Positions 1-64,000 of a stretch of DNA of 64,000 nucleotides are shown here, piece after piece (positions within the stretch are counted from its first letter, which is position 1; every line of letters starts with the position of its first letter). The position numbers were made by a program, and so were the translations under genes. The stretch spans positions 2,089,527-2,153,526 of the forward strand of contig OZ244993.1 of the NCBI GenBank assembly GCA_965223485.1, given 5' to 3'. Below the pieces are notes generated by a model. It searched no databases. It saw only the letters and a program-made list of their open reading frames with translations, and was not told the DNA's origin. Source of the DNA: Rhodothermales bacterium (GTDB lineage: Bacteria > Bacteroidota > Rhodothermia > Rhodothermales > VXPQ01).

Positions 1-362
1 GCGCGGCGGCCAGCGTCATGAGCAGCAGGAGTCCGGTCCCCGCGCGCAGGACCAAAGGGAGGAAGGGAAGGGAAGGGGTGCGCCGGGCCAACCGGGTGCG
101 GCGTAACCGGGGGCATGAAGCGCGCGGTTTTCGGTTTTCTGGCGATTTCGGGGACGGATCGGGGGCTTGCGACATTTCAGGACCTTCGTTCATCGGCTGC
201 GGTGCGGGCAGGATACCTGTGTGCGCAATGTGTTTTGACAGAGAGGCCCCCCAATTCTCTGAGCCAGTAATTATACGGATGTTCCGCCCCTTCGCAAGCC
301 CGTGAACGGCCATGTCATGGAAGACCGCTTACACAGTTTACAGGACATGCCCGGACATAGTT

Positions 363-492
363 CTACAATTCATTGATAATCTCTTCCAATTGCGCAATAA
401 GCGGCGGCAAATCGTTGATAATCGTATTCCACAGCCTCAGTGGCGTAGAGAGACATATCCAGGAAACTCGCTTTAGGGAGATGCCTGCTCAT
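363..492 (-). pseudogene. HepT (DUF86/HEPN) toxin remnant with a large internal deletion
   Basis: The minus-strand ATG at 490-492 overlaps the mntA stop, as in coupled mntA-hepT pairs. It reads MSRHLPKASFLDMSLYATEAVEY (HepT-like N-terminus). A different frame then gives LWNTIINDLPPLIAQLEEIINEL* (typical DUF86 C-terminus, stop at 363-365). The roughly 80 aa in between, including the Rx4-6H HEPN motif region, are absent. Confidence 0.5.
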
Positions 493-703
493 ACTGTACC
501 TCATACGAAGCCAGAATATCATTCCTGCGAATGTAATTGCGGCTCGCTTCGATTCCCTTAAAGGTATGCATGTCTGCTTGCTTGCGAAGCAGTTCGCTCA
601 ATTCTCGTTCTATGCGAGCGATGCCAAACAAACCGATAGATTTGCCCGGTGCAAACTCCACAAGCACATCCACGTCGCTTTCGGGTGTGAAGTCCTCGCG
701 CAA
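473..703 (-). CDS. mntA: MntA-type minimal nucleotidyltransferase (antitoxin), 5' end separated from its start by the IS
   Basis: LALFGSVLREDFTPESDVDVLVEF is the GS...DxD nucleotidyltransferase core. The TTG at 703 is the first canonical start. The open frame with family-like sequence (FFRTISHARINIPRDEIASFCRRNHILRLALFGS) continues upstream to the IS boundary at 809. Confidence 0.7.
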   Translation of the reverse strand: MREDFTPESDVDVLVEFAPGKSIGLFGIARIERELSELLRKQADMHTFKGIEASRNYIRRNDILASYEVQYEQASP

Positions 704-852
704 GACCGATCCGAAGAGCGCCAGACGCAGGATATGGTTGCGTCGGCAAAAGGAGGCAATTTCGTCACGCGGTATGTTGATCCGTGCATGAGAAATGGTC
801 CGAAAAAACTGGACAGTTTTTCACGTGTTTTTAAGTGTACTGTCGCGTCGGG

Positions 853-1659
853 TCATGCTGCTTTGGGCAGCGGTTTTCGTTTGTAGAATACGTCGTCGGG
901 CGTTCGGTTGTCAAGTCCCTGGTGAGGACGCTCTTCGTTGAAGTAGCGCAGGTAGTCGGCAATCCCCTTCCCGGCCTCGGCCACCGTCTCGTACGCGTGC
1001 CGGTAGACCTCTTCCTGCTTGAGGCTGCGCCAGAGGCGCTCCACGTACACATTGTCGAGCCAGCGGCCCTTGCCGTCCATAGAGATGCGCACGCCGTGCG
1101 CCTTGAGCGCACCGGTGAACGCCTCGGAGGTAAACTGCGCTCCCTGATCGGTGTTGAAGACCTGTGGGGCGCCGTAACGGACAATGGCTTCTTCCATCGC
1201 TTCGACGCAAAAGGCGGCGTCCATCGTGTTCGATAGCCGGTGTGCGAGCGCCTTGCGGCTATGCCAGTCGATTACGGCTACGAGATAGAGAAAGCCTTTC
1301 GCCATAGGGATGTACGTAATGTCCGCCGCATAGACCTGCCGGGGTTTCGTCACCTTCATGCCTCTGAGCAGATAGGGATATATCTTGTGTCCGTCCCCGG
1401 GAGACGACGTGCGGCGCTTCGGGTAGATGGCCCGCAGCCCCATCAGGCGCATGAGGCGAACGACGCGGCTTCTGGCAACACGGATGCCGCGCGCCTCGAG
1501 CATGCTCTTGATCGTGCGCGATCCGCTCGTGGGACGCTCCATATAGAGCCTGTCGATCTCTTCCGTCACGGTAAGGTCCTCCTCGCCCTCGCCCCGAGGG
1601 GTGTAGTAGGCCGTCGAACGACTCAACGACAGGAGCCTCGACTGGCGAACCACCGGCAA
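853..1659 (-). CDS. IS3 OrfB, DDE (rve) integrase/transposase
   Basis: rve-type core: AADITYIP..LYLVAVIDWHSRK..FNTDQGAQFTS..ISMDGKGRWLDNVYVERLWRSLKQEEVY..NEERPHQGL. The frame stays open upstream to the slippery site. Confidence 0.9.
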   Translation of the reverse strand: MPVVRQSRLLSLSRSTAYYTPRGEGEEDLTVTEEIDRLYMERPTSGSRTIKSMLEARGIRVARSRVVRLMRLMGLRAIYPKRRTSSPGDGHKIYPYLLRGMKVTKPRQVYAADITYIPMAKGFLYLVAVIDWHSRKALAHRLSNTMDAAFCVEAMEEAIVRYGAPQVFNTDQGAQFTSEAFTGALKAHGVRISMDGKGRWLDNVYVERLWRSLKQEEVYRHAYETVAEAGKGIADYLRYFNEERPHQGLDNRTPDDVFYKRKPLPKAA

Positions 1660-1694
1660 GGCATGGGAGCGATCTATCCTCGCCCGGCGCTCGA

Positions 1695-2030
1695 CTATCG
1701 GTCTCGACCGAGCGCCTTCGATAAAAAATCCTTCTCCATCGACAACTCACCGATCTTCGCGTGAAGCGCCTTGATCCGGTCGTCACGCTCGTCCGGGGCG
1801 CCGCCGCGGCCTCGGGTGAACGCCTCCTCGGCGGTCTCCACCAGCTGCTTCTTCCAGGATTGTATCTGGTTCGGATGCACCTCGAAGCGCTCGGCGAGCT
1901 CCGCCAGCGTGCTCTCGCCGCGAACGGCGGCGAGGGCTACCTTCGCCTTGAACGAAGGACTATGGGTTCTGCGTGTGCGTCTTGACATGGGTCTCATCGG
2001 GTTGATTGTATCGGAACAAGGTCGCAACAC
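1695..2030 (-). CDS. IS3 OrfA, HTH transposase subunit
   Basis: [44 protein letters not shown] is an HTH motif, followed by a leucine-zipper-like tail. This is typical of IS3 OrfA. Confidence 0.85.
1722..1728 (-). other. Programmed -1 ribosomal frameshift heptamer T TTT TTA (orfA to orfAB)
   Basis: The heptamer fits the X XXY YYZ pattern in the orfA zero frame (gaT TTT TTA). A -1 slip reads [29 protein letters not shown].. directly into OrfB. Confidence 0.6.
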
Positions 2031-2454
2031 TACACCTTAAATTCCGCCAAAATCTGTCCAATCAACCCGAACCACCTCTATGCATGGGTCCACATCCTTA
2101 GATGGTTATCGATTATAGTGCGATAAAAAAACGCGATGTTCCATCCTCCCCAAAGCGCTTCCCGGCGCCGGGAAGCTTCCGGACGGCAGGTACCCCCCCT
2201 TGTGCATTTTTTGTTTGCATACATCAACATGGAAGAGTGCGGCGGGGCCGGCATCGCCGGACCCGCATCGATGTCATGCCGCATGTGGCGCCGCATGAAA
2301 ACGCCATGGCCGGTTCACCGGCCCTCCTCCGTTTTTCCTTGCATATGCCGTTATAAAACCGTAAAATCTCTCCACTATACATTTTACGAAGCGCGTCGTG
2401 CGCGGCGCTTTTCCGTTATCATTCCACCTGTTCATTCCCTCAGCCTGCAAGGTT

Positions 2455-4533
2455 ATGCAACTCCTTACCACGACGAAAGCACGGATCGTGCGCCGCTTTG
2501 CGCTTCTTCTTACGCTCGCCTTCGCCGTGAGCTTCGGCGCGCAAGATGCGCTCGCGCAGCGTACAGTCACGCTGCACCTGAATACGGCCTCGGCCCCGGA
2601 CACCCTTACCACCTTCCATGACGTACAGGTGCGGGGTTCGCTCACGGACGCGAATGGGCATATCGACGGCGAGGACGCGCTGCCCGACGGCAACGCCATC
2701 GACTGGAACGAAAACACCACGCTCCGGCCCATGAACATGGGAGGCGACTACTGGTACGTTTCCTTCCAGATCCCGGACGACAACGGCCTTGATTTCAAGT
2801 TCTATGCCGACCTGGTCAACCCGGACGATAACATGGGTGTAGCGTGGGAGGATGGAGACAACCACGTCATTGCTCCGGGCACGGGAGATGTCGAGATGGG
2901 CCTTCACTTTTTCGTAAAGGGCGGCGGGCAGGACTATGACTGGCGCCCCTGGGAGCCCGCGGGCGCGGATAGCATTGCGGTCTGGTTCCGCGTCTTTGCG
3001 AACACGGAAGCAGCGGGCGTTGTGGGATACGACCGTGCCGATATGATGCAGGGCGCTGAGGTTCGCGGCGACCCCGCCACAGGCGGTCCGCTTACCTGGG
3101 ACGCCATGACGGGCGTGAAACTCGCCAGAGAGAGCGACATGGACGCCCAGCCGGGCTACGATCTTTTCTCGGGCGTGGGCTACTTCCCGGCTTCCGCGGC
3201 AGGTATGGAGCAACAATACAAATTCGTCATAGGGGCGGATGGCTGGGAATCCTCCGACAACAGGATATTCGCCATCCCGGCCGCGGATACGACGCTGCAC
3301 TGGGTGTATTTTTCCAATTCCAATCCCGTCAAGGGTGCGCCCGTCGAAGGGTCCGTCATCTTTGTCGTGGACACCAAGCCGCTGAAGGACATAGGAGTAT
3401 TCGATCTGGCCCGCGGCGATTCCCTCGAAGTTCGGGGTGATTTCAATGTCTGGGGATGTGGAGACCCGACGATCTGCCAGCTCCTGCGCGTGCCCGGCAC
3501 GACGACCTTCGAGAACCCGGTCGTGCTTACGCTGATTCCCAATACCGAGTTGAGCTACAAGTTCTTCATCAATTTCAACGATGATAACTTCGAAAATGCG
3601 TTCGGCGTGACTACGGTGTCGCAGGGCGACGGCTTCGGCTGGGAAGAACCCATTACCCGGACGGGCGCGAACCGGAAATTCGTTTTCGGGGGCACCGCAG
3701 ATCAGGACCTCGGGATCCAGTACTTCAACGATATTGCGGACGGGAATATCATTCCTCCAGGCGCCTCTGTGGACCTCACGCTTAGCGTGGATATGACCTC
3801 GACGCTGAATCCTGTAACCGCCGATCCGTTCGATCCCTCTCGGGACTCTGTCGTGGTGAGTTTCAATGATGCTATCTGGCGATTCACCATGAACCTGCCC
3901 CGCGAGGGCGAAGACGGCTGGCGGGGTAGCCGGCTGTATCTGCTCGACGACGACGGGGACATGGTCTACAGCGCCACCGTAGCGATTGGAGGCGTCACCC
4001 GCAATGACATTCCGCTCGGTACGTACAGCGGCCTTCAGTACAAGTACCAGTACATCAACCCGGACGCCATGACGGAGAGCGGCGAACAGGGCGGCGGCTT
4101 CAGCGATCTGGGCCGGAACCGGGTCCGGTACATCGTGCCGAATGACGACGGGTCCTGGCCTGCCGAATTCGCATTCGCAACGGATATGTACCAGGAAGAG
4201 GGTTTGCTGCCGTACGAGGAAAATCCCGCCATCGTTGTTTCCGTGGAGCCGGTGGGCGCCGAACTGCCCGCGCAGGTGACGCTCGGCGACAACTACCCGA
4301 ACCCGTTCAACCCCGTCACCACTTTCGAGTACGCCATCGACCAGTCGGTCCATGTGACGCTCAAGGTCTATGACACGTTGGGACGCGAAGTAGCCACCCT
4401 CGTGGACGGCATCCAGCAGGCTGCGAACTACCAGGTGCGGTTCGACGGCTCCGGGCTGGCGAGCGGCATGTACCTGTACCGCCTCGAAACGCCCGATCAT
4501 GTGTTGACGCGGCGCATGATCCTGCTGAAGTAA
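2455..4533 (+). CDS. Secreted non-catalytic multi-CBM (starch/glycogen-binding-like) protein with T9SS C-terminal domain
   Basis: A signal peptide (..LAFAVSFGAQDALAQ) follows ATG 2455; the track start, GTG 2398, is also possible. There are four internally similar beta-sandwich-like modules (e.g. VQVRGSL..W..N..L.P...GDYWYVSF..DFKFY; LEVRGDFNVWG...LSYKFFI; GLQYKYQYI) reminiscent of CBM20/48 modules. I recognised no catalytic motif. The tail is a canonical T9SS CTD (NYPNPFNPVTTFEYAI..LYRLETPDHVLTRRMILLK). Confidence 0.7.
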   Translation: MQLLTTTKARIVRRFALLLTLAFAVSFGAQDALAQRTVTLHLNTASAPDTLTTFHDVQVRGSLTDANGHIDGEDALPDGNAIDWNENTTLRPMNMGGDYWYVSFQIPDDNGLDFKFYADLVNPDDNMGVAWEDGDNHVIAPGTGDVEMGLHFFVKGGGQDYDWRPWEPAGADSIAVWFRVFANTEAAGVVGYDRADMMQGAEVRGDPATGGPLTWDAMTGVKLARESDMDAQPGYDLFSGVGYFPASAAGMEQQYKFVIGADGWESSDNRIFAIPAADTTLHWVYFSNSNPVKGAPVEGSVIFVVDTKPLKDIGVFDLARGDSLEVRGDFNVWGCGDPTICQLLRVPGTTTFENPVVLTLIPNTELSYKFFINFNDDNFENAFGVTTVSQGDGFGWEEPITRTGANRKFVFGGTADQDLGIQYFNDIADGNIIPPGASVDLTLSVDMTSTLNPVTADPFDPSRDSVVVSFNDAIWRFTMNLPREGEDGWRGSRLYLLDDDGDMVYSATVAIGGVTRNDIPLGTYSGLQYKYQYINPDAMTESGEQGGGFSDLGRNRVRYIVPNDDGSWPAEFAFATDMYQEEGLLPYEENPAIVVSVEPVGAELPAQVTLGDNYPNPFNPVTTFEYAIDQSVHVTLKVYDTLGREVATLVDGIQQAANYQVRFDGSGLASGMYLYRLETPDHVLTRRMILLK

Positions 4534-4691
4534 CTTAATTACGCACACATCTCACAGATGTGAACCGGGCGCGGGTGGTGCGGACAGGTTGCCGAAAGGC
4601 AGCCTTCCGTGTCATCCGCGTTTCGGGTTTCAGGAGGTGCATCTTCGACTTCCGATTTGCTGATCCACAGGTCGCTATGCCCCCGTTCACT

Positions 4692-6284
4692 ATGTCTTCG
4701 CTCGCCAGAAAAGGTTGGATTCTTCCGGCACTGTGCGTCTTGCTTGCGGTGTGCGCCCTGATGTCTCCGGATGGGGAGGACCGCCACCACCACCACCGCC
4801 ACCACCACCACCACCACCAGGGCGGATACGACGATTTCCGGCAGGCCGGATACGGGGTTGCTCCGGATCGTCTTCCGGACCCCTTGCGCGGCAACGCCGA
4901 TGGCCGCCGCCGCCACGGGTACCCCACCGGCGATCCGGTGGTGCTGGGCGCCGATCTCTCCTACGTCAACGAGATGGAGGAGTGCGGCGGGGTCTACCGC
5001 GAAGGCGGGCAGGTGGTGGACCCCTTCGCCCTTTTTGCCGACCGGGGCGCCAACCTCGTACGCGTTCGCTTGTGGCACGCGCCTTCCAACCAATACAGCG
5101 CGTTTCTCGACGCGCAACGCACCATTCGCCGCGCCAAAGACGCCGGCATGAAGGTTCTGCTGGATTTTCATTATTCCGACCACTGGGCCGATCCCGGCAA
5201 GCAGGCGCCGCCCGCCGCCTGGACAGGGTTGACCACGGACATAATGCGGGATTCCGTCTATGCCTATACCTACCAGGTACTGGACCGCCTCGCGGAAGAA
5301 GACCTGCTCCCCGACATGGTGCAGATCGGCAACGAAATCAACCCCGGGTTGCTCCTTCCCTACGGCAGCCGTGCCCGCTGGGCGCAGTTGAGCAAACTCC
5401 TGAAGGGCGGCATCCGGGCCGTGCGCGACGCGGCCGGGCGTCACGGGACCCATATCGATGTCATGCTGCACGTGGCGCAGCCTGAACACGCCATGAGCTG
5501 GTTCACCGAGGCCGCCCGGGCGGGTATTGAGGATTACGATGTCATGGGCATTTCCTACTACAGCCAATGGTCGTCCGTCCCGCTGGCGGAGTTGTCAGGC
5601 AAGATCGAAGCGCTCGTTTCCTCCTTTGCGCCCCGCGATCTGCTGGTGGTCGAGGCAGGCTACCCCTGGACGCTGACCGGGGCGGACGGCGCGAACAACA
5701 TTCTGGGCCGGGATGCCCTGGAGCCCGGCTATCCCGCCACGCCCGCAGGCCAGAAGGCATACCTTATAGATATGACGCAGGCCGTATTCGATGGCGGCGG
5801 CGGCGGCGTAGTCTATTGGGAGCCCGCCTGGATCAGCACCTCCTGCTACACGCCCTGGGGCAGGGGATCGCACTGGGAGAACGCTGCGTTCTTCGATTTC
5901 AACGAGGACAACGAAGTGCTGCCGGGTATCGACTTCATAAATCATGCCTACGATTTCCCCGAAGGGCGTACAGGCCCGCTTCCCGATCCCCCCACATCCG
6001 TGGAGCGCGAGGAGCTGCCCGTTTTCGCGGAACTTTCAGGGAATTACCCGAACCCTTTCAACCCGCAGACGACCATCGAGTATGCGTTGCCGCGAGCGGA
6101 GGCGGTGCGGCTTGCCGTGTATGACCTGCGGGGCAGGGAAGTAGCGCGTCTCGTGGACGGTATCCAGCAGGCTGCGAACTATCAGGTGCGGTTCGACGGC
6201 TCCGGGCTGCCGAGCGGCGTGTACCTGTACCGCCTCGAGACGCCCGGCCATGTGTTAACGCGGCGTATGATCCTGCTCAAGTGA
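4692..6284 (+). CDS. GH53 endo-beta-1,4-galactanase with His-rich linker and T9SS C-terminal domain
   Basis: GH53 blocks are present: GADLSYVNEMEECGGVY, NLVRVRLWH, LLDFHYSDHWADPGKQ, QIGNEIN (acid/base Glu context) and LLVVEAGYPW (nucleophile Glu context). The signal peptide (MSSLARKGWILPALCVLLAVCAL) starts at ATG 4692, inside track ORF 4560. The tail is a T9SS CTD (NYPNPFNPQTTIEYALP..LYRLETPGHVLTRRMILLK). Confidence 0.9.
   Translation: MSSLARKGWILPALCVLLAVCALMSPDGEDRHHHHRHHHHHHQGGYDDFRQAGYGVAPDRLPDPLRGNADGRRRHGYPTGDPVVLGADLSYVNEMEECGGVYREGGQVVDPFALFADRGANLVRVRLWHAPSNQYSAFLDAQRTIRRAKDAGMKVLLDFHYSDHWADPGKQAPPAAWTGLTTDIMRDSVYAYTYQVLDRLAEEDLLPDMVQIGNEINPGLLLPYGSRARWAQLSKLLKGGIRAVRDAAGRHGTHIDVMLHVAQPEHAMSWFTEAARAGIEDYDVMGISYYSQWSSVPLAELSGKIEALVSSFAPRDLLVVEAGYPWTLTGADGANNILGRDALEPGYPATPAGQKAYLIDMTQAVFDGGGGGVVYWEPAWISTSCYTPWGRGSHWENAAFFDFNEDNEVLPGIDFINHAYDFPEGRTGPLPDPPTSVEREELPVFAELSGNYPNPFNPQTTIEYALPRAEAVRLAVYDLRGREVARLVDGIQQAANYQVRFDGSGLPSGVYLYRLETPGHVLTRRMILLK
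4782..4817 (+). repeat. (CAC)n/CGC simple repeat encoding RHHHHRHHHHHH
   Basis: The run is cgc cac x4 cgc cac x6, in frame in the linker right after the signal peptide of GH53 copy 1. Confidence 0.95.
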
Positions 6285-6424
6285 TTGACTACGTGCATAT
6301 CTTTCGGATGTGACACGGGTGCGGGTGGTGCGGACAGGCTGCCGAAAGGCGCCTGTCTGTGTCGTCTGCGTTTCGGTTTTTTGAGCGCACCTTCAAACCC
6401 TGATTCGCCGATCCACCGGTCGCT

Positions 6425-7741
6425 ATGTCCTCGCTCGCCAGAAAAGGTTGGATTCTTCCTGTACTCTGCGTCTTGCTTGCGGCATGCGCCCTGATGTTTC
6501 CGGATGCGAAAGATCGTCTCCGGCTGGACCGGTACGATGGCTCCCGGCCGGACCGGTACGATAGCTCCCGGTACGACCATTTCCGGCAGGTCAGAGACGG
6601 ACGCGCTCCGTATCGTCCGGACCCCTTGCGCGGCAACGCCGATGATAGCCGCCGCCATGGATACCCCGCCGGCGATCCGGTGGTGCTGGGCGCCGATCTC
6701 TCCTACATTAACGAAATGGAAGAGTGCGGCGGGGTCTACCGCGAAGACGGGCAGGCGGTGGATCCTTTCGTCCTTTTCGCCGACCGCGGTGCCAACCTCG
6801 TACGCGTTCGTTTGTGGCACACGCCGCCCAGCCAGTACAGCGCCTTCCCCGACGTGCAGCGCACCATTCGCCGCGCCAGAGACGCCGGCATGAAGATTCT
6901 GCTGGATTTCCATTACTCCGATCACTGGGCCGACCCCGGCAAGCAGGCGCCGCCCGCCGCCTGGCAGGGGTTGACCACGGACATAATGCGGGATTCCGTC
7001 TATGCCTATACTTACAGCGTGCTGGACCGCCTCGCGGAAGAAGACCTGCTCCCCGAAATGGTGCAGATCGGCAACGAAATCAACCCCGGTTTTCTCTTGC
7101 CCTACGGCAGCCGTGACCACTGGACGCAATTGAGCAAGCTCCTGAAGGGCGGTATCCGGGCAGTGCGCGATGTGGTCGAGCATCGCCGGACCCACATCGA
7201 CGTCATGCTCCATGTGGCGCAGCCCGAACACGCCATGAGCTGGTTCGAAGAAGCCGCCCGGGCCGGCGTGGAAGATTACGACGTGATGGGCCTTTCCTAC
7301 TATAGCAGATGGTCGTCCGTCCCGCTGGCCGAGCTGTCAGGCAAGATCGAGGCGCTCGTTTCTTCCTTTGCGCCCCGCGACCTGCTGGTGGTCGAGGCGG
7401 CCTATCCCTGGACGCTGGCCGGCGCCGACTCTGCGAACAACATCCTTGATCGGGAGGTAGTGGCGCCCGGCTACCCCGCCACGCCTGAAGGCCAGAAGGC
7501 GTACCTTATAGATATGACGCAGGCCGTCCTCGACGGCGGGGGTGGCGGAGTAGTCTATTGGGAGCCCGCCTGGATTAGCACCTCCTGCTCCACGCCCTGG
7601 GGCAAGGGGTCGCATTGGGAGAACGCTGCGTTTTTCGATTTCAACGAGGGCAACGAAGTGTTGCCCGGTATTGACTTCTTGAATCATGTCTACGATCTTC
7701 CCGAAGCGCGCAGAGGCCCGCTCCCGGACAGCACGCGGTAA
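6425..7741 (+). CDS. GH53 endo-beta-1,4-galactanase, tandem paralogue lacking the T9SS C-terminal domain
   Basis: It carries the same GH53 blocks as 4692..6284, with high identity through the catalytic domain. It has a lipoprotein-like signal (VLLAACAL) and ends ..LPEARRGPLPDSTR* without any CTD. Confidence 0.9.
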   Translation: MSSLARKGWILPVLCVLLAACALMFPDAKDRLRLDRYDGSRPDRYDSSRYDHFRQVRDGRAPYRPDPLRGNADDSRRHGYPAGDPVVLGADLSYINEMEECGGVYREDGQAVDPFVLFADRGANLVRVRLWHTPPSQYSAFPDVQRTIRRARDAGMKILLDFHYSDHWADPGKQAPPAAWQGLTTDIMRDSVYAYTYSVLDRLAEEDLLPEMVQIGNEINPGFLLPYGSRDHWTQLSKLLKGGIRAVRDVVEHRRTHIDVMLHVAQPEHAMSWFEEAARAGVEDYDVMGLSYYSRWSSVPLAELSGKIEALVSSFAPRDLLVVEAAYPWTLAGADSANNILDREVVAPGYPATPEGQKAYLIDMTQAVLDGGGGGVVYWEPAWISTSCSTPWGKGSHWENAAFFDFNEGNEVLPGIDFLNHVYDLPEARRGPLPDSTR

Positions 7742-7787
7742 TTCCGGTTTCCGCCGTCCCCTTTCTCCGGCACACCACCGGCTCCGC

Positions 7788-10700
7788 ATGCCCGGCCTGT
7801 GCTCCGTGGCGCTTGCCCTCTTGTGGGCATGCTCCTGGCCGCATTCCGCCCAAACCCAAATTCATACCGAAACTCCGAGCCAAGGTAGCCCCAAAACCTT
7901 GGCCTGGGCCCACACCCAAACTCCGGGTCAAGGCAGCCCCCAAACCTTGGCCTGGAACCAAACCCAAACACCGGGTCAAGGTAGCCCCCAAACCTTGATC
8001 CGGAACCGGGCCCGGAACCAGACCCTTCCCGTCACCTTCCGCTACATCCCCGAACAGGTTTTTGCCGAGCGCGCCTTTGTCCCCGGCACATTCAACGGAT
8101 GGGGTACTCCGTACCAGGGAAACACGTCCTGCATCCGGGCAGACCACGCCTCGGCCATGTCGTTCGTCCGGTTCGAGCGCTACTGGCTCTACACGATCCC
8201 CCTCGAAATAGGCAGCACCTACGAGTACAAGGTGCAGGTCCATCTCGACATCGCAGGCGCCGACTGTTCCTGGCTCACCGATCCGCTGAACCCCCGGTCC
8301 AACCCTGCGGACAACAACAATTCCGTGCTCACCGTCACGGACCCCATGATCTTCCAGCCCGCCCAGGAGATCGAAAACGGGGCCTTCTCCGCCGGACTGT
8401 TCTCCACGCAGCCGTTCGTTTCCATCGTCTACCATATCAATGGGGTCGAATATGCCGACGGCCTTGACCGGTACGACCCCGACACAGGCGTTTTCCGGGT
8501 CGAGACTCCCCGCCGCATTCCTCCCGGCGCACAGTTCCGCATGGTGGCCACCGACCAGGCGGGCCGCCGCGTGGAAGCTGAAATAGGCCGCATCCTCGCT
8601 CCCGTCGAGTGGGTGGGCCCCGCATTTTCCACGGTCAGGGAGGAAGTTTCTCTCCGCGCCTACGTCACGGGCCTCGACGGCGCCGTAGACCCGAACATCA
8701 CGCAGGCCACGCTCCTGCGCAACGGCGAGGAAATGGGCACGGTAGCCGTAACCGACGGAGAAGCGCACGTCACGGCGCCGCTCGAACTGGGTGACAACGG
8801 ATTCCAGCTCCGCCTCGAGCCCGACGGGGGCGCCGTCCCGCACCCGCTTGTCTCCGATCCGATCGTGATCAACCGCCGCCTGCACCCGCTGGATCGCGCG
8901 CTGGTCAACTTTTCCGTAACAGGCTCCGGAAATCGGTTCGACATTTCCATTGCCTCCATTACCCCTGCGGATACCGGCCATGTGACCGTGCAATTCGAAT
9001 ACCCCGCCGATTTCGAGGACCCGTTCAACACCACGGAGGTAAGGGGGTTTACTAAAGGCCCGGCCGGCATAAGTGGCTTTGCCGACGGCCCTGGGGAAGT
9101 GTACGTGAATTTTGACTTCAGACACTCCAACGGCGAAACAGGGCGCCGCCGCGTGGCTGTCGTCATCGAGGAGGATGGTACGGCGCGGGAAATGCGCTAC
9201 GAGGAAACCGCCTCCTGGGTCCACAACGCGGTGGTCTACGAGATTTTCCCCTTCAGTTTCGGGCCGGAAGCCTTCGGCGCCCCCGCGAATCCGGGCCGCC
9301 GCCTCCGCGACATCACCCGCGAGTTGGACTACATCGCGCAGATGGGCTTCAACACCATCTGGTTCATGCCGATCATGCACAATCAGGTGATGAACCAGAT
9401 TTCCGGGGGCTACAACATCATCGACTTCTACAAGGTCGATCCCCGCCTGGGCACGAACAGAGATTTCAAGGCCCTCGTAGAGCGGGCGCACGAACTCGGC
9501 ATACGGGTCATCCTCGACATTACGCCCAGCCATGTATCCCCGGCGCACCCGTGGGTCGCCAGCCTGCGCAACGGCGGTCCGTACGGGGCCTACCTGCAGA
9601 CGGAACCCAGCGCCCACAACCTCGGGCTCGACAACCGGGGCGCCAACCTCCCCGAAGTCCGGCAGGCCGGGGCCGATTATTACAAGTACCAGGGATTCGG
9701 GGACCTGGCGAACCTCGACTGGAACAACGACGATTTGCAAGCCGAGATGCTCGACATGCTGGCGTTCTGGGTGAACGAATTCGACATCGACGGCTGGCGG
9801 CTGGACGTGTACTGGGGGCCGTGGCGGCGCTACGGGCCGGATCGCTTCGGGCGGCCCATCCGTACGCTCATGAAACGGCTGAAGCCCGATGCCTGGCTGC
9901 TCGGCGAGATCGTGGGGACGGGAAGCGGCACGGAGGTCTACTACGCCGACGCCCTGCGCGGCGCCCGCTTCGAGGGCGGCATCGACGCCGGCTACGACTG
10001 GCCGTTCTACCATAATGTAGTGAGAGGAGGGTACGGCCTGCTCGCCACGTACGACCGGTATGCGCACAACGAAGATTTTCACCCCGGCCCGAATGCCCGC
10101 TACTTTCGTTTTCTGGAGAACCACGACGAACAGCGTATTGCCTCGCTGCATGCCTCCAGCCCCGACCGCCTGTTCCCGCTTGCGGGGTTTCTGCTCACGA
10201 CCACGGGCGTGCCGATGGTATACCAGGGGCAGGAGGTGGCTTTCCGTGCGGGGGCGGACCCGAGGCGCGCGCCGGTGGACTGGAATACTCCCCGCAACGG
10301 CGAGTTCGCCCGTCATTACCAGCGCCTGGCGCATGCCCGCGCCCGGTTCCCGGCCTTTGGCGCCCAGCAACTCAATACGCTGAGCACGCGCGGCGTGTAC
10401 GGCTACGTGCGCCCCTATGTGGACGAAAACGCCCTCGTTCTTGTCAATTTTTCGTCCGTTTCCCGCACTGTGACAATAGATCCAAGCCCCCACGTCACGA
10501 TGTCGAATCCCGGTCCTGTCCCGTATTACGACATTTTTGCGGATACCTCGGCTGCATATCCGGGGGGGTTCGACGTCACGGTGCCTCCCTATGAGACCGT
10601 TATATATATAACGAGTGAGGATCCCGGCTTTGAGCCGCCTTCGCTCCCGTCCTTGCCGTATGGGGCGGTCTACACCTCCGCAGAGCGCGAGGAGTTGCCC

Positions 10701-10964
10701 GTTTCTGTGAAACTTTCAAGGAATTACCCGAATCCCTTCAACCCCGAGACGACCATTGAGTATATGTTGCCGCGAGCGGAGACGGTGCGCCTGGTCGTGT
10801 ACGACCTGCTGGGCAGGGAAGTAGCCCGCCTTGTGGACGGTATGCGTCCGGCAGGCCGTCACCGGGTACGTTTCAGAGCGGGGGAACTCCCCAGTGGAAC
10901 GTATGTATACCGCCTCGAAACCGCCGGGAAACGGCATACGCAGACGATGGTTCTGGCGAAATGA
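7788..10964 (+). CDS. GH13 alpha-amylase-family enzyme with N-terminal repeat linker, E-set/CBM48-like module and T9SS C-terminal domain
   Basis: GH13 regions: VILDITPSH (I), DGWRLDVYW (II), WLLGEIVG (III), FLENHDEQR (IV). There is an FVPGTFNGWG module upstream. The signal peptide (MPGLCSVALALLWACSWPHSAQ) starts at ATG 7788, inside track ORF 7686. The tail is a T9SS CTD (NYPNPFNPETTIEYMLP..VYRLETAGKRHTQTMVLAK). Confidence 0.85.
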   Translation: MPGLCSVALALLWACSWPHSAQTQIHTETPSQGSPKTLAWAHTQTPGQGSPQTLAWNQTQTPGQGSPQTLIRNRARNQTLPVTFRYIPEQVFAERAFVPGTFNGWGTPYQGNTSCIRADHASAMSFVRFERYWLYTIPLEIGSTYEYKVQVHLDIAGADCSWLTDPLNPRSNPADNNNSVLTVTDPMIFQPAQEIENGAFSAGLFSTQPFVSIVYHINGVEYADGLDRYDPDTGVFRVETPRRIPPGAQFRMVATDQAGRRVEAEIGRILAPVEWVGPAFSTVREEVSLRAYVTGLDGAVDPNITQATLLRNGEEMGTVAVTDGEAHVTAPLELGDNGFQLRLEPDGGAVPHPLVSDPIVINRRLHPLDRALVNFSVTGSGNRFDISIASITPADTGHVTVQFEYPADFEDPFNTTEVRGFTKGPAGISGFADGPGEVYVNFDFRHSNGETGRRRVAVVIEEDGTAREMRYEETASWVHNAVVYEIFPFSFGPEAFGAPANPGRRLRDITRELDYIAQMGFNTIWFMPIMHNQVMNQISGGYNIIDFYKVDPRLGTNRDFKALVERAHELGIRVILDITPSHVSPAHPWVASLRNGGPYGAYLQTEPSAHNLGLDNRGANLPEVRQAGADYYKYQGFGDLANLDWNNDDLQAEMLDMLAFWVNEFDIDGWRLDVYWGPWRRYGPDRFGRPIRTLMKRLKPDAWLLGEIVGTGSGTEVYYADALRGARFEGGIDAGYDWPFYHNVVRGGYGLLATYDRYAHNEDFHPGPNARYFRFLENHDEQRIASLHASSPDRLFPLAGFLLTTTGVPMVYQGQEVAFRAGADPRRAPVDWNTPRNGEFARHYQRLAHARARFPAFGAQQLNTLSTRGVYGYVRPYVDENALVLVNFSSVSRTVTIDPSPHVTMSNPGPVPYYDIFADTSAAYPGGFDVTVPPYETVIYITSEDPGFEPPSLPSLPYGAVYTSAEREELPVSVKLSRNYPNPFNPETTIEYMLPRAETVRLVVYDLLGREVARLVDGMRPAGRHRVRFRAGELPSGTYVYRLETAGKRHTQTMVLAK
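7854..8009 (+). repeat. 48-bp tandem repeat x3 (first unit 60 bp) encoding (T)QTPGQGSPQTLAW(N)
   Basis: Units lie at 7854-7913, 7914-7961 and 7962-8009, in frame directly after the signal peptide of the GH13 protein. Confidence 0.85.
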
Positions 10965-11061
10965 AGGAGTGGGGAGCACTGGAACCCTGCATATGTCCCG
11001 GTTATTAAAAAAAATATGGAACAGGGGTTGATTCTGTTTGTTCATTCAGCGAACTTTCCAC

Positions 11062-11119
11062 TTGACACTGGAAAAAGCATTGCCTATACTTGACAAGTAT
11101 GAGCGCGGTGTCGTACATT
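11062..11119 (+). promoter_or_regulatory. Two overlapping sigma70-like promoters upstream of adhesin-like paralogue 1
   Basis: TTGACA(11062-67)-17 bp-TATACT(11085-90) and TTGACA(11090-95)-18 bp-TACATT(11114-19). Both lie just outside the shared inverted-repeat arm that begins at 11128. Promoter rules for this phylum are uncertain. Confidence 0.4.
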
Positions 11120-11127
11120 GTTGGTAT

Positions 11128-11411
11128 GTGCCCTTACGGGTACACACTAAGCGCGTACACCTGCCTGGACACACCCACCCATACCCAAATGATCACTCTC
11201 TGTGAGGGTGGCACGTCATTTTAACCAACATTGAGCATAAGCCATGACGTTCTTGCTTCAGAAATTCAATGCGATCAACCGCACTTGCACCGAGGCGCGG
11301 GCCCGGAACGGCTTGCGGCTCACCGCAGGCGGTATCGCTTTCACCGGCCGCCTTGCGGCTTGCCTGTTGCTGGCGGGCTTCCTGGGTGTGGGGTCCGCAA
11401 TGGCGCAGCCC
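11128..11411. repeat. 5' inverted-repeat arm A (116-nt leader plus first 56 codons)
   Basis: It is near-identical to the reverse complement of 18746-19029, with only a few substitutions by eye. Confidence 0.9.
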
Positions 11412-13718
11412 CATGTCCTCCGCATGGGGGACGGGGCGGTAACCGTTAGTACTGACCTTAGTAATGGTGACGACGGGAAAGTACATCACTATGTGATCGG
11501 GAAGACGGCCACTAATGATCCTACGAGTAACGGTAGCGTGAATACGTTTCTCGTTGGAAGCATTGCCCTGGTCACTTTTGACGACATCGCTAACACGCTC
11601 ATGGTCACCCCGGTTGCAGTGGGCGCATTCAAGATTGCCTTGACCAGTGCGATTGGAGCCTTAACCGACGATCTGTCGACTATTGGTGGCACGCCCATCA
11701 ACTTCGAGATCCTGTCGGGTAATGCACCCATGCTTATAGGGGCTGCGGACAATGCGGCAGTGCAGATCGATATGGTATCTCTTGAGTTGATTCCGAGGGA
11801 CGACACATCGAAAGAGTATGACTTGCTTGACTGGTTCAGCGACCCGAACGATGTCTTCCTTACCTACGAAGCCAAGGTGGATATGGTGGCTAAAGATGAT
11901 CCGGATCCATTGCCTGACCCCTTGGTAGCCCCGCGAAGAGCGAAGGTCGACAAAGACGGTGTAAACATCGTGAGCGCGACGAGAGTCGGAAACAAGCTGA
12001 CCGTTGCCCTTACGAAGGATGCGAAGATGGCCGACCAGACCGACATTTGGGTATTCGGACGCGACGGCAGCGAATACGCCAGGAAGCGGATTCAGGTGAC
12101 GGTAGGTTCGTCAACCAATCCGTATGTCATGACGGTGATTGCGGACGATGTTCTGCGGGAGGATGCGGCTGCAGATACCCACTACGAACTGGCTTCGGGT
12201 TTCATGGATCCTGATGTGGCTTCTACTGACAGGGATGTTGATGATGGTGATGCAATGACATTGACCTACGCAGTCAGCATCAGCGATAAGAATGCGGCCA
12301 AAGTGGGTTCGGAGGTCTACTTCACGTGGGTTACCTCGTACATGACGGCGAGGGTTGTGCTAAGGGATACTGATGCGGACGCCGTTGGGCACGAAGGAGG
12401 AGCTTTATTAACCATCCGCCCCCGCGCGCCGGGGTCGGCCACGTTCACGGTGACAGCCACGGATAAGGGTGAGTTTTGCCGGGATGCGGGTGCGGATGAG
12501 AGTGTCAATGTCGTCGACAAGGAGGGTAGTAACACCGAGCATGATGCTACGGGGGATGTGGCAGCGGTCAGGTGCCAGCACATAGACACCTCAGGTGCCG
12601 AGAACGACACCACGTATACGGCACTGTTCCCTGACACCAAGTCCGTTAAGGATGCCTTCACGGTGACCATCGTAACCAAGACCTCGCCGATCTCGGATGT
12701 AGAGATTGATGCCATGGAAGTAGTAGCGGACGGGGATGCCATTATGTTCGATCTGGAAGATCTGAACGGCGATAAGGATGGCGAGCCAAAGGCATTCACG
12801 GATCCCACGAAGGAAGGATTGACCTATACGGTGGAGGCGGCACAGGTTAAAGACAACGATATCGCAACGGTAAGCGTGGACGGCAGTATGGTCACGATTG
12901 CCCCGCTATGGCGTTCTGGCGACGAGAACACCACCGTTACGGTGAAGGCCACGAACAACCTTGACGAGGAGAGTCTTTCTTCAACGTTCGGCTTGACGGT
13001 CAAGACGGCCACGAAGCCGGTTGTGAACCAGAGCCTGGCTGTGCAAGGTGTTCTGGCTATGGGCTTCTCGCTGAATACGGGCGATGCGCCGATGGTAGTG
13101 CCTCTGGCAAATCTCACGGGTGCGACGGAGCCGCCTTTTGTGGCGCTCTTCATCGATCCGAATGCGGCTGCACGCGATGCGCTTCCGGGCGGGCTGTTGT
13201 TAGAGATGAAGGTAGAGGATGTGGTAGCCGATCATGTCTACGAGAACCAGAGCAAGACGAATGACGTGACCACATCGGCCATGCGCCTCGTGCTGGATCC
13301 GTCTGGCCCCAATCCCACACTGACGATCACGCCTACCGGCGCCAACTCGGCGACCGTGACGGTCAGGGCGACCGACCGTGAGCGCAACATGGTTTCGGCG
13401 ATGACGACCATCACGGTTATATCGGGTGTAGGCACGGAAGGCGAGGAACTGCCGACGGAAGTCAGCCTTTCCCAGAACTATCCGAACCCGTTCAATCCGC
13501 AGACGACCATCGACTACGCCTTGCCGAAGGCGGGCGATGTGAGCCTCGTCGTGTACGACATGCTCGGTCGTGAAGTGGATGTGTTGCTTGACGGTCCTCA
13601 GGCCGCTGGCCGGCACACGGTGCGCTTCGGTGCGAATCACTTGCCGAACGGCACCTACGTATACCGCCTTGTGGCGGCAGACAAGACAATTACGCGCACA
13701 ATGGTTCTTGTCAAATAA
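11244..13718 (+). CDS. Large adhesin-like T9SS cargo protein, paralogue 1 (824 aa)
   Basis: It has a long signal peptide (..LAACLLLAGFLGVGSAMAQP). Repeated Ig/cadherin-like segments follow (..LTIRPRAPGSATFTVTATD.., ..TTVTVKATNNLDEESL..TVK.., ..SATVTVRATDRE..TTITV). The tail is a canonical T9SS CTD (LSQNYPNPFNPQTTIDYALPKAGDVSLVVYDMLGREV..YVYRLVAADKTITRTMVLVK). Confidence 0.8.
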   Translation: MTFLLQKFNAINRTCTEARARNGLRLTAGGIAFTGRLAACLLLAGFLGVGSAMAQPHVLRMGDGAVTVSTDLSNGDDGKVHHYVIGKTATNDPTSNGSVNTFLVGSIALVTFDDIANTLMVTPVAVGAFKIALTSAIGALTDDLSTIGGTPINFEILSGNAPMLIGAADNAAVQIDMVSLELIPRDDTSKEYDLLDWFSDPNDVFLTYEAKVDMVAKDDPDPLPDPLVAPRRAKVDKDGVNIVSATRVGNKLTVALTKDAKMADQTDIWVFGRDGSEYARKRIQVTVGSSTNPYVMTVIADDVLREDAAADTHYELASGFMDPDVASTDRDVDDGDAMTLTYAVSISDKNAAKVGSEVYFTWVTSYMTARVVLRDTDADAVGHEGGALLTIRPRAPGSATFTVTATDKGEFCRDAGADESVNVVDKEGSNTEHDATGDVAAVRCQHIDTSGAENDTTYTALFPDTKSVKDAFTVTIVTKTSPISDVEIDAMEVVADGDAIMFDLEDLNGDKDGEPKAFTDPTKEGLTYTVEAAQVKDNDIATVSVDGSMVTIAPLWRSGDENTTVTVKATNNLDEESLSSTFGLTVKTATKPVVNQSLAVQGVLAMGFSLNTGDAPMVVPLANLTGATEPPFVALFIDPNAAARDALPGGLLLEMKVEDVVADHVYENQSKTNDVTTSAMRLVLDPSGPNPTLTITPTGANSATVTVRATDRERNMVSAMTTITVISGVGTEGEELPTEVSLSQNYPNPFNPQTTIDYALPKAGDVSLVVYDMLGREVDVLLDGPQAAGRHTVRFGANHLPNGTYVYRLVAADKTITRTMVLVK

Positions 13719-13796
13719 GCGAGAAAGAGAGTCACCTCTCGGCTTATGCTCAGCGAGGCCCCCGTTACCGAAAGGTAGCGGGGGCCTTGTGTGTTT
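13473..13796. repeat. 3' inverted-repeat arm A (CTD coding region plus 78 nt downstream)
   Basis: It is near-identical to the reverse complement of 16292-16615. The coding differences appear mostly synonymous. Confidence 0.9.
13757..13786 (+). terminator. GC-rich hairpin with GAAA tetraloop downstream of paralogue 1
   Basis: GGCCCCCGTTACC-GAAA-GGTAGCGGGGGCC followed by TTGTGTGTTT. The same element recurs at 16302-16331, and a variant at 20312-20341. Confidence 0.5.
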
Positions 13797-13985
13797 GTGG
13801 GGGTGTCAAGATAAATACAGCCAGCGAACGTGCAATTCGCAGGACACGCCCTTTGAAAAATTTGGAGTTATATCTGGCCGGGCCATGAATCTATATGTAT
13901 GGCGATCAGGCTTCGGAGTGATTCTGAGTATTGGCCCATCCTTTTTAAGGCGCTTCTATTGACAATCGTACATAAAGGTGCGAAA

Positions 13986-14192
13986 TTGACTGGCACTGAA
14001 TTTCTCAAGCGAGCCAGGCGCTACGCTAAACAACATGGCAAAAGTTATCACTTTGACCCGCGACAAGGAAAGGGGAGCCATGGTATCCTGTACGTTGGCG
14101 ACCATCGCACGACGGTCAAGCAGGGTAAACTCGCGCCGGGAACGTTTCGCAACATGCTGAAGCAACTCGATATCCCCAAGGAGGATTTCTGA
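13986..14192 (+). CDS. hicA: HicA mRNA-interferase toxin
   Basis: (M)TGTEFLKRARRYAKQHGKSYHFDPRQGKGSHGILYVGDHRTTVKQGKLAPGTFRNMLKQLDI carries the HicA GSH signature. A TTG start at 13986 follows AAGGTG. The stop overlaps the hicB ATG (14192). Confidence 0.75.
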   Translation: MTGTEFLKRARRYAKQHGKSYHFDPRQGKGSHGILYVGDHRTTVKQGKLAPGTFRNMLKQLDIPKEDF

Positions 14193-14632
14193 TGCAGTAT
14201 GCATACCCGTGTGTGTTGACCCCGGAAACAAATGGTGGGTTCTCGGTTTCCTTCCCGGATGTGCCCCAGGCACTCACCAGTGGCGACGATCATGCCGAGG
14301 CTCTGGCTATGGCGGAAGACGCCCTGGTGGCTGCATTGGGCGCGTACATTCAGTGCCGTGAAAACATTCCACCCCCGAGTCCTGTTATCGACGGCCAGAG
14401 ACGTATCGCCGTTCGCTCCATTGTCGCCGCCAAGCTGGCTCTTTACTCGGCAATGCGGGCACAGCGTATCACAAAAACCGAACTTGCCCGCCGCATGGGG
14501 TTGAGTGAAGGCGCCATCCGCAAGCTACTTAATCTCGATCATCGCTCCCATATCGGACAAGTCGAACGAGCATTGCATATTGTCGGGCGCAGTCTGGTGC
14601 TCACCGATGAGCCTGCATTACAAGGCAACTGA
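14192..14632 (+). CDS. hicB: HicB antitoxin (RNase H-like N-domain plus XRE HTH)
   Basis: MQYAYPCVLTPETNGGFSVSFPDVPQALTSGDDHAEALAMAEDAL is a HicB N-domain. The C-terminal TKTELARRMGLSEGAIRKLLN is an HTH. Confidence 0.8.
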   Translation: MQYAYPCVLTPETNGGFSVSFPDVPQALTSGDDHAEALAMAEDALVAALGAYIQCRENIPPPSPVIDGQRRIAVRSIVAAKLALYSAMRAQRITKTELARRMGLSEGAIRKLLNLDHRSHIGQVERALHIVGRSLVLTDEPALQGN

Positions 14633-14699
14633 TCGGGATCGCGTTTTTCGCTATGCGTGATGTATCATCCTCCCGATTTCCGGAACCGCCCCGTTCCGA

Positions 14700-15491
14700 A
14701 TGACCCCCAACGCTACACATCATTACCTCGAACGGCTTGTTCACCATTTTGAGCGGCCGTCCTTTATCGACAGGGATCCCATTTCCATTCCTCACGGATT
14801 CGACGATCCGCGCGACCGGGAGGTTATCGGTCTGTACGCCGCTCTGCTTGCCTGGGGCCGCCGGGAAACCGTCCTGGCGAAGATGAACGAACTCTGCGAG
14901 CGCATGCGTTTTCGCCCCTACGCGTTCATCCGCAGTTTCGATGGGGAACGAGACGCGGACCGCCTGCACGGATTCAGGCACCGGACATTCCAGCCGGAGG
15001 ACCTTTTCTGGTTCACGCACAACCTGGGCATCCTGCTGCGCCGGTACGAAACGATGGAGGAGCTCTTTGCACGGCATCTGCCGGTGGTTGCCCCCCATGT
15101 CGGCCCCGCCATACAGGGGTTCAGCGAAGCGGTCCTGTCGGCTCATCCCGATACCCCGCCGCGCCTGCGTAAACACCTTGCACGCCCGGCGACGGGAAGC
15201 GCCTGCAAACGGCTGAACATGTACCTGCGATGGATGGTGCGGCCCGGACCTGTGGATATGAAGCTGTGGCGCCGCATCGCGCCGAAGCAACTCATGCTCC
15301 CGCTGGATGTGCATTCAGGGCGGGAGGCGCGTCGCCTCGGTATGCTCACCCGCAAGAGCAACGACTGGAAAGCCTGTATCGAGTTGACGGAAAATTGCCG
15401 GCGCCTGTGCGCGCAGGATCCTGCACGCTACGATTTCGCCTTCTTCGGCATAGGCGCCTACGGCCCGCCTGACTTCAGCGAGACCGATTGA
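14700..15491 (+). CDS. TIGR02757/DUF2400-family protein
   Basis: The N-terminal block LERLVHHFERPSFIDRDPISIPHGFDDPRDREVIGLYAALLAWGRR and the size (263 aa) fit that family as I remember it. No search was run. Confidence 0.65.
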   Translation: MTPNATHHYLERLVHHFERPSFIDRDPISIPHGFDDPRDREVIGLYAALLAWGRRETVLAKMNELCERMRFRPYAFIRSFDGERDADRLHGFRHRTFQPEDLFWFTHNLGILLRRYETMEELFARHLPVVAPHVGPAIQGFSEAVLSAHPDTPPRLRKHLARPATGSACKRLNMYLRWMVRPGPVDMKLWRRIAPKQLMLPLDVHSGREARRLGMLTRKSNDWKACIELTENCRRLCAQDPARYDFAFFGIGAYGPPDFSETD

Positions 15492-15530
15492 CCGGGTGGA
15501 GGTGAGACGATTCCATCCGAGCGTATCAGG

Positions 15531-15704
15531 TTATGCCGCATTAAGCTTCGATTCGATGTTGCCTACCCGCTTGTCCATCTGTTCAAAACTTCCGACAAGG
15601 TTACTTACATCCCGATGCAGGGTGCTTACGCTATGCAATAGCCAACCAAGCAGAACGGGTACCGACAGGCTTAACGTGGCGAATACGATTTGGAGGGTGT
15701 CCAT
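15531..15704 (-). CDS. Small (57 aa) N-terminal-TM plus coiled-coil protein, hypothetical
   Basis: This ATG-to-TAA ORF is below the track cutoff. It reads MDTLQIVFATLSLSVPVLLGWLLHSVSTLHRDVSNLVGSFEQMDKRVGNIESKLNAA, a hydrophobic helix followed by heptad-like sequence. Confidence 0.35.
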   Translation of the reverse strand: MDTLQIVFATLSLSVPVLLGWLLHSVSTLHRDVSNLVGSFEQMDKRVGNIESKLNAA

Positions 15705-15890
15705 GGCCTCAGAGACGGTTTGGCGGGCGTCCAGACATTGTCTGGAATAAATATTGGTGATGTTCCGGATTTGTAGTTATGCGGACGCGCCTCAACACTT
15801 CTGTGAGTGGTTTATCCTTCCAGAAATGTCTGGTGGCGAGAGGCGCTTACGGCCCACCCGACTTCAGCGAAGTTTTACCCGTTAATCATG

Positions 15891-16214
15891 TCAGCCCTGC
15901 GAACGCGATGGATTAAACGGACCGACCCCTTTCTCAAGATGATGGATGCCGCCGATGTAGAAAACGTCGATCAGGTCAAGTTTGTGTTTGATCGTCTCCA
16001 CATCCGCCTTGATCGTCTCCACGTCCGCCTTGATCGTCTCCACATCCGCCTTGAGCGTCTCCACATCCGCCTTGAGCGTCTTCACGTCCGCCTTGAGCGT
16101 CTTCACGTCCGCCTTGACCGTCTCCATGTCCGCCTTCAAGCCCTTCATGTCCGTTTCCAGACCGGCGAGGCGGTTATCGATACGTTCAAGGACGTTCTGC
16201 AAGTCCAGGTTCAT
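15891..16214 (-). CDS. Coiled-coil protein built on a 7-aa (21-bp) tandem repeat, hypothetical
   Basis: MNLDLQNVLERIDNRLAGLETDMKGLKADMETVKADVKTLKADVKTLKADVETLKADVETIKADVETIKADVETIKHKL.. shows perfect heptad periodicity. The opposite strand is also open across the repeat, so strand assignment is tentative. Confidence 0.45.
   Translation of the reverse strand: MNLDLQNVLERIDNRLAGLETDMKGLKADMETVKADVKTLKADVKTLKADVETLKADVETIKADVETIKADVETIKHKLDLIDVFYIGGIHHLEKGVGPFNPSRSQG
15990..16157. repeat. 21-bp tandem repeat, 7 good units plus 1 degenerate
   Basis: The unit is GA(T/G)CGTCT(C/T)CAC(A/G)TCCGCCTT, starting at 15990, 16011, 16032, 16053, 16074, 16095 and 16116, with a degenerate unit at 16137. Confidence 0.95.
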
Positions 16215-16291
16215 GATTTCCGCATGGGTTTGGCTGAGGGGTACGGTAATATACGGGAATGAAGCGGGCCTGTTCAGGAGGCGGAGTAATT

Positions 16292-16615
16292 AAACACACA
16301 AGGCCCCCGCTACCTTTCGGTAACGGGGGCCTCGCTGAGCATAAGCCGAGAGGTGACTCTCTTTCTCGCTTATTTGACAAGAACCATTGTGCGCGTAATT
16401 GTCTTGTCTGCCGCCACAAGGCGGTATACATAGGTGCCGTTCGGCAAGTGATTCGCACCGAAGCGCACCGTGTGCCGGCCAGCGGCCTGCGGGCCGTCAA
16501 GCAACACATCCACTTCACGACCGAGCATGTCGTACACGACTAGGCTCACATCGCCTGCCTTCGGCAAGGCGTAGTCGATAGTGGTCTGCGGATTGAACGG
16601 GTTCGGATAGTTCTG
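16292..16615. repeat. 3' inverted-repeat arm B
   Basis: It is the reverse complement of 13473-13796 and covers the CTD coding region, hairpin and flank. Confidence 0.9.
16302..16331 (-). terminator. GC-rich GAAA-tetraloop hairpin downstream of paralogue 2
   Basis: It is the mirror copy of 13757-13786. Confidence 0.5.
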
Positions 16616-18913
16616 CGAAAGCTCGACTTCCGTCGGAAGCTCCTCGCTTTCCGTACCTACGCCCGACACGACCGTGATTGTCGTCGTAGCCGAAATCATG
16701 TGATGCTCACGGTCTATTCCCCAAACCGTCACCATCGCAGAGCTAGCACCGGTAGGCGTGATCGTCAGCGTCGCTGCGGCCGGGTCCAGCACGAGGCGCA
16801 TGGCCGATGTGGTCACGTCATTCTCCTTGCTTTGGTTCGCGTAGACATGAGGGGCTACCACATCATCAGGGAAACGCATCTTGTACAACAGCCCGCCCGG
16901 AAGCGCATCGCCTGTAGCCGCATTCGGGTCGATGAAGAGCGGGATACGATCCTTTACCTCCTTCTGACCCGTGAGATTCGTCAGATGCACTACCACCGGC
17001 GCATCGCCCGTATTCAGCATGATGCCCGTGGCAAGAACGGCGTATACAGCCAGGTTCATGTTCACAACCGGCTTCGTGGCCGTCTTGACGGTCAATGTGA
17101 ATGTCACAGGGAGACTGGTCTCGTCAAGGTTGTTCGTGGCCATGACCGTAACGGTGGTCGGCTTAGTGCCAGCCCGCCATATCGGCGTAATCGTCATCAT
17201 ACTGCCTTCCACAGTGATCACGGCAATGGAGTCCTTTGGCGTCGCCGTATACGTCAATCCCTCCTTCGCGGGATCCGCGAATGCAGCAGGTTCGCCAGTC
17301 TTATCGCCGTTCAGATCTTCCAGATCCACCGTAATGGCGTTCCCGTCCGCTACTACTTCCCGGCCACCAATGGCTACATCCGCCATCGGCGAGGTCTTGG
17401 TCACGACCGTCACCATGACGGAATGCGATGTGGATTGGGCAAAGCGGAATTGAGCTTTACGGGAAGCCACTTCCTTTTTGTCGGCAGCTTTTTCATCCTC
17501 GTCGCGCTCGTCATCTGCCGCAGTGCCGGTGTATCCCATAACCCCAAATGTACTGCCATCGGATTCATCCGTAAAGCAGTAAGCCGCCACGCCCCGAATA
17601 GTAGACGTTTGTTGAACTGCCTCAACTGCCGTTTCCGCCGGAGTATTCGGATCAGTGCTGGTGTCTTCTAACCTGCACATCTCGCCCTTGTCCGTAGCGG
17701 TAACTTTGAATGTTATCACACCCGGCGCACGCGGACGGATATTTAACTTGGTTCCCATTCCGCTAACCGTGGCAACCATAGACGGAACAATGTAAGTCAC
17801 ATCCGGGGCCGTGCCTACTGACGCAGCCGACGCGTCGCTGGTCTCGATCTTGTATTCAAGCATTCCCCCGCCTACCCCGGTAGGATTCGGGGCAGGTGCC
17901 GCCCCCGCCATGAATGTAGTCGAGAAGTCTATGTCTGTATTGTCCAAAGCATCTTCCCGCAGAACCATAGCCCCGGGGGCATTAGCGCTAACGACATAAG
18001 GCGAGCTTCCTACACCTACCGATACCGGAACCTGCCATCTGGCGTATTCACCGGCGCCGTCCGTTGCGAATAACCAAACGTCGGTCATGTCGCCGTCCGC
18101 CGCGTCCTTCGTAAGCGAAATCGTCAGTTTGGCATCATCGGTGGACACCGATACAATATCTTGAGCGTCTTTTGCGTCGTCTGCGACGACCGCTCTCGAC
18201 GTCTTGTGTACCTTATCGGCTTGTGCCCTGTAGGTAAGAAAAACGTCGTTCCGATCAGTGAAGAATGCGTTCAAGTCCTTGAGTGCATCAGGGACAACCG
18301 ACGTTCTATCTCGCAACTGCAAGGCTACGGTATTCGCAGCCATCTGGGAAGCCGCATTATCTTTGTCCACTATCTGGGGCGAATTGGCCGACATGATCTC
18401 AACGTGGACGGGCTTAAGAGCGTCGTCAGTCATCTCGTCCTCGTCAGTAACCCTATCATACACGGGATCCACAGCGATTTTGAAGGCGCCGGGCGCAATC
18501 GGGTTGATTGTCAGCATACCCGCGCTAATGCTGACCAATGCATGCGGCCCGACGAGAAACGAGGCGGTATTGTTCGAGTCGTGTTCAGCAGCAGGGGTCT
18601 GATCGTCGCCATCGTCTACGGTAAGATCGACCGCTTTCGCTGTCCCGATCTGGTAGTGATGCACCCCCCAAGTACCGGGAACTGCACCTGGAAACTCGGT
18701 TGTCAGGTCAATGACTATCTCCCCGCCTCCTACGCGGAGGACCTTGGGCTGCGCCATTGCGGACCCCACACCCAGGAAGCCCGCCAGCAACAGGCAAGCC
18801 GCAAGGCGGCCGGTGAAAGCGATACCGCCTGCGGTGGGCCGCAAGCCGTTCCGGGCCCGCACCTCGGTGCAAGTGCGGTTGATCGCATTGAATTTCTGAA
18901 GCAAGAACGTCAT
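16370..18913 (-). CDS. Large adhesin-like T9SS cargo protein, paralogue 2 (847 aa)
   Basis: Its signal peptide and CTD are near-identical to those of paralogue 1. The C-terminal half is clearly homologous (e.g. VVTKTSPMADVAIGGREVVADGNAITVDLEDLNGDKTGEP), whereas the N-terminal half has strongly diverged. Confidence 0.8.
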   Translation of the reverse strand: MTFLLQKFNAINRTCTEVRARNGLRPTAGGIAFTGRLAACLLLAGFLGVGSAMAQPKVLRVGGGEIVIDLTTEFPGAVPGTWGVHHYQIGTAKAVDLTVDDGDDQTPAAEHDSNNTASFLVGPHALVSISAGMLTINPIAPGAFKIAVDPVYDRVTDEDEMTDDALKPVHVEIMSANSPQIVDKDNAASQMAANTVALQLRDRTSVVPDALKDLNAFFTDRNDVFLTYRAQADKVHKTSRAVVADDAKDAQDIVSVSTDDAKLTISLTKDAADGDMTDVWLFATDGAGEYARWQVPVSVGVGSSPYVVSANAPGAMVLREDALDNTDIDFSTTFMAGAAPAPNPTGVGGGMLEYKIETSDASAASVGTAPDVTYIVPSMVATVSGMGTKLNIRPRAPGVITFKVTATDKGEMCRLEDTSTDPNTPAETAVEAVQQTSTIRGVAAYCFTDESDGSTFGVMGYTGTAADDERDEDEKAADKKEVASRKAQFRFAQSTSHSVMVTVVTKTSPMADVAIGGREVVADGNAITVDLEDLNGDKTGEPAAFADPAKEGLTYTATPKDSIAVITVEGSMMTITPIWRAGTKPTTVTVMATNNLDETSLPVTFTLTVKTATKPVVNMNLAVYAVLATGIMLNTGDAPVVVHLTNLTGQKEVKDRIPLFIDPNAATGDALPGGLLYKMRFPDDVVAPHVYANQSKENDVTTSAMRLVLDPAAATLTITPTGASSAMVTVWGIDREHHMISATTTITVVSGVGTESEELPTEVELSQNYPNPFNPQTTIDYALPKAGDVSLVVYDMLGREVDVLLDGPQAAGRHTVRFGANHLPNGTYVYRLVAADKTITRTMVLVK

Positions 18914-19029
18914 GGCTTATGCTCAATGTTGGTTAAAATGACGTGCCACCCTCACAGAGAGTGATCATTTTGGTATGGGTGGGTGTGTCCAGGCAGGTGT
19001 ACGCGCTTAGTGTGTACCCGTAAGGGCAC
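18746..19029. repeat. 5' inverted-repeat arm B
   Basis: It is the reverse complement of 11128-11411. Confidence 0.9.
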
Positions 19030-19063
19030 TTGATGGACATGACGTGATCAGGAAGCCCTGTCT

Positions 19064-19098
19064 CAAAAGAAAACCCCGCGCCGGACGACCGGGCGGGG
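19064..19098 (-). terminator. Rho-independent terminator of the recombinase gene
   Basis: On the minus strand, GCCCCGCCCGG-tcgt-CCGGCGCGGGG is followed by TTTTCTTTT, about 100 nt after the integrase stop. Confidence 0.65.
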
Positions 19099-19201
19099 CT
19101 TTTCTCGCGAAATGCCGGAAAGCAGGGGGCATATTCCCTGTAAAGCCGGCGGAATCGTTGAGGCGACAACGACCTGCCGCCAATCCGCGGTATGTATGAC
19201 G

Positions 19202-20134
19202 TTATATCCCTATGAAATCGGCAGCGGAATTGTTGAGTTTGTCCTGCTGGTGAATGTAGCGCAAGGTTGTATTGATGCTCTTGTGCCGCGCATGGGTCTG
19301 TACCTGATGGAGGGTTGCGCCTGCTTCCAGCGCAAGCGTGCACCCTGTATGCCTGAGTGTATGGATGGAAATTTCGGGCGGCAATCCGGCCCGCTTTGCT
19401 GCCCGCTTAATGACGTGGGTTATCTGCCGCGTACCCAAACGGGTGCCCAACGTCCGGCCTATCATTGATCTCCATAGCGGCCCGGATTCGATCCTGTAGT
19501 ATGCCTGCATCTCCTGTATTTCCTCCACCACGTGAACGGGGACCTTCACGAATTGGTTGACGCCGCCCTTCGTTTCCGGCAGGTCGATCACCCAATGCCC
19601 ATGCAGCCTTCGGATGTGCTCTACGTCCATGGCGCCAATTTCGGAGCGCCGGAGCAGGCAGTTGAGGAGCGTCAGCACAATTGCATGATTGCGCTTTGCC
19701 GTATTGCAGCGATCCTGTCGTGGGTCAACGAGCGTCGCGTCGAGCAGACGTTGGGACTCTTCTTTGGACAAGGCGAATATCTTCCGCTGAGTCCTGCTCT
19801 CTTTCCTCCGCTTACGGATAAGGTGCTTGTCCGCGGGATTTTTGTGAACAATGTCCATTGCACAAAGCCAATCGAAGAAGACTGCCGTGGCGGTTACGAA
19901 TCCTTCGACGGTAGCGGGTGCGAGAACGTTTTCCGCCTCTTCGATTTGCTTGTTGACGTAATCGGTGGTAATCGCTGCGGCTTCTTTCATGGTCACCGAC
20001 CCCCTCCCGAAGAATCTGGTCAGGTGATAGTGATAAATGCGAATCGTGTTGGGGCGTTCGTATTTTGCGAGGAATCTCTTGATCAAGTCGGTATCGACGT
20101 TGATATGAGTCGCTTGCTCGTTTTGAGTGATCAT
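19202..20134 (-). CDS. Tyrosine site-specific recombinase/integrase
   Basis: The C-terminal catalytic region reads ..LLRRSEIGAMDV.., HTLRHTGCTLALEAGATLHQVQTHARHKSINTTLRYIH (R..HxxR..Y). An N-terminal SAM-like domain is present. Confidence 0.85.
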   Translation of the reverse strand: MITQNEQATHINVDTDLIKRFLAKYERPNTIRIYHYHLTRFFGRGSVTMKEAAAITTDYVNKQIEEAENVLAPATVEGFVTATAVFFDWLCAMDIVHKNPADKHLIRKRRKESRTQRKIFALSKEESQRLLDATLVDPRQDRCNTAKRNHAIVLTLLNCLLRRSEIGAMDVEHIRRLHGHWVIDLPETKGGVNQFVKVPVHVVEEIQEMQAYYRIESGPLWRSMIGRTLGTRLGTRQITHVIKRAAKRAGLPPEISIHTLRHTGCTLALEAGATLHQVQTHARHKSINTTLRYIHQQDKLNNSAADFIGI

Positions 20135-20311
20135 GGCGTTAACCGGTTTATTTTGCGTAATTCCGACATCCCTTCAATGCTGTAAGAAGAGATTCGGACA
20201 AACCGGATCATGCTTTGGATATACTGTCCCGGGAAGCTTGGCGGCAAAAGGCCACGGCGCTCCCTTACTGCCCGCGACAGCGAGCCTTCCTCCCACCCCA
20301 CAAACACACAA

Positions 20312-20341
20312 GGCCCCCGCCGCCTTGCGGCAACGGGGGCC
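20312..20341 (-). terminator. Variant GNRA-loop hairpin downstream of the decayed third paralogue
   Basis: On the minus strand it reads GGCCCCCGTTGCC-GCAA-GGCGGCGGGGGCC followed by TTGTGTGTTTGTGGGG, the same flank as after paralogue 1. Confidence 0.45.
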
Positions 20342-20384
20342 TTGCTTGAGCATCAGCCGAGAGGCGCCTGCCCTCTCTCGTTGC

Positions 20385-21265
20385 TTATTTGAGTAGAACC
20401 ATCGTGCGCGTAATGGTCTTGTCTGCCGCCACAAGGCGGTACACGTAGGCGCCGTTGACGGTCACTTTGAATGTCTGCGGCCAGGTTTCGCCGCTGGCGT
20501 CCTTTGAGGATACCGTATACGTCAACGCACTATCGTCGGGGGTTTCGAACGCAGGCTGAGCGCCGTCCTCTTTGGTGTCTACATCCGCCATATCTATCTG
20601 CATGGCGTCGCCGTCGGCATCCAGTTCCTGATCAGGAATCTTCGTCTTTACTATCGGCGCATCCTTGGATACGATCGTCAGTACAAAGGTATCCTCCACG
20701 GTCTGCGCCTGCGGATCCGTGGCTTTCACCGTAAGGGTGACGCTTCCCGTCGTACGCGGGCGGATCGTGATCTCGCGTCGGAATTGGGCCCGATGTTCGT
20801 CAGGTCGATCTCCGTTCTCATGTACGACGTAATGAATACGTAGGGCGGGTTGTCACCTACTTTCACCGCCGAGTCGTCACTATAGTAACTTCGTACGCCA
20901 AGGCGTCGCCATTGCCGTCCCCGAAGGTTCCAAACAGGTACACTTTCGTGTCGTTTGCGTCATCCTCGCGTATGACTACGTCATTGAGCGGGTTGGCAAC
21001 GTAGGGCTTGGTTGCGCTTGATACGTTCACGCCAATGCGCAATCGGGCGTATTCCTGGGCGCCAGTCTGTTGGCCTGGCTGTCGGTCAATTGCGCCACCG
21101 CCGGCGAAAAAGAAGCGGCGAGTGCGGCGGAACTGTTCGATATATCCCGGTTCTCTATTCCGAGTTCGTCCAGGGTCGTTACCGCATAGTAGATGGAGGC
21201 GCCGAGGGAGGGATGGGGCAATTCGTCCGGGCGCCGGGGTTTTTGCCCCTGAGAGGCAGGGGTTG
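20385..21265 (-). pseudogene. Decayed third copy of the adhesin-like T9SS cargo gene
   Basis: Homologous segments lie in different frames: ..GAQEYARLRIGVNVSSATKPYVANPLNDVVIREDD.., ..REITIRPRTTGSVTLTVKATDPQAQ.., ..ALTYTVSSKDAS... Internal deletions join ..FKVTV directly to the last CTD strands, NGAYVYRLVAADKTITRTMVLLK*. The 5' part is missing; the remnant abuts the stop of the methyltransferase gene. Confidence 0.75.
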
Positions 21266-21267
21266 CC

Positions 21268-22101
21268 TTACCCCACCCGCGCATACGCCGTCACATGCGG
21301 CGGCAGGAGGAGGGGGCGTTTCGCCGCCTTCACTTCCTGCTTCAGCCGCTCTTCCAGCGTGTCCAGGTCCACTTCTTCCGCGGTCGCAATGCCGAGTTGC
21401 TCGAAGAGCGGCATGAAACTCGTGAATCCCTGCACGGCGTACGGGTAGCCGGCCCATGCATCCGCACCGCCCACGAGCGCTTCGTAGTGCATCATCGGGG
21501 CGGGCAGGCCGGCGTCCACGAAGGTGCGGTACAGGCCGAAGCCCATATCCGTAGCCGCTCCAGACCGCTCGAACACCTCGATGACCCAATCTTTCAGTTT
21601 GTTCATCAGGGGCGTATCGGGATGTTCGAAGGTGCGGTACTGCGTGAAGTCCGCCTCCTGAAACGCCACAATGCCGCCGGGGCGGAGGCGCCGTGCGAAT
21701 CCTTTCACGGCTTCTGCGGGATCGGCCATGTACATGAGCACGAGCCGGCCTGCCACGGCGTCGAAGTCGTTCCCAAGATCCAGTGTACGGGCGTCGCCCG
21801 CCACGAATTCGACGTGTTCATGCCCGGCGGCTTCGGCGCGCGCCCGGGCGGTTTCCAGGATCTGCGGGTTCATGTCCACGCCGGTTACGTGGCCTTCCGG
21901 GCCGACGAGGCCTGCAAGGGCCAGCGACACGTCCCCGGCGCCGCTTCCGATGTCCAGCACCTTCATGCCGGGGCCGATGCCGGCTTCCCTGAAGAAGCGC
22001 AGCGTGACGCCCTCGTAGAGCAGCGACTGGGAAATAAGGCGTTCGGTTTCTTCCTCGCTGCGTCCCATGGTGTAGGTCGGGTCGGCATTCGGTTTGGTCA
22101 T
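21268..22101 (-). CDS. Class I SAM-dependent methyltransferase
   Basis: VLDIGSGAGDVSLALAGLV is motif I. GVDMNPQILETAR, FDAVAGRLVLMYMADP and LRPGGIVAF follow. Confidence 0.8.
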   Translation of the reverse strand: MTKPNADPTYTMGRSEEETERLISQSLLYEGVTLRFFREAGIGPGMKVLDIGSGAGDVSLALAGLVGPEGHVTGVDMNPQILETARARAEAAGHEHVEFVAGDARTLDLGNDFDAVAGRLVLMYMADPAEAVKGFARRLRPGGIVAFQEADFTQYRTFEHPDTPLMNKLKDWVIEVFERSGAATDMGFGLYRTFVDAGLPAPMMHYEALVGGADAWAGYPYAVQGFTSFMPLFEQLGIATAEEVDLDTLEERLKQEVKAAKRPLLLPPHVTAYARVG

Positions 22102-22742
22102 GATGTGTACAGGTCTGAAAATCGTAAGAAAGGAGCGGTTTTATGATGTTGTTTTGATGATGTTTGTATCCCTGCCGCTCGCCAGGGAATCACGTGGGCA
22201 TATCCTGCTAAAATGCTTCGTGCGGAGTGGGAATGTCAAGTAAAAAGTATGTGAGGAATGTTGGGATGGCGCAACGCCCGAATGAGCATTTCGAATGGAT
22301 GCTTCGCCAGAGGGGAACTGCCCATATCTGGTGGAATAAAAAGGATACGCCCCCTTGATATGCCGCCTTTGTGTCGGAAACCACAGGCGTCCCGGAAACC
22401 CGATCAGGTGAGTCTCATGTCCTATTCGCTTAACGATATATTGCAATTCGCAAGCGTGAACTACGCCCAAGCCGCCGTGACCGGGCTGTTTGGCGTTATA
22501 GGATTGGGATTCCTTGCGTGGGCCAGTTGGGTCAGTAATGCTCTGAGAAAAAAAGGCATTATATACGAAAGTTGCCAGGCCGGGGCGGGAACAAGCCTTC
22601 ATTTCCGTTATTGCGATGCGGATATGGATGTGCGTACTGGAGGGAGGCGTGAGAAAAAGCGTGGAAAACTCTTGACATTGCTTCATTGGAACACGAAATT
22701 GCCCACCTCCAACACTCGCATCCACTATGGCAGTACAATGCA

Positions 22743-23075
22743 GTGGAAATATCATTCTCGACAACGAAACTGCAAGAATTGGCCGAAAATGACGACCTCC
22801 TACAAAGGCAATTTGGTTCAGATGTTGCTAAGGGAACACGTAAGTGTATAACCCTAATTAAGGCAGTCGCAAGCCTTAATGATATTGGACGTCGCAGGAG
22901 AACGCACAAATTGGATCGTGAATGGGAAGGACATTTTTCTATGCACGCCGCAAATGGCAGGTGCGTGGTGTTTAAACCAGACCACGATCCAGTTCCGATG
23001 CTTAAATCTGGTGGTATCGACCTAAAAGCGGTTACGCAGGTTCAAATCGTATTCCTCGGTGATTACCATGACTAA
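22743..23075 (+). CDS. HigB / plasmid-maintenance-killer-like toxin
   Basis: (V)EISFSTTKLQEL..LIKAVASLNDIG..HKLDREWEGHFSMHAANGRCVVFKP..IVFLGDYHD follows the killer-protein pattern (L..L.AA.SLNDL, H.L.G...G..S, terminal DYH). A GTG start at 22743 is assumed; the track ORF starts at 22686. The gene overlaps the antitoxin start by 17 nt. Confidence 0.55.
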   Translation: MEISFSTTKLQELAENDDLLQRQFGSDVAKGTRKCITLIKAVASLNDIGRRRRTHKLDREWEGHFSMHAANGRCVVFKPDHDPVPMLKSGGIDLKAVTQVQIVFLGDYHD

Positions 23076-23655
23076 TCAGACATTCACTCCGAACTGGACC
23101 GTCCATCCTGGAGAATTGCTCTTGGATGTTATGGAAGAGGATGGGATTACCAAACGGGCTTTATCGACCCGAACTGGAATGACCACTGAAGAAGTGGATG
23201 ATATACTTGAGGGCGGCGAGATAGATCAACGCCTTGCGTCGTTGCTGGAAAAGGGAACGGGCATGCCGTCGGATTTCTGGCTGAGAGCAGAGAGTAATTA
23301 TGCAAATGACCTGGATCGGCTCGCACCTCAAAGTGCAGGCCATCTGAATAACATCAACGACTTTGTACGATTACGAGGCAACGCCTCCGCTGCTTTCAAG
23401 GAGGTGCATGTGCAACTCATGGCGAGTGAGGAGTATTTTGAATATGCCCAACTTCTCAAGGATGCGGATGATTACATCCTGCTTGCAGAGTTAATGGACG
23501 AGACGGTCAATTTTCATTTGGACATAAATTCAAAAAAGGGCACATATGTCGCTTTTGGCCCAAAACTCGCGAAATTTCTTATTCAAAAAGCGATGCAATC
23601 GGAAGCGGTTGACGCTTCATCTTTTAGCGGACGCCCTCTGGTTTTGGCTGGTTGA
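23059..23655 (+). CDS. HigA-family XRE antitoxin with an extra ~100-aa C-terminal domain
   Basis: HPGELLLDVMEEDGITKRALSTRTGMTTEEVDDILEGGEIDQRLASLLEKGTGMPSDFWLRAESNYANDL is the HigA/VapI HTH signature. The C-terminal half matches no family I recognise. Confidence 0.7.
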   Translation: MITMTNQTFTPNWTVHPGELLLDVMEEDGITKRALSTRTGMTTEEVDDILEGGEIDQRLASLLEKGTGMPSDFWLRAESNYANDLDRLAPQSAGHLNNINDFVRLRGNASAAFKEVHVQLMASEEYFEYAQLLKDADDYILLAELMDETVNFHLDINSKKGTYVAFGPKLAKFLIQKAMQSEAVDASSFSGRPLVLAG

Positions 23656-23958
23656 GAATTCTACGGTCAAGGCATGAGGATTCATTGCGTGAACTCTCAG
23701 ATTCACGCAATCAGGTCTTTATACATAATCCGCTTCTGATCCATCCCTCTCGGGATGTGGGCCATCTGGTCGAGTGTGTCAAGTTCCCGGATATTGCGCC
23801 ATCCGGCAAACTCGTTCGCATGCAGGCGCGTCCGGCCGATCTCGAGGAACGCGTCCTTGTGTCCGCACTTCAGCATCGACCGTACGGGACGATAAAACAT
23901 GTATCGCCGCAATAATCGCTGCATTGTTACTTGAGGATACTCTGATCCTGCCTGTTCC

Positions 23959-24993
23959 ATGACGGATTCCCCCCGAAAAAGCGCCCTGGCCGCTCGCCTC
24001 GATGCGATCAACGAGTTCGACCGGGAGCCGGTCTCCAAGGACCGCCTGAGGGGCCCGGGCGGGTTCATCGGGTTGTATGCGGGCGAGCATGTCGCGGGTA
24101 CCGAATTCGTGATCGGGCCGCTTTTCGTGGCCCATGGCGTAGCGACGGGCGATCTGCTGCTTGGCCTGCTTGTGGGCAATTTGCTGGCCGTACTGTCGTG
24201 GGCTTTTCTGTGTGCGCCCATCGCCACGAGGACCCGGCTGAATCTGTACTGGCGCCTGCGCAAGATTACCGGTCCCAACCTGCTTTTCGTGTACAATATC
24301 GTCAACGCCCTGATGTTTTGTTTTCTGGCGGGGGCGATGATTTCCGTGGCCGCCACGGCGGTGGGCATTCCGTTCGATATGCCCATGCCGGGCTTGAGCG
24401 ACCTCTATCCCAACAGTGCGGCGTGGGTGGTGACGGTGCTGGTGGCCCTGGCTATTCAGCAGGGGGGCGAAGTGGCGCCCGGCCCGATTGCGTGGCTCGG
24501 AGCCGGGGTCGCCGGGTTGATTGCCGTGGTGCTGGCCGGGTGGACTACGGCGAATCCGACGATTTACCGCGCCGGCCTTGCCATGCAGACGATCACCCCG
24601 AACTGGAAGCGCTGGAAGGTGACCCTCGTGGTGGGAGGGGTTACGACCGTGGCGGCGCTGTTTCCCGCGCTGATGATGCGCCTGCTTGACTTCGTGGCGC
24701 TCTACGGGCTTATTCTGATGCCGATGGGGGCGGTGATTTTCGCCGATTTCTGGATTTTGCCCAGGATGGGGCTGCGCTCCGGGTACGCCGGCTGGAAACA
24801 GATCGCTTTCGATTGGCCCGCTGCCCTAACGTGGATAGGGACGCTGGGCGCATGCCGGTTGATGCATGTGATCTGGGGATGGGATATATTTTTCCTGGGC
24901 CTGCCCGGCTGGTTCATTGCGACGGGTCTCTTTATAGGGCTTAGCGTGATCCGGCAACGACCGGACCGGGCGCCCCTTGCCACGCATCCGTAA
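23959..24993 (+). CDS. Polytopic membrane transporter, NCS1/purine-cytosine-permease-like (candidate sugar importer)
   Basis: It has roughly 9-10 hydrophobic helices. GEHVAGTEFVIGPLFVAHG..GNLLAVLSWAF and TTANPTIYRAGLAMQ resemble NCS1-type permeases. At 344 aa it is short for that family. It sits immediately upstream of the rhamnose operon. Confidence 0.4.
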   Translation: MTDSPRKSALAARLDAINEFDREPVSKDRLRGPGGFIGLYAGEHVAGTEFVIGPLFVAHGVATGDLLLGLLVGNLLAVLSWAFLCAPIATRTRLNLYWRLRKITGPNLLFVYNIVNALMFCFLAGAMISVAATAVGIPFDMPMPGLSDLYPNSAAWVVTVLVALAIQQGGEVAPGPIAWLGAGVAGLIAVVLAGWTTANPTIYRAGLAMQTITPNWKRWKVTLVVGGVTTVAALFPALMMRLLDFVALYGLILMPMGAVIFADFWILPRMGLRSGYAGWKQIAFDWPAALTWIGTLGACRLMHVIWGWDIFFLGLPGWFIATGLFIGLSVIRQRPDRAPLATHP

Positions 24994-25063
24994 CGATTCC
25001 GCCGCTTTGCGCCCGCCGCCTCGCCGAACAGGTATTCGCAGCCATGTACGAAATCATACACCG

Positions 25064-25240
25064 ATGACCGCCGTGTTGAAAATACTGTCGTATGGTGGCC
25101 TTGCCCTGACGGTCGTTCCGGCTGTACTGGTGCTTGCGGGCGTATGGTCCTGGCGCACGCATACGGTGCTCATGCTGGTGGGCGCCGTGCTGTGGTTTGC
25201 GACATCTTCGTTCTGGATGGATCGCGCCGGTTCCTCCTGA
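25064..25240 (+). CDS. Small two-TM membrane protein, hypothetical
   Basis: MTAVLKILSYGGLALTVVPAVLVLAGVWSWRTHTVLMLVGAVLWFATSSFWMDRAGSS. It lies between the transporter and rhaI. There is no family call. Confidence 0.3.
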   Translation: MTAVLKILSYGGLALTVVPAVLVLAGVWSWRTHTVLMLVGAVLWFATSSFWMDRAGSS

Positions 25241-25314
25241 TAGCGGCCCGGCCGGGATACGCTGTGCGCCGTGCCGTCGAATCCGTATTCCATACCCCGT
25301 ATTGCTCTAACGCC

Positions 25315-26607
25315 ATGATGAACCCGGATATGATCGACGCTTCGAATCGGGAATATGAGGAAGCTGACGAAGCCTGGCGCAGCGACTACGCGCATCTCGA
25401 CGAGCAATTGCGCCGCCGCGGCCTGGATACCGATGCGGTAGTGGAGCAGGTAGCCGCTTTTGAGGTGGCCGTGCCCTCGTGGGCGCTGGGGACCGGCGGC
25501 ACGCGGTTCGGGCGTTTTCCGGGCCGGGGCGAGCCGCGCGACATATTTGAAAAAATGCAGGACGTGTCCGTCGTGCGCCGGCTCACCGGTGCGGCTTCGT
25601 GGATATCGCTCCATATTCCCTGGGACGAACCCGACGACCCCGAGGCCCTGCGCGAACAGGCTGCCGCTCTTGGGGTGGGGTTCGATGCGGTCAATTCGAA
25701 CACGTTTCAGGATCAGGCCGGCCAGGCGTCCAGCTACAAGTTCGGATCGTTCCGGCACACGGACGCCGCAGTGCGCAAGCAGGCGGTGGCGCACAATGTG
25801 CATGTGATTGAAGTGGGCGCCGCGCTGGGTTCGAAAGCGCTGACGATCTGGCTCGGGGATGGGGCCAATTATCCCGGACAGATGCATCTGCGCAGAGCCT
25901 GGGAGCGGGTGCGGGATTGCCTGGCGGACGTGTACGAGGCGATGCCTTCGGACTGGAACCTGTTCATCGAACACAAGCCGTTCGAACCGGCGTTCTACGC
26001 CACGGTGGTGGCCGACTGGGGGTCGTCGCTCATGCTGGCGCGAGAGACCGGGGCGCGGGCGTCGTGTCTGGTCGATCTGGGGCACCATCTGCCGAATGTG
26101 AATGTCGAGCAGGTAGTGGCGCGTCTCATCACGGCGGGCAGGCTGGGCGGGTTCCATTTCAACGATGCGAAGTACGGGGACGACGATCTCACGGTCGGGT
26201 CGATTAAGCCCTACCAGTTGTTTCTCGTATTCAACGAGTTGGCGGATGCGCTTGCGGACGGCGCCCTGCCCGCGTATCCTTCCTGCATGATCGACCAGAG
26301 TCATAACGTGAAGGATCCGATCGAGGCGCTTCTGCAAACGGTGGACCGGCTGCAGAAATCCTGGGCCCGCGCGTTGATCGTGCGGCGCGATGCGCTGGCG
26401 CATTACCAGGAAACGAACGATGTGCTGATGGCCGAGGAGACGCTCCGGGAGGCCTACGAAACGGATGTGAGCGCGCTGGCGGCGGCGGCCCGCAAACGCC
26501 TTGGGGGCGCCATCGACCCCATCGCGGCGTTCCGGGCCTCGCAGTACCGGGAGCAGGTTTCCGAGGCGCGTACCGGCGCTGCGTACGTTCCGCCCCAAAG
26601 CCTTTGA
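25315..26607 (+). CDS. rhaI: L-rhamnose isomerase, RhaI (Pseudomonas stutzeri/actinobacterial) type
   Basis: It is collinear with the RhaI family: VPSWALGTGGTRFGRFPGRGEPRDIFEK, LHIPWD, GFDAVNSNTFQD, IWLGDGANYPGQ, EHKPFEPAFYATVV, CLVDLGHH, GGFHFNDAKYGDDDL, MIDQSHNVKDPIE. The start is taken at MMNPD, inside track ORF 25144. Confidence 0.9.
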   Translation: MMNPDMIDASNREYEEADEAWRSDYAHLDEQLRRRGLDTDAVVEQVAAFEVAVPSWALGTGGTRFGRFPGRGEPRDIFEKMQDVSVVRRLTGAASWISLHIPWDEPDDPEALREQAAALGVGFDAVNSNTFQDQAGQASSYKFGSFRHTDAAVRKQAVAHNVHVIEVGAALGSKALTIWLGDGANYPGQMHLRRAWERVRDCLADVYEAMPSDWNLFIEHKPFEPAFYATVVADWGSSLMLARETGARASCLVDLGHHLPNVNVEQVVARLITAGRLGGFHFNDAKYGDDDLTVGSIKPYQLFLVFNELADALADGALPAYPSCMIDQSHNVKDPIEALLQTVDRLQKSWARALIVRRDALAHYQETNDVLMAEETLREAYETDVSALAAAARKRLGGAIDPIAAFRASQYREQVSEARTGAAYVPPQSL

Positions 26608-26635
26608 TCGGATACGGACGCACACAGGAGCGCCT

Positions 26636-28039
26636 ATGCGGAAACGGGCACAACATATGCTTGCCGTGGACCTCGGCGCTGCGAGTGGGCGCGTCGTGCT
26701 GGGACGGTTCGACGGAGAGTGCATGGAGATGCGGGAGGTGCACCGTTTCGGGACGCCCATCGTGGAGGAAGATGGGCATATCCGGTGGGACATCCACGCC
26801 ATCGAGGAGGAGATAGGGATCGGGCTGAGGGCGGCGCTTGCCGAGGCGCCCGGGGTTCGGTCGGTTTCCGTGGACTCGTGGGGCGTCGATTACGTATCGC
26901 TCGATGCGGGTGGCTGCCCGATGCGTTTGCCGTATTGCTACCGGGATCATCACCTCGACGGGGTGATGGAAAAGGTGTTTGAAACGGCCCCGCCGGAGGA
27001 GATATACGAACGCACCGGCATTTATTTTTTGCCGTTCAATACGCTGTACCAGTGGGTAGCCGACCGCGAAGAAGATGCGCAGGCGGCGCATTGCCTCACG
27101 ATGGCCGATTATTTCAACCACCGGCTTGGGGGCAGGCGGGCTATCGAAGCGTCGCTGGCCAGCACCACGCAGATGGTGGATGTACATACGAGGCAGTGGG
27201 CGACCCCGCTCATGCGAAAGCTTGGCCTCGATCCCGTCCGGTGGCCCGAAATCGTTCCGTCGGGCACGATCCTCGGGTCGGTGCATGGCCATCCGGACAT
27301 CGCTGTCGTGGCCACATGCAGCCACGATACGGCGCTGGCTGTAGCGGCCGCTCCGGCGGTCGATCCGGACGCGGCATGGGCCTACATCAGTTGCGGGACC
27401 TGGTCGCTTTTCGGGGTGGAACGCGCTACGCCCGTCGTGACGTCCGAGGCGCTCGCCGCCGGGTTCACGAACGAGGCGGGGCTGGACGGCTCCATCCGGT
27501 TGCTGAAGAACCTGACCGGGCTGTGGGTGTTACAGGAATGCGCCCGCGAATGGCGTGGCGTGGCATGGGATGCATTACAGGAGGAGGCCCGCGCGGCGCC
27601 CTCTATGGGAGTCGTGGTGGATCTGGAGGATCCGCGCTTTTTGCACCGGGACGGCATGGAGGAACGTCTGCTGGATGCCCTGCGCGAAAACGGATCGCCG
27701 CTTCCGGCGTCGCGCGGCGCGTTGTGCCGCCTGATCGTGGAGAGCATTGCGGACAGTTACCGCCGGGCGCTCGCCGATCTGGAACGGGTGACGGGGCAAG
27801 GCATCGACGTTCTGCACCTCATGGGCGGCGGGGCGCAGAACAGCCTGCTGTGCGCATTGACGGCACAGGCGTGCAACCGGCCCGTGGTGGCCGGCCCCGT
27901 CGAGGCGACGGCGCTTGGGAACGTGCTGATCCAGCTCAGGACGCTGGGCGCCCTGCCGCAGGGCGTTTCCCTGCGCGATGTGTCCGCCCGGTCCTGCAAC
28001 GTGCGTACGTATACCCCAACCGGCCAGGTATCTCCATAA
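26636..28039 (+). CDS. rhaB: Rhamnulokinase (FGGY family)
   Basis: MLAVDLGAASGRVVLG.., SVDSWGVDYV, and the C-terminal HLMGGGAQNSLLCALTAQACNRPVVAGPVEATALGN match the family. Its position between rhaI and the aldolase supports the call. Confidence 0.85.
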   Translation: MRKRAQHMLAVDLGAASGRVVLGRFDGECMEMREVHRFGTPIVEEDGHIRWDIHAIEEEIGIGLRAALAEAPGVRSVSVDSWGVDYVSLDAGGCPMRLPYCYRDHHLDGVMEKVFETAPPEEIYERTGIYFLPFNTLYQWVADREEDAQAAHCLTMADYFNHRLGGRRAIEASLASTTQMVDVHTRQWATPLMRKLGLDPVRWPEIVPSGTILGSVHGHPDIAVVATCSHDTALAVAAAPAVDPDAAWAYISCGTWSLFGVERATPVVTSEALAAGFTNEAGLDGSIRLLKNLTGLWVLQECAREWRGVAWDALQEEARAAPSMGVVVDLEDPRFLHRDGMEERLLDALRENGSPLPASRGALCRLIVESIADSYRRALADLERVTGQGIDVLHLMGGGAQNSLLCALTAQACNRPVVAGPVEATALGNVLIQLRTLGALPQGVSLRDVSARSCNVRTYTPTGQVSP

Positions 28040-28066
28040 GTGCCTCCACAGTATCTTCACAATGTT

Positions 28067-30226
28067 ATGAACAACGCTTCCGAATCCCCGAATTTCCTGC
28101 ATGTGGAGGACAAGTGGGACGAGGCCGTTGCCGCCGGGCTGGACGGGCTGGGCCGCCTCGTGTATCGCTCGAATCTGCTGGGTAGTGATCTGCGCTTCAC
28201 GAATACCGGGGGCGGCAACACGTCGTCGAAGATCATGGAGCGGGATCCCGTTACGGGCGAGGAGGTGGAGGTGTTGTGGGTCAAGGGGTCCGGCGGCGAC
28301 CTGGGCTCCGCAGGGAGGGAAAATTTCTCTTCCCTGTACCAGCAGAAACTGCTTGCCCTGCAGGAGACCTATGCGCGATTCCCCGACCGGGGCCTGAAGA
28401 CGCAGGCAGAGGACGCCATGCCTGCGATGTACGCGCATGCCGTTTTCAATCTGAACCGGCGGGCGCCCAGCATCGACACCCCCTTGCACGGGTTCGTGCC
28501 GTATCGGCATGTGGATCACATGCACCCGGTGGCCGCGATCGCGATCGCCACGGCGGAAAACGGCCCCGAGTTGACGCGCGAGGCGTACCGCGACGAGGTG
28601 GTATGGGTGGACTGGAAACGGCCCGGTTTCGAGTTGGGCCTCGACATGCAGCGCGTTTGCGAGGAATACCCGGAGGCGAAGGGGGTGATGCTGGGCGGCC
28701 ACGGCCTCATCAACTGGGCCGACGACGACCGGGAATGCTACTTGCTCACGCTGCGCCTGATGGATCGGGCAGAGCAGTTTGTGGCCGAGCGGGCCGGAAA
28801 CACCCCGTTCGGAGGGGCAAGGTACGAGGCGCTTTCCGAGGCGGAGCGCAACGCCGTGCTGGCTGATCTGCTGCCCTGGCTGCGCGGGCGGCTGAGCCGG
28901 GACCGGAAGGCAGTCGCTACGGTCGATACGTCGAAGGAGGTGCTCCAATTCGTGAACTCCGGCGAGGCTGCCCGGCTCGCCGAGCTGGGCACGTCGTGCC
29001 CCGATCACTTTCTGCGCACGAAAATCAAGCCGTTGTACGTGGACCGGCATCCCGCGGACGGTAGTTCCGACGCGCTTCGGGAGCATCTCGACGAAGCGCT
29101 GGCCGGCTACGCGGACGACTACGCGGCCTATTACGAGGCGTGCCGCCACCCGGATTCTCCGGCGATGCGCAGCGCCCTGCCGTCGGTGTTGCTTCTGCCG
29201 GGCATTGGCATGATCGGGTGGGGCAAGACCGGACGCGAGAGCCGTCTCGCTGCGGAGTTCTATGCTTCCGCCATAGAGGTCATGCGCGGCGCGGAAGCGA
29301 TCGGGACGTATACGGCGCTGCCCCGGCAGGAAGCCTTCGATATCGAATACTGGGCGCTGGAGGAGGCGAAATTGCAGCGTATGCCTCCCGAGAAAGAACT
29401 GGCGCGCGAGGTGGCGGTGGTCGTGGGGGCAGGCAGCGGGATCGGGGCCGCAGTGGCGCAGCGTCTTGCGGACGAGGGGGCGGTGGTGGCGGTGGTCGAT
29501 CTGGACGAAAGCGCCGCCCGCGCCACGGCGCTTGAGATGATGCGTCGCACGGGTACGGATGATGTGCTTGCTTTTGGCGCCGATGTAACGGACCGGGCGT
29601 CGGTGCGCGGGGCGTTGCAGCATGTGGTGCTTGCCTGTGGGGGGATAGACCATGTGGTGGTCACGGCCGGGCTGTATCCGACGCCGGACGCCGGGGGAAA
29701 TATCTCTGATGCGGCCTGGGCCAATGCGTTCGGCGTAAACGTGACCGGCTCCTGGATCGTGGCGGACGAGGCGGCCCGGATATGGTCGGCGCAGGACCTG
29801 CCGGGGAGCCTCGTACTGACGACCAGCGCCAATGCCGTCGTCGTCAAGTCGGGAAGCCTTGCGTACGACGCGAGCAAGGCCGCCGTAAATCATCTTGTGC
29901 GCGAACTGGCCATGCGGCTGGCGCCGAAGATTCGCGTCAACGCCGTGGCGCCGGCGACGGTCCTCGATGGGAGCGCCATGTTTCCGAGGGACCGCGTCAT
30001 AGCCTCGCTGGCTCGTTACGGGTTGCCCTGCGAGGAGCATGAGGATACGGAAACGCTGCGCCGCCGGCTGGCAGGTTTTTACGCAAAACGCACGCTCACC
30101 CGGCAGGCCATTGGCGTCGGGGATCAGGCCGAGGCCGTTTTTCTGCTGGCGAGCCGCCGTCTGGGCAAGACCACCGGGCAGATCCTTCAAGTGGACGGCG
30201 GGCTGCCGGAGGCATTCCTGCGATGA
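28067..30226 (+). CDS. rhaEW: Bifunctional rhamnulose-1-phosphate aldolase / lactaldehyde dehydrogenase (class II aldolase-adducin domain plus SDR domain), RhaEW type
   Basis: The N-terminal half reads YRSNLLGSDLRFTNTGGGNTSSK..VDHMHP. The C-terminal half is SDR (VVVGAGSGIGAAVAQRLADEGAVVAVVD, ..YDASKAAVNHL..). A GTG at 28040 is an alternative start. Confidence 0.85.
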   Translation: MNNASESPNFLHVEDKWDEAVAAGLDGLGRLVYRSNLLGSDLRFTNTGGGNTSSKIMERDPVTGEEVEVLWVKGSGGDLGSAGRENFSSLYQQKLLALQETYARFPDRGLKTQAEDAMPAMYAHAVFNLNRRAPSIDTPLHGFVPYRHVDHMHPVAAIAIATAENGPELTREAYRDEVVWVDWKRPGFELGLDMQRVCEEYPEAKGVMLGGHGLINWADDDRECYLLTLRLMDRAEQFVAERAGNTPFGGARYEALSEAERNAVLADLLPWLRGRLSRDRKAVATVDTSKEVLQFVNSGEAARLAELGTSCPDHFLRTKIKPLYVDRHPADGSSDALREHLDEALAGYADDYAAYYEACRHPDSPAMRSALPSVLLLPGIGMIGWGKTGRESRLAAEFYASAIEVMRGAEAIGTYTALPRQEAFDIEYWALEEAKLQRMPPEKELAREVAVVVGAGSGIGAAVAQRLADEGAVVAVVDLDESAARATALEMMRRTGTDDVLAFGADVTDRASVRGALQHVVLACGGIDHVVVTAGLYPTPDAGGNISDAAWANAFGVNVTGSWIVADEAARIWSAQDLPGSLVLTTSANAVVVKSGSLAYDASKAAVNHLVRELAMRLAPKIRVNAVAPATVLDGSAMFPRDRVIASLARYGLPCEEHEDTETLRRRLAGFYAKRTLTRQAIGVGDQAEAVFLLASRRLGKTTGQILQVDGGLPEAFLR

Positions 30227-30951
30227 AGGTCGGCCTGTTCGTTCCCTGTTATATCGACCAGTTCTACTCGCAGGTGGCCGTGGCGACGCTCGAACTGCTG
30301 GAGCGTCTCGGATGCGATGTGGCGTATCCCCGTGACCAGACGTGCTGCGGCCAGCCGATGGCGAATGCCGGGTGCGCGGAGGACGCCGAGGCGACGCACC
30401 GGCATGCGGCGGCCTGCTTCCGGGAATTCGACTATGTGGTGGGGCCGTCGGGGAGTTGTGTGCTGCATCTCCGGGAGCATGTCGAGCAGGCGGCAGCCGT
30501 CCGTTATTACGAATTGTGCCAGTTTCTTGTGGAAGTGTTGCAGGTGGACCGCCTGGATGCGTCCTTTTCTTGTCGAGTGGGTCTGCATGCCTCCTGCCAT
30601 GGGCTCCGGGGGTTGCGTCTGGCGAGTTCGTCGGAGCGCCGCGAGCCGCCGTTCGATCACGTGGCGCGCCTTCTGGATATGGTGGACGGGCTGGAACTGG
30701 TCGGGTTGAGTCGCCCGGACGAATGTTGCGGCTTCGGGGGAGTGTTCGCGGTACAGGAAGAGGCGGTTTCTGTCCGGATGGGCGCCGATCGTCTCGACGA
30801 CCACTTGCGGCATGGCGCCGAGGTCATCACGGGCGCCGATATGTCCTGTCTGATGCACCTCGATGGGCTCATTCGTCGCCAGGACATGCCGCTGCGGGTG
30901 CTTCATGTGGCCGAGATTCTGAACGGAAGTGCGGAGGCGAATCATGCATGA
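30223..30951 (+). CDS. lutA: Lactate utilisation protein A (Fe-S oxidoreductase, CCG domains)
   Basis: MKVGLFVPCYIDQFYSQVAVATLELLERLGCDVAYPRDQTCCGQP, with a second CCG-type block ECCGFGG. Confidence 0.85.
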   Translation: MKVGLFVPCYIDQFYSQVAVATLELLERLGCDVAYPRDQTCCGQPMANAGCAEDAEATHRHAAACFREFDYVVGPSGSCVLHLREHVEQAAAVRYYELCQFLVEVLQVDRLDASFSCRVGLHASCHGLRGLRLASSSERREPPFDHVARLLDMVDGLELVGLSRPDECCGFGGVFAVQEEAVSVRMGADRLDDHLRHGAEVITGADMSCLMHLDGLIRRQDMPLRVLHVAEILNGSAEANHA

Positions 30952-32341
30952 GGCTGCACAGAACGCCGGTCCCGTCGATCACTCCGACCGGGCGGCACGC
31001 TTCATTGCCAATGAAGAGCAGGCAACCTGGCACGATTCCGTACTCTGGCACATCCGCGAAAAGCGTGATGCGGTTTCCGGGAGCGTGGAAGGGTGGGAGC
31101 GGCTGCGCGACCTGGCCTCGCAGATCAAGGAGCACACGCTGTCGAAGCTGGACGAGTATCTGATCGAGTTCGAGGAATGCGCAACGGCGAACGGCGTGCA
31201 GGTCCACTGGGCTGCGGACGCCGAGGCGCACAATCGTATCGTGTACGACTTGCTCGAAGCGCGGGGCGTCCGCCGCGTGGTCAAGAGCAAGTCCATGCTG
31301 ACGGAGGAATGCGGTCTGAACCCGTATCTCGAAGCGCGCGGCCTCGAGGTCGTGGATACGGATCTTGGCGAACGCATCGTGCAGCTCAGGGAGGAGCCTC
31401 CCAGCCATCTCGTGGCGCCGGCGATCCATGTCCGGCGGGAGGAGATTTCCGTCCTGTTCCACGAGAAGCTGGGCACGCCCGCCGGATCGTCCGATCCTCA
31501 GTTTCTGGCCGGGGCCATGCGCCAGGATATGCGCGCCCGCTTCCTGGCCGCCGATGCCGCGATCACGGGCGTCAATTTCGCTGTGGCCGCCACCGGCGGA
31601 CTGGTAGTGGTAACCAACGAGGGAAATGCGGACCTGGGGGTACATCTGGCGCCGGTGCACATTGCCTGCATGGGCATCGAGAAACTCATCCCGAAACCGG
31701 AGCATCTCGGCGTTTTCCTGCGTCTGCTGGCCCGCAGCGCCACAGGCCAGCCCCTTTCCATCTACACGTCGCATTTTCACCGTCCGGCGCCGGGCCGCGA
31801 ACTCCATATTGTGCTCGTGGACAACGGGCGCACGCGCCACCTGGCGCGGGAGGATTTTCGCGCTTCGCTCAAGTGCATACGGTGCGGGGCCTGCCTGAAT
31901 ACGTGCCCGGTATACCGGCGCAGCGGCGGCCACAGCTACGGAGCCACGCCGTCCGGTCCGATCGGGGCGATTCTGGCGCCCGGCACAGATATGAAGAAAT
32001 ACGCTGCGCTGCCGTTTGCCTCGTCCCTTTGCGGGTCGTGCAGCGACGTATGCCCGGTCAAGATCGATATCCATGCTCAGCTATACCGGTGGCGGGAGGT
32101 TGCGGTGCGCGAAGGGCATATTTCCCGGGGCAAGCGTCTGGGGATGAAACTGACCGGATGGATTACCAGTAGGCCGGCCCGGTACCGACTGGCGGGTCGG
32201 TTGGCCCGGAGCCTGCTGCGGTATGCGCCGCGCCGCCTGCTCTACGGGCGCTGGAATGCCTGGGGACGGGCGCGGGAGCTTCCGGAACATCCCGCCCGGT
32301 CGTTTGGCGAATGGTATGCCGCTGAGCGGGGGAAGGAATGA
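30944..32341 (+). CDS. lutB: Lactate utilisation protein B (4Fe-4S, LUD domain)
   Basis: CIRCGACLNTCPVYRRSGGHSYG..GPIGAIL and CGSCSDVCPVKIDI match the family. ATG 30944 overlaps the lutA stop; the track start is 30929. Confidence 0.85.
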   Translation: MHEAAQNAGPVDHSDRAARFIANEEQATWHDSVLWHIREKRDAVSGSVEGWERLRDLASQIKEHTLSKLDEYLIEFEECATANGVQVHWAADAEAHNRIVYDLLEARGVRRVVKSKSMLTEECGLNPYLEARGLEVVDTDLGERIVQLREEPPSHLVAPAIHVRREEISVLFHEKLGTPAGSSDPQFLAGAMRQDMRARFLAADAAITGVNFAVAATGGLVVVTNEGNADLGVHLAPVHIACMGIEKLIPKPEHLGVFLRLLARSATGQPLSIYTSHFHRPAPGRELHIVLVDNGRTRHLAREDFRASLKCIRCGACLNTCPVYRRSGGHSYGATPSGPIGAILAPGTDMKKYAALPFASSLCGSCSDVCPVKIDIHAQLYRWREVAVREGHISRGKRLGMKLTGWITSRPARYRLAGRLARSLLRYAPRRLLYGRWNAWGRARELPEHPARSFGEWYAAERGKE

Positions 32342-32430
32342 AGCGGCAGAACGATCATACCACCCGGTCGTTTGGTGAATGGTATGCTGCTGAGCGGAGG
32401 AAGGCATGAAGCGAAAGGACGATCATACCA
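32295..32430 (+). repeat. 68-bp tandem duplication spanning the lutB-stop/lutC-start junction
   Basis: Units lie at 32295-32362 and 32363-32430 and differ at about 7 positions. Each unit contains an ATGA start/stop overlap (32338-41 and 32406-09). Confidence 0.9.
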
Positions 32431-33113
32431 CCCGGAACAGGGCAGGGAACGGAACGCAAGAAGGATTCCACGCCCGCGAAGCCATCCTCGACGCGGTGCG
32501 CCGCGCCAGGCTGCCTGCCGTGCCCCTTCCGTCCATCACCGGCGTCCGGGATGCCGATACCGGCGATCTGGTCTCCCGGTTCATGGCGTCGGTGGAGGCC
32601 GCCGCCGCGGCAGTACAGATCGTGGAAAGGGGAGGGGTAGAAGCGGCTGTGCGGGAGCGGTTCCCGGAGGCTGCCCTCATCGCTACGACGGTTCCGGCGT
32701 GGGCCTTCGACCGGGTGGACGCCCTCACCGATGTGCACACCCTCCCCGACACACCCGCCCTCCCCGACGCGCCCGCCCTCCCCGACACACCCGCCCGCAC
32801 CGACGCGCACACCCTGGCCGGGCTCGACGTACTGGTGTGCCCGGGCGAACTCGGCGTGGCGGAGAACGGGGCCGTATGGCTGGGCGAATCAGGGATGGGA
32901 CCGCGGGCCGCCCCGTTTCTGACGCAGCATCTGGTGCTTGTGCTGGACAGGAGCGCCATCGTGGCGGACATGCACGCAGCATATGATGCCCTCGATGTGG
33001 CCCGGGAAGGTTATGGCGTGTTTGTGGCCGGTCCGTCCAAGACCGCCGACATCGAACAAATGCTGGTTATCGGGGCGCACGGTCCGCGCAGCCTCACCGT
33101 ACTGCTCACATAG
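32406..33113 (+). CDS. lutC: Lactate utilisation protein C (LUD domain)
   Basis: The position after lutAB, the size, and the C-terminal ..LVLVLDRSAIVADMHAAYD..FVAGPSKTADIEQMLVIGAHGPRSLTVLL fit the family. Confidence 0.75.
   Translation: MKRKDDHTTRNRAGNGTQEGFHAREAILDAVRRARLPAVPLPSITGVRDADTGDLVSRFMASVEAAAAAVQIVERGGVEAAVRERFPEAALIATTVPAWAFDRVDALTDVHTLPDTPALPDAPALPDTPARTDAHTLAGLDVLVCPGELGVAENGAVWLGESGMGPRAAPFLTQHLVLVLDRSAIVADMHAAYDALDVAREGYGVFVAGPSKTADIEQMLVIGAHGPRSLTVLLT
32742..32813 (+). repeat. 18-bp tandem repeat x3-4 encoding LPD(T/A)PA inside lutC
   Basis: CTCCCCGACACACCCGCC occurs at 32742, 32760 (variant) and 32778, with a degenerate unit at 32796. Confidence 0.85.
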
Positions 33114-33126
33114 GTAGCGCCTCCCG

Positions 33127-34497
33127 TTACGCCCGGAACGGCGCCAGATGCTTTTCGAAATGCCGCCGGATGCCTTCCCGGTGCGCCTCGGTTTGTTCGG
33201 TGAGCACGGCGTACACCTCGTCGTAGTATTTTTCGAGTACCGCGCCGAACGCCACATGAACGATCTGCCGGGCGTGACGGTCGTCGAGCAGTGTCGGCAG
33301 AGCGCCTTCGTCCACATCCGGGATGCATTCGATGCGCCCGTCGAGGTGGTAACTCTGGCGGTTCGTTGCATAGCCGTCCACGGCCATATCCAGAATGCGG
33401 CGGAAGAGGCCGGGCGCATACGTCGCGATGACGCGCAATGCCTCCAGCCAACTCGTGCCGGATGTTTTGACGTGGACGTAGTCCGGCGTGCGCCGCTGGA
33501 CGGCTGGGTAGATGGCCAGTTTGTCGCTGCCGGAATGCACACTCAGCTTGTAGGGGCCGAGTTCTTCGGCGATGGCGGCATGCATGGCGTAGTCCCTGTC
33601 GAAAGCATCCACATCGCCCACATAATCCACGCCCTTGTAAAAGTCTCCGACGAATCGGGGAGCCAGACCGATGAAGTCGATTCCGAGGCGGTGCAGTTCC
33701 AGCGCAATGAAGCGGTGTTGTTCGGGGGTTGTGGGCGTATCCGTTTCATCGACCGAGACCTCGAGATCGAAGGGGGCTGCGCCGAATCGGCTGCGCAGGT
33801 GTGCATGGAGCCGGGCCGTTTGCGCAAGGGCCAGGCCGTACTTGACGGCGGCTCGCAGGTAGGCCTCTTCAGAGAACGCATCTCCCGACGTTTGTCCGGT
33901 TACATAAAGCCTGCGATGATCCTTCGGGTTGCTTTGGAGGGTATCCCAGGGCAGTTCGGCCAGGTGTTTCCGGAGTGCGGCGGCGTCCTCCGTATCGGCC
34001 GTGGCGCACACATACTGCCCCGGATCGAGCGTGAAGCCGATAAAGCCCGCGTCGATGCACCGGTCGATTTCCCCCTCGGTCTTGACATGGTCGGCGTCGC
34101 AGCCGAATCCGTCCCGGTATCCGGTTTCGACGACGGCCCAGGTCACATCGTCCATCACCTGCTGGGGGCTGCGCCGGGCGCGCGCCATTTCACGCATGGA
34201 TTGCTGCGCAAGGACGGGAAAAAAGCCGCTTTCGCGCAGGTTGCGGAGTGCGTCGAGGTGCCCGGGCGTGGCGATGCCCAGCCGGTCTCCGAACCCGAAG
34301 GATTTACGCAGACCCACGAGTACCGGCGCCGTCCATGGGAGCACTTTTCGAAGGATGTCGGCATTGTGGGCATTGAGCGGGCAGTGTAGCCCGTCCGCGG
34401 CGGCCTCGCCCTGGAATCCGTCCGGTGGCTCCCCGGCAATGTGCAGCAGACGCTCGGCGCCGCGCCGGATGATGGTGAAGGAGTTTTGCGTCGCCAT
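33127..34497 (-). CDS. UxaE-family (tagaturonate/fructuronate epimerase-like) TIM-barrel enzyme
   Basis: FGFGDRLGIATPGH, FPVLAQQSMREM, FGCDADHVK, KLSVHSGSDKLAIYP and HVKTSGTSWLEAL match my memory of the family. The start is taken at MATQNS (34497). The track ORF's upstream extension to 35061 overlaps the aldolase gene. Confidence 0.55.
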   Translation of the reverse strand: MATQNSFTIIRRGAERLLHIAGEPPDGFQGEAAADGLHCPLNAHNADILRKVLPWTAPVLVGLRKSFGFGDRLGIATPGHLDALRNLRESGFFPVLAQQSMREMARARRSPQQVMDDVTWAVVETGYRDGFGCDADHVKTEGEIDRCIDAGFIGFTLDPGQYVCATADTEDAAALRKHLAELPWDTLQSNPKDHRRLYVTGQTSGDAFSEEAYLRAAVKYGLALAQTARLHAHLRSRFGAAPFDLEVSVDETDTPTTPEQHRFIALELHRLGIDFIGLAPRFVGDFYKGVDYVGDVDAFDRDYAMHAAIAEELGPYKLSVHSGSDKLAIYPAVQRRTPDYVHVKTSGTSWLEALRVIATYAPGLFRRILDMAVDGYATNRQSYHLDGRIECIPDVDEGALPTLLDDRHARQIVHVAFGAVLEKYYDEVYAVLTEQTEAHREGIRRHFEKHLAPFRA

Positions 34498-34601
34498 CCG
34501 ATTATTGATTGATTTGCAGGATGAAGTGTGCAAAATGGGCGCAAGGCCGGTGTTTTGCAAATTGCTTGCCCCGATGCAACGCGCCTGGGCGCGCCGGGGC
34601 G

Positions 34602-35585
34602 TTACGACCGTGCATGCCACGGGGTACCGTACCGGTTGCACAGCGTAACGAGGGTTTCCATGCGTTTGCGGGCGGTCGTCTTCATAAAAGTGTCCAGGGC
34701 ATCGCCTTCCAACGCCACCCCTTCGCCCCAAACGGCCCGCCCCGCGATGACTCCGCTGGCGCCGGCCCGGCACGCCGCCTCCGCCTGTTTTGCAAACAAT
34801 GCAAACGACACGCCTCCACTTAATAGCGTCCACGGGACCGCGCACGCCTCGTCGAGGTCCTGGAGCGCCGGTTCCCAGGTATCCGGGTGCGCATCGGGAT
34901 TCAGCGGGAAGGGTACTTTCAGCACATCCACACTGCGCTGCGAAAAATGCCGTGCGGTTTCCACGATAACCTGTGCGCGCTCCTCGTTTGAAAGCGGCTG
35001 GTCGGGGTCGAGCGAGCAGGCCACCGGTTCCAGAAAGAACGGCAGGCCGCAGGCGCGGCACTGCGCTCCGATCCGGTCGACCCCTTCCGTTTGCGCGTCG
35101 GCGCGGTGGGCCTCCGGGTGAAAAAACAGCAGCAATTTTGCGCCGTTGCCGCCGCAGCGCGCGATTTCCTCCACGCCCCAGTTTTCAATGAACTTCGTTT
35201 CCCGCCGGCTTGGATGTGCGCTGTAGTCGGTGACCTCCAGGGGGGCAAGGAGGCCGAATCCGTTTTCGGGGGCGCCCGGCATATCCGCCAGTGCAGGGAA
35301 GCCGTACTCCGGGTCGGTCAGTACGGCGCTGTACGAACCGGCAAGTCCCCGGATGGCCGCCCGCTTGAATGCAAGAAGGTCCTGCCTGCTCACGGAGCGG
35401 CCCCGTGCGTTCGCCATATCCTCTGCAAGGTTGGCCCGGTGATCGATGGCGAGCACGGTAAACGCGCCTTCCGCCCCCGCGCACCGGCTCAAATGGCGCT
35501 CGACCGCAACGTGCGCCGCGGGATGGTCCGTATGGCTTCCGTCTTCGCGGTTTTCCTGGTCTGCCCGAATGGGTGCGGTCCCCAT
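34602..35585 (-). CDS. Class I aldolase of the LacD / YihT / DUF2090 (tagatose-bisphosphate aldolase-like) family
   Basis: FTVLAIDHRANL, AVLTDPEYG, AKLLLFFHPE, LPFFLEPV, VDVLKVPFP, PWTLLSGGVSF and ASGVIAGRAVW match the family. Its ATG overlaps the kinase stop (ATGA at 35584-87). Confidence 0.6.
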   Translation of the reverse strand: MGTAPIRADQENREDGSHTDHPAAHVAVERHLSRCAGAEGAFTVLAIDHRANLAEDMANARGRSVSRQDLLAFKRAAIRGLAGSYSAVLTDPEYGFPALADMPGAPENGFGLLAPLEVTDYSAHPSRRETKFIENWGVEEIARCGGNGAKLLLFFHPEAHRADAQTEGVDRIGAQCRACGLPFFLEPVACSLDPDQPLSNEERAQVIVETARHFSQRSVDVLKVPFPLNPDAHPDTWEPALQDLDEACAVPWTLLSGGVSFALFAKQAEAACRAGASGVIAGRAVWGEGVALEGDALDTFMKTTARKRMETLVTLCNRYGTPWHARS

Positions 35586-36544
35586 CAGAATCCCCCTTGC
35601 TCCTCGATAAAGGAAGCCACCTCTTTGCGCGTGGGCATGTCGTTCGCGCAGGCGTGGCGCGTCACGATGATCGCCCCGGTGGCGTTGCCGAACCGGGCGC
35701 ATCTTTCCCATGCCCATCCCTGCAAGTACGCATAGGCGAATCCGGCGGCCCAGGCGTCGCCGGCGCCAAGCACATTGAGTATATCCACGGAAAAGGGGAG
35801 CGCGCGATGTACGCCTCCGTCTTTCGTATACACCTCCGAGCCGTTTTCCCCGCGCTTGACGGCGACGGCCCGCTGCACCAGGTCGAGCAGCACGGGTACG
35901 GCTTCCTCGACGCTTGGCCGGTCGGCGGCGGCAGTGATTTCATCCTCCGTCCCAATGGCGATGTCCACAAGGGGGAGCGCTGTGCGAAGGTGTCCGCCGA
36001 AGGCGTCAAGGTCTGCCCAGAGCGTGGGCCGCCTGTCTATATCGAGGATAATTTCCGCCCCTGCCGCACGGGCGAACTCCATAGCGCCCAGCGATGTGCT
36101 GCGGGCGGGCTCGCCGCTGAACCGGGACCCGGCCACGAACAGCACCTTCGTATCGTCGAAAGCGATGGGGGCAATGTCCTCTGCCGTCATGTGCATGTCG
36201 GCCGGATCGGGGCGGTAGTAGACGAGCGGGAACGTGTCGGGGGGGAGAATGCTCAGAAAAGCCAGCCCCGTCAAGTGCTCCGGATCGCGTACGACATACC
36301 GGGTGTCGACCCCTTCTTTCGTCAGAAAGTCGACCAGACCGTCACTCAAGCCGTCTGTGCCGATCCGGGACGCCATCGCCACGCGCAGACCCAGCCGCGC
36401 TGCGCCTGTGGCGAAGTTGGTCGGGCATCCCCCCGCATAGACGCTGAAATGCCGTACGCGGGACAGTTCCACGCCGACCTCGTCGGCGTACAGGTCGATC
36501 GCCAGCCGTCCCAGGCTGATGACGTCAAAAGTTCGTTCGGACAT
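35585..36544 (-). CDS. PfkB-family sugar kinase, IolC (5-dehydro-2-deoxygluconokinase)-like
   Basis: FDVISLGRLAIDLY, YAGGCPTNFATGAARLG and the C-terminal VLGAGDAWAAGFAY..RFGNATGAIIVTRHACA match the family. Confidence 0.75.
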   Translation of the reverse strand: MSERTFDVISLGRLAIDLYADEVGVELSRVRHFSVYAGGCPTNFATGAARLGLRVAMASRIGTDGLSDGLVDFLTKEGVDTRYVVRDPEHLTGLAFLSILPPDTFPLVYYRPDPADMHMTAEDIAPIAFDDTKVLFVAGSRFSGEPARSTSLGAMEFARAAGAEIILDIDRRPTLWADLDAFGGHLRTALPLVDIAIGTEDEITAAADRPSVEEAVPVLLDLVQRAVAVKRGENGSEVYTKDGGVHRALPFSVDILNVLGAGDAWAAGFAYAYLQGWAWERCARFGNATGAIIVTRHACANDMPTRKEVASFIEEQGGF

Positions 36545-36559
36545 ACTTGGCCGGATAAA

Positions 36560-38035
36560 TCAGAAGGTGCGGGTCCATGCGCTCGGCCAGCGTTCCACCA
36601 CCACTTTCGTTTGCGTGTAGAACTCCACGCCGTGCCGGGACTGCGCATGCAAGTCCCCGAAGAAACTTTCGTTCCAGCCGCTGAACGGGAAAAAGGCCAT
36701 CGGGGCGGCCACGCCGATATTGACGCCGATGTTGCCGGCGTCCGCTTCGTGGCGGAATTGCCGTGCGTGCGCCCCGCTGCTTGTGAAGATGCAGGCCATG
36801 TTTCCATAGGGCCGATCGTTCACGAACCGGATGGCCTCGTCGATAGTCTCGACATGGGACAGGCTCAGCACGGGACCGAATACTTCGATCCGGGACAGCG
36901 TACTTGCCGGGGGAATGTCGGCAAGCACGGAGGGAAAAAGGAAATAGCCGTCTTCGTAGCCCCCGACTTGTTTGCCCCGGCCGTCCACGACCAGCCGGGC
37001 GCCCTCTTTCGTACCCGTTTCAATGAGTCCTTCGATGCGCTGCCTGCTTTGCCCGGAAATGACGGGCCCCATTTGCACATCCTCGTCCAGGCCGTAGCCC
37101 ACCCGGCGGGATCCGGCGGCGTCTGCGATCCGTTCGGTAAATGCCTTGCCCGCGCTTCCTACCGTTACGGCTACGGAGGCGGCAAGGCATCGCTGTCCGG
37201 CGCAGCCGAAAGCGGAGTCGGCCATGATCTGCGTGGTCATATCCATGTCCGCATCCGGCATGATCACCACCGGATTTTTAGCGCCTCCCTGGCACTGCGC
37301 GCGTTTTCCTGCAGCGCATGCCCTGCCGTAGACATACCGCGCCACCGGCGTCGATCCTACGAAACTCACGGCGCGCACCAGCGGATGATCGAGGAGCGCA
37401 TCCACCGTGTCCTTGCCCCCGTGGACGAGTTGCAGCACGCCCGGCGGAAAGCCGCAGGCGTCGATCAGGTCGAATAGCCGGGCGCTGGTCATGGGGACGC
37501 GCTCGCTCGGCTTCAGGATGAAGCAGTTGCCGGTGGCGACGGCGTAGGGCAAAAACCACAGGGGGATCATACCCGGGAAATTGAATGGGGTGATGGCCGC
37601 GGTCACGCCCAGCGGTTGCCGGATCATGTGCTCGTCGATGCCGCGCGCAATGTCCTCGTTGTTCACGCCCTGCATGAGTATGGGCGTTCCGATAGCCACC
37701 TCCACGTTTTCGATGCCCCGCCGGAGTTCGCCCAGACTTTCCCGGAAGGTCTTGCCGCATTCGTTCGTGATGGTTCTGGCAAGGTCTTCCACGTGTTCTT
37801 CCAGCAACTGCTTGAGCCGGAAGAGGTATCCGATCCGTTCCGTGACCGGTGTAGCCCGCCATTCCCGGAACGCCTTGTGCGCCGCCTGCACGGCATGGTC
37901 CACCTCTTCCTTCGAGGAGAGGGGTACCCGCGCCAGCGGCGCCGCGGTGGCCGGGTTGATCACATCCAGCAGGGGGCTTTCCCGGCGAAGGCGCCAGTCG
38001 CCTTCGATATAATGGTGGAGGGGAGCGGGGGGCAT
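36560..38035 (-). CDS. mmsA: CoA-acylating methylmalonate/malonate-semialdehyde dehydrogenase
   Basis: It is collinear with the MmsA/IolA family: [113 protein letters not shown]. Confidence 0.9.
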
Positions 38036-38336
38036 GGCGTCAGGGTGAGAATATTTTGTAAAGATATTTGGCGCGCCGTGTCTCTACGCGCGGCGGAGGT
38101 CAGTGGCATGCAACCGGCGGCCGGCGGGTCCGCAACATGCATTCGCGCACCGGCGTGGGCTCACAGCATGCAACCGGCGCCGCAAAGGGTAAATCCGGCG
38201 AATGGCTTGTGTGTTCCTGCATAAATGCGCTATTGTTGCGCAGGACAGGAACCCGGTTTTCGGGCGCTATGTACAGGGAAGGCCAATTCGCCGGGGGAAA
38301 CTGCCCCGTGAACAGATATCGAACGAAACGCTTGCC

Positions 38337-39371
38337 ATGAAAGCCGTAATGAAAGTAGCGCCGGGCGTGGGGCATATCGAACTCCGTGACATTCCCGAAC
38401 CCGACCCGGCTCCCGGACAGGTCAAGATTCGCGTGCAGGCTGCCGGCGTCTGCGGCACGGACCTCCATATATATAAGGACGAATTCGCCTCACGGCCTCC
38501 CGTTGTCCTCGGACACGAGGTTGCAGGGGAAATTGTGGACGCCGGGGACGATGTGGATCATCTTTCGCCGGGTCTTCGCGTAACGACCGAGACCTATTTT
38601 TCCACGTGCGGCGCATGCCGGTATTGCCGCACCGGGCGGGCCAACCTGTGTCTGAATCGTCTTTCGATCGGCTCTGCCGTCAACGGGGGATTCACCCGGT
38701 ATGTGATTGTCCCGGCTTCCAACATCCATGTGTTGCCGGACAATGTGGATTTCCGCGCCGGCGCCTTGACCGAGCCGCTCGCATGCGTTGTCCACGGCGT
38801 TTCGAGCACCCCGACGGTGTCTCCCGGCGATGTGGCGGTCGTGGCGGGTCCCGGAGCCATTGGTTTGCTTACGCTGCAGGTGGTAAAGGCGGCCGGCGCG
38901 ACCGTAGTCATGCTCGGCACGGACAGCGACGGGCACCGCCTGGACATGGCTCGTTCGTTTGGAGCCGATCACATCGTAAACGTACAGCGCGACAATCCTT
39001 CGGAACTCGTTGCCGGTATCACTCCTGAAAGAATGGGGGCCGATGTGGTGTACGAGTGTTCGGGCGCAGGACCTGCCGCCGCAGGGTTGCTGGACCTTGT
39101 TCGCCGGGGGGGGCGGTATGTTCAGATCGGGCTTTTCGGCAAACCGATCGCATGGAACCTCGATCAGGTATGCTACAAGGAACTTGTCGTAACCGGCAGC
39201 AACGCGAGCGTGCCTGCCGCATGGCTGCGCGCGTTGCAACTGCTGCAAACCGGGCGGGTGCGTACGAAGCCGCTCATCACCGATATCCGTGAGGTAACGA
39301 AGTGGGAGCAGGCCTTCGAGGGGTTCGAGAACCGGCGCGGTGTCAAGACGCTGTTAATTCCTGTGGATTGA
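38337..39371 (+). CDS. Zn-dependent medium-chain alcohol/polyol dehydrogenase
   Basis: [23 protein letters not shown], the structural-Zn Cys cluster [15 protein letters not shown], and GPGAIGLL match the family. ATG 38337 lies inside track ORF 38202. Confidence 0.85.
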
Positions 39372-39716
39372 CGGTGTCGTTCCCCCAAGGCAGGCGGAAA
39401 ATAGCGAGACAAAAAAATTCCATTCTTGATTTATTGTTTACGATGCCGTAATCTATTCAGCCGTACGTGCGTTTCCCCGCAATATGTCGGGGTGTACCTG
39501 ACGCGCAGGACATATGCGATGCATGATTTACTCTGTATCGGTACCATTACATAAACGGACGCGAAAACGCTTTTTACATACATTAACGTGATAAACGGCG
39601 AATTCCGCGCTCCTTACTTCAAACGCTAACGCGAATGAATGTACGAGCGCCTCGGTATTTTCTATCGTTAGCGCTCCTTTGAAACGTTACAGCCACCAAC
39701 ATCAATCCAGAGGGTC

Positions 39717-42700
39717 ATGCAAATGAGACTGGCAAGGCTACTATTTACGCTTGCTCTGCTTCTTCCGGTCACCGCCTGGGCGCAGCAAGGCAAGATCGCT
39801 GGTCAGGTAACCGATGCGGGCACCGGGGAGTCGCTTCCCGGCGTGAACGTCGCGATCGTGGGAACGACGCAAGGCGCCGTTACCGACGCGGAGGGGTTCT
39901 ACCACATTCTGAATGTGCGCCCCGGCACGTACGGCGTACGCGCATCGTTCATCGGGTACACGGCGTCGGTACAGGAGGGAATCCACGTGAGTACGGACCT
40001 CACCTCCACGCTCAACTTTGAGCTACAGGAGGAAACGGTAGGTCTCGATGAGGTGGTCGTCACGGCCGAGCAGCCTATTGTGCAAGCTGACGTGTCAGCA
40101 AATGTGGCGAACCTGAGCGCCCAGGATTTTCAGGACTTGCCCGTAGCGGGCATTTCGGAAGTGCTGGACCTGCAGGCAGGCATTGAGCCTGGACTGATGA
40201 TACGTGGCGGCGGAATGAACCAAGTCGCTTTTATCGTCGACGGCCAGCAGATGCGTACGGGTCGCCACAACGACCCGCTGACGAGCATCAGCTACACGTC
40301 GCTTGAGGAGGTGCAGGTGCAGACAGGCGGGTTCAGTGCGGAGTACGGGAACGTTCGTTCCGGCATCGTGAACATCGCTACCAAGGAACCCTCCCGCACG
40401 GAGTACACGGTGGATGCGCTCATTCGCTTTGCGCCGGCCCAGGACAAGACCTTTGACGCCTATAGCCAGTTGCCATCGAGTTGCGACTATTCCTCCTCTT
40501 CTATTTCTATCGAGTGCAACACATGGTTTGCGCGCCCGGTGCTTGATCCGGCGGTTCGCCTGAACGGGGTGGAGAATTCCGATTGGGACGCCTATGACAT
40601 CCGGCAGTACAAGCCGTTTCCCGGTTGGGGAGGTATCATTGACCGTCTCCAGAGCGAGAATTTCGACGTGACCGAAGCGGATATGATCGAATACTGGCAC
40701 TACATGTGGCGCAAGAGCAACGAGATCACCATGCCGGACTACGACGCCGACATTACGATCGGTGGTCCGATTCCGGTCTACAGCCAGCGTTTGGGCGGTC
40801 TTCGCTTCCTTGCTTCTTATCGCGGTTCCCAGACTGCCTATTTGTATCCACAGGATCGTAAGGCATACACGGACAATACCTTTCAGGGGAAGCTGATCTC
40901 CAATGTGGCTCCGGGCATGAAGCTGACGTTCAGTGTGCTCGGTACGCGGCAGCGCGGCCAGCTTCAGAGCGAAAATACGCCGGGCACGGAGCTCTGGACG
41001 GGTGACATTCCGGCCTACCCCTGGTGGGGAGGCGGAGGAAAGCAGGTAAGGGATATCGATATTCGCGGGGACGAGTTGTTCACGGATGGGCAGTGGCCGA
41101 TCGGCGACATTGATCACCTTATGCTGGGCATGCAGTTCACGCATACGCTGAACCAGAACACCTTCTACGAGATAGGTCTTCAGCGGATGGAGTCGAACTA
41201 CCAGACGCATCTCCCGGTGTTGCGGGACGGTTCGTACGTATGTCCTGAAAGCGGCACGGGTCCCGACGGCGCACGCTGCCAGCCGCATGAGCTCGTCCGA
41301 CTTCCCTGGACGGACAATTTCGGCCGCATCAACGAAGGCTTTGGATACGAAAGCCTGATTGGCCAGGAAAACGGTATCGTGTGCTTCGGCGGCAAATCCG
41401 ACATTACGGGCGATGGGGCGGCTACGCCGTACTGCTCTGGTCAGGAGCCCATGGGCTTCGCCGGGATCGGCGGCAATATCCTGACGGACGAATCGACGGG
41501 TGGCCACTGGGTCAAGACGCGCGACACCTCGTCCGTGACGGTGTATACCGGCCGGTTTGACCTCACGAGTCAGTTCAATCGCTTCCTCCTGGTCCAGACG
41601 GGCGCCGAGCTGATCTACAGCGACTACAACATGGACTACGCCAGCATCAACATTGCGCTGGCCGGTCCGCAGTCGGGCGCCAGGTATCCGTGGGACGGCT
41701 CGCCCGTGCAGGGCGCCGCCTATGCGCAGGGCAAGCTCGAATTTCAGGGCATGATTGCAAACCTCGGTGTGCGTCTCGACTACTTCGACCCGAACACGGA
41801 GTGGTGGCAGTACGAACCGTATGAGGGTGTCTTCCGTTTCAACAGGGACAAGCTGGACGAAGAGCTGGAGACCGAATCCGTCGGTTCGCAGATCGGCGTC
41901 AGCCCCCGCGTTGGCATTTCCTTCCCGATTACGAGCAACAGCAAGCTGTACTTCAACTACGGCCACTTCCGCCAGATGATGGATGCCTACGATGTACTGG
42001 GTATCCGGCAGTCCAAGGCGGGCGGTATCGACAATATCGCGAATCCGGAGCATCCGCTTCCCAAGACGGTGGCGTACGAACTGGGCTTCGACCAGAATGT
42101 GCTGGATCAATTTCTGCTGCGTATTTCCGGGTACTACCGGGACAATAAGGAGCAGACGCGGACGGTCAATCTCCAGAGTCTTGGCGGCGTCGTGAATTAC
42201 AGTACGAAGATGCCGTGGGCCTACTCGGACGTGCGGGGCGCGGAGTTCAGCATCTCCAAGAACCGCGGCACGTGGATTCAGGGTTTTGCGAACTTCACCT
42301 ACCAGCAGTCGAAGAGCGGTAATTTCGGGTACTCGAACTTCTTTGAAAATTCGTTCCAGATGGTGAATTGGTTGCGCGACGCCGACGATTACCGGCAAAC
42401 CGCCCCGGTGGCCGAGCCGTTCGCTCGCGCGAATCTGCTTGTGCTCACGCCGCAAGGCTTCGGGCCCGAAGTGGCCGGCAAGAATCCGCTGGGGAATTTC
42501 CGCATCAGTATTCTGGGTGATTGGCGCAAGGGCATTGCGTTCACCTGGGCGGGTGGCGCGAGCATTCCTGAAGTGCGCAACAACGTCCGGTATCGCGACT
42601 ACTGGAATTTTGATCTGCGGTTCACGAAGCACCTCACCGCTGGGCCCACGCAGTTGCAGTTGTTTGCGGACATCGATAATGTCTTTAACCTGCGGCACCT

Positions 42701-43118
42701 GAACTGGGTCGGTGCATGGCTCAAACGACAGGGACGGGATTCGGAAGATTACCTGCGTTCTCTCCATTTGCCGTCGGATATCTTCGACCAGTTGCCTGAC
42801 GGCGCCACCAAGCCGTACCTGTGGGTGCCCGGCGACGATCGTCCGGGCGTATTCCGCGACTGGGATGTCGAATTCCAGCCGATCGAAGCTAAGGCCTCGT
42901 TGCCGGACGCTCCCGACGCGGACTTCGAGCGCGGTTGGGTTTGGGCCGAGGATAACGGTACGTACCACCGGTGGACCGGTAGCGGCTGGGAAAACGTTCC
43001 CTCCGGCGAGCTGGATCAGGTACTGAAGGATAAGGCATACATCGATATGCCGAACCACCGGTTCAATACCTTCCTGAACCCGCGCAGAGTCACGCTCGGT
43101 CTACGAGTAAGCTTTTAA
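39717..43118 (+). CDS. TonB-dependent receptor, module 1 (CarboxypepD_reg-like domain plus plug plus large barrel)
   Basis: A signal peptide (..LLPVTAWAQQ) is followed by GKIAGQVTDAGTGESLPGVNVAIVGTTQGAVTDAEGFYHILNVRPGTYGVRASFIGY. Then come the TonB-box-like LDEVVVTA and the plug (VQVQTGGFSAEYGNVRSGIVNI). The protein ends in the OMP signal GLRVSF. Confidence 0.9.
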   Translation: MQMRLARLLFTLALLLPVTAWAQQGKIAGQVTDAGTGESLPGVNVAIVGTTQGAVTDAEGFYHILNVRPGTYGVRASFIGYTASVQEGIHVSTDLTSTLNFELQEETVGLDEVVVTAEQPIVQADVSANVANLSAQDFQDLPVAGISEVLDLQAGIEPGLMIRGGGMNQVAFIVDGQQMRTGRHNDPLTSISYTSLEEVQVQTGGFSAEYGNVRSGIVNIATKEPSRTEYTVDALIRFAPAQDKTFDAYSQLPSSCDYSSSSISIECNTWFARPVLDPAVRLNGVENSDWDAYDIRQYKPFPGWGGIIDRLQSENFDVTEADMIEYWHYMWRKSNEITMPDYDADITIGGPIPVYSQRLGGLRFLASYRGSQTAYLYPQDRKAYTDNTFQGKLISNVAPGMKLTFSVLGTRQRGQLQSENTPGTELWTGDIPAYPWWGGGGKQVRDIDIRGDELFTDGQWPIGDIDHLMLGMQFTHTLNQNTFYEIGLQRMESNYQTHLPVLRDGSYVCPESGTGPDGARCQPHELVRLPWTDNFGRINEGFGYESLIGQENGIVCFGGKSDITGDGAATPYCSGQEPMGFAGIGGNILTDESTGGHWVKTRDTSSVTVYTGRFDLTSQFNRFLLVQTGAELIYSDYNMDYASINIALAGPQSGARYPWDGSPVQGAAYAQGKLEFQGMIANLGVRLDYFDPNTEWWQYEPYEGVFRFNRDKLDEELETESVGSQIGVSPRVGISFPITSNSKLYFNYGHFRQMMDAYDVLGIRQSKAGGIDNIANPEHPLPKTVAYELGFDQNVLDQFLLRISGYYRDNKEQTRTVNLQSLGGVVNYSTKMPWAYSDVRGAEFSISKNRGTWIQGFANFTYQQSKSGNFGYSNFFENSFQMVNWLRDADDYRQTAPVAEPFARANLLVLTPQGFGPEVAGKNPLGNFRISILGDWRKGIAFTWAGGASIPEVRNNVRYRDYWNFDLRFTKHLTAGPTQLQLFADIDNVFNLRHLNWVGAWLKRQGRDSEDYLRSLHLPSDIFDQLPDGATKPYLWVPGDDRPGVFRDWDVEFQPIEAKASLPDAPDADFERGWVWAEDNGTYHRWTGSGWENVPSGELDQVLKDKAYIDMPNHRFNTFLNPRRVTLGLRVSF

Positions 43119-43228
43119 GGAAAATCGATGCGCAGGGGGTCGGCGGCGGTTGCACCCGCCAGCCCCTTGGGCGTGTCCATCCGGAGATCAAAATCGCCGG
43201 CAGTTATCCTGCACATTCGAACAAGATC

Positions 43229-45574
43229 ATGATGAAAGCCAGTTACAAGTTTTTTACGGGCGCTGTCCTTGCGTTCACGATGGGGGTGCTGGGCGCAGGC
43301 ACGGCTGCTGCGCAGTTCACCATAACATGGCTCGACATTGGGGACTACCAGGACGGATATACCCAGATCGGCGTCAAGGACGAAACGTCGAACCTGATGG
43401 CCTATCCGGCCATTCACCGGAATTCGGCCCACGAGCGTTCCGGCGCCTTCTGGATCGGCGCCAAGAACTGGACGGATCCCAACGGGCAAGCCTATCCGTA
43501 TTACACGTCGCGCATCGGTCCCCGCGACCCCGGCGTCGATTTTGCCTATCCGCTCGAGGACAAACTGGTTGCCAAATGGGAGGACAGCGAGGTGACCGTG
43601 GACGGCGTGGCTTCCTTCGACCGCGTGGCGGTCGTGAGCGAGGTCGATCCGAGTCTGGCTGCCGACCGGATGCAGGAGTCCACATGGAACATGGATATAG
43701 GCGTAACCGTGCGCAAGCGGGCCTATGCGTACAGCAACGGTTTCCACGACGAATACCACATCGTCGAATATCTCTTTACGAATACGGGAAATACCGATGA
43801 CGATCCAGAGATAGAGCTCGATGGTCAAACGCTGGATGAGACCTACTTCTACTGGATTCATCGTTGGCGCGGTGGTCTTGATGGCGCCTGGGTCGGCGAC
43901 GGCGGTCAAGTGTGGGGCAAGTACAGCATGGTGGACGCCGTGGGCGATGGACATGCCGATTATCCCCTCGATATCACGGCATATTACCTCTGGAAGGGCT
44001 ACGAACCGGATTTCGATGCCAGCAAGTGGGATAATCTGGGTGCGCCGCTCATTGAAGCCGGCAGGCGATTTGCGCAAGGCGATACGGTAGGCCGGCTTTC
44101 GGGCGCCTACTTCGATGGGGAGATGCCGGTGTATGCTCCGAATTCCATGAGCGACGCATCCTTCGATCGTTCGATACAGCCGCATACGATCGGTTTCATG
44201 GATCAGGACGAGAAGTTGACGGCGGCGGGGGCTGCGCATAGCGAGTACTACGAGGACGGCATCCTGACGCGTGAGGACCATACGGCGGCGCCGGCGGGAT
44301 GCTCTTCGGATGTGACCCGCACGCGCATGTGCCCGATGTGGGCGGATCGTATCGAACCTGAGGGTAAATTCTGGGAGCCGACCAACAACCCGAGCCAGGG
44401 GCGCCAGGGCGGCCACGCCGCGACGGCGGCCTATGGTCCCTACGACATGGCATTCGGCGACGAAGTGCGTATCGTGTTTGTCCGTTCAGTAGGCGCCCTC
44501 GACTTCGATGCGGCGCTGGTCGTGGGCAGGGAATACTCGCTTACGGGTTGGGATCGGGACAGGGTCATTCGCTATGACGCCAACGGCGATGGGGTCATCA
44601 AGGACGATGTGCCGTACAGTTTCCACGATGTGTACGACCTTGGCCTCGAAGCCATGACGAAGAACCAGTGGGTGCTGACGGCGCGGGATTCGTTGTTCAA
44701 GAATTTCCTCAAGGGCAAGGCAGTCTATGAGGCGTCGAACGACTTCACGGCGTATCCGATAGTGCAGCCGCCGCTTCCGCCGAGGACGTTCTCGGTGGCT
44801 GGCAAGCCTGGCGAGGTCGAACTCTCCTGGGAGCCGCTGAGCGGCGGCCCCGCGCGCGTTGGCTGGGAAGTATATCGCACGAGCCGCGGTACCTTCTGGA
44901 GCCCGGCGTACGACTACGTGCGTGATCCGGGATCGGACGGTTTATTGGGGGCGCTGAGCAGCACGGACCAGAACGTGATGAATAAGCGGCTTCGCCGGAC
45001 GGAGGACGAATTGCCGTACACCTGTGTGCGCGGCGCTCGTCCCGATTGCAAGGCCCCCATGCTGGATGCGGGGGCTACGTCATTCAGCGATACGGACGTG
45101 GTGCGCGGTGAGGATTACTACTACTACCTCGTCGCCGTGGGCGAAAACCTTCCCAACGATCCCAATGGACTCAGGGGCGTTCCCGGCGGTGGCGTGCCGC
45201 TGCGCAGCGGCCGGTATTTCACGCAGACCTACCAGCCTGCCAACCTGAAGCGTCCACCGTTCGGGGCTACCGGGACGATCGAGGATGTGCGCGTGGTGCC
45301 GAATCCGGTGAACCTCGGTTCCGATCAGTCCATTCGTTTCACGAAAGAGGACGAAGTAGCTTTCTTCAACATTCCGGGGGACTGCACGATCAAGATTTAT
45401 TCGGAGATCGGCGAGCTCATTCAGACCATCGAACACGCCGACGGCAGCGGGGACGAGAAATGGAACCTTACCACGAGCGCCCGGCAGTTGCTCGTGAGCG
45501 GCATTTACATTGCCGTGGTTACCGACAATGAAACGAACGAGCAGGTATTCCGGAAATTCACGGTCATTCGGTAA
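43229..45574 (+). CDS. Uncharacterised 781-aa secreted protein with FN3-like segment and divergent T9SS-type C-terminal domain (module 1 partner)
   Basis: It has an SPI-type signal (..GAGTAAAQF) with no lipobox Cys. There is a Ca-loop-like DANGDGVIKDD and an FN3-like PPRTFSVAGKPGEVELSWEPL..WEVYRT. The last 95 aa are VRVVPNPVNLGSD..TIKIYSEIGELIQTIEH..GDEKWNL..VSGIYIAVVTD..FRKFTVIR. It is a paralogue of 59829..62054. Confidence 0.75.
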   Translation: MMKASYKFFTGAVLAFTMGVLGAGTAAAQFTITWLDIGDYQDGYTQIGVKDETSNLMAYPAIHRNSAHERSGAFWIGAKNWTDPNGQAYPYYTSRIGPRDPGVDFAYPLEDKLVAKWEDSEVTVDGVASFDRVAVVSEVDPSLAADRMQESTWNMDIGVTVRKRAYAYSNGFHDEYHIVEYLFTNTGNTDDDPEIELDGQTLDETYFYWIHRWRGGLDGAWVGDGGQVWGKYSMVDAVGDGHADYPLDITAYYLWKGYEPDFDASKWDNLGAPLIEAGRRFAQGDTVGRLSGAYFDGEMPVYAPNSMSDASFDRSIQPHTIGFMDQDEKLTAAGAAHSEYYEDGILTREDHTAAPAGCSSDVTRTRMCPMWADRIEPEGKFWEPTNNPSQGRQGGHAATAAYGPYDMAFGDEVRIVFVRSVGALDFDAALVVGREYSLTGWDRDRVIRYDANGDGVIKDDVPYSFHDVYDLGLEAMTKNQWVLTARDSLFKNFLKGKAVYEASNDFTAYPIVQPPLPPRTFSVAGKPGEVELSWEPLSGGPARVGWEVYRTSRGTFWSPAYDYVRDPGSDGLLGALSSTDQNVMNKRLRRTEDELPYTCVRGARPDCKAPMLDAGATSFSDTDVVRGEDYYYYLVAVGENLPNDPNGLRGVPGGGVPLRSGRYFTQTYQPANLKRPPFGATGTIEDVRVVPNPVNLGSDQSIRFTKEDEVAFFNIPGDCTIKIYSEIGELIQTIEHADGSGDEKWNLTTSARQLLVSGIYIAVVTDNETNEQVFRKFTVIR

Positions 45575-45660
45575 TCCGGGCACGGGGCGGATCGCTCGTC
45601 GGTTCGCCCCCGAGGCCTCGACACATGAGACCCCTTATCGACATTCAATCAGGCTTGATT

Positions 45661-46737
45661 ATGAAAAGGAGTATTGCTACCACGTGCTTTCTCGTAGCCA
45701 TCGGGTTACTGACGGCCCCGTCGACGTTTGCGCAGATTCCCGGTCCGGAGACCGAAGTGGAAACGGTCAAGCGGGGCCAGACCGGCTTCAAGTTTCTCTC
45801 GGCGTCCGTTGATGCGAGGGCAACCGCCATGGGCGGCGCCGTAACCTCGTCCACGACAGGTTCTTCGACGGCGATGTTCTACAACCCTGCGTCTATGGCT
45901 CGTATAGACGGCGATTTCAGCGCAGGCGTGGGCATCATGAACTACCTCGTGGACATCAAATACAATGTCGCGAGTGTGGCGTACCGCCCGGCCGGAGGAA
46001 ACTACGGGGTGGTCGGTCTCTCCCTGGTGAACGTGAATTACGGGGATTTCTTCGAAACGGTTCGTGCGGAAAACGAGCAGGGGTTCCTTGAGTTGGGCAC
46101 GTATAATCCGACTGCGCTTGCGATAGGCGTAGGGTATGCGCGGTCGTTCACGGATCGCTTTTCCATAGGTGCGCATGTCAAGTACGCCAAGCAGGACCTG
46201 GGTTCGTTCGCCAAAGCGCGCACGGACGATGGCACTGCCCTTGGCGATGGCACGTCCGCCACGTTCGAGGATTATGGGCTGAATACCATCGCGGTGGATT
46301 TCGGCGTGCTGTACGATACGGGCTTCGAGAGCCTCACGATCGCTATGAGCACCCGGAATTTCTCACGGGAGCTGGTGTACGAGCGCGAGCGTTTCGAACT
46401 TCCCCTGACATTCCAGATCGGCATGTCGATGGATGTGATGGACCTGACCAGTATGGATCCGAACATGCACTCCTTCATGGTTTCCGTGGATGCTCAGCGG
46501 CCGCGTGACTTTTCAGAGCATATCAAGATCGGTGGCGAGTACACGCTCATGAACATATTGTCCTTGCGCGGCGGTCTGGGACGCCCCTTTGTGGGCGAAG
46601 ACTCGGAAGAATCGTTCAGCGCCGGTGCGGGCTTGAAATATAGCGCTTCCGGGATTGGATTCGGCGTGGATTATGCCTACACGGACTTCGGTGATTTCGG
46701 CACTATCCAGCGCTTCGCCGTTAACATTTCCTTCTGA
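45661..46737 (+). CDS. PorV/PorQ-family-like (FadL-fold) outer-membrane barrel, module 1
   Basis: A signal peptide (..LLTAPSTFAQ) precedes the N-terminal block GFKFLSASVDARATAMGGAVTS..SSTAMFYNPASMA. Alternating beta-strand sequence follows and ends ..IQRFAVNISF. The start is taken at MKRSIA, inside track ORF 45625. Confidence 0.6.
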   Translation: MKRSIATTCFLVAIGLLTAPSTFAQIPGPETEVETVKRGQTGFKFLSASVDARATAMGGAVTSSTTGSSTAMFYNPASMARIDGDFSAGVGIMNYLVDIKYNVASVAYRPAGGNYGVVGLSLVNVNYGDFFETVRAENEQGFLELGTYNPTALAIGVGYARSFTDRFSIGAHVKYAKQDLGSFAKARTDDGTALGDGTSATFEDYGLNTIAVDFGVLYDTGFESLTIAMSTRNFSRELVYERERFELPLTFQIGMSMDVMDLTSMDPNMHSFMVSVDAQRPRDFSEHIKIGGEYTLMNILSLRGGLGRPFVGEDSEESFSAGAGLKYSASGIGFGVDYAYTDFGDFGTIQRFAVNISF

Positions 46738-46756
46738 TAAGGTCTCCCGTTTCTGC

Positions 46757-48460
46757 TTGACAGGTTGGCCGGGCGCTGTTCTTGTCTGTTTCGCTGCGGG
46801 TTGGTTGAGCGCTTGTTCGCTCTCTACCTCGCGGTTGGCGGACGAGGAGGGTGTCCGGCTTCCTGTTTTTACGAATGTTGCCGCGGAATCCGGCCTTGGC
46901 GCCTTCAGGCATGTCAATGGCGCTGCCGGAGACAAGTGGTATCCCGAGCAGATGGGGTCCGGAGGGGGATTTTTCGATTACGACGGCGATGGCTGGAGCG
47001 ACATTCTGCTCCTTGGCGGCGGCGATTGGGATCCCGAAACGCCGGTCCAGGCAATCTTTCTGTACCGGAACAATGGCGACGGCTCCTTCACTGAGGTAAC
47101 GGAAGCGGCAGGTCTGGCCGGTGTGGATGGGTATACGATAGGAATGGTCGCTGCCGACTACGACAACGACGGGGACGCGGACCTCTATATTACCTGTCTC
47201 GAGGAGAATTTTTTCTTCCGAAACGACGAGGGGCGATTCGTCGAGGCAACGCGCGAGGCGGGTCTGGAAGGGAACGACATCTGGAGCAGTTCCGCTATTT
47301 TCTTCGATGCGGACCGGGACGGGGACGCCGATCTGTATGTTGCGAACTATGTGGCATGGACGCCTGAAACGGACATTTTCTGCCCGCTTCGGGGAACGGT
47401 CAAGTTGTATTGCCACCCTGCCGTGTATACCGGGGTGCAAAGCCGGTATTATGTGAACGAAGGGAATGGCGCGTTTGTGGATCGAACCGAAGCCGCCGGT
47501 TTCATGCCGACGCTTGGCAAATCGCTGGGCGTTGCCGAACTGGATTTTAACTTCGACGGCTGGCCCGATCTTGCCGTGGCGAACGACGGAGAGGGTGATT
47601 TGCTGTTTCGGAACAATGCGGACGGCACGTTCACCGATATCGGGGCGCCGAGCGGGTTTGCGTTCAGCGAGCACGGGGAAGCCCGCGCCGGCATGGGCAT
47701 TGACGCGGGGATCACGGACAGTACGGGGCGTTATTCCCTGTACGTGGGCAATTTTTCAGGTGAAATGATCGGGGCGTACCGCCATGTCGAGGGCGAATCG
47801 TTCATCGACCGGGCGGCGCTGTCGCGCATCGGATTTCCAAGTTTGCTGTCGCTTACGTTCGGGCTGTTTCTCATGGATGTGGACATGGATACGGACCTGG
47901 ATCTGTTTGCTGCGAATGGGCACGTACACCCGGACAGAACCGGCGAGAACGACCGTATTCGCTACCGGCAGCCCGCACAGCTTTTCCTGAATCGGGGCGA
48001 TGGGGTGTTCGATGAATTTACTCCGGGGGAGGGGGTATGGACGCATCTGCTTGTGGGGCGCGGGGCCGCCTATGCGGATTACGACCAGGACGGGGATCAG
48101 GATATTCTTCTCACAGAGAACGGGGCCCCGGCGCATCTATGGCGCAACGATACGACCCCCGGACATTATCTGCGCGTGCATGTCGAGGGTCGTACAAGCA
48201 ATCGCGACGGTCTCGGAACCCGCATTACGGCCAGACTGGGCGACTTGACCATGGAACGGCGCATTCGGACAGGATCCAGTTATCTTGCGCAATCGGAGCC
48301 GGTGGCTGCGTTCGGGCTCGGTAGCCGGGAGGAAGTCGATTCGCTGATCGTGTACTGGCCCGGCGGTCTTGTCGAGCGGTTTGCCAGCGTGGCGGGTGAT
48401 CGGGATGTGCTCCTTGTCGAAGGGACGGGCGATCTGACACCTATCCGGCCGCATCCATAA
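46757..48460 (+). CDS. CRTAC1-family FG-GAP/VCBS repeat lipoprotein with ASPIC/UnbV-like C-terminal domain (copy 1)
   Basis: The lipobox is AAGWLSAC. FG-GAP Ca loops include DYDGDGWSDILL, AADYDNDGDADLY, FFDADRDGDADLYVANY, LDFNFDGWPDLAVAND and YADYDQDGDQDILL. The C-terminal WRND..GHYLRVHVEGRTSNRDGLGTRI..RRIRTGSSYLAQSE is UnbV-like. A TTG start at 46757 is assumed; the track ORF starts at 46655. Confidence 0.8.
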   Translation: MTGWPGAVLVCFAAGWLSACSLSTSRLADEEGVRLPVFTNVAAESGLGAFRHVNGAAGDKWYPEQMGSGGGFFDYDGDGWSDILLLGGGDWDPETPVQAIFLYRNNGDGSFTEVTEAAGLAGVDGYTIGMVAADYDNDGDADLYITCLEENFFFRNDEGRFVEATREAGLEGNDIWSSSAIFFDADRDGDADLYVANYVAWTPETDIFCPLRGTVKLYCHPAVYTGVQSRYYVNEGNGAFVDRTEAAGFMPTLGKSLGVAELDFNFDGWPDLAVANDGEGDLLFRNNADGTFTDIGAPSGFAFSEHGEARAGMGIDAGITDSTGRYSLYVGNFSGEMIGAYRHVEGESFIDRAALSRIGFPSLLSLTFGLFLMDVDMDTDLDLFAANGHVHPDRTGENDRIRYRQPAQLFLNRGDGVFDEFTPGEGVWTHLLVGRGAAYADYDQDGDQDILLTENGAPAHLWRNDTTPGHYLRVHVEGRTSNRDGLGTRITARLGDLTMERRIRTGSSYLAQSEPVAAFGLGSREEVDSLIVYWPGGLVERFASVAGDRDVLLVEGTGDLTPIRPHP

Positions 48461-48558
48461 GTTCCTTTACGCGCGAAAGTAAAGTGCTGAGCGAAGTGGT
48501 TTTGATCAGAGTATCCATAAGTATATCCAGGCGCCCGGTTTGCGGGGTGCGCCGTGCG

Positions 48559-50304
48559 GTGCATTTCGCCATACGCTGCATCGGTATCGCTGTAACCGCA
48601 TCTTGCACGGGACTTGTTGCCGGGTGTGCGGGAGGGGAAGATGCATCTCCCGGCTCTCCGTCTGCTGCGCTTGTTTTCACGGAGGTCACCGAGGAGGCGG
48701 GCCTTGGGGAATACCGGCACCGGAATGGGGGTCTCGGCCAGAAATGGATGCCCGAGGTAGTGGGGCCCGGCGGGGCATTTCTTGACTACGATGGCGACGG
48801 CTGGCAGGATATTCTGCTGGTGGGCGGTGGACGGTGGGCGCGTGTTTCCGACGAGCCGGTCGAAGCGCTGCGGCTTTATCGTAATCTCGGGGATGGGACG
48901 TTTGATGATGTCTCCGTCGCAGCAGGCCTCAGTGGCATAGAGGCATACGGATTCGGCGTGGCCGCTGCCGATTACGACAACGACGGGGACACGGATTTTT
49001 TTCTGACGACCCTCCACGAGAACCTGCTTTTTCGCAACGACGCCGGGCGGTTTGAGGAAGTCGGGGAAGAGGCGGGGCTCGCGGACGAGGCCTACTGGAG
49101 CACATCCGCCGTATTCTTCGACGCCGACCGGGACGGCTGGGTCGATTTATTCGTGGGCAACTATGTGTTCTGGACGCCCGAGACGGATATTTCCTGTTTT
49201 CACGAGGGGGAGAAGGCCTATTGCACGCCGCAGAATTATGCGGGCGTCGCCAGCGCCTTCTATCGCAACAAGGGCGATGGCGCCTTTGTCGACGCGACGC
49301 AGGAGGCCGGTTTTTCGGGCGCTATCGACCCCGTGCTGGACAAGACGCTCGGCGTGGCCGAACTGGACATAACCGGAGACGGACATTCCGATCTGTATGT
49401 AGCCAACGATACGGAGCGGAACTTGCTGTTCGTGAATCGCGGGGACGGCACGTTTGCCGAGGCCGCTGTGCGCAGTGGCGTGGCCTACGACCAGCATGGG
49501 CAATCGCGGGCAGGCATGGGGGTGGATGCGGGCGTGGTGGACAGCACCGGACAAACGACCATCTTCGTGGGTAATTTTACCCAGGAAACAGTGAGCGTTT
49601 TCCGGCATGCCTCGGGTGGTTATTTCACGGATCGGGCTACGATATCCCGCGTCGGATTTCCGACGATGGGCACCCTGACATTCGGCCTGTTTCTTTTCGA
49701 CGCGGACCTGGATGGAGACCTCGACCTTTTTCTCGCCAACGGCCATGTACTGGAGCATATCGCCGAGATTCTCGAGGGGGCGGCTTTTGCGGAGCCGGCG
49801 CAGCTTTTTCTCAATCGGGGCGACGGGATATTCAACGAAGCGCTTCCAACGACCGGCGTGCTTGCGCAGCCGATGGTGGCCCGTGGCGCTGCCTATGCCG
49901 ATTACGACCGGGACGGGGACCTCGACGTATTGCTGCTGGAAAACGCCGGGCCGGTGCATCTCTGGCGCAACGATCTGAACGGGAAAGGGTGGTTGCATAT
50001 CCGGCTGGAAGGGCGCGCCAGCAACGGCAGTGCGCTTGGCGCACGGATCGAAGCGATAGTCGGCGATTTGCGCATGGAGCGCCGCATCCGGTCGGGTTCG
50101 AGTTTTTTGTCACAGTCCGCATTGCCTGCGGTATTCGGGTTGGGAGCACGTCGGCAAGTAGATAGTCTAATAGCATATTGGCCGAGCGGTCTCGTCGAGC
50201 GTTTTGCTGGAGTGGCAGCTGGGCAAGAGGTGGTGCTTGTCGAGGGGTCCGGCGTGTTGCGCCCGGCAGAACCCGTCGCAGGGCGTTCCAGGGGGATCCG
50301 GTAA
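48559..50304 (+). CDS. CRTAC1-family FG-GAP/VCBS repeat lipoprotein with ASPIC/UnbV-like domain (copy 2)
   Basis: It has the same architecture as 46757..48460, with lipobox GLVAGC. A GTG start at 48559 is assumed; the track ORF starts at 48484. Confidence 0.8.
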   Translation: MHFAIRCIGIAVTASCTGLVAGCAGGEDASPGSPSAALVFTEVTEEAGLGEYRHRNGGLGQKWMPEVVGPGGAFLDYDGDGWQDILLVGGGRWARVSDEPVEALRLYRNLGDGTFDDVSVAAGLSGIEAYGFGVAAADYDNDGDTDFFLTTLHENLLFRNDAGRFEEVGEEAGLADEAYWSTSAVFFDADRDGWVDLFVGNYVFWTPETDISCFHEGEKAYCTPQNYAGVASAFYRNKGDGAFVDATQEAGFSGAIDPVLDKTLGVAELDITGDGHSDLYVANDTERNLLFVNRGDGTFAEAAVRSGVAYDQHGQSRAGMGVDAGVVDSTGQTTIFVGNFTQETVSVFRHASGGYFTDRATISRVGFPTMGTLTFGLFLFDADLDGDLDLFLANGHVLEHIAEILEGAAFAEPAQLFLNRGDGIFNEALPTTGVLAQPMVARGAAYADYDRDGDLDVLLLENAGPVHLWRNDLNGKGWLHIRLEGRASNGSALGARIEAIVGDLRMERRIRSGSSFLSQSALPAVFGLGARRQVDSLIAYWPSGLVERFAGVAAGQEVVLVEGSGVLRPAEPVAGRSRGIR

Positions 50305-50337
50305 TTGCAACGGTTCTTCGTGAACAGGAGAAAGGTT

Positions 50338-51573
50338 ATGATACGACGGTTTTGCATGGTGGCGGTCGCCTTCCTGCTTGCAGGGTGTGCGCAGGAAGGT
50401 GTGGAAGAGCCGCTTACCCGGACGGACGAACTCCGTGCATCGCTGCCCCTGAACGTGCAACGGTTTATGCTTCAGGCCGAGACGGCGTGGCGTCAGGGGA
50501 ATTACCTGCATGCGCTGGCGCTCACCGACAGCGTTGCGAAGTATGCCCCGGAACTGGCGGATACCTACTTCCTGCGCGGAAGAATCTACACGGACCTGAA
50601 CCAGCTCGACATTGCGAATGCAGCGTACGCCACTGCCCTCGCCGCAGACGAGGAGTACCGCGGGGCGCACATGAATATCGGCATCAATCATTTTCGCAGG
50701 GGGCGGCTCCGGGATGCGGTCGGCGCCTTCCGGCGGGAAGAGGCGATCATGCCGAATACGCATCTGTACCTCGAAATGGGCCGCACGTATGCAAAACTTG
50801 GCATGGCCGACAGTGCGCAGTGGTCGTACGAGCAGGCCATTACGATCGACAGCACGAACACGACGGCCTACATGTGGCTGGGGCAACTCCACGAGGAGAT
50901 GGGGGATTTCGAGACGGCCATCGCTCTGTCGAAACGCGCCGCTGCACTCAGACCGGAGAGCGCGGACTACCGCTATGTGATCGGGTCACAGTTGCTCCGC
51001 ATGGGCGAGGTCGAGGAGGCTGTCGCGCAGCTCCGCACCGTGGTCGAGGAACGCCCGTGGCATCATGGTGCGCAGTACAATCTCGGACAGGCATTGATGC
51101 GTCTTGGCGAGGAGGCCGAGGCAGAGACGCATCTTGCGCTGGCCGAAGAGGCTCAGGGAATCCAGCAGGAGGTCAACGAGGCGCACGAAGCAGTGAACCG
51201 GGACCCCAGCGATGTGCAGAATTGGCTGCACTTGAGCGAGGTACACCGCAAGGCGGGGATGTACGATCGGGCGCTGGATGCCTACAAACGGGCCATTGCC
51301 ATCATTCCGAACGATCTTCGAATGCACGTTAACCTGGCGTCGCTGATGCTGGAAAGCGGCGATGCCGACGGCGCTATTGCGCAATACCGGATGGTCGTCG
51401 ATCGCGATCCGTCCTTGGCGGATGCCTGGCTGAACCTGGGCGTGGCCTATGGCAATGCCGAACGGTATGACGAGGCGCGCCAGGCCTGGGAAATGACGAT
51501 CCGGCTCGATCCGGGCAACCGCACCGCCCGAAACAACCTGAATATGCTTGCCCGCATGGCGAGCGAAGGATAA
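50338..51573 (+). CDS. TPR-repeat lipoprotein
   Basis: The lipobox is FLLAGC. It carries about 9 TPR-like units (e.g. AETAWRQGNYLHALALTDSV, YFLRGRIYTDLNQLDIANAAYATALAADE, AWLNLGVAYGNAERYDEARQAWEMTIRLDPGN). Confidence 0.8.
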   Translation: MIRRFCMVAVAFLLAGCAQEGVEEPLTRTDELRASLPLNVQRFMLQAETAWRQGNYLHALALTDSVAKYAPELADTYFLRGRIYTDLNQLDIANAAYATALAADEEYRGAHMNIGINHFRRGRLRDAVGAFRREEAIMPNTHLYLEMGRTYAKLGMADSAQWSYEQAITIDSTNTTAYMWLGQLHEEMGDFETAIALSKRAAALRPESADYRYVIGSQLLRMGEVEEAVAQLRTVVEERPWHHGAQYNLGQALMRLGEEAEAETHLALAEEAQGIQQEVNEAHEAVNRDPSDVQNWLHLSEVHRKAGMYDRALDAYKRAIAIIPNDLRMHVNLASLMLESGDADGAIAQYRMVVDRDPSLADAWLNLGVAYGNAERYDEARQAWEMTIRLDPGNRTARNNLNMLARMASEG

Positions 51574-51595
51574 TGCATTTTTTGCTTTCTCTACG

Positions 51596-52918
51596 ATGAT
51601 CCAACCATTTTACGTACCCATGCGCTTTGCTGCGATGGCGACTTGTGTCGCTGTACTCATTCTTTCGTGTGGCTTTCAACACGCTCAAGGCCAAACCACC
51701 ATTCCGGCTGGTGATGCGCCCGAAGCGGGCAGATGGACCGGGTTCATGCAAAACCCCGGCGGTACGCCCTTCGGCGTGACGATCGTCCTGCCTGGCGACG
51801 GGGCATCGACACCGGCGCGCTTGTATGTCGAGCACCTTACCCGGGAGGAATTCCTTGTGGAAGAGGTGCGCTTGCTGGAAGGTTTTCTGTCGTTTGCCTG
51901 GTGGCCTTCTTTTCGGCTGGACTGCTGGCTTGAGCGCGAACCCGATGGGGTGTTCGTGGGAGTTTGCTCCGACGAGGAGGCGAGTATGGGCCCCGTGACG
52001 ATCGCGCCGCCCGGCAGTGTCACGTCTGCGGAGCGCCTTTCCCGGGAGCGGGTGCAGCAGCGCCTGGATCGGGTTGACCGGTTGGTCAAGTACCGCGAGT
52101 TGGACATGCTCGACGGTCCTCGCGGACGGAAAGTGGATGCCGGGGGCTACAACCTGTATACGCTGGACGAAGGCGAAGGTATGCCTGTCGTCTTCGTGTC
52201 CGATCTGGGCGAGGACCTGCGCGTATGGGATTATGTGCACCACGATGTACAGGCGTTCGCCCGGGCTATATCGTATTCGCGTTCGGGGCTGGGATATTCG
52301 GATGCGGCGTCGCCGTCCCGCCAGCCCGAAAGGAGGCCCTCCTACATTGCGGAAGAACTCCGTACCCTCCTGCAGAATCTGGAGGCTGAGCCGCCGTACA
52401 TACTGGTGGCGCACGGGCTCGGAACCGTGTTTGCCCGGGCGTTTACCGGGCAATATCCCGGTGCGGTGGCGGGGTTGGTGCTGGTAGAGCCGGTGCATGA
52501 AGGGGAGGGACAGCGGCTTGGCGCCATGGATGAGGATTCCATGGATCGATATATTGCCGGAAAGAGCATGTTGTACGGTCTCGCTTCGGATGCTGAACGC
52601 GGCGAATTCGAGATATACAGGGACATGATGGAAACAGGCGCTTTTTCAGGCGCCGGGGCGCTGCCGGATATACCCGTGGTTGTGCTTACGTCCCTGCAAG
52701 CCCCGGAAACGCCGCGCTGGGTGGGCGAAACAGATGCCGGGATTCGGGCGAAGGCCGAATTGCGGGAAGAATTGCTGGATGGGCTCACGTGGAGCCGGCA
52801 TGTGCAGACCCGGCGCAGCGGAACGTGGTTTCACCGGGAAGCGCCGGATTTCGTGGTCGAGGCTATTCGGGATGTCATGGATGCTGCTTCGACGGGCGCA
52901 TCGAACGGGACACGCTGA
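51596..52918 (+). CDS. Alpha/beta-hydrolase-fold protein with a non-canonical nucleophile elbow
   Basis: The C-terminal ~270 aa follow the alpha/beta-hydrolase pattern (VVFVSDLGED.., YILVAHGLGTVFARAFTGQYPGAVAGLVLVEP, ..WFHREAPDFVVEAI). The N-terminal ~150 aa domain is unassigned. The signal/lipobox is LILSCG. Confidence 0.6.
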   Translation: MIQPFYVPMRFAAMATCVAVLILSCGFQHAQGQTTIPAGDAPEAGRWTGFMQNPGGTPFGVTIVLPGDGASTPARLYVEHLTREEFLVEEVRLLEGFLSFAWWPSFRLDCWLEREPDGVFVGVCSDEEASMGPVTIAPPGSVTSAERLSRERVQQRLDRVDRLVKYRELDMLDGPRGRKVDAGGYNLYTLDEGEGMPVVFVSDLGEDLRVWDYVHHDVQAFARAISYSRSGLGYSDAASPSRQPERRPSYIAEELRTLLQNLEAEPPYILVAHGLGTVFARAFTGQYPGAVAGLVLVEPVHEGEGQRLGAMDEDSMDRYIAGKSMLYGLASDAERGEFEIYRDMMETGAFSGAGALPDIPVVVLTSLQAPETPRWVGETDAGIRAKAELREELLDGLTWSRHVQTRRSGTWFHREAPDFVVEAIRDVMDAASTGASNGTR

Positions 52919-53026
52919 AAATGGAATGGACGGCTTTCCGGCCGTGCAAAAAACAGGGGGGCCGTGAAGTTTGGAGTTGACATGGGGAACGAACGGTTGC
53001 GCAACGCTCCCGAAGATTTTCTGCAT

Positions 53027-55342
53027 ATGGATGTACCCCCCCGGCCTTTTGTACGGCGTGCGGTCATGCTGTGGGCGGGCGTATTGTGTGGGCTGGGTTC
53101 TTTACTTGCACTGGGCAATGTGCAGGCGCAGCAGGCTTCTGTCAGCGGGTTCGTCACCGACGTTACGGATGGACAACCACTGGAACTGGTCAATGTGGCG
53201 CTGGAACAGGACGGGCTGCTCGTCCGTGGCGCGGCGACGAACGAGGACGGGTTGTATGTGATTTCCCAACTGACGCCCGGTGCGTACCGGATCGAGGCGC
53301 GCTTTGTCGGATATCGCACGCACACCGATTCGTTACGGCTCCAGGCGGGAGTGGTCCGCACGTACAATATTACGCTCGAACCGGATGACGAGGAGATGGA
53401 CGAGGTGCTTGTGGAGTCGGAGCGCGAGGGCGGCGGCGCCCGTGTGACAGCCGGTCAGCAGACGATCCGGGCCGCCGATATCGAATACGTGCCGGGACCG
53501 GACGTGACCGGCGATCTTGCCACCTATCTGTCTACGCAACCCGGCATTGTCACGACGGGTGATCGGGGAGGGCAGCTTTTCATCCGGGGCGGGGAGCCTT
53601 CCCAGAATCTCATCCAGTTGGACGGTATCCTGCTATACCAGCCGTTTCACATCATGGGGTTCTATTCCGCCTTTCCATCCGACAATATCAATCGGGTCGA
53701 TATTTACGCCGGCGGGTACGGAAGCGAGTTCGGGGGATGGATTTCTTCGGTGATCGACATCTCGTCGCGTACCGGCAACATGCGTCGCTACGCCGCTTCT
53801 GCCGCTGCATCGCCGTTTCTCAGTTCGGCGCGCATCGAAGGCCCCCTGTGGCCGAACCGCATTTCCATTGCCGCTTCGCTTCGTCGATCAAACATAGAAC
53901 AGGGTGTGGCGCGCTACCTCGACGACGAACTGCCGTTCAATTTCGGCGATGCCTTCGTCAAACTGCATGGCGTGGTGAAGAGTAATATGCGGGCTTCGGT
54001 GACGGGCCTCAAGACGTGGGATCGCGGGTTTTTGACCGGGGACACGGGCGGGGTACAGGAAGAAATAGGCTGGCGCAACGATGCGATCGGCATGCGCCTG
54101 TTGATGCTCCCTCGCGTTTTTTCGATCATGGCCGATTTCCATGTCTCGTATTCGCGGCTCGAAACGGAACTCGGGTCCCGCGACGACCCCCTGCGCTGGT
54201 CAAGAATCGAAAATACCCATGTGTCGGCCGACATGACGTATTTCGGCGACGGCATCGATGCCCGGGGGGGCAGCGAACTGCGCGCCACGAGGCTGAACAG
54301 CGCCATCGGAGGATTGTATCAGAATGTCGAACTCCGGTATTCGAGTGTACCCCAGTGGGGGAGTTACTTCGAGCTCGATGTGGCGCCGGGAGGCGGGTTC
54401 AGCATTCGCCCGGGGATTCGTCTCCAGTTCTACAAGGTTCGTTTCGAGCCGCTCATCGAACCCCGGTTGCGTGCGGTATGGCAGCAGGGGATTCATGAGA
54501 TCAGCGCTGCCTGGGGCGTCTATCATCAGGAGATTCTGGGCATCAACGATCGTCGGGACGCCGCCAGCGTGTTTACGGTCTGGGCTAATGTCCCCAAGGA
54601 CAACCCCAAATTGCTGAATGTCCTGCAGGGACGGCCACAGCGGGCTTCGCACGCCTTGTTGGGATACCGTGCCCAGCCCTTGCGCCGGCTGGAGTTGTCC
54701 GTGGAGGGGTATTACCGAAACCTGTCGAATCTTTTCATTCCCGAATGGACAAGTTATCCCCGGCTCATTTCGAAATTGCAACCGGCTACGGGCCGTTCCG
54801 TGGGTGTCGATGTCCGCCTCGAAGTACGCGGGCGCCGGTTCTACGGCTATGCCAACTACGGTCTTTCCTCGACCCGGTACGAGGCGGAAGATGCTTCCAT
54901 TCCGCTCTGGTACGGCGAGGAGACGCTGAAATTCCGCCCGGCCCATGATCGTCGCCATCAACTTAACCTTGTGGCAGTCGCTGAAGTGCTGGGATTCGAT
55001 GTGAGTGCGCGATGGGATTTCGGGTCGGGTCTTCCGTTCAGCCGCGCCATCGGGTTCGATGGATTCCTTCTGGTGGACGATATAGAAAAGGCTGTGGATG
55101 CTCCGGCCACGCGCCGGGTCATTTACGAACGGCCGTTCAACGCGTTACTGCCGAAGTATCACCGGTTGGACCTATCGGTGGAAAGATCGTTCTCTGTCGG
55201 AGCGGTGGATGTTGCGCTGCTTGCAAGCGCCATCAACACCTACGGCCGCCGCAATATTTTCTATCTCGACATTTTCACCCTCAACCGCGTCGACCAGCTT
55301 CCTTTCGTGCCTTCCCTGGGGATCAAGGTGTCTTTTGAATGA
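53027..55342 (+). CDS. TonB-dependent receptor (CarboxypepD_reg-like plus plug plus barrel), smaller class
   Basis: SVSGFVTDVTDGQPLELVNVAL..GLYVISQLTPGAYRIEARFVGY, MDEVLVES, IRGGEPSQNLIQLDGILLYQPFH, and the C-terminal ..SLGIKVSFE match the family. Confidence 0.85.
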   Translation: MDVPPRPFVRRAVMLWAGVLCGLGSLLALGNVQAQQASVSGFVTDVTDGQPLELVNVALEQDGLLVRGAATNEDGLYVISQLTPGAYRIEARFVGYRTHTDSLRLQAGVVRTYNITLEPDDEEMDEVLVESEREGGGARVTAGQQTIRAADIEYVPGPDVTGDLATYLSTQPGIVTTGDRGGQLFIRGGEPSQNLIQLDGILLYQPFHIMGFYSAFPSDNINRVDIYAGGYGSEFGGWISSVIDISSRTGNMRRYAASAAASPFLSSARIEGPLWPNRISIAASLRRSNIEQGVARYLDDELPFNFGDAFVKLHGVVKSNMRASVTGLKTWDRGFLTGDTGGVQEEIGWRNDAIGMRLLMLPRVFSIMADFHVSYSRLETELGSRDDPLRWSRIENTHVSADMTYFGDGIDARGGSELRATRLNSAIGGLYQNVELRYSSVPQWGSYFELDVAPGGGFSIRPGIRLQFYKVRFEPLIEPRLRAVWQQGIHEISAAWGVYHQEILGINDRRDAASVFTVWANVPKDNPKLLNVLQGRPQRASHALLGYRAQPLRRLELSVEGYYRNLSNLFIPEWTSYPRLISKLQPATGRSVGVDVRLEVRGRRFYGYANYGLSSTRYEAEDASIPLWYGEETLKFRPAHDRRHQLNLVAVAEVLGFDVSARWDFGSGLPFSRAIGFDGFLLVDDIEKAVDAPATRRVIYERPFNALLPKYHRLDLSVERSFSVGAVDVALLASAINTYGRRNIFYLDIFTLNRVDQLPFVPSLGIKVSFE

Positions 55343-56298
55343 ACACTCTGCGTAGCATACCTCCCCGGTTGCGGATGGGCCGGCGTTTCGCACGATACGC
55401 CGTGCCTGTTACCCTTGCTATGTCGTCGCTCCTTGGCCTGAGCGCCTGCGAGGAAGATGTTGTGGCTGTTGTGGGGACGGATTTGCCGTATTCCATGTAT
55501 GGCGTGTTGTCGCCGCAGCTCGATTCGCAATGGGTGCGGGTTTTTCCGATAGAAGATCGTCTTGTGCCCGCCACGCCGGAGCCATTGGATGCGCAGGTTG
55601 TTTCTGTGGATCGTACGACCGGCGAGCAGTACGTCTGGCGCGATTCCGTCATCGTCGATTTTGCGGACCAGTACGCGCATGTGTACTATGCCCCGTTCCA
55701 GGCCCGTTTCGGGCATACCTACCGGATTGCGGCGACCCGTTCGGACGGTGCGGAATCCACGGTCGAGGTGACGGTGCCGCCCGAGGCGGAAATCATTCCC
55801 CAGGAGCCGGTTATTCGTGTTGCTTCCGTGGTGCAGCCGGTATTCGTTCGAGGGGATGTGGCCGGTCTCGTGCAAGTGGAGGTCGATTATGCCGTGGCGT
55901 ACAAGCGCAGCAACGAGGCGGAAATCGAATCCAACAACATCGTCATTCCTTATCTCCTCAAGCACGAGAAGACGGATGGAGGCTGGATTGTACCGGTTGA
56001 CTTGCGGCAGGATTTTCTGGAAATCACTGCCAGCATTGCGCAGCAGGTCGATGTAGGCATCGATTTGCGCGTGGGCGTCATTCTGTTGAGCGTGACGTTG
56101 CGACTGATTGTGGCCAACGAGGCCTGGGATCCGCCTGGAGGAATATTCGATGAGGAAATTCTGGTGCAGCCGAACGTGATGCGCAATGTCCAAAACGGGT
56201 TCGGATTCGTCGGGGCGGGATACCGTCTTTACAGACAGTGGCTTCCGCCGGTCGAGGCGATTGAGGAAGCAGGCTTCCGTTCGCCGGAAGAAAATTGA
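55339..56298 (+). CDS. DUF4249-like lipoprotein partner of the preceding TBDR
   Basis: The lipobox is LLGLSAC. Its ATG overlaps the TBDR stop (gaATGA). The size and the position right after a CarboxypepD_reg-type TBDR fit DUF4249. The call is from memory only. Confidence 0.45.
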   Translation: MNTLRSIPPRLRMGRRFARYAVPVTLAMSSLLGLSACEEDVVAVVGTDLPYSMYGVLSPQLDSQWVRVFPIEDRLVPATPEPLDAQVVSVDRTTGEQYVWRDSVIVDFADQYAHVYYAPFQARFGHTYRIAATRSDGAESTVEVTVPPEAEIIPQEPVIRVASVVQPVFVRGDVAGLVQVEVDYAVAYKRSNEAEIESNNIVIPYLLKHEKTDGGWIVPVDLRQDFLEITASIAQQVDVGIDLRVGVILLSVTLRLIVANEAWDPPGGIFDEEILVQPNVMRNVQNGFGFVGAGYRLYRQWLPPVEAIEEAGFRSPEEN

Positions 56299-56542
56299 AG
56301 TCGGGCCTCCTTGAGACGGGCCAATCAAAACATGTTTCGGTAGTATGGATCGTTCCGGCTGACCCAAAAGATCAAAGCAAAAAAAAAACTTCTTCTTGTT
56401 TTTTGTTTCACAAAGGCGTAAGATGCACTTGCTCGGGTTATGCGATGTATGCCGAGCAGGAATGTTAGTGTCCGCATTGCGCACTGAACTCCTTAAATTA
56501 ATAACGGATTTCCACCTAAACCATATCTGGAGGATCCCGCAC

Positions 56543-59500
56543 ATGAGATTCGCAAAGCTACTGTTTGCGCTTGCTCTCTTTCTTCCGGCTTCTGCCTGGG
56601 CTCAAACGGGTAAAATCGCCGGTCAGATCACGGAAGCTTCAACCGGTGAGTCGTTGCCCGGCGTAAACGTGTCCATTACGGGCACGACGCAGGGCGCCAT
56701 TACCGATGCGGACGGCTATTACTTCGTCGTGAACGTGCGTCCCGGATCGTACGATCTCAGGGCTTCGTTCATCGGATTCGCCCCCGAGGTGCACGAGGGC
56801 GTCCGAGTCAATATCGGTCTGACGACCGATATTGACTTTGTCCTGCAGGAAGAAGCGGTCGGCCTCGAGGAGGTGGTCGTTACGGATGTGCGGCCTGTCG
56901 TGCAACGCGACGTTTCGGCCAGCGTGGCGAACATTACGGCGGAAGAAATCGAGAACCTTCCGGTGACCGACATTGAAAGGGTTATCGGGTTGCAGGCTGG
57001 TTTCGAGCGGGGTCTTACCGTGCGCGGCTTCGGCGGCGACCAGATCCAGTTCATGGTGGACGGCCTGTCGATGGCCAGCGGGCGCGACAACACGCCGTAT
57101 ACGGGCGTGAGTTATACCTCTGTACAGGAAGTTCAGGTGCAGACGGGCGGTTTCAATGCGGAATACGGCAATGTGCGTTCGGGGCTTGTTAATGTCGTTA
57201 CGAAAGAGCCGGAGCGGAACCAGTACTTCGTAGACGCCATTGCGCGCTACAGCCCAACGTCGCAGAAAAACTTCCCGGGCGTCGATGTCGAAGGCAATGA
57301 CGTTGACATGTTGAGCTCCGACAGGAGTTTCTACATCCGCCCGCTCGTGGATCCGGCTGTGGCGTTTGCGGGAACAGGAGCGTGGCCGTCCTGGATGCAG
57401 TCGGAATACTACACGTTTGCGGGATGGGACGCGATAGCGGAGGGCTATAATGGTCGAGAGGGAACCAGTTTTACGGGTCAGCAGATGCAGTCGGTTTTTT
57501 TCGATCACTACCTGCGGAACGACATATCGGTATCAGCGCCCGACTACGAAATCGACGCCACCATCGGGGGGCCGGTGCCGGGGCTGAGTAACCTGCTCGG
57601 AGATCTGCGGTTCACGGCCTCGTTCCGGCAGACACAGACGGCCTATTCGTTCGGTGGGCATGCGCGGGACGCGTTCCAGGAACGCACCGGCCAGGCCAAA
57701 CTGATCTCGAACTTCTCCCCCGGCATGAAACTCACGCTCTCCGGGCTCTACGGACAGCAAATGGGGCTCAACCGTAATGAATCAGGGTGGCCCGACCTCA
57801 CGACGGGCGACAGGCTGTACTACCCCTGGCAAAGCGGGGGTCTCCACCAATCGATGTACGGTTGGCAGGACAACGAAGAAATCGATCAATTCGGGGGGTA
57901 CTTCTCCCCCATGCTGTACAACCTGATGGATGTCGACCGCCTGATGCTCGGCGCACAGTTCACGCACGCGCTGAACGCGAACACCTTCTACGACGTACAG
58001 CTCCAGAACATCACCACCGACTATTTTACGCGCACGATCGAACCTCGGAACCTTGAAGCGACCTACTCCTATTTGAACGGGGGGATCATGCTCAACGAAG
58101 AGCCTTACGGCTTCAGCATCAAGGACCAGTTCGATAAAGTGCTGGGCATCCGCACGTCGGGCCACTGGGGCAGCGGGTACGATAGTTCGAGCGTAAACCG
58201 CTTCACGGGCCGGTTCGACGTCACCAGCCAGCGCAACCGTTTCCTGTTGGCCAAGGCGGGCGTCGAGTACATCTATTCGAACTACGATACCGATTTCGGT
58301 GAGAACGATCCGGAGCACCCGCACCATACGAATCCCAAGCGGCTCTGGAACCGCAAGCCGCAGCAAGCCGCGGCGTATGCCCAGTCGAAACTCGAATTCC
58401 GGGGCATGGTCGCCAATGTGGGCGTGCGGCTGGATTATTTCCATGCGGGCGGGGACTGGTACACGTACGACACGTACGAGCGCACGTTTTCAGCGGCCAT
58501 CGGGCGGGCCCGGATCGACGAACTGCTTGAGCAGGAACCCACGCAGCGTCAGCTTGCCCTGAGTCCCCGCATCGGCGTCTCCTTCCCGGTCACGGACGAC
58601 AGCAAGTTGTATTTCAACTACGGCCATTTCCGGAACGCACTCAACCCCATGAGGCTCTTCAACATCGAGGAAGGATCCGCCGGCGCGCTCGTGAACATCG
58701 GCAACCCCGACCACCCGATGCCGAGAACGGTGGCCTACGAACTGGGTTTCGACCAGAGCCTGTTCAACCAGTACCTGCTGCGCTTGGCCGGGTACTACCG
58801 GGATCTGGGTAACCAGCCGCGCAGTGTCCGGTACATCAGCCTCGACGACCTGGTCAGCTATCGCACCGCCCTGCCCTGGAACTACGGCGATGTGCGCGGC
58901 TTCGAGGTTACGCTCTCGAGGAACCGGGGCCAGTGGATCCGCGGGTTCCTCAATTACACGTACATGGTGCGAAAGACGGGCAATTTCGGGTTCAGCCAGT
59001 TTGACGAGAACCGCACGGCGCAACAGAACTTCGTCACGACCACGCAGGAGCACTACACGAGCAAGCCGATCCCCGAGCCCTTTGCGCGGTTCAACCTTGA
59101 GTTTCTCTTTCCGCAAGAGATCGGCCCTCAAGTCGGAGGCAGTTATCCGCTCGGCGACTGGCGTATCAACTTCCTCGGCGAATGGCGCCAGGGAGTGTCC
59201 ATGACCTGGGACGGTCTGAATCTGAGCGGTGCTACGGGCAGCGGCCCCCGCGAACTGCAAGGGAATGTTCGCTGGAAAGACTACTACACGCTCGACATGC
59301 GTTTCAGCAAGAGCTTCAACACCAGCCTCGGCTCCGCCCAGTTCTTTGTGGACATGACGAACGTGCTCAACATCCGCCACCTGTACTTTGCGGGCGGCGC
59401 ACTCTTCGGCGCCGGCGACCAGGACCTGTCGCGGTATATGGGGTCGCTGCACCTTCCGGAAGATACTCTTCCACGTCCCGATGATACCCCTGCCACCGGG

Positions 59501-59782
59501 CTCTACGGAGACGACCGGCCGGGTGATTTCCGGAAGCCGGGCGTGGCCTATGTGCCCATCGTTGAAGGGCAGTTGCCGGAGGCCGGCGAAGGTGGGCCGC
59601 TCTATTATGTGGCGGAAGAGAACAAGTATTACGAGTGGAGCGGCGGTTCCTTTGCGGCGGCGGACCAGGGCAAAGTGGACCAGGTGTTGGAGGACAAGGC
59701 ATACATCAACATGCCGAACCGGATGTCCAGCCAGTTCCTGAACCCGCGCAACGTGTTCTTCGGCTTGCGGATATCCTTCTGA
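56543..59782 (+). CDS. TonB-dependent receptor, module 2 (paralogue of 39717..43118)
   Basis: It is collinear with module 1: GKIAGQITEASTGESLPGVNVSITGTTQGAITDADGYYFVVNVRPGSYDLRASFIGF, LEEVVVTD, VQVQTGGFNAEYGNVRSGLVNV, ..FFGLRISF. ATG 56543 lies inside track ORF 56396. Confidence 0.9.
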   Translation: MRFAKLLFALALFLPASAWAQTGKIAGQITEASTGESLPGVNVSITGTTQGAITDADGYYFVVNVRPGSYDLRASFIGFAPEVHEGVRVNIGLTTDIDFVLQEEAVGLEEVVVTDVRPVVQRDVSASVANITAEEIENLPVTDIERVIGLQAGFERGLTVRGFGGDQIQFMVDGLSMASGRDNTPYTGVSYTSVQEVQVQTGGFNAEYGNVRSGLVNVVTKEPERNQYFVDAIARYSPTSQKNFPGVDVEGNDVDMLSSDRSFYIRPLVDPAVAFAGTGAWPSWMQSEYYTFAGWDAIAEGYNGREGTSFTGQQMQSVFFDHYLRNDISVSAPDYEIDATIGGPVPGLSNLLGDLRFTASFRQTQTAYSFGGHARDAFQERTGQAKLISNFSPGMKLTLSGLYGQQMGLNRNESGWPDLTTGDRLYYPWQSGGLHQSMYGWQDNEEIDQFGGYFSPMLYNLMDVDRLMLGAQFTHALNANTFYDVQLQNITTDYFTRTIEPRNLEATYSYLNGGIMLNEEPYGFSIKDQFDKVLGIRTSGHWGSGYDSSSVNRFTGRFDVTSQRNRFLLAKAGVEYIYSNYDTDFGENDPEHPHHTNPKRLWNRKPQQAAAYAQSKLEFRGMVANVGVRLDYFHAGGDWYTYDTYERTFSAAIGRARIDELLEQEPTQRQLALSPRIGVSFPVTDDSKLYFNYGHFRNALNPMRLFNIEEGSAGALVNIGNPDHPMPRTVAYELGFDQSLFNQYLLRLAGYYRDLGNQPRSVRYISLDDLVSYRTALPWNYGDVRGFEVTLSRNRGQWIRGFLNYTYMVRKTGNFGFSQFDENRTAQQNFVTTTQEHYTSKPIPEPFARFNLEFLFPQEIGPQVGGSYPLGDWRINFLGEWRQGVSMTWDGLNLSGATGSGPRELQGNVRWKDYYTLDMRFSKSFNTSLGSAQFFVDMTNVLNIRHLYFAGGALFGAGDQDLSRYMGSLHLPEDTLPRPDDTPATGLYGDDRPGDFRKPGVAYVPIVEGQLPEAGEGGPLYYVAEENKYYEWSGGSFAAADQGKVDQVLEDKAYINMPNRMSSQFLNPRNVFFGLRISF

Positions 59783-59828
59783 GCATAGCCGGCAACCATT
59801 CCTGACATCCTGAAGACCGAGAGACATT

Positions 59829-62054
59829 ATGCGAATCGTTCAATCCATCCGCACATGGGGATGCATGGCAGCCGGTTTGGCGCTGGTGTTGTCGCTGGCC
59901 GGGCCCATTGAGGAGGCGAAAGCCCAGTGGATCCCGAAATGGCTCAATGTTGGTGACTTCCAGAGTTGGTACTTGTCCGGAGGAGCCAATCCGGAAAGAA
60001 GCAATGTGGTCTGGAATTATCCGGCCATCCGGCCCAATGCGGGCTATAGCCGCTGGAAGGGATTCTGGGTCGGGGCAAAAAACGTGCAGGATGTGGAAGG
60101 CGGGAAGACGTTCCCCATTCGCATTTCGCACACGGGGCCCCGTGTGCCCGGCATCGGGGAGGTGTTCAGTGTTTCACATGTCCTGTATTCGCGATACGAA
60201 CCGACGACGGTGCAGGTGGACGGGTTCGACACGTTTCTGCAGCCCGTGATCCCTGACCAGATCGATTCCGGCCTGGCGCCCGACCGCATGGTAGTCTCGG
60301 AGATCAATAGCTCCATCGGCTTGACGATAAACCGGTCAGCAATGCAGTGGAGCCATCCGGACCACCAAAACTATCACCTTATCGAGTATACGTTTGTCAA
60401 CACGGGCAACCAGGACGGCGACCCCGATATCGAGACGGAGAATGATCTGGAGGGCGTTTACGTCATGTTCCTCGAACGCCCGACGGGCACCGGATTTGCG
60501 GGCGCCTGGGGCAACAGCGCCGGCGGAGTCGCCTGGGGGCAGTACACCATGAACGACGCCGTCGGCGATGGCCTCAGCGATTACGGCGTCGATTTTCGCG
60601 CGTCGTTCGCATGGCTGGGCAATGTCAAGGAAGCTACCGCATACCCGGCGAACACGCTTGGCAACCCCTTCTGGACCAACCACAGGTGGAATGTGATACC
60701 CGACGATACGTTGGGCCGCCTTGGCAGTCCCAACTTCACGGGCGTCGTGACCGTTCATGCGGATACGGAGGCGCATGCCGAAGGAGGATCCTCGTCCGAT
60801 GACCGGGGGCAACCGAGCATGGTATCGTATTTGAACTCGGACTTCGGTTCTCTCACCAGCACCTCGGATCACAACAACGAGACGAACATGGCGTTGGAGT
60901 ACCAGTGGTTCGAGTGTGGCTCCGCGCCGGTACCCACCGGGGCGGTTGCCGAGCCGGGCACGCCGGGATGCGTTCCACGTAGCTGGCCGACACAGGCACG
61001 ACTCGTTCAAGGGCAAACGGCGAGCACCCCCTATGACGAAGACCCCGACTTCGCCAACCAGACGGCTGACCCCACCTTTGGCGGCGGCGCTGGCGGCTTT
61101 GGGTTTGTACAGGCCTTCGGACCCTACGACATTGCGTTTGGCGAGGAGGTGAAGGTCGTCATTGCGGAAGGCATTGCGGGACTGAGCGACGAAGCAGCGT
61201 GGGACATCGGCCGGGCCTACAAATTATCCGGCTGGGATGACGACATGATTTTCGAGTTCGACGCCAACGGTAACGGGGTGATCGATACCGACGAGGCGAT
61301 GACGAAGAATGAGTGGTTTATGACGGCGCGCGATTCGATGTTTCAGATGTTCCAGCGAGCCATCGATAACTACCGGGGAGGGTTAAATGCACCGCACCCG
61401 CCCGCGCCGCCCTCCTCGTTCATCGTGACGTCCGGAACGGATAAAATCAACATCGCGTGGACCGCCCCGCAGTCACCGGCCACGTGGGAACTCTACCGGG
61501 CCCAGAAGCACTACTCCGGGGTTGTGACGGCTCTCGAAGTGGGGTCTGACGGGCTGGCCGTGCCGGATCGCGCGCGCGCGTATGCACTGGTCCAGACCCT
61601 GGCGGGCGCTGCGACGAGTTATGAGGATACGGATGTGGTGCGGGGTGGCTCCTACTTCTACTACCTGCAGGGTGTCGGCAGCGACGGTTCGAGGACCAAT
61701 CGCTACTATGCGCAGACCTACAACCCCGCGTTCCTGCGGCGTCCGCCCGGGCAATCGCTGAGCGAGGTGCGCATCGTTCCGAATCCCTATCATCTCGGCG
61801 CCGATCCGGCCGTACGTCTTGATGTGCAGGATCGTATGGCTTTTTACGAGATTCCCGGAGAGTCTCGTATTGAGATATACTCCGAACTGGGCGAGCTGAT
61901 CAGGACCATCGATCACCTTGACGGAAGTGGTGATGAATTCTGGGATATGACGACCTCTTCGCGGCAGGTGGTTGCGAGCGGCATTTACATTGCTGTCATC
62001 ACTAACCTCGCTACGGACGAGCAAGCCATCCAGAAATTCATCGTCATTCGATAG
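59829..62054 (+). CDS. Uncharacterised 741-aa secreted protein with divergent T9SS-type C-terminal domain (module 2 partner)
   Basis: It shares blocks with 43229..45574: W..VGD(Y/F)Q, YPAI(H/R), FW(I/V)GAKN, H(I/L)(V/I)EY(L/T)FTNTGN.D.DP(E/D)IE, AYGPYD(M/I)AFG(D/E)EV, DANG(D/N)GVI, and an almost superimposable 95-aa tail (VRIVPNPYHLGAD..RIEIYSELGELIRTIDH..GDEFWDM..ASGIYIAVITN..QKFIVIR). Confidence 0.75.
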   Translation: MRIVQSIRTWGCMAAGLALVLSLAGPIEEAKAQWIPKWLNVGDFQSWYLSGGANPERSNVVWNYPAIRPNAGYSRWKGFWVGAKNVQDVEGGKTFPIRISHTGPRVPGIGEVFSVSHVLYSRYEPTTVQVDGFDTFLQPVIPDQIDSGLAPDRMVVSEINSSIGLTINRSAMQWSHPDHQNYHLIEYTFVNTGNQDGDPDIETENDLEGVYVMFLERPTGTGFAGAWGNSAGGVAWGQYTMNDAVGDGLSDYGVDFRASFAWLGNVKEATAYPANTLGNPFWTNHRWNVIPDDTLGRLGSPNFTGVVTVHADTEAHAEGGSSSDDRGQPSMVSYLNSDFGSLTSTSDHNNETNMALEYQWFECGSAPVPTGAVAEPGTPGCVPRSWPTQARLVQGQTASTPYDEDPDFANQTADPTFGGGAGGFGFVQAFGPYDIAFGEEVKVVIAEGIAGLSDEAAWDIGRAYKLSGWDDDMIFEFDANGNGVIDTDEAMTKNEWFMTARDSMFQMFQRAIDNYRGGLNAPHPPAPPSSFIVTSGTDKINIAWTAPQSPATWELYRAQKHYSGVVTALEVGSDGLAVPDRARAYALVQTLAGAATSYEDTDVVRGGSYFYYLQGVGSDGSRTNRYYAQTYNPAFLRRPPGQSLSEVRIVPNPYHLGADPAVRLDVQDRMAFYEIPGESRIEIYSELGELIRTIDHLDGSGDEFWDMTTSSRQVVASGIYIAVITNLATDEQAIQKFIVIR

Positions 62055-62137
62055 ATATGCGGTCACAGCGGCTTCTACCCGTTGCTTGCCAAACCGAAGC
62101 CTCAAATCGAGGAGATTCAATGACACATTGCAACCAC

Positions 62138-63157
62138 ATGAAACGGATCGGCATTCTGGCGCTTCTTCTTTTCCTTGCGCCGGGGGCGTCTGCTCAGATT
62201 ACCGCGGAGGATGTCGGCACGGACAAACTCGCGCAAACGAGTTTCAAGTTCCTGGAGGTATCCCTCAGCCCCCGCGCTGCGGCCTTGAGCGATGCGATGA
62301 CAGCCGCCGATTTTAATTCGTCGGCCGCCATGTTCTACAACCCGGCGGGTATGGCACGGCTGGATCGTCAGTTCAGTGCGGGTTTCGGGATCACGAACTG
62401 GATCGCAGACATTACGTACAATGCTGCAAGCGCTGCGGTGAACACGAATTACGGGGTATTTGGGGCGTCGCTGATGTTTTCCGACTACGGAAGCGATATC
62501 ATCGGTACGGTGGTCGCCGCCACTGAGAGAGGATATCAGGAGTATAGTGAGTTGGGCGTACCCAACCCGAGTCCGTCATCTATGGCGATCGGCCTGGGGT
62601 ACGCCTTGGCTGTGACCGACCGATTCTCTGTGGGCGGCAATGCGAAGTACGTTTCCCAGGATCTCAGCGCGGCGGTGGTGTCGGCGGACGGGATGACCGA
62701 AGAAAACAAGGTTTCCACGACCGCATTCGACTTCGGGATGCTCTACAAGACGGGTTTTCGCAGTCTGAATCTTGCCATGAGCGTACGGAATTTCTCCAGA
62801 GAGCTCCGGTATGTGGACGAGAATTTCGAGTTGCCGCTGACCTTCAATGTGGGCGTGTCAATGAATATGCTTGATCTGACTGACATGGATCCGAATATGC
62901 ACGCTTTCCGGCTTTCGGTGGAGGCGGAGCGCCCGCGCGACTTTGCCGAACAGCTTAAGGCAGGCGGTGAGTACACGCTGAGGAACATTCTGTCGTTACG
63001 GGCTGGATACACGTATCCGACCGACGAGCAGAGCTACAGTTTCGGAGGAGGGTTGCAGTACGGCACCTCGGTCGTCGGTTTCTCGGCGGATTACGCCTAC
63101 ACAGAATTCGGCATCTTCGGCGCCGTTCACCGCATGGGCGTCAGTTTGACCTTCTGA
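62138..63157 (+). CDS. PorV/PorQ-family-like (FadL-fold) outer-membrane barrel, module 2
   Basis: The signal is ..LFLAPGASAQ, followed by SFKFLEVSLSPRAAALSDAMTA..SSAAMFYNPAGMA. It is collinear with 45661..46737 and ends ..HRMGVSLTF. ATG 62120 is an alternative start. Confidence 0.6.
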   Translation: MKRIGILALLLFLAPGASAQITAEDVGTDKLAQTSFKFLEVSLSPRAAALSDAMTAADFNSSAAMFYNPAGMARLDRQFSAGFGITNWIADITYNAASAAVNTNYGVFGASLMFSDYGSDIIGTVVAATERGYQEYSELGVPNPSPSSMAIGLGYALAVTDRFSVGGNAKYVSQDLSAAVVSADGMTEENKVSTTAFDFGMLYKTGFRSLNLAMSVRNFSRELRYVDENFELPLTFNVGVSMNMLDLTDMDPNMHAFRLSVEAERPRDFAEQLKAGGEYTLRNILSLRAGYTYPTDEQSYSFGGGLQYGTSVVGFSADYAYTEFGIFGAVHRMGVSLTF

Positions 63158-63217
63158 GTGACGACGCACCGGTCTTCGTAACCGCCCCGGGTCTTTTCCG
63201 GCATTTCTTTTTTCTTG

Positions 63218-64000
63218 ATGACCTTCCCGGCGGTGCGTCTGCGTGAGGACATCTGGGTAGCGATTTTCATCGCGACAGGGTGGGGGATTATCGGCGGATG
63301 CGGAGGGGATGAGCAGGGAAATCCGCCCGAGGGGCTTCTGCCCATTGCATTTCATGATGTAGCTCCGGTCGCCGGTCTGGGCGATTTCCGGCACGAAAAC
63401 GGAAGCGAAGATCGTTTCTGGTTTCCCGAACAGATGGGCGCCGGGGGCGGGTTTGTGGATTACGACGGAGACGGCTGGGAAGACATTGCATTGGTGGGTG
63501 GGGGAAGTTTGTCACCGACGGGGCCGGCGGGCGTACGCGCCTTGCGCCTTTTTCACAACAACAGGGACGGGACGTTTACGGACGTTACCCGTGAAGCGGG
63601 GCTGGACGATGCCCGCGCTTGGGGAACCGGGGTAACCGCAGCCGATTACGACAACGACGGCGATCAGGATATTTTTCTTGCGGCCTTCGGAGAGAATCTG
63701 CTTTTCCGCAATGATCCCGGGCCGTCAGGGGCACGTTTTTTTACCGAGACTGGACGTGCCGCAGGCGTGGCAGGTCCCCCTGGATGGAGCAGTTCGCCGC
63801 TCTTTTTTGACGCCGACCGGGACGGACATCTCGATCTCTACGTGCCCGGTTATGCCGTGTGGTCGCTTTCCAGTGACATGGAATGTTTTCGGGCGGACGG
63901 ACGACCGGATTATTGCCGCCCCGCCATGTACCCGGGCGCCCGGAGTTATTTCTACCATAACAACGGAGACGGTACGTTCACCGAGCGTACGCACGCAAGC
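63218..64000 (+). CDS. CRTAC1-family FG-GAP/VCBS lipoprotein (copy 3), 3'-truncated by the window end
   Basis: It is not in the ORF track because there is no stop inside the window. It reads MTFPAVRLREDIWVAIFIATGWGIIGGC (lipobox), then FVDYDGDGWEDIAL, AADYDNDGDQDIFL and FFDADRDGHLDLYVPGY, and is open to 64000. Confidence 0.75.
   Translation, partial: MTFPAVRLREDIWVAIFIATGWGIIGGCGGDEQGNPPEGLLPIAFHDVAPVAGLGDFRHENGSEDRFWFPEQMGAGGGFVDYDGDGWEDIALVGGGSLSPTGPAGVRALRLFHNNRDGTFTDVTREAGLDDARAWGTGVTAADYDNDGDQDIFLAAFGENLLFRNDPGPSGARFFTETGRAAGVAGPPGWSSSPLFFDADRDGHLDLYVPGYAVWSLSSDMECFRADGRPDYCRPAMYPGARSYFYHNNGDGTFTERTHAS

Follow-up and report, generated by a model that had tools for sequence, protein, structure and literature searches.

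A candidate single-promoter inversion locus for T9SS-secreted Ig-like surface proteins in a Rhodothermales bacterium

Analysis of a 64,000-nt stretch of Rhodothermales bacterium DNA (hereafter the window) points to a multi-cassette inversion system with one expression site, serving a T9SS-secreted surface protein of Ig-like repeats, a reading to which we assign a probability of roughly 60%. In the mechanism we propose, a fixed and strong promoter pair (11062-11119) next to an amylase gene would act as the expression site, and each cassette would constitute a promoter-less but complete transcription unit, running from a structured 116-nt leader through signal peptide, variable body, and conserved T9SS tail to a terminator. 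A reciprocal crossover between inverted 5' arms would turn a segment of about 7.9 kb (11128-19029), so that cassette B would come to lie behind the promoters in place of cassette A, and A would be parked behind the terminator of a neighboring recombinase gene. This adjacent Xer-derived recombinase (19202-20134) would probably catalyze the crossover, at a site presumed to lie on or close to the arms' outer edge. Homologous recombination and gene conversion also take place between the long repeats, homogenizing the ends, generating mosaic cassettes, and flipping the 2.5-kb middle of the locus with the proteins unaffected.

The two cassette genes are convergent paralogues, with open reading frames as initially annotated: A (11244..13718, + strand, 824 aa) occupies the promoter slot in the window, and B (16370..18913, − strand, 847 aa) the recombinase-side slot, which has no recognizable promoter. 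Leader (116 nt) and first ~56-66 codons are 96-99% identical between the two genes, as against 53% for the whole proteins; both protein ends are near-identical, and divergence peaks in the N-terminal half, where it had been said to be strong. Cassette A opens with a long signal peptide, continues with some 7-8 beta-sandwich domains of Ig/cadherin-like type, and closes with a C-terminal T9SS sorting domain. The hydrophobic signal segment, ending at AMA-QP, is readable in translation, and Por_Secre_tail (PF18962 / TIGR04183) scores above cut-off in both A and B, each of which combines the N-terminal signal peptide and the C-terminal Por_Secre_tail of T9SS type A cargo. An AlphaFold model of cassette A is all-beta (pLDDT 75), with titin Ig arrays, cadherin ectodomains, and the S-layer proteins SbsB/Sap as its best Foldseek matches. 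The cassette products are T9SS cargo built as arrays of Ig/cadherin-like beta-sandwich domains. Between the two genes, a middle segment (13797..16291) contains, by Pfam matches, HicA-like (13899-14192, +), HicB-like (14192-14632, +), and DUF2400 (14700-15491, +) genes, as well as a coiled-coil ORF with a 21-nt tandem repeat (15891-16214, −).

Long inverted repeats embrace both ends of the cassettes. The first-pass annotation had placed them at 11128-11411/18746-19029 and 13473-13796/16292-16615, and both pairs hold up, the actual arms being slightly longer. The 5' arms (left, 11128..11441, +; right, 18716..19029, −) extend over 314 nt at 96% identity, with ~99% over the first ~284 nt; the left one takes in the leader (11128-11243) and, with the signal-peptide region, the first ~66 codons of A, the right one the leader (18914-19029) and the first ~66 codons of B. 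The 3' arms (left, 13317..13796, +; right, 16292..16771, −) extend over 480 nt at 92% identity, with ~98-100% over the last ~320 nt, and include the last ~134 codons of A (the T9SS tail) with a terminator hairpin at 13753-13790, and the T9SS tail of B with its terminator at 16298-16335. Arms are 96-98% identical within a genome versus ~80% between species, a mark of concerted evolution that agrees with the earlier claim that the homogenized ends indicate ongoing recombination or conversion.

The leader is conserved across species and harbors two candidate sites. In all haplotypes the 5'-arm homology starts exactly at 11128, and in two different species slot-to-slot homology begins ~8 nt past the −10 hexamer of the second promoter described below. 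At this outer edge lies hairpin 1, an imperfect palindrome (GTGCCC-TTAC-GGGTAC; 11128..11143, +; mirror copy 19014-19029) that occurs only twice in the window and whose dyad is preserved across species although its sequence changes. In two of the related loci fetched for comparison, L016 and L020, cassette-linked differences begin 11 nt past the homology boundary, and the cassette takes its own hairpin-1 variant to both flanks, leaving only ~10 nt in common on the outer side of the first cassette-linked difference. From these junctions the first ~10 nt of hairpin 1, GYGCCCTTRY (11128-11137 / 19020-19029), appear to be the best candidate crossover site; the motif is degenerate on the recombinase side of L019 and altered in L001 and L002. 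The L016/L020 junction argument leans on the L020 contig, which looks like a fold-back, with flank arms of at least 3.9 kb at 100% identity. Further into the leader, a near-invariant 24-nt block, CCTGCCTGGACACACCCACCCATA (11160..11183, +; mirror copy 18974-18997), is found without mismatch in 14 of the 19 fetched loci, even in lineages with a recombinase of only 74-78% identity; a weak TGGACA −35-like hexamer falls within it, and the block is a second candidate recombinase or regulatory site. It is followed by hairpin 2 (CACTCTC-TGT-GAGGGTG; 11194..11210, +; mirror copy 18947-18963), in which two pairs show compensatory changes on both sides in an 11-sequence alignment and for which Rfam has no matching family. 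The search for a short recombinase core site that had been recommended for the arms yielded the candidates at 11128-11143 and 11160-11183. The 5'-arm SNPs form a mosaic with no single switch point.

Immediately outside the left arm, two sigma70-type promoters in tandem (11062..11119, +) lie beside the amylase flank in every haplotype: P1, TTGACA-17-TATACT (11062-11090, +), and P2, TTGACA-18-TACATT (11090-11119, +), the latter with a predicted start at ~11126-11128, so that the predicted transcript and the shared 5' arm begin at the same base. Both had been noticed at first reading, and in a scan of both strands of the 64-kb window with a sigma70-type consensus, from which the promoter rules of Rhodothermales may differ, they are two of the five sites scoring at least 10/12, one of them being the only 11/12 site; with five good sites in 64 kb, most genes here do not use such promoters. 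The P1 and P2 hexamers are invariant in L001, L002, L005, L014, L015, L017, L018, and L020 while spacer and discriminator bases vary, and they remain unchanged even in species whose amylase flank has dropped to 88% identity; L020 carries a 17-nt insertion between P1 and P2. On the other side, the right arm abuts a recombinase-linked spacer (19030..19201, −), 100% conserved in L001-L008 and found with the recombinase in all haplotypes. Directly upstream of the arm, this spacer holds the strong recombinase terminator (~19064-19098), a hairpin of −32 kcal/mol followed by UUUUCUUUU (U-tract). No match passing the promoter scan was found outside the right arm, consistent with the original description of a promoter on one side only, and the upstream sequence on this side has no conserved −10 across the lineages compared. 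To judge from this context, the recombinase-side copy is probably silent.

We consider it improbable that there is no expression switch at all, with both paralogues transcribed from a leader-internal promoter or by read-through and the locus being a hypervariable allele island that strain exchange keeps diverse, its orientation neutral. Such a scheme could draw on a 9/12 sigma70-like match, TGGACA-16-AATGAT, found inside both leaders (11166-11193 / 18991-18964) in a highly conserved block and conceivable as a weak start site; its −10-like hexamer, however, loses the final T in L018 and L019 (AATGAC), and in L015 and L017 the internal tandem cassettes are missing the leader's first ~100 nt. Both genes are intact in the window, and recombinase-side cassettes are intact ORFs in most haplotypes, as would be expected if both were expressed, but strong external promoters with conserved hexamers are present at one slot only and the other slot has a strong terminator directly upstream.

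The single-expression-site reading gains further support from related strains. The flipped arrangement that was to be sought in related genomes was found between strains, in a comparison of nine related haplotypes with flanks 98-100% identical, several of them within one sample (ERZ25067264). A-type cassettes occupy the promoter/amylase slot in the window and in L014 and the recombinase slot in L001, L002, and L005, while B-type cassettes, at the recombinase slot in the window and L003, take the promoter slot in L015 and L017. This presence of each type at both slots supports, at strain level, the inversion switch proposed by the first-pass annotation. In one sample, L005_rec and L014_prom agree at 98.4% over the whole cassette unit, its 5' and 3' arms included, and between L017 and L015 the entire recombinase-carrying block is inverted. 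Relatives have up to 4-5 cassettes, some of them in tandem, as compared with the two full cassettes of this genome. The alternative arrangements all come from different strains, with flanks 0.4-2% and cassettes 1.5-6% diverged, so that on evolutionary time scales such events could be rare. The fold-back contig of L020 hints at both junctions co-existing with identical flanks. Switching may be frequent enough for phase or antigenic variation.

An artefactual assembly of the inverted duplication, a worry raised at the outset, or of the alternative arrangements now seems a negligible prospect. The duplication is real and its architecture recurs in independent long-read assemblies from at least six samples, including a circular 3.39-Mb contig; the repeats are far below HiFi read length, and the haplotypes differ by many SNPs besides orientation. 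These observations outweigh, in our view, the frameshifts that break some cassettes of L001 and L005 and the suspicious perfect palindrome of at least 3.9 kb around the locus in the 5.1-Mb contig of L020.

Cassette bodies evolve differently from their surroundings. Synonymous divergence of cassettes (dS ~0.07) is far above the flank divergence (~0.01), and dN/dS is 0.7-0.96 over whole cassettes and exceeds 1 over residues 60-480 in two of the pairs, which speaks for diversifying pressure on the variable half. Strains share a 3-kb stretch (19030-22101) at 100% identity, which, together with the excess of cassette over flank divergence, would also fit the DNA import by homologous recombination that the scheme without a switch invokes. 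Cassettes can be internally mosaic, as illustrated by W_A and L002_rec, between which dS rises from 0.01 in the N-terminal part to 0.14 in the C-terminal part. Furthermore, the 2.5-kb middle segment inverts alone via the 3' arms: L001 and L002 differ in its orientation, with the same cassettes and flanks 99.2-99.6% identical, and so do the window and L014. With the last 82 codons identical in the two genes, such an inversion has essentially no effect on the proteins.

These observations bear on the most serious competitor of the proposed reading, namely that the swaps are real but made by RecA-type recombination or conversion between long repeats, in the style of the Campylobacter fetus sap locus, with the recombinase being an element relic, a Xer paralogue, or marginal to the process. 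Since 3' arms with no obvious regulatory role recombine, generic homologous recombination between 300-500-nt inverted repeats does operate here and could equally account for the 5'-arm events: repeats of this length and identity (314 nt, 96%; 480 nt, 92%) suffice as substrates, mosaic arm SNPs are expected from crossovers and conversion tracts at many positions, and the internally mosaic cassettes agree with such a process, as do the species-specific indels shared by both leaders, among them a 13-nt insertion common to both copies of one genome. We nonetheless regard this account as doubtful, because the razor-sharp homology boundary coincides with a conserved dyad at the predicted +1, the L016/L020 exchanges leave only ~10 nt of homology outside the cassette-linked differences, and the recombinase, with intact catalytic residues and a clade of its own, lies beside the cassettes in at least five lineages.

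This recombinase (19202..20134, −, 310 aa), the next gene after the right arm as first reported, is a Xer-like tyrosine recombinase with a PF00589 (Phage_integrase) match (E 5e-21) and is our candidate invertase. The catalytic RxxE...HxxR...H...Y pattern is readable in its translation. Identity as a XerC/XerD/XerA dimer resolvase or an integron integrase was considered and failed, since the protein scores below every Xer/integron equivalog cut-off in NCBIfam (XerA_Arch is best, with 95 bits versus 220; XerC reaches 81 versus 335 and XerD 77 versus 330). The N-terminal domain PF02899 was not detected in it, and is present in the Rhodothermales XerD-like proteins that are ~50% identical to it. 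Its closest relatives form a tight clade of 73-94% identity, separated by a gap from these XerD-like proteins, and sequence comparison places it in this Xer-derived group with catalytic residues intact. Association with the cassettes persists down to 74-78% recombinase identity, and in L011, L015, L016, and L017 the gene adjoins convergent cassette pairs; counted over all loci, five lineages besides this one retain the recombinase together with such a pair. Conserved synteny, together with the one boundary argument given above, suggests that the recombinase is the crossover catalyst.

The closest parallels are the vpma locus of Mycoplasma agalactiae and its counterparts vsp of M. bovis and vsa of M. 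pulmonis, which likewise carry, within or next to the locus, a gene for a Xer-like tyrosine recombinase (Xer1, Mbr, and HvsR). In vpma, genes with a shared 5' UTR and signal-peptide region and divergent mature parts depend on one promoter, and inversion activates silent genes (PMC2268961). The locus described here has the same shared 5' UTR and signal-peptide region with divergent mature parts, a neighboring recombinase whose catalytic residues are present, and alternative cassettes behind the promoter between strains, and an invariant block of ~21-24 nt in the 5' UTR is common to both (PMC2268961). It differs in its phylum, which is unrelated, in its cargo (T9SS-secreted Ig-like proteins of ~830 aa rather than lipoproteins), in having two full cassettes, 314-nt arms, and a second homogenized 3' repeat that flips the inter-cassette segment, and in that recombinase dependence and site are candidates from sequence. 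Closer in lineage, within the FCB group, are the Bacteroides shufflons with tyrosine recombinases (BT1041 / Tsr family), namely BT1032-BT1053 of B. thetaiotaomicron and the SusC/SusD loci of B. fragilis. In BT1032-BT1053, paralogous surface genes recombine at their 5' ends, one copy having a full-length 5' end and the others being 5'-truncated, and a tyrosine recombinase is encoded inside the locus (bioRxiv 10.1101/521070). The truncated internal cassettes of L015 and L017 mirror this organization; here, by contrast, single genes of a different family are exchanged with a complete leader.

In C. fetus sap, conserved 5' regions and a single promoter allow inversion between opposed homologues to change the surface-array protein, and the promoter segment itself inverts between flanking cassettes in a RecA-dependent manner, with no dedicated recombinase gene known. 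Long homologous arms are common to both loci, and the cassette A fold also resembles S-layer proteins (SbsB, Sap), but the promoter is fixed here and a recombinase is conserved in the locus. The R64/IncI shufflon also pairs a tyrosine recombinase (Rci) with a multiple-inversion locus that diversifies a surface protein, in this case by exchanging, at sfx repeats of 19 bp, segments that encode the C terminus (3' end) of a single gene, pilV. Identity with this type was rejected, as whole genes are swapped at their 5' end and the repeats measure 314 and 480 nt; "shufflon-like" is therefore only a loose label. Sequence features overall lead us to the verdict that the locus would join the known single-promoter, multi-cassette inversion systems.

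We know of no such system in this phylum. Surface variation by cassette inversion has been documented mainly in pathogens and gut commensals (Mycoplasma, Bacteroides, Campylobacter). Relatives of this lineage occur in marine sponge metagenomes, from Sarcotragus foetidus and in SB06xx bins that also hold Entoporibacteria, and in sponges "eukaryote-like" surface proteins of the Ig/cadherin type are suspected of roles in host recognition. If the locus switches, an uncultured Rhodothermales lineage uses the same surface-variation strategy, T9SS cargo would be added to the protein classes under inversion control, a compact recombinase-and-site pair would be available for testing, and it would be clear why the locus is a strain-level hotspot that causes trouble when long-read metagenomes are assembled. 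More tentatively, and with somewhat less than even odds, we can envisage a dedicated Xer-derived invertase clade confined to sponge-associated Rhodothermales that acts on a ~10-nt site exactly at the transcription start and swaps promoter-less T9SS Ig-like units behind a fixed double promoter, bringing about true phase or antigenic variation of a symbiont's major surface protein against host phagocytosis or phage, with variants fed by a recombinase-independent second layer of inversion and by leader-less archive cassettes.

Upstream of the recombinase lies a third, truncated 3'-end copy that the first-pass annotation had not recorded. This decayed paralogue (20296..20729, −) retains a T9SS tail with its terminator (20296-20456) and the remnant of an ORF, 114 aa long (20385-20729), and its counterpart is intact in L009, L010, L011, L015, and L016.

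Within the window, two paralogous surface-protein genes, A (11244..13718, + strand, 824 aa) and B (16370..18913, - strand, 847 aa), appear in the ORF list as a convergent pair whose proteins are 53% identical, and a repeat search recovered inverted 5' arms at their starts (11128-11441 and 18716-19029; 314 nt, 96%) together with inverted 3' arms at their ends (13317-13796 and 16292-16771; 480 nt, 92%). The 60-nt identity profile is ~99% over the leader and first ~56 codons, falls to 25-65% in the N-terminal half, and climbs again to 75-85% in the C-terminal half, the last ~320 nt with the terminators standing at 97-100%. A strong hairpin with U-tract separates the right 5' arm from a Phage_integrase-family recombinase gene (19202..20134, - strand) in which the RxxE, HxxR, H and Y residues are present. 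The observed architecture is confirmed, and the inverted pair with homogenised ends and adjacent tyrosine recombinase described in the first-pass annotation is borne out; for the window, the possibility of an assembly artefact was rejected. That annotation misses a further tail and terminator upstream of the recombinase, a third copy (20296-20456) accompanied by an ORF remnant of 114 aa. The surrounding stretch (20296-21100, - strand) is the decayed remnant of a more distant paralogue, with ~1.35 kb of its middle deleted in the window and an intact gene (791-1420 aa) in five related metagenomic loci (L009, L010, L011, L015 and L016). On the other side, the neighbouring alpha-amylase (7686-10964, 1092 aa) is also T9SS cargo, and its tail shares ~72% DNA identity with the cassette tails (10713-10822 versus 13467-13576).

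We scanned both strands of the whole 64-kb window for matches to TTGACA-N16-18-TATAAT. Five sites score at least 10/12, two of which, including the sole 11/12 site, form the overlapping pair P1 and P2 on the amylase side (11062-11119). Because the -10 hexamer of P2 ends at 11119, transcription is predicted to start at ~11126-11128, the first base of the inverted repeat. Every haplotype has the same P1 and P2 hexamers, as do other species (L015, L017, L018, L020), substitutions being confined to the P2 spacer and discriminator, and a 17-nt insertion between P1 and P2 in L020 leaves all hexamers intact; such constancy amid spacer and discriminator change suggests that the promoters themselves are under selection. 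On the recombinase side, the terminator-to-arm stretch holds no match passing the scan and no -10-like sequence conserved between species, in agreement with the earlier proposal of a recognisable promoter on one side only. Both leaders contain a weaker 9/12 match (TGGACA-16-AATGAT), whose -10-like hexamer lacks the final T in L018 and L019, and the Bacteroidetes-type motif TAnnTTTG occurs nine times in 128 kb, without enrichment on these few sites and never with a matching -33 element. No promoter consensus defined for Rhodothermales is known to us, and we infer both the promoter asymmetry and the reading of expression from sequence. In L016 and L020, where the arm starts differently (GCGCCCTTGT...), slot-to-slot homology again starts 8 nt past TACATT.

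Exact-protein look-up of the recombinase returned eight loci in long-read and short-read metagenome assemblies, and further look-ups added L014-L017 and L020; the same kind of search with cassette A, cassette B, the amylase or P0001 returned no contigs. Haplotypes were derived by BLAST of window segments against the loci and are written from recombinase to amylase, the orientation of the middle being that of 13797-16291. The window reads recombinase, B>, middle, <A, promoter; L014 reads B''>, flipped middle, <A''', promoter; L001 reads recombinase, A'>, flipped middle, <C, promoter; L002 reads recombinase, A'>, middle as in the window with an added IS, <C, promoter; and L005 reads recombinase, A'>, flipped middle, <A'', promoter. 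In L003 the recombinase is followed by B'> and, further on, two more cassettes, one of fn3 type, in L004 by D> and a fn3-type> cassette, and in L007 by E> and a flipped middle. Whatever the haplotype, the recombinase keeps the spacer and the amylase keeps the promoter, and A-type bodies (94-95% identical to A) are found at either slot: the recombinase-slot cassette of L005 and the promoter-slot cassette of L014, from the same sample, are 98.4% identical from the first base of the 5' arm to the last base of the 3' arm. L001 and L002, with flanks 99.2-99.6% identical and the same cassettes in the same slots, differ solely in the orientation of the 2.5-kb middle, which is likewise opposite between the window and L014. 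Cassettes thus occupy either slot and the middle flips alone, and therefore both repeat pairs recombine. In a 5'-arm event the cassettes change slots, and in a 3'-arm event only HicAB, DUF2400 and the coiled-coil gene are turned round, the proteins being unchanged. The flipped arrangement to be sought in related genomes was found in this form, and the interpretation of the locus as a candidate cassette-inversion switch is supported at the level of comparative genomics.

Several features of these haplotypes merit description in their own right. The middle carries HicA-like (97 aa, weak match), HicB-like (146 aa) and DUF2400 genes (13899-15491) between convergent cassettes in every lineage, and its reading as a mobile element was ruled out by this shared position. 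The coiled-coil ORF (15891-16214, - strand) contains a 21-nt (7-aa) unit repeated in tandem eight times and in register (15946-16174); this stretch varies in length between strains (779-842 nt), and L011 has a far larger array at the same place. The IS in the L002 middle (14437-15766) encodes a Transposase_mut protein. Frameshifts split the cassettes of L001 (11224-13734 and 16476-18946) and L005 (10734-13393) into several ORFs in haplotypes that are otherwise near-identical; the cassettes are intact in L002, and either genuine pseudogenisation or consensus errors from assembling mixed strains may account for the splits. The segment at 19030-22101 (spacer, recombinase, paralogue remnant and SAM-methyltransferase) is 100% identical in L001, L004, L005 and L008, with adjoining flanks that differ by 1-2%, and looks like a recently spread or swept segment beside a variable locus.

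We put the probability that the recombinase catalyses the 5'-arm inversion at about 0.6. Its catalytic residues are intact, it is constantly associated with the cassettes, and it falls below all Xer/integron equivalog cut-offs in a tight clade of its own (73-94% identity), set apart by a gap from ~50% identical XerD-like proteins of Rhodothermales that keep the PF02899 N-terminal domain. The C. fetus sap system, a RecA-dependent analogue, illustrates the alternative of a purely RecA-type exchange between the 5' arms, which would accommodate the recombination of the 3' arms as well and the mosaic SNPs along the 5' arms (no unique crossover point emerged from 12 tracked arm copies), but which we consider rather unlikely. 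The homology boundary is sharp and coincides with a conserved dyad, GTGCCC-TTAC-GGGTAC, that occurs only twice in the window, although L019 has a degenerate form of it, and L001 and L002 an altered one. Moreover, in L016/L020 a c1-type cassette has its own variant of hairpin 1, the dyad at the outer arm edge (11128-11143), at the recombinase flank as well as at the promoter flank, so that the common sequence beyond the first cassette-linked difference is no more than the 10 nt GCGCCCTTGT, too short for ordinary homologous recombination; the L020 junction, though, comes from a doubtful contig. For catalysis by the recombinase, GTGCCCTTAC is a candidate crossover site, and a 24-nt leader block (11160-11183), exact in 14 of 19 loci and across species, is a second, alternative candidate.

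The locus probably belongs among known inversion systems. Its closest functional design is that of Mycoplasma vpma/vsp/vsa, in which silent genes with a conserved 5' UTR and signal peptide are moved by inversion behind a unique promoter and a Xer-like recombinase is encoded in the locus (PMC2268961); the 24-nt block recalls the invariant 21 bp of vpma 5' UTRs (PMC2268961). A second close parallel is the shufflon type of B. thetaiotaomicron (BT1032-53) and B. fragilis, in which the 5' ends of one full-length gene and of 5'-truncated paralogues recombine under a tyrosine recombinase encoded within the locus (bioRxiv 10.1101/521070). The earlier label "shufflon-like" is a loose one, the locus being no shufflon in the strict sense of R64. 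The present locus is set apart by its phylum, by its T9SS cargo, by a swap of complete transcription units from +1, and by a second repeat, homogenised and at the 3' end, through which the middle flips independently.

Four further lineages, with recombinases 97% identical to that of the window in nucleotides (L015) or 85% (L017), 78% (L011) and 77% (L016) in amino acids, have this gene upstream of two convergent cassettes that enclose DUF2400, and additional cassettes in tandem. Arms within L016 are 98% identical over at least 295 nt, whereas those of the window and L016 share only ~80% (5') and ~75% (3'), and L018 and L019 have a species-specific 13-nt leader insertion in common; the arms therefore evolve in concert, as the earlier suggestion of ongoing recombination or gene conversion at homogenised ends had anticipated. 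In L015 and L017, the leaders of the internal tandem cassettes are missing their first ~100 nt, in place of which stand a 14-nt tandem repeat and an element matching the recombinase-upstream region in reverse complement; these cassettes look like archive copies that would be expressible only after recombination in the coding 5' arm. The repeat, TGTAATCCCCCAGT, directly precedes these cassettes in two copies in L015 (~17580-17620) and ~10 in L017 (~19440-19580), and the array may be a separate repeat-number switch. In L015 the ~165-190-nt upstream-of-recombinase region (8500-8664 and 17654-17843) recurs between two tandem cassettes, opposite in orientation relative to the neighbouring cassette tail, which suggests older rearrangements with breakpoints at its edges. 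The amylase-promoter-cassette unit of L017 lies upstream of the recombinase on the same strand, a layout equivalent to L015 with the recombinase-bearing block inverted between two oppositely oriented cassettes, and a primase (D5_N) and integrase element (5708-9790) sits between expression-site cassette and recombinase. L020 shares the 5.14-Mb contig ctg125754, ~1.7x the size of related genomes, with L016, and contains a 100% palindrome of at least 3.9 kb (6033-9897 / 18755-22619) in which the cassette segment is framed on either side by the DUF4276-amylase-promoter flank. The palindrome probably arose as a fold-back in assembling an invertible locus, of the kind we would expect with both promoter-cassette junctions among the reads.

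The 116-nt leader (11128-11243 / 18914-19029) is more conserved across species than the coding sequence and comprises two hairpins, the second with compensatory changes, besides the near-invariant 24-nt block. Since an Rfam search of 10600-21300 gave no family for it, only a sub-threshold ctRNA match on a terminator, the leader may be an undescribed 5' UTR element. A whole-leader fold was rejected, as shuffled sequences fold equally well (z about -0.7) and support is limited to the two local hairpins, and a link between hairpin 1 and slot (degenerate at the recombinase side in L019) was dropped, as L016/L020 shows that it can travel with the cassette.

In A and in B alike, the sole Pfam/NCBIfam domain is the T9SS sorting tail. 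An AlphaFold model of A (21 homologues) is all-beta with mean pLDDT 75 and resembles Ig and cadherin domain arrays and the S-layer proteins SbsB and Sap in structure comparison. The tail and model support a secreted or surface-anchored Ig-like repeat protein; the "adhesin" of the first-pass annotation is a guess. Comparisons of alleles within a cassette type give a dN/dS of 0.7-0.96. Over residues 60-480 it reaches 1.39 between B and the L003 cassette and exceeds 1 between the L005 recombinase-slot and L014 promoter-slot cassettes (14 non-synonymous versus 1 synonymous difference), and the C-terminal part gives 0.4-0.7. Cassettes are internally mosaic, and their dS of ~0.07 is several times the flank divergence of ~0.01, which fits a surface protein under diversifying or relaxed selection whose alleles are older than the carrier strains. 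The cassette family comprises 74 cluster representatives, some named "Bacteroidetes bacterium SB06xx_bin", a series that includes sponge-specific Entoporibacteria; a protein search found recombinase relatives in uncultured Rhodothermales genomes only, and the Sarcotragus foetidus sponge metagenome LXNI01 is the source of two loci whose leader matches exactly.

Follow-up and report, generated by a model that had tools for sequence, protein, structure and literature searches.

A conserved TonB-dependent receptor module in Rhodothermales pairs a putative T9SS-exported protein with a PorV/PorQ-family barrel

Gene order at the receptor locus

Three genes on the same strand of the window (the whole 64-kb stretch of Rhodothermales DNA that was analysed) encode a TonB-dependent receptor (T1), a secreted protein (X1) and an outer-membrane barrel of the PorV/PorQ family (V1), with intergenic gaps of 110 nt (T1–X1) and 86 nt (X1–V1; Table 1). 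An ORF check confirmed this layout, including the coordinates, the shared direction and both gaps, all of which had been described in an earlier sequence-only reading; the longest ORF for V1 starts at 45625. That reading overlooked four genes downstream of the trio, a second trio at 56.5–63.2 kb and relatives that have the same type of tail but neither a barrel nor a receptor next to them. An F1-type gene lies 3' of V in most loci, and F2, the TPR lipoprotein and the hydrolase are also conserved members of the module. The window holds two diverged T–X–V copies, in the second of which V2 starts 2 nt past the X2 stop codon, and at least five loci with an X homologue are present in one MAG.

Table 1. 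Positions and characteristics of the module genes and of the domains of X1 within the window.
Feature	Position	Strand	Characteristics
T1, TonB-dependent receptor, 1133 aa	39717..43118	+	signal peptide ...AWAQ/Q, CarboxypepD_reg-like N-terminal extension, plug, divergent barrel, C-terminal Phe
X1, secreted protein, 781 aa, family without known function	43229..45574	+	SPI signal spanning aa 1-28; lipobox absent
X1 N-terminal domain, aa 29-512	43313..44764	+	large, beta-rich; no catalytic domain recognised
X1 FN3-like domain, aa 513-680	44765..45268	+	PDB profile matches to FN3, AF2 model
X1 C-terminal domain, aa 686-781	45284..45571	+	predicted divergent PorZ-like type-A T9SS CTD, 7-strand sandwich
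V1, PorV/PorQ-family outer-membrane barrel, 358 aa	45661..46737	+	signal peptide ...TFAQ/I; NF033709 178.9 bits
F1, FG-GAP/UnbV_ASPIC (CRTAC1-like) lipoprotein	46673..48460	+	lipobox LSAC; start uncertain (46673, 46691 or 46757)
F2, second FG-GAP/UnbV_ASPIC lipoprotein	48484..50304	+	lipobox VAGC
TPR-repeat lipoprotein	50338..51573	+	lipobox LAGC
alpha/beta-hydrolase, last conserved module gene	51596..52918	+	possible lipobox ILSC
T2, paralogous TonB-dependent receptor	56543..59782	+	44% identical to T1
X2, X1 paralogue, 741 aa	59829..62054	+	34% overall identity to X1; tail matches PorZ C-terminus
V2, PorV/PorQ-family barrel paralogue	62057..63157	+	51% identical to V1; NF033709 177.4 bits
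F3, FG-GAP lipoprotein, 3' of second trio	63218..64000	+	lipobox IGGC; continues past window end

Among 78 loci fetched from other genomes, about 66 have the genes in the order T–X–V, down to 36–38% identity and across both Rhodothermales and Marinimicrobia. This recurrence argues that the arrangement is not due to chance, and the synteny on which the sequence-only reading had made its proposal depend is strong. No description of the trio was found in the literature. Other trios adjoin genes for SSF symporters, a GntP permease, a GH3 enzyme and Gfo/Idh/MocA oxidoreductases, and sugar-related neighbours of this kind suggest that the substrate is a glycan or a sugar derivative. Scans of the 39–57 kb region for sigma-70 promoters and intrinsic terminators were uninformative, with promoter-like sites fewer than in shuffled sequence and terminator-like sites at chance level.

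T1 had been assigned to the CarboxypepD_reg/plug class of TonB-dependent receptors, and its Pfam domains bear this out, with CarbopepD_reg_2 at 79 bits, CarboxypepD_reg at 65 bits and Plug at 37.3 bits (Plug cut-off 23.9), all of them passing. The plug, a C-terminal barrel and a terminal aromatic residue make it a TonB-dependent receptor in the generic sense, the barrel being deduced from length and family: no Pfam barrel model matched T1, and the NCBIfam barrel matches were weak and partial. The SusC model TIGR04056 scores 70.9 bits for T1 and 71.7 bits for T2 against a cut-off of 368, which places neither among full-length SusC/RagA proteins, and the match to T1 covers only model positions 2–127 at the N-terminus. 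Among solved structures the T family profile likewise finds a SusC homologue (8aa4) over residues 5–166 only. Since matches to solved structures, whether by the T sequence or by its family profile, stop at the N-terminal extension and plug, the barrel cannot be assigned to a class.

A SusD/RagB lipoprotein gene adjoining the receptor, the hallmark of a SusC/SusD system, is not found at T1. In agreement with the earlier reading, SusD/RagB families gave no match among the real genes between 33.1 and 63.2 kb or in other frames, where 10 long shadow ORFs were searched, and no SusD-sized unassigned coding space is left in this interval; the searches of the long shadow ORFs rule out a SusD hidden in another frame. 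Elsewhere, the window also holds a classical receptor paired with a DUF4249-like lipoprotein.

The secreted protein and its C-terminal domain

As had been read from the sequence, X1 has an SPI-type signal without a lipobox Cys: the signal peptide ends ...GTAAAQ/F and Cys is absent. The AF2 model has a pLDDT of 88.8 overall and 94 in the N-domain, and the FN3-like domain contains a low-confidence insert at about aa 555–600 and a conserved TQTYxPxNLKRPP linker, the latter evident from alignment columns. Searched with X by sequence and by profile, the PDB yielded only FN3 domains and a weak match to the tail of PorZ, and tandem FN3 proteins dominate the Foldseek matches of the full-length protein. 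Foldseek gave no confident structural or functional relative of the N-domain, its matches being weak ones (TMq 0.30–0.35) to beta-sandwich domains at the N-termini of GH94, GH15 and GH116 enzymes. An enzyme function was not accepted from these low-TM matches, and neither Pfam nor Foldseek found a catalytic domain or fold anywhere in X. The family comprises 533 clusters at 50% identity (E ≤ 1e-30).

The last ~95 residues of X1 had been taken for a T9SS sorting domain. X1 alone falls short of this, scoring 18.2 bits against TIGR04183 (curated cut-off 23) with no Pfam match; the assignment stands on profile–profile comparison and on the family. When the X-family tails were aligned to canonical type-A CTDs with hhalign, the probability was 96.5% (E 7e-10), and 17 of 17 diverse X tails match TIGR04183 at E ≤ 0.01 (best 2.3e-7). 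All 17 match the PorZ C-terminus more strongly still (best 2e-11; for X1, 28.7 bits and E 4.6e-7). In a control set of canonical tails, TIGR04183 was matched by 12 of 12 and PorZ by only 2 of 12. All 8 long multidomain relatives of the X N-domain end in a canonical Por_Secre_tail. The AF2 model places seven strands between aa 688 and 779, and PNP, SGIY and KFTVIR motifs are present in the sequence, so that X1 combines the seven-strand C-terminal sandwich (in a predicted structure), the motifs and the Sec signal of type-A CTD cargo. No type-B CTD family was reported on X by the searches. Judged from these comparisons, the X tail is a divergent type-A T9SS CTD, more like the retained tail of PorZ than like cleaved ones.

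None of the core T9SS genes lies within the 64-kb window, and at least five canonical type-A CTD proteins are encoded elsewhere in it, which indicates that a T9SS is presumably present and in use; export of X by this system is highly probable. The tail is also the best-conserved part of X, with a mean pairwise identity of 0.73 compared with 0.56 for the N-domain, and in the alignment of X2 with X1 the C-terminal domain is visibly more alike than the rest.

The barrel and its relation to the tail

The N-terminus of V1 includes the block FKFLSASVDARATAMGGAVTSSTTGSSTAMFYNPASMA. Both V1 and V2 score about 178 bits on the PorV_fam model NF033709 (cut-off 90), which 27 of 27 V family members match. 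On the equivalog models V1 reaches 93 bits for PorQ (NF033711, cut-off 220) and 62 bits for PorV (NF033710, cut-off 250), and V2 reaches 65 and 58 bits, respectively. All of these values lie under the cut-offs, which makes V a separate subfamily that is neither PorQ nor PorV itself, and the best specific match is to PorQ rather than PorV. The PorP family and BamG are each matched weakly by only 2 of 27 V members, and the combination of a type-B CTD with a PorP/SprF barrel is not found in X and V.

PorV-family barrels have a FadL fold (PMC12578637), and V2 has a sub-threshold match to Toluene_X/FadL (PF03349; 24.8 bits, cut-off 29.7), as might be expected if V were an ordinary FadL/OmpP1 channel for a hydrophobic substrate, with no link to the T9SS and with an X tail that is merely Ig-like. 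V1, however, has no Toluene_X match, and the best PDB relative of the V family profile is Flavobacterium johnsoniae PorV (6h3i_F, E 5.6e-11), FadL-type proteins following at E 0.04–0.4. The match of every sampled X tail to T9SS CTD models speaks against such a channel too, as does the finding that some X-family members have a canonical CTD swapped in for the special, PorZ-like tail. This account of the trio is largely refuted and we regard it as highly improbable; the generic FadL reading of V was rejected on the PorV_fam score and on PorV as best PDB relative, in line with the PorV/PorQ assignment of the sequence-only reading.

The type of tail goes together with the presence of the barrel gene. 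V is adjacent to 71 special-tail X homologues and absent from 5, whereas it is adjacent to none of the canonical-tail homologues and absent from 6 (Fisher p=1.3e-6). Canonical-tail relatives never have V or T next to them. The five special-tail homologues without V (two of them at one locus) have no adjacent T either; here V may act in trans, or else the tail has no need of it. In partial Mantel tests, which are liberal for related sequences and give distance-matrix correlations that are only suggestive among linked genes, the CTD co-varies with V (r=0.56–0.58, p≤0.002) and not with T (r=-0.07 to -0.17, not significant), and the X N-domain co-varies with T (r=0.52–0.59, p≤0.002). Divergence of the N-domain and FN3 region follows T with V and the tail controlled for. 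That tail divergence goes with V and not T, and that of the N-domain with T, suggests a fit with anchoring of X by its tail.

The retained CTD of PorZ binds PorQ and holds PorZ at the cell surface (PMC10202324, PMC10947112). The idea that V is a private anchor for X draws on the PorZ-like character of the tail, its conservation, its co-variation with the barrel and the lack of a barrel beside ordinary-tail relatives, and retention of X on V is on these grounds probable. V might instead be a private secretion shuttle of the PorV type, comparable to SprF for SprB, that is required to draw X out of the translocon without anchoring it for good; X would then be cleaved by PorU and either linked to LPS or released. 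PorV itself is a T9SS shuttle (PMC5562754) and belongs to the same family as V, and type-B CTD cargo is known to have cognate PorP/SprF-like partners (PMC9143113). Those partners, however, also anchor their cargo, non-covalently (e.g. SprB–SprF and PG1035–PorP; PMC9143113). The tail of X resembles the retained one of PorZ, unlike cleaved tails, and its standing as the best-conserved part of the protein would be unexpected for a discarded signal. We therefore consider a non-anchoring shuttle improbable.

A candidate role in nutrient uptake

We propose that T is the TonB-powered importer of a conserved outer-membrane nutrient-uptake module. X would cross the inner membrane via Sec and the outer membrane via the T9SS, and its PorZ-like CTD would stay uncut and bound to V, as PorZ does on PorQ, with V serving as a dedicated PorV/PorQ-family anchor encoded directly downstream. 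The N-terminal and FN3 domains of X would thus be held at the surface, where they would capture substrate or hand it over together with T, and the FG-GAP/UnbV and TPR lipoproteins and the hydrolase would belong to the same module. To this reading as a whole, which does not require a lid-type complex of T and X, we assign a probability of about 0.5.

That X is the substrate-binding partner of the receptor is plausible from the gene order, the co-variation of its N-domain with T and its SusD-like position. The last point follows from a Hymenobacter plasmid on which a TonB-dependent receptor gene is followed by SusD and then by an FG-GAP/VCBS gene, so that X and V sit where SusD sits there. On a Granulicella (acidobacterial) plasmid, TPR and CRTAC1 genes accompany a TonB-dependent receptor, and neither X nor V is present. 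The Granulicella and Hymenobacter receptors resemble T only at the N-terminus and are not its orthologues, which gives no ground for claiming a shared ancestral module. That X and T cooperate directly or form a complex is a tentative proposal. A little more doubtful is the stricter version in which T, X and V form one machine, with X as a non-lipidated lid or capture subunit whose CTD is docked on the PorQ-like V beside the transporter.

X might instead act upstream of T without forming a lid, as a T9SS-delivered, V-anchored surface glycan binder or unrecognised enzyme (SGBP- or SusG-like), the partner of the receptor being the FG-GAP/UnbV and TPR lipoproteins or nothing at all. F1, F2 and the TPR lipoprotein could indeed be alternative surface partners for T: the module contains three lipoproteins, and the Granulicella receptor keeps company with CRTAC1 and TPR genes alone. 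Ordinary-tail relatives of X lie away from receptors and have beta-helix/pectate-lyase-like, BNR, FG-GAP_2 or LRR domains fused to them; the existence of such receptor-free relatives implies that the N-domain is not intrinsically a receptor lid. Orphan X copies adjoin sulfatase, glycoside 3-dehydrogenase and deacetylase genes, which also favours a surface glycan binder or enzyme. Against it stand the strict T–X–V order and tight spacing conserved across two phyla, the lack of a recognised catalytic domain or fold, and the divergence of the N-domain and FN3 region with T, although a shared substrate specificity could give the same signal. On balance, we think this alternative unlikely.

The proposed module shares features with several known systems. 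The closest parallel is with PorZ–PorQ and PorU–PorV of Porphyromonas gingivalis, in which a protein with a type-A-like CTD is likewise paired with a PorV/PorQ-family barrel and is kept at the surface by that CTD, which is not removed (PMC10202324, PMC10947112), and here the X tail is closest to the PorZ CTD and V to PorQ. Outside the tail, however, X is unrelated to PorZ, and V falls under the PorQ and PorV equivalog cut-offs; X and V are moreover encoded together, in several copies per genome and in a TonB-receptor operon, where they would not serve secretion. As in SprB–SprF and PG1035–PorP, a T9SS cargo gene adjoins a gene for its own small outer-membrane barrel, but the X tail is type-A-like and V is of the PorV/PorQ family, not PorP/SprF. 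In BamG–BamH a FadL-fold barrel grips an extracellular protein by its external loops (PMC12578637). V and X would likewise pair a FadL-fold barrel with an extracellular partner, although BamG–BamH belongs to another family and context and has no CTD or T9SS link.

With SusC–SusD (RagA–RagB), the trio has in common a large CarboxypepD_reg-extended receptor, an accessory gene directly downstream, paralogue expansion, sugar-related neighbours and an FG-GAP gene afterwards, as in the Hymenobacter SusCD locus. It differs in that T fails the SusC model beyond the N-terminus, and in the route of X, which would arrive via the T9SS and have a barrel to retain it. The lipoprotein lids of Bacteroidota TonB-dependent transporters include SusD/RagB, BtuG, DUF4249 and others (bioRxiv 10.1101/2023.03.17.533168). 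X is neither a lipoprotein nor a homologue of SusD or of any of the listed lid families.

If the proposal is correct, anchoring of an importer's partner by its own barrel, without lipid, would represent a new design for importers of this kind. To our knowledge, all lids of FCB-group TonB-dependent transporters described so far are lipoproteins, and we know of retained T9SS tails on PorV/PorQ barrels solely for PorU and PorZ of the secretion system. The T9SS would then be able to assemble lasting nutrient-import machinery on the cell surface, and the docking of a CTD on a barrel would be a modular, reusable principle, with a second, non-secretory use of the PorZ–PorQ type. Rhodothermales and the abundant marine Marinimicrobia would take up polymers by non-SusCD machinery, a counterpart of SusCD. 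Three large families of "hypothetical" proteins gain a testable role, for which Rhodocaloribacter litoris offers a cultured model. In this species X is intact in one assembly and split by an IS element in another.

Genes, families and conservation of the trio

The first trio encodes a TonB-dependent receptor (T), a secreted protein (X) and a barrel (V), and its three co-directional open reading frames were confirmed with gaps of 110 nt (T–X) and 86 nt (X–V). T contains CarboxypepD_reg-type and Plug domains which both exceed their Pfam cut-offs, and the SusC model TIGR04056 matches over the first ~130 positions only (70.9 bits; cut-off 368); T is not a member of the SusC family. No family was matched by X in a Pfam search and the protein is outside every described family. 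Its signal peptide ends in AAAQ, before F, with no lipobox cysteine, in keeping with the sequence-only reading. V carries the FKFL...AMFYNPASMA block on which a PorV/PorQ relationship had been proposed, and the NCBI PorV/PorQ family model confirms this (178.9 bits; cut-off 90). The best specific model is PorQ, with scores under the equivalog cut-offs for both PorQ (93 of 220) and PorV (62 of 250); V is thus a family member that is neither. The closest solved structure is PorV (E = 5.6e-11); FadL-type proteins score 0.04 or worse, which rules against V being FadL-type. The claimed absence of SusD was also borne out: the genes between 33 and 63 kb and ten long shadow ORFs from alternative frames gave no match to SusD/RagB families, and the genes leave no space for one.

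Coordinates of the trio genes and other features of the window
Feature	Position	Strand	Remarks
CBM20 protein	2398-4533		canonical T9SS type-A tail
GH53 galactanase	4560-6284		canonical T9SS type-A tail
Second GH53	6425-7741		without tail
Alpha-amylase	7686-10964		canonical T9SS type-A tail
Protein of unknown function	11244-13718	+	canonical T9SS type-A tail
Protein of unknown function	16370-18913	-	canonical T9SS type-A tail
T, first trio	39717-43118	+	1133 aa
X, first trio (X1)	43229-45574	+	781 aa
V, first trio	45661-46737	+	358 aa; longest possible ORF from 45625
T2, second trio	56543-59782		44% identical to T
X2, second trio	59829-62054		34% identical to X
V2, second trio	62057-63157		51% identical to V
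FG-GAP lipoprotein after second trio	63218-64000

The signal peptides of T, X and V (39717-39790, 43229-43315 and 45661-45735) all end A-Q, which predicts Gln as the first residue of each mature protein (Q23, Q29 and Q25), and this Gln is invariant or almost so within each family. Secreted Bacteroidota proteins have a reported N-terminal pyroglutamate habit, with which these predicted termini are compatible.

Homologues of X number in the hundreds, mostly in Rhodothermales and every one annotated as hypothetical; a profile search gave 533 clusters at 50% identity (E ≤ 1e-30) and a scan of species-representative genomes 452 relatives. The trio is syntenic, its order being retained in about 66 of 78 fetched loci, Marinimicrobia included, and at identities as low as 36–38%. 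It is usually followed by one to three FG-GAP/UnbV genes, a TPR gene and a hydrolase. In the window the operon runs on past V with four further genes directly 3' of it, encoding two FG-GAP/UnbV_ASPIC (CRTAC1-like) proteins and a TPR protein with clear lipoboxes (LSAC, VAGC and LAGC, respectively) and an alpha/beta-hydrolase with a possible one (ILSC). These, a second, diverged trio and a receptor/lipoprotein pair between the two modules had been overlooked when the cluster was first described as three genes. Given the second trio, the module has expanded paralogously within one genome, as SusCD does, and in one MAG X homologues are present at five or more loci. Orphan X paralogues without T or V also occur (fetched loci L057, L058, L059 and L061; further orphans L064, L066, L069, L074 and L078), some with a divergent PorZ-like tail (hereafter special), no barrel nearby and a sulfatase, glycoside 3-dehydrogenase or deacetylase as neighbour, others with ordinary tails, tandem copies or long N-terminal extensions.

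The module is present in cultured Rhodocaloribacter litoris. In one assembly (CP076718.1; locus L079, 6473-9863) an IS element with a DDE transposase divides X into two parts of 184 aa and 615 aa, so that a naturally occurring knock-out is available in culture, and a second assembly (GCA_026003535.1; L080, 7484-9691) has X intact at 735 aa.

Likely export and probable surface anchoring of X

Export of X by the T9SS is likely and well supported by several lines of evidence. The X1 tail taken alone falls below the TIGR04183 cut-off (18.2; cut-off 23). It is similar to the C-terminal part of the PorZ model (E = 4.6e-7), an AF2 model of X (pLDDT 88.8) folds aa 688–779 into a 7-strand sandwich, and a profile built from the tails of 17 diverse family members matches canonical type-A CTDs (96.5% probability, E = 7e-10). 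In some family members a canonical PF18962 tail replaces the special one, each of the eight long multidomain proteins related to the X N-domain has Por_Secre_tail at its end, and the window encodes five or more ordinary CTD proteins, among them GH53, amylase and CBM20 proteins. Secreted proteins with canonical type-A tails form a run at 2398-18913.

It is established that PorQ and PorV keep PorZ and PorU, whose CTDs are not removed, on the cell surface, and that type-B cargo has PorP-like barrels of its own (PMC10202324, PMC10947112, PMC9143113, PMC5562754). We consider it probable (roughly 0.65) that V is likewise a private anchor of X. PorZ outscored the generic CTD model in 17 of 17 X tails (best 2e-11 versus 2.3e-7), whereas among control canonical tails the generic model matched 12/12 and PorZ only 2/12. 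The barrel, in turn, is closest to PorQ among the specific models and to PorV among solved structures. No other part of X is as conserved as the tail (mean pairwise identity 0.73, compared with 0.61 for T, 0.60 for V and 0.56 for the N-domain), which is unexpected for a discarded signal. Across 56 complete trios its divergence follows that of V when N-domain and T are controlled for (partial r = 0.56, p = 0.002) and not that of T (r = -0.07), a pattern repeated in a non-redundant set of 27 trios (0.58 and -0.17). For linked genes, such correlations between matrices are suggestive and short of proof. V is adjacent to 71 X homologues with special tails and absent from 5, but adjacent to none of six with canonical tails (p = 1.3e-6). 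The five special-tail orphans would need V in trans, unless V is dispensable.

A literature search found no description of the trio, just as none had been known to the sequence-only reading, whose interpretation is partly supported. The closest known systems each share one principle with the proposed module: docking is shared with PorZ–PorQ and PorU–PorV, which differ in purpose, the private barrel with type-B CTD/PorP pairs, which belong to different families, and operon logic with SusCD and other lipoprotein lids, which differ in anchoring.

Relationship of X to the receptor

A lid-type complex between X and T is plausible but tentative, on indirect evidence. Divergence of the N-domain follows that of T when V and tail are controlled for (r = 0.52–0.59), as does that of the FN3 region (r = 0.39–0.43), gene order is strict, and X and V lie directly 3' of the receptor, the position taken by SusD in a Hymenobacter locus that also has an FG-GAP/VCBS gene. 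Relatives of the N-domain with ordinary tails argue against an obligate lid role, being fused to beta-helix, BNR, FG-GAP_2 or LRR domains with no receptor present. The module's own lipoproteins could partner T, which also counts against an obligate lid, as does the acidobacterial plasmid pACIX901 (L084, Granulicella tundricola), which has a large TonB-dependent receptor with TPR and CRTAC1 genes but lacks X, V and SusD. The Hymenobacter locus, on a Hymenobacter volaticus plasmid (L082), places an FG-GAP/UnbV (CRTAC1-like) gene beside a large receptor, with SusD; similarity of both receptors to T is limited to the N-terminus. The receptor/CRTAC1 association crosses phyla (Acidobacteriota and Bacteroidota).

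The N-domain model (pLDDT 94) bears only a weak likeness to the beta-sandwich domains, themselves non-catalytic, at the N-termini of GH94, GH15 and GH116 enzymes. X might therefore be a binding protein and not an enzyme, a reading of low certainty.

Genomic neighbourhood

Upstream of T (33127-39371) lie genes for UxaE tagaturonate epimerase, DeoC/LacD aldolase, aldehyde dehydrogenase and Zn-dependent alcohol dehydrogenase, all of sugar-acid and aldehyde catabolism; the last is kept upstream of T in the closest relatives only (detected in L002–L008 and L011). Other trios neighbour SSF symporters, a GntP permease, a GH3 enzyme and Gfo/Idh/MocA oxidoreductases, and together these genes point to sugars as substrate.

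Between the two modules (52964-56298), a 792-aa TonB-dependent receptor gene overlaps by 4 nt that of a 319-aa lipoprotein (LSAC before EEDV) that matches DUF4249 below threshold (22.9 bits; cut-off 28.5), a classical receptor/lipoprotein-lid pair between T9SS-type modules. DUF4249 is a proposed lipoprotein lid family in Bacteroides (bioRxiv 10.1101/2023.03.17.533168). A receptor gene 3' of the hydrolase also occurs in loci L001–L009 and L011, and the R. litoris module is bordered by a DUF4249-like gene.

A gene for a phage-type integrase (19202-20134, minus strand) adjoins a lower-G+C stretch (0.496 at 22001-24000, about 0.6 elsewhere), and a mobile element may have its border in 19202-24000.
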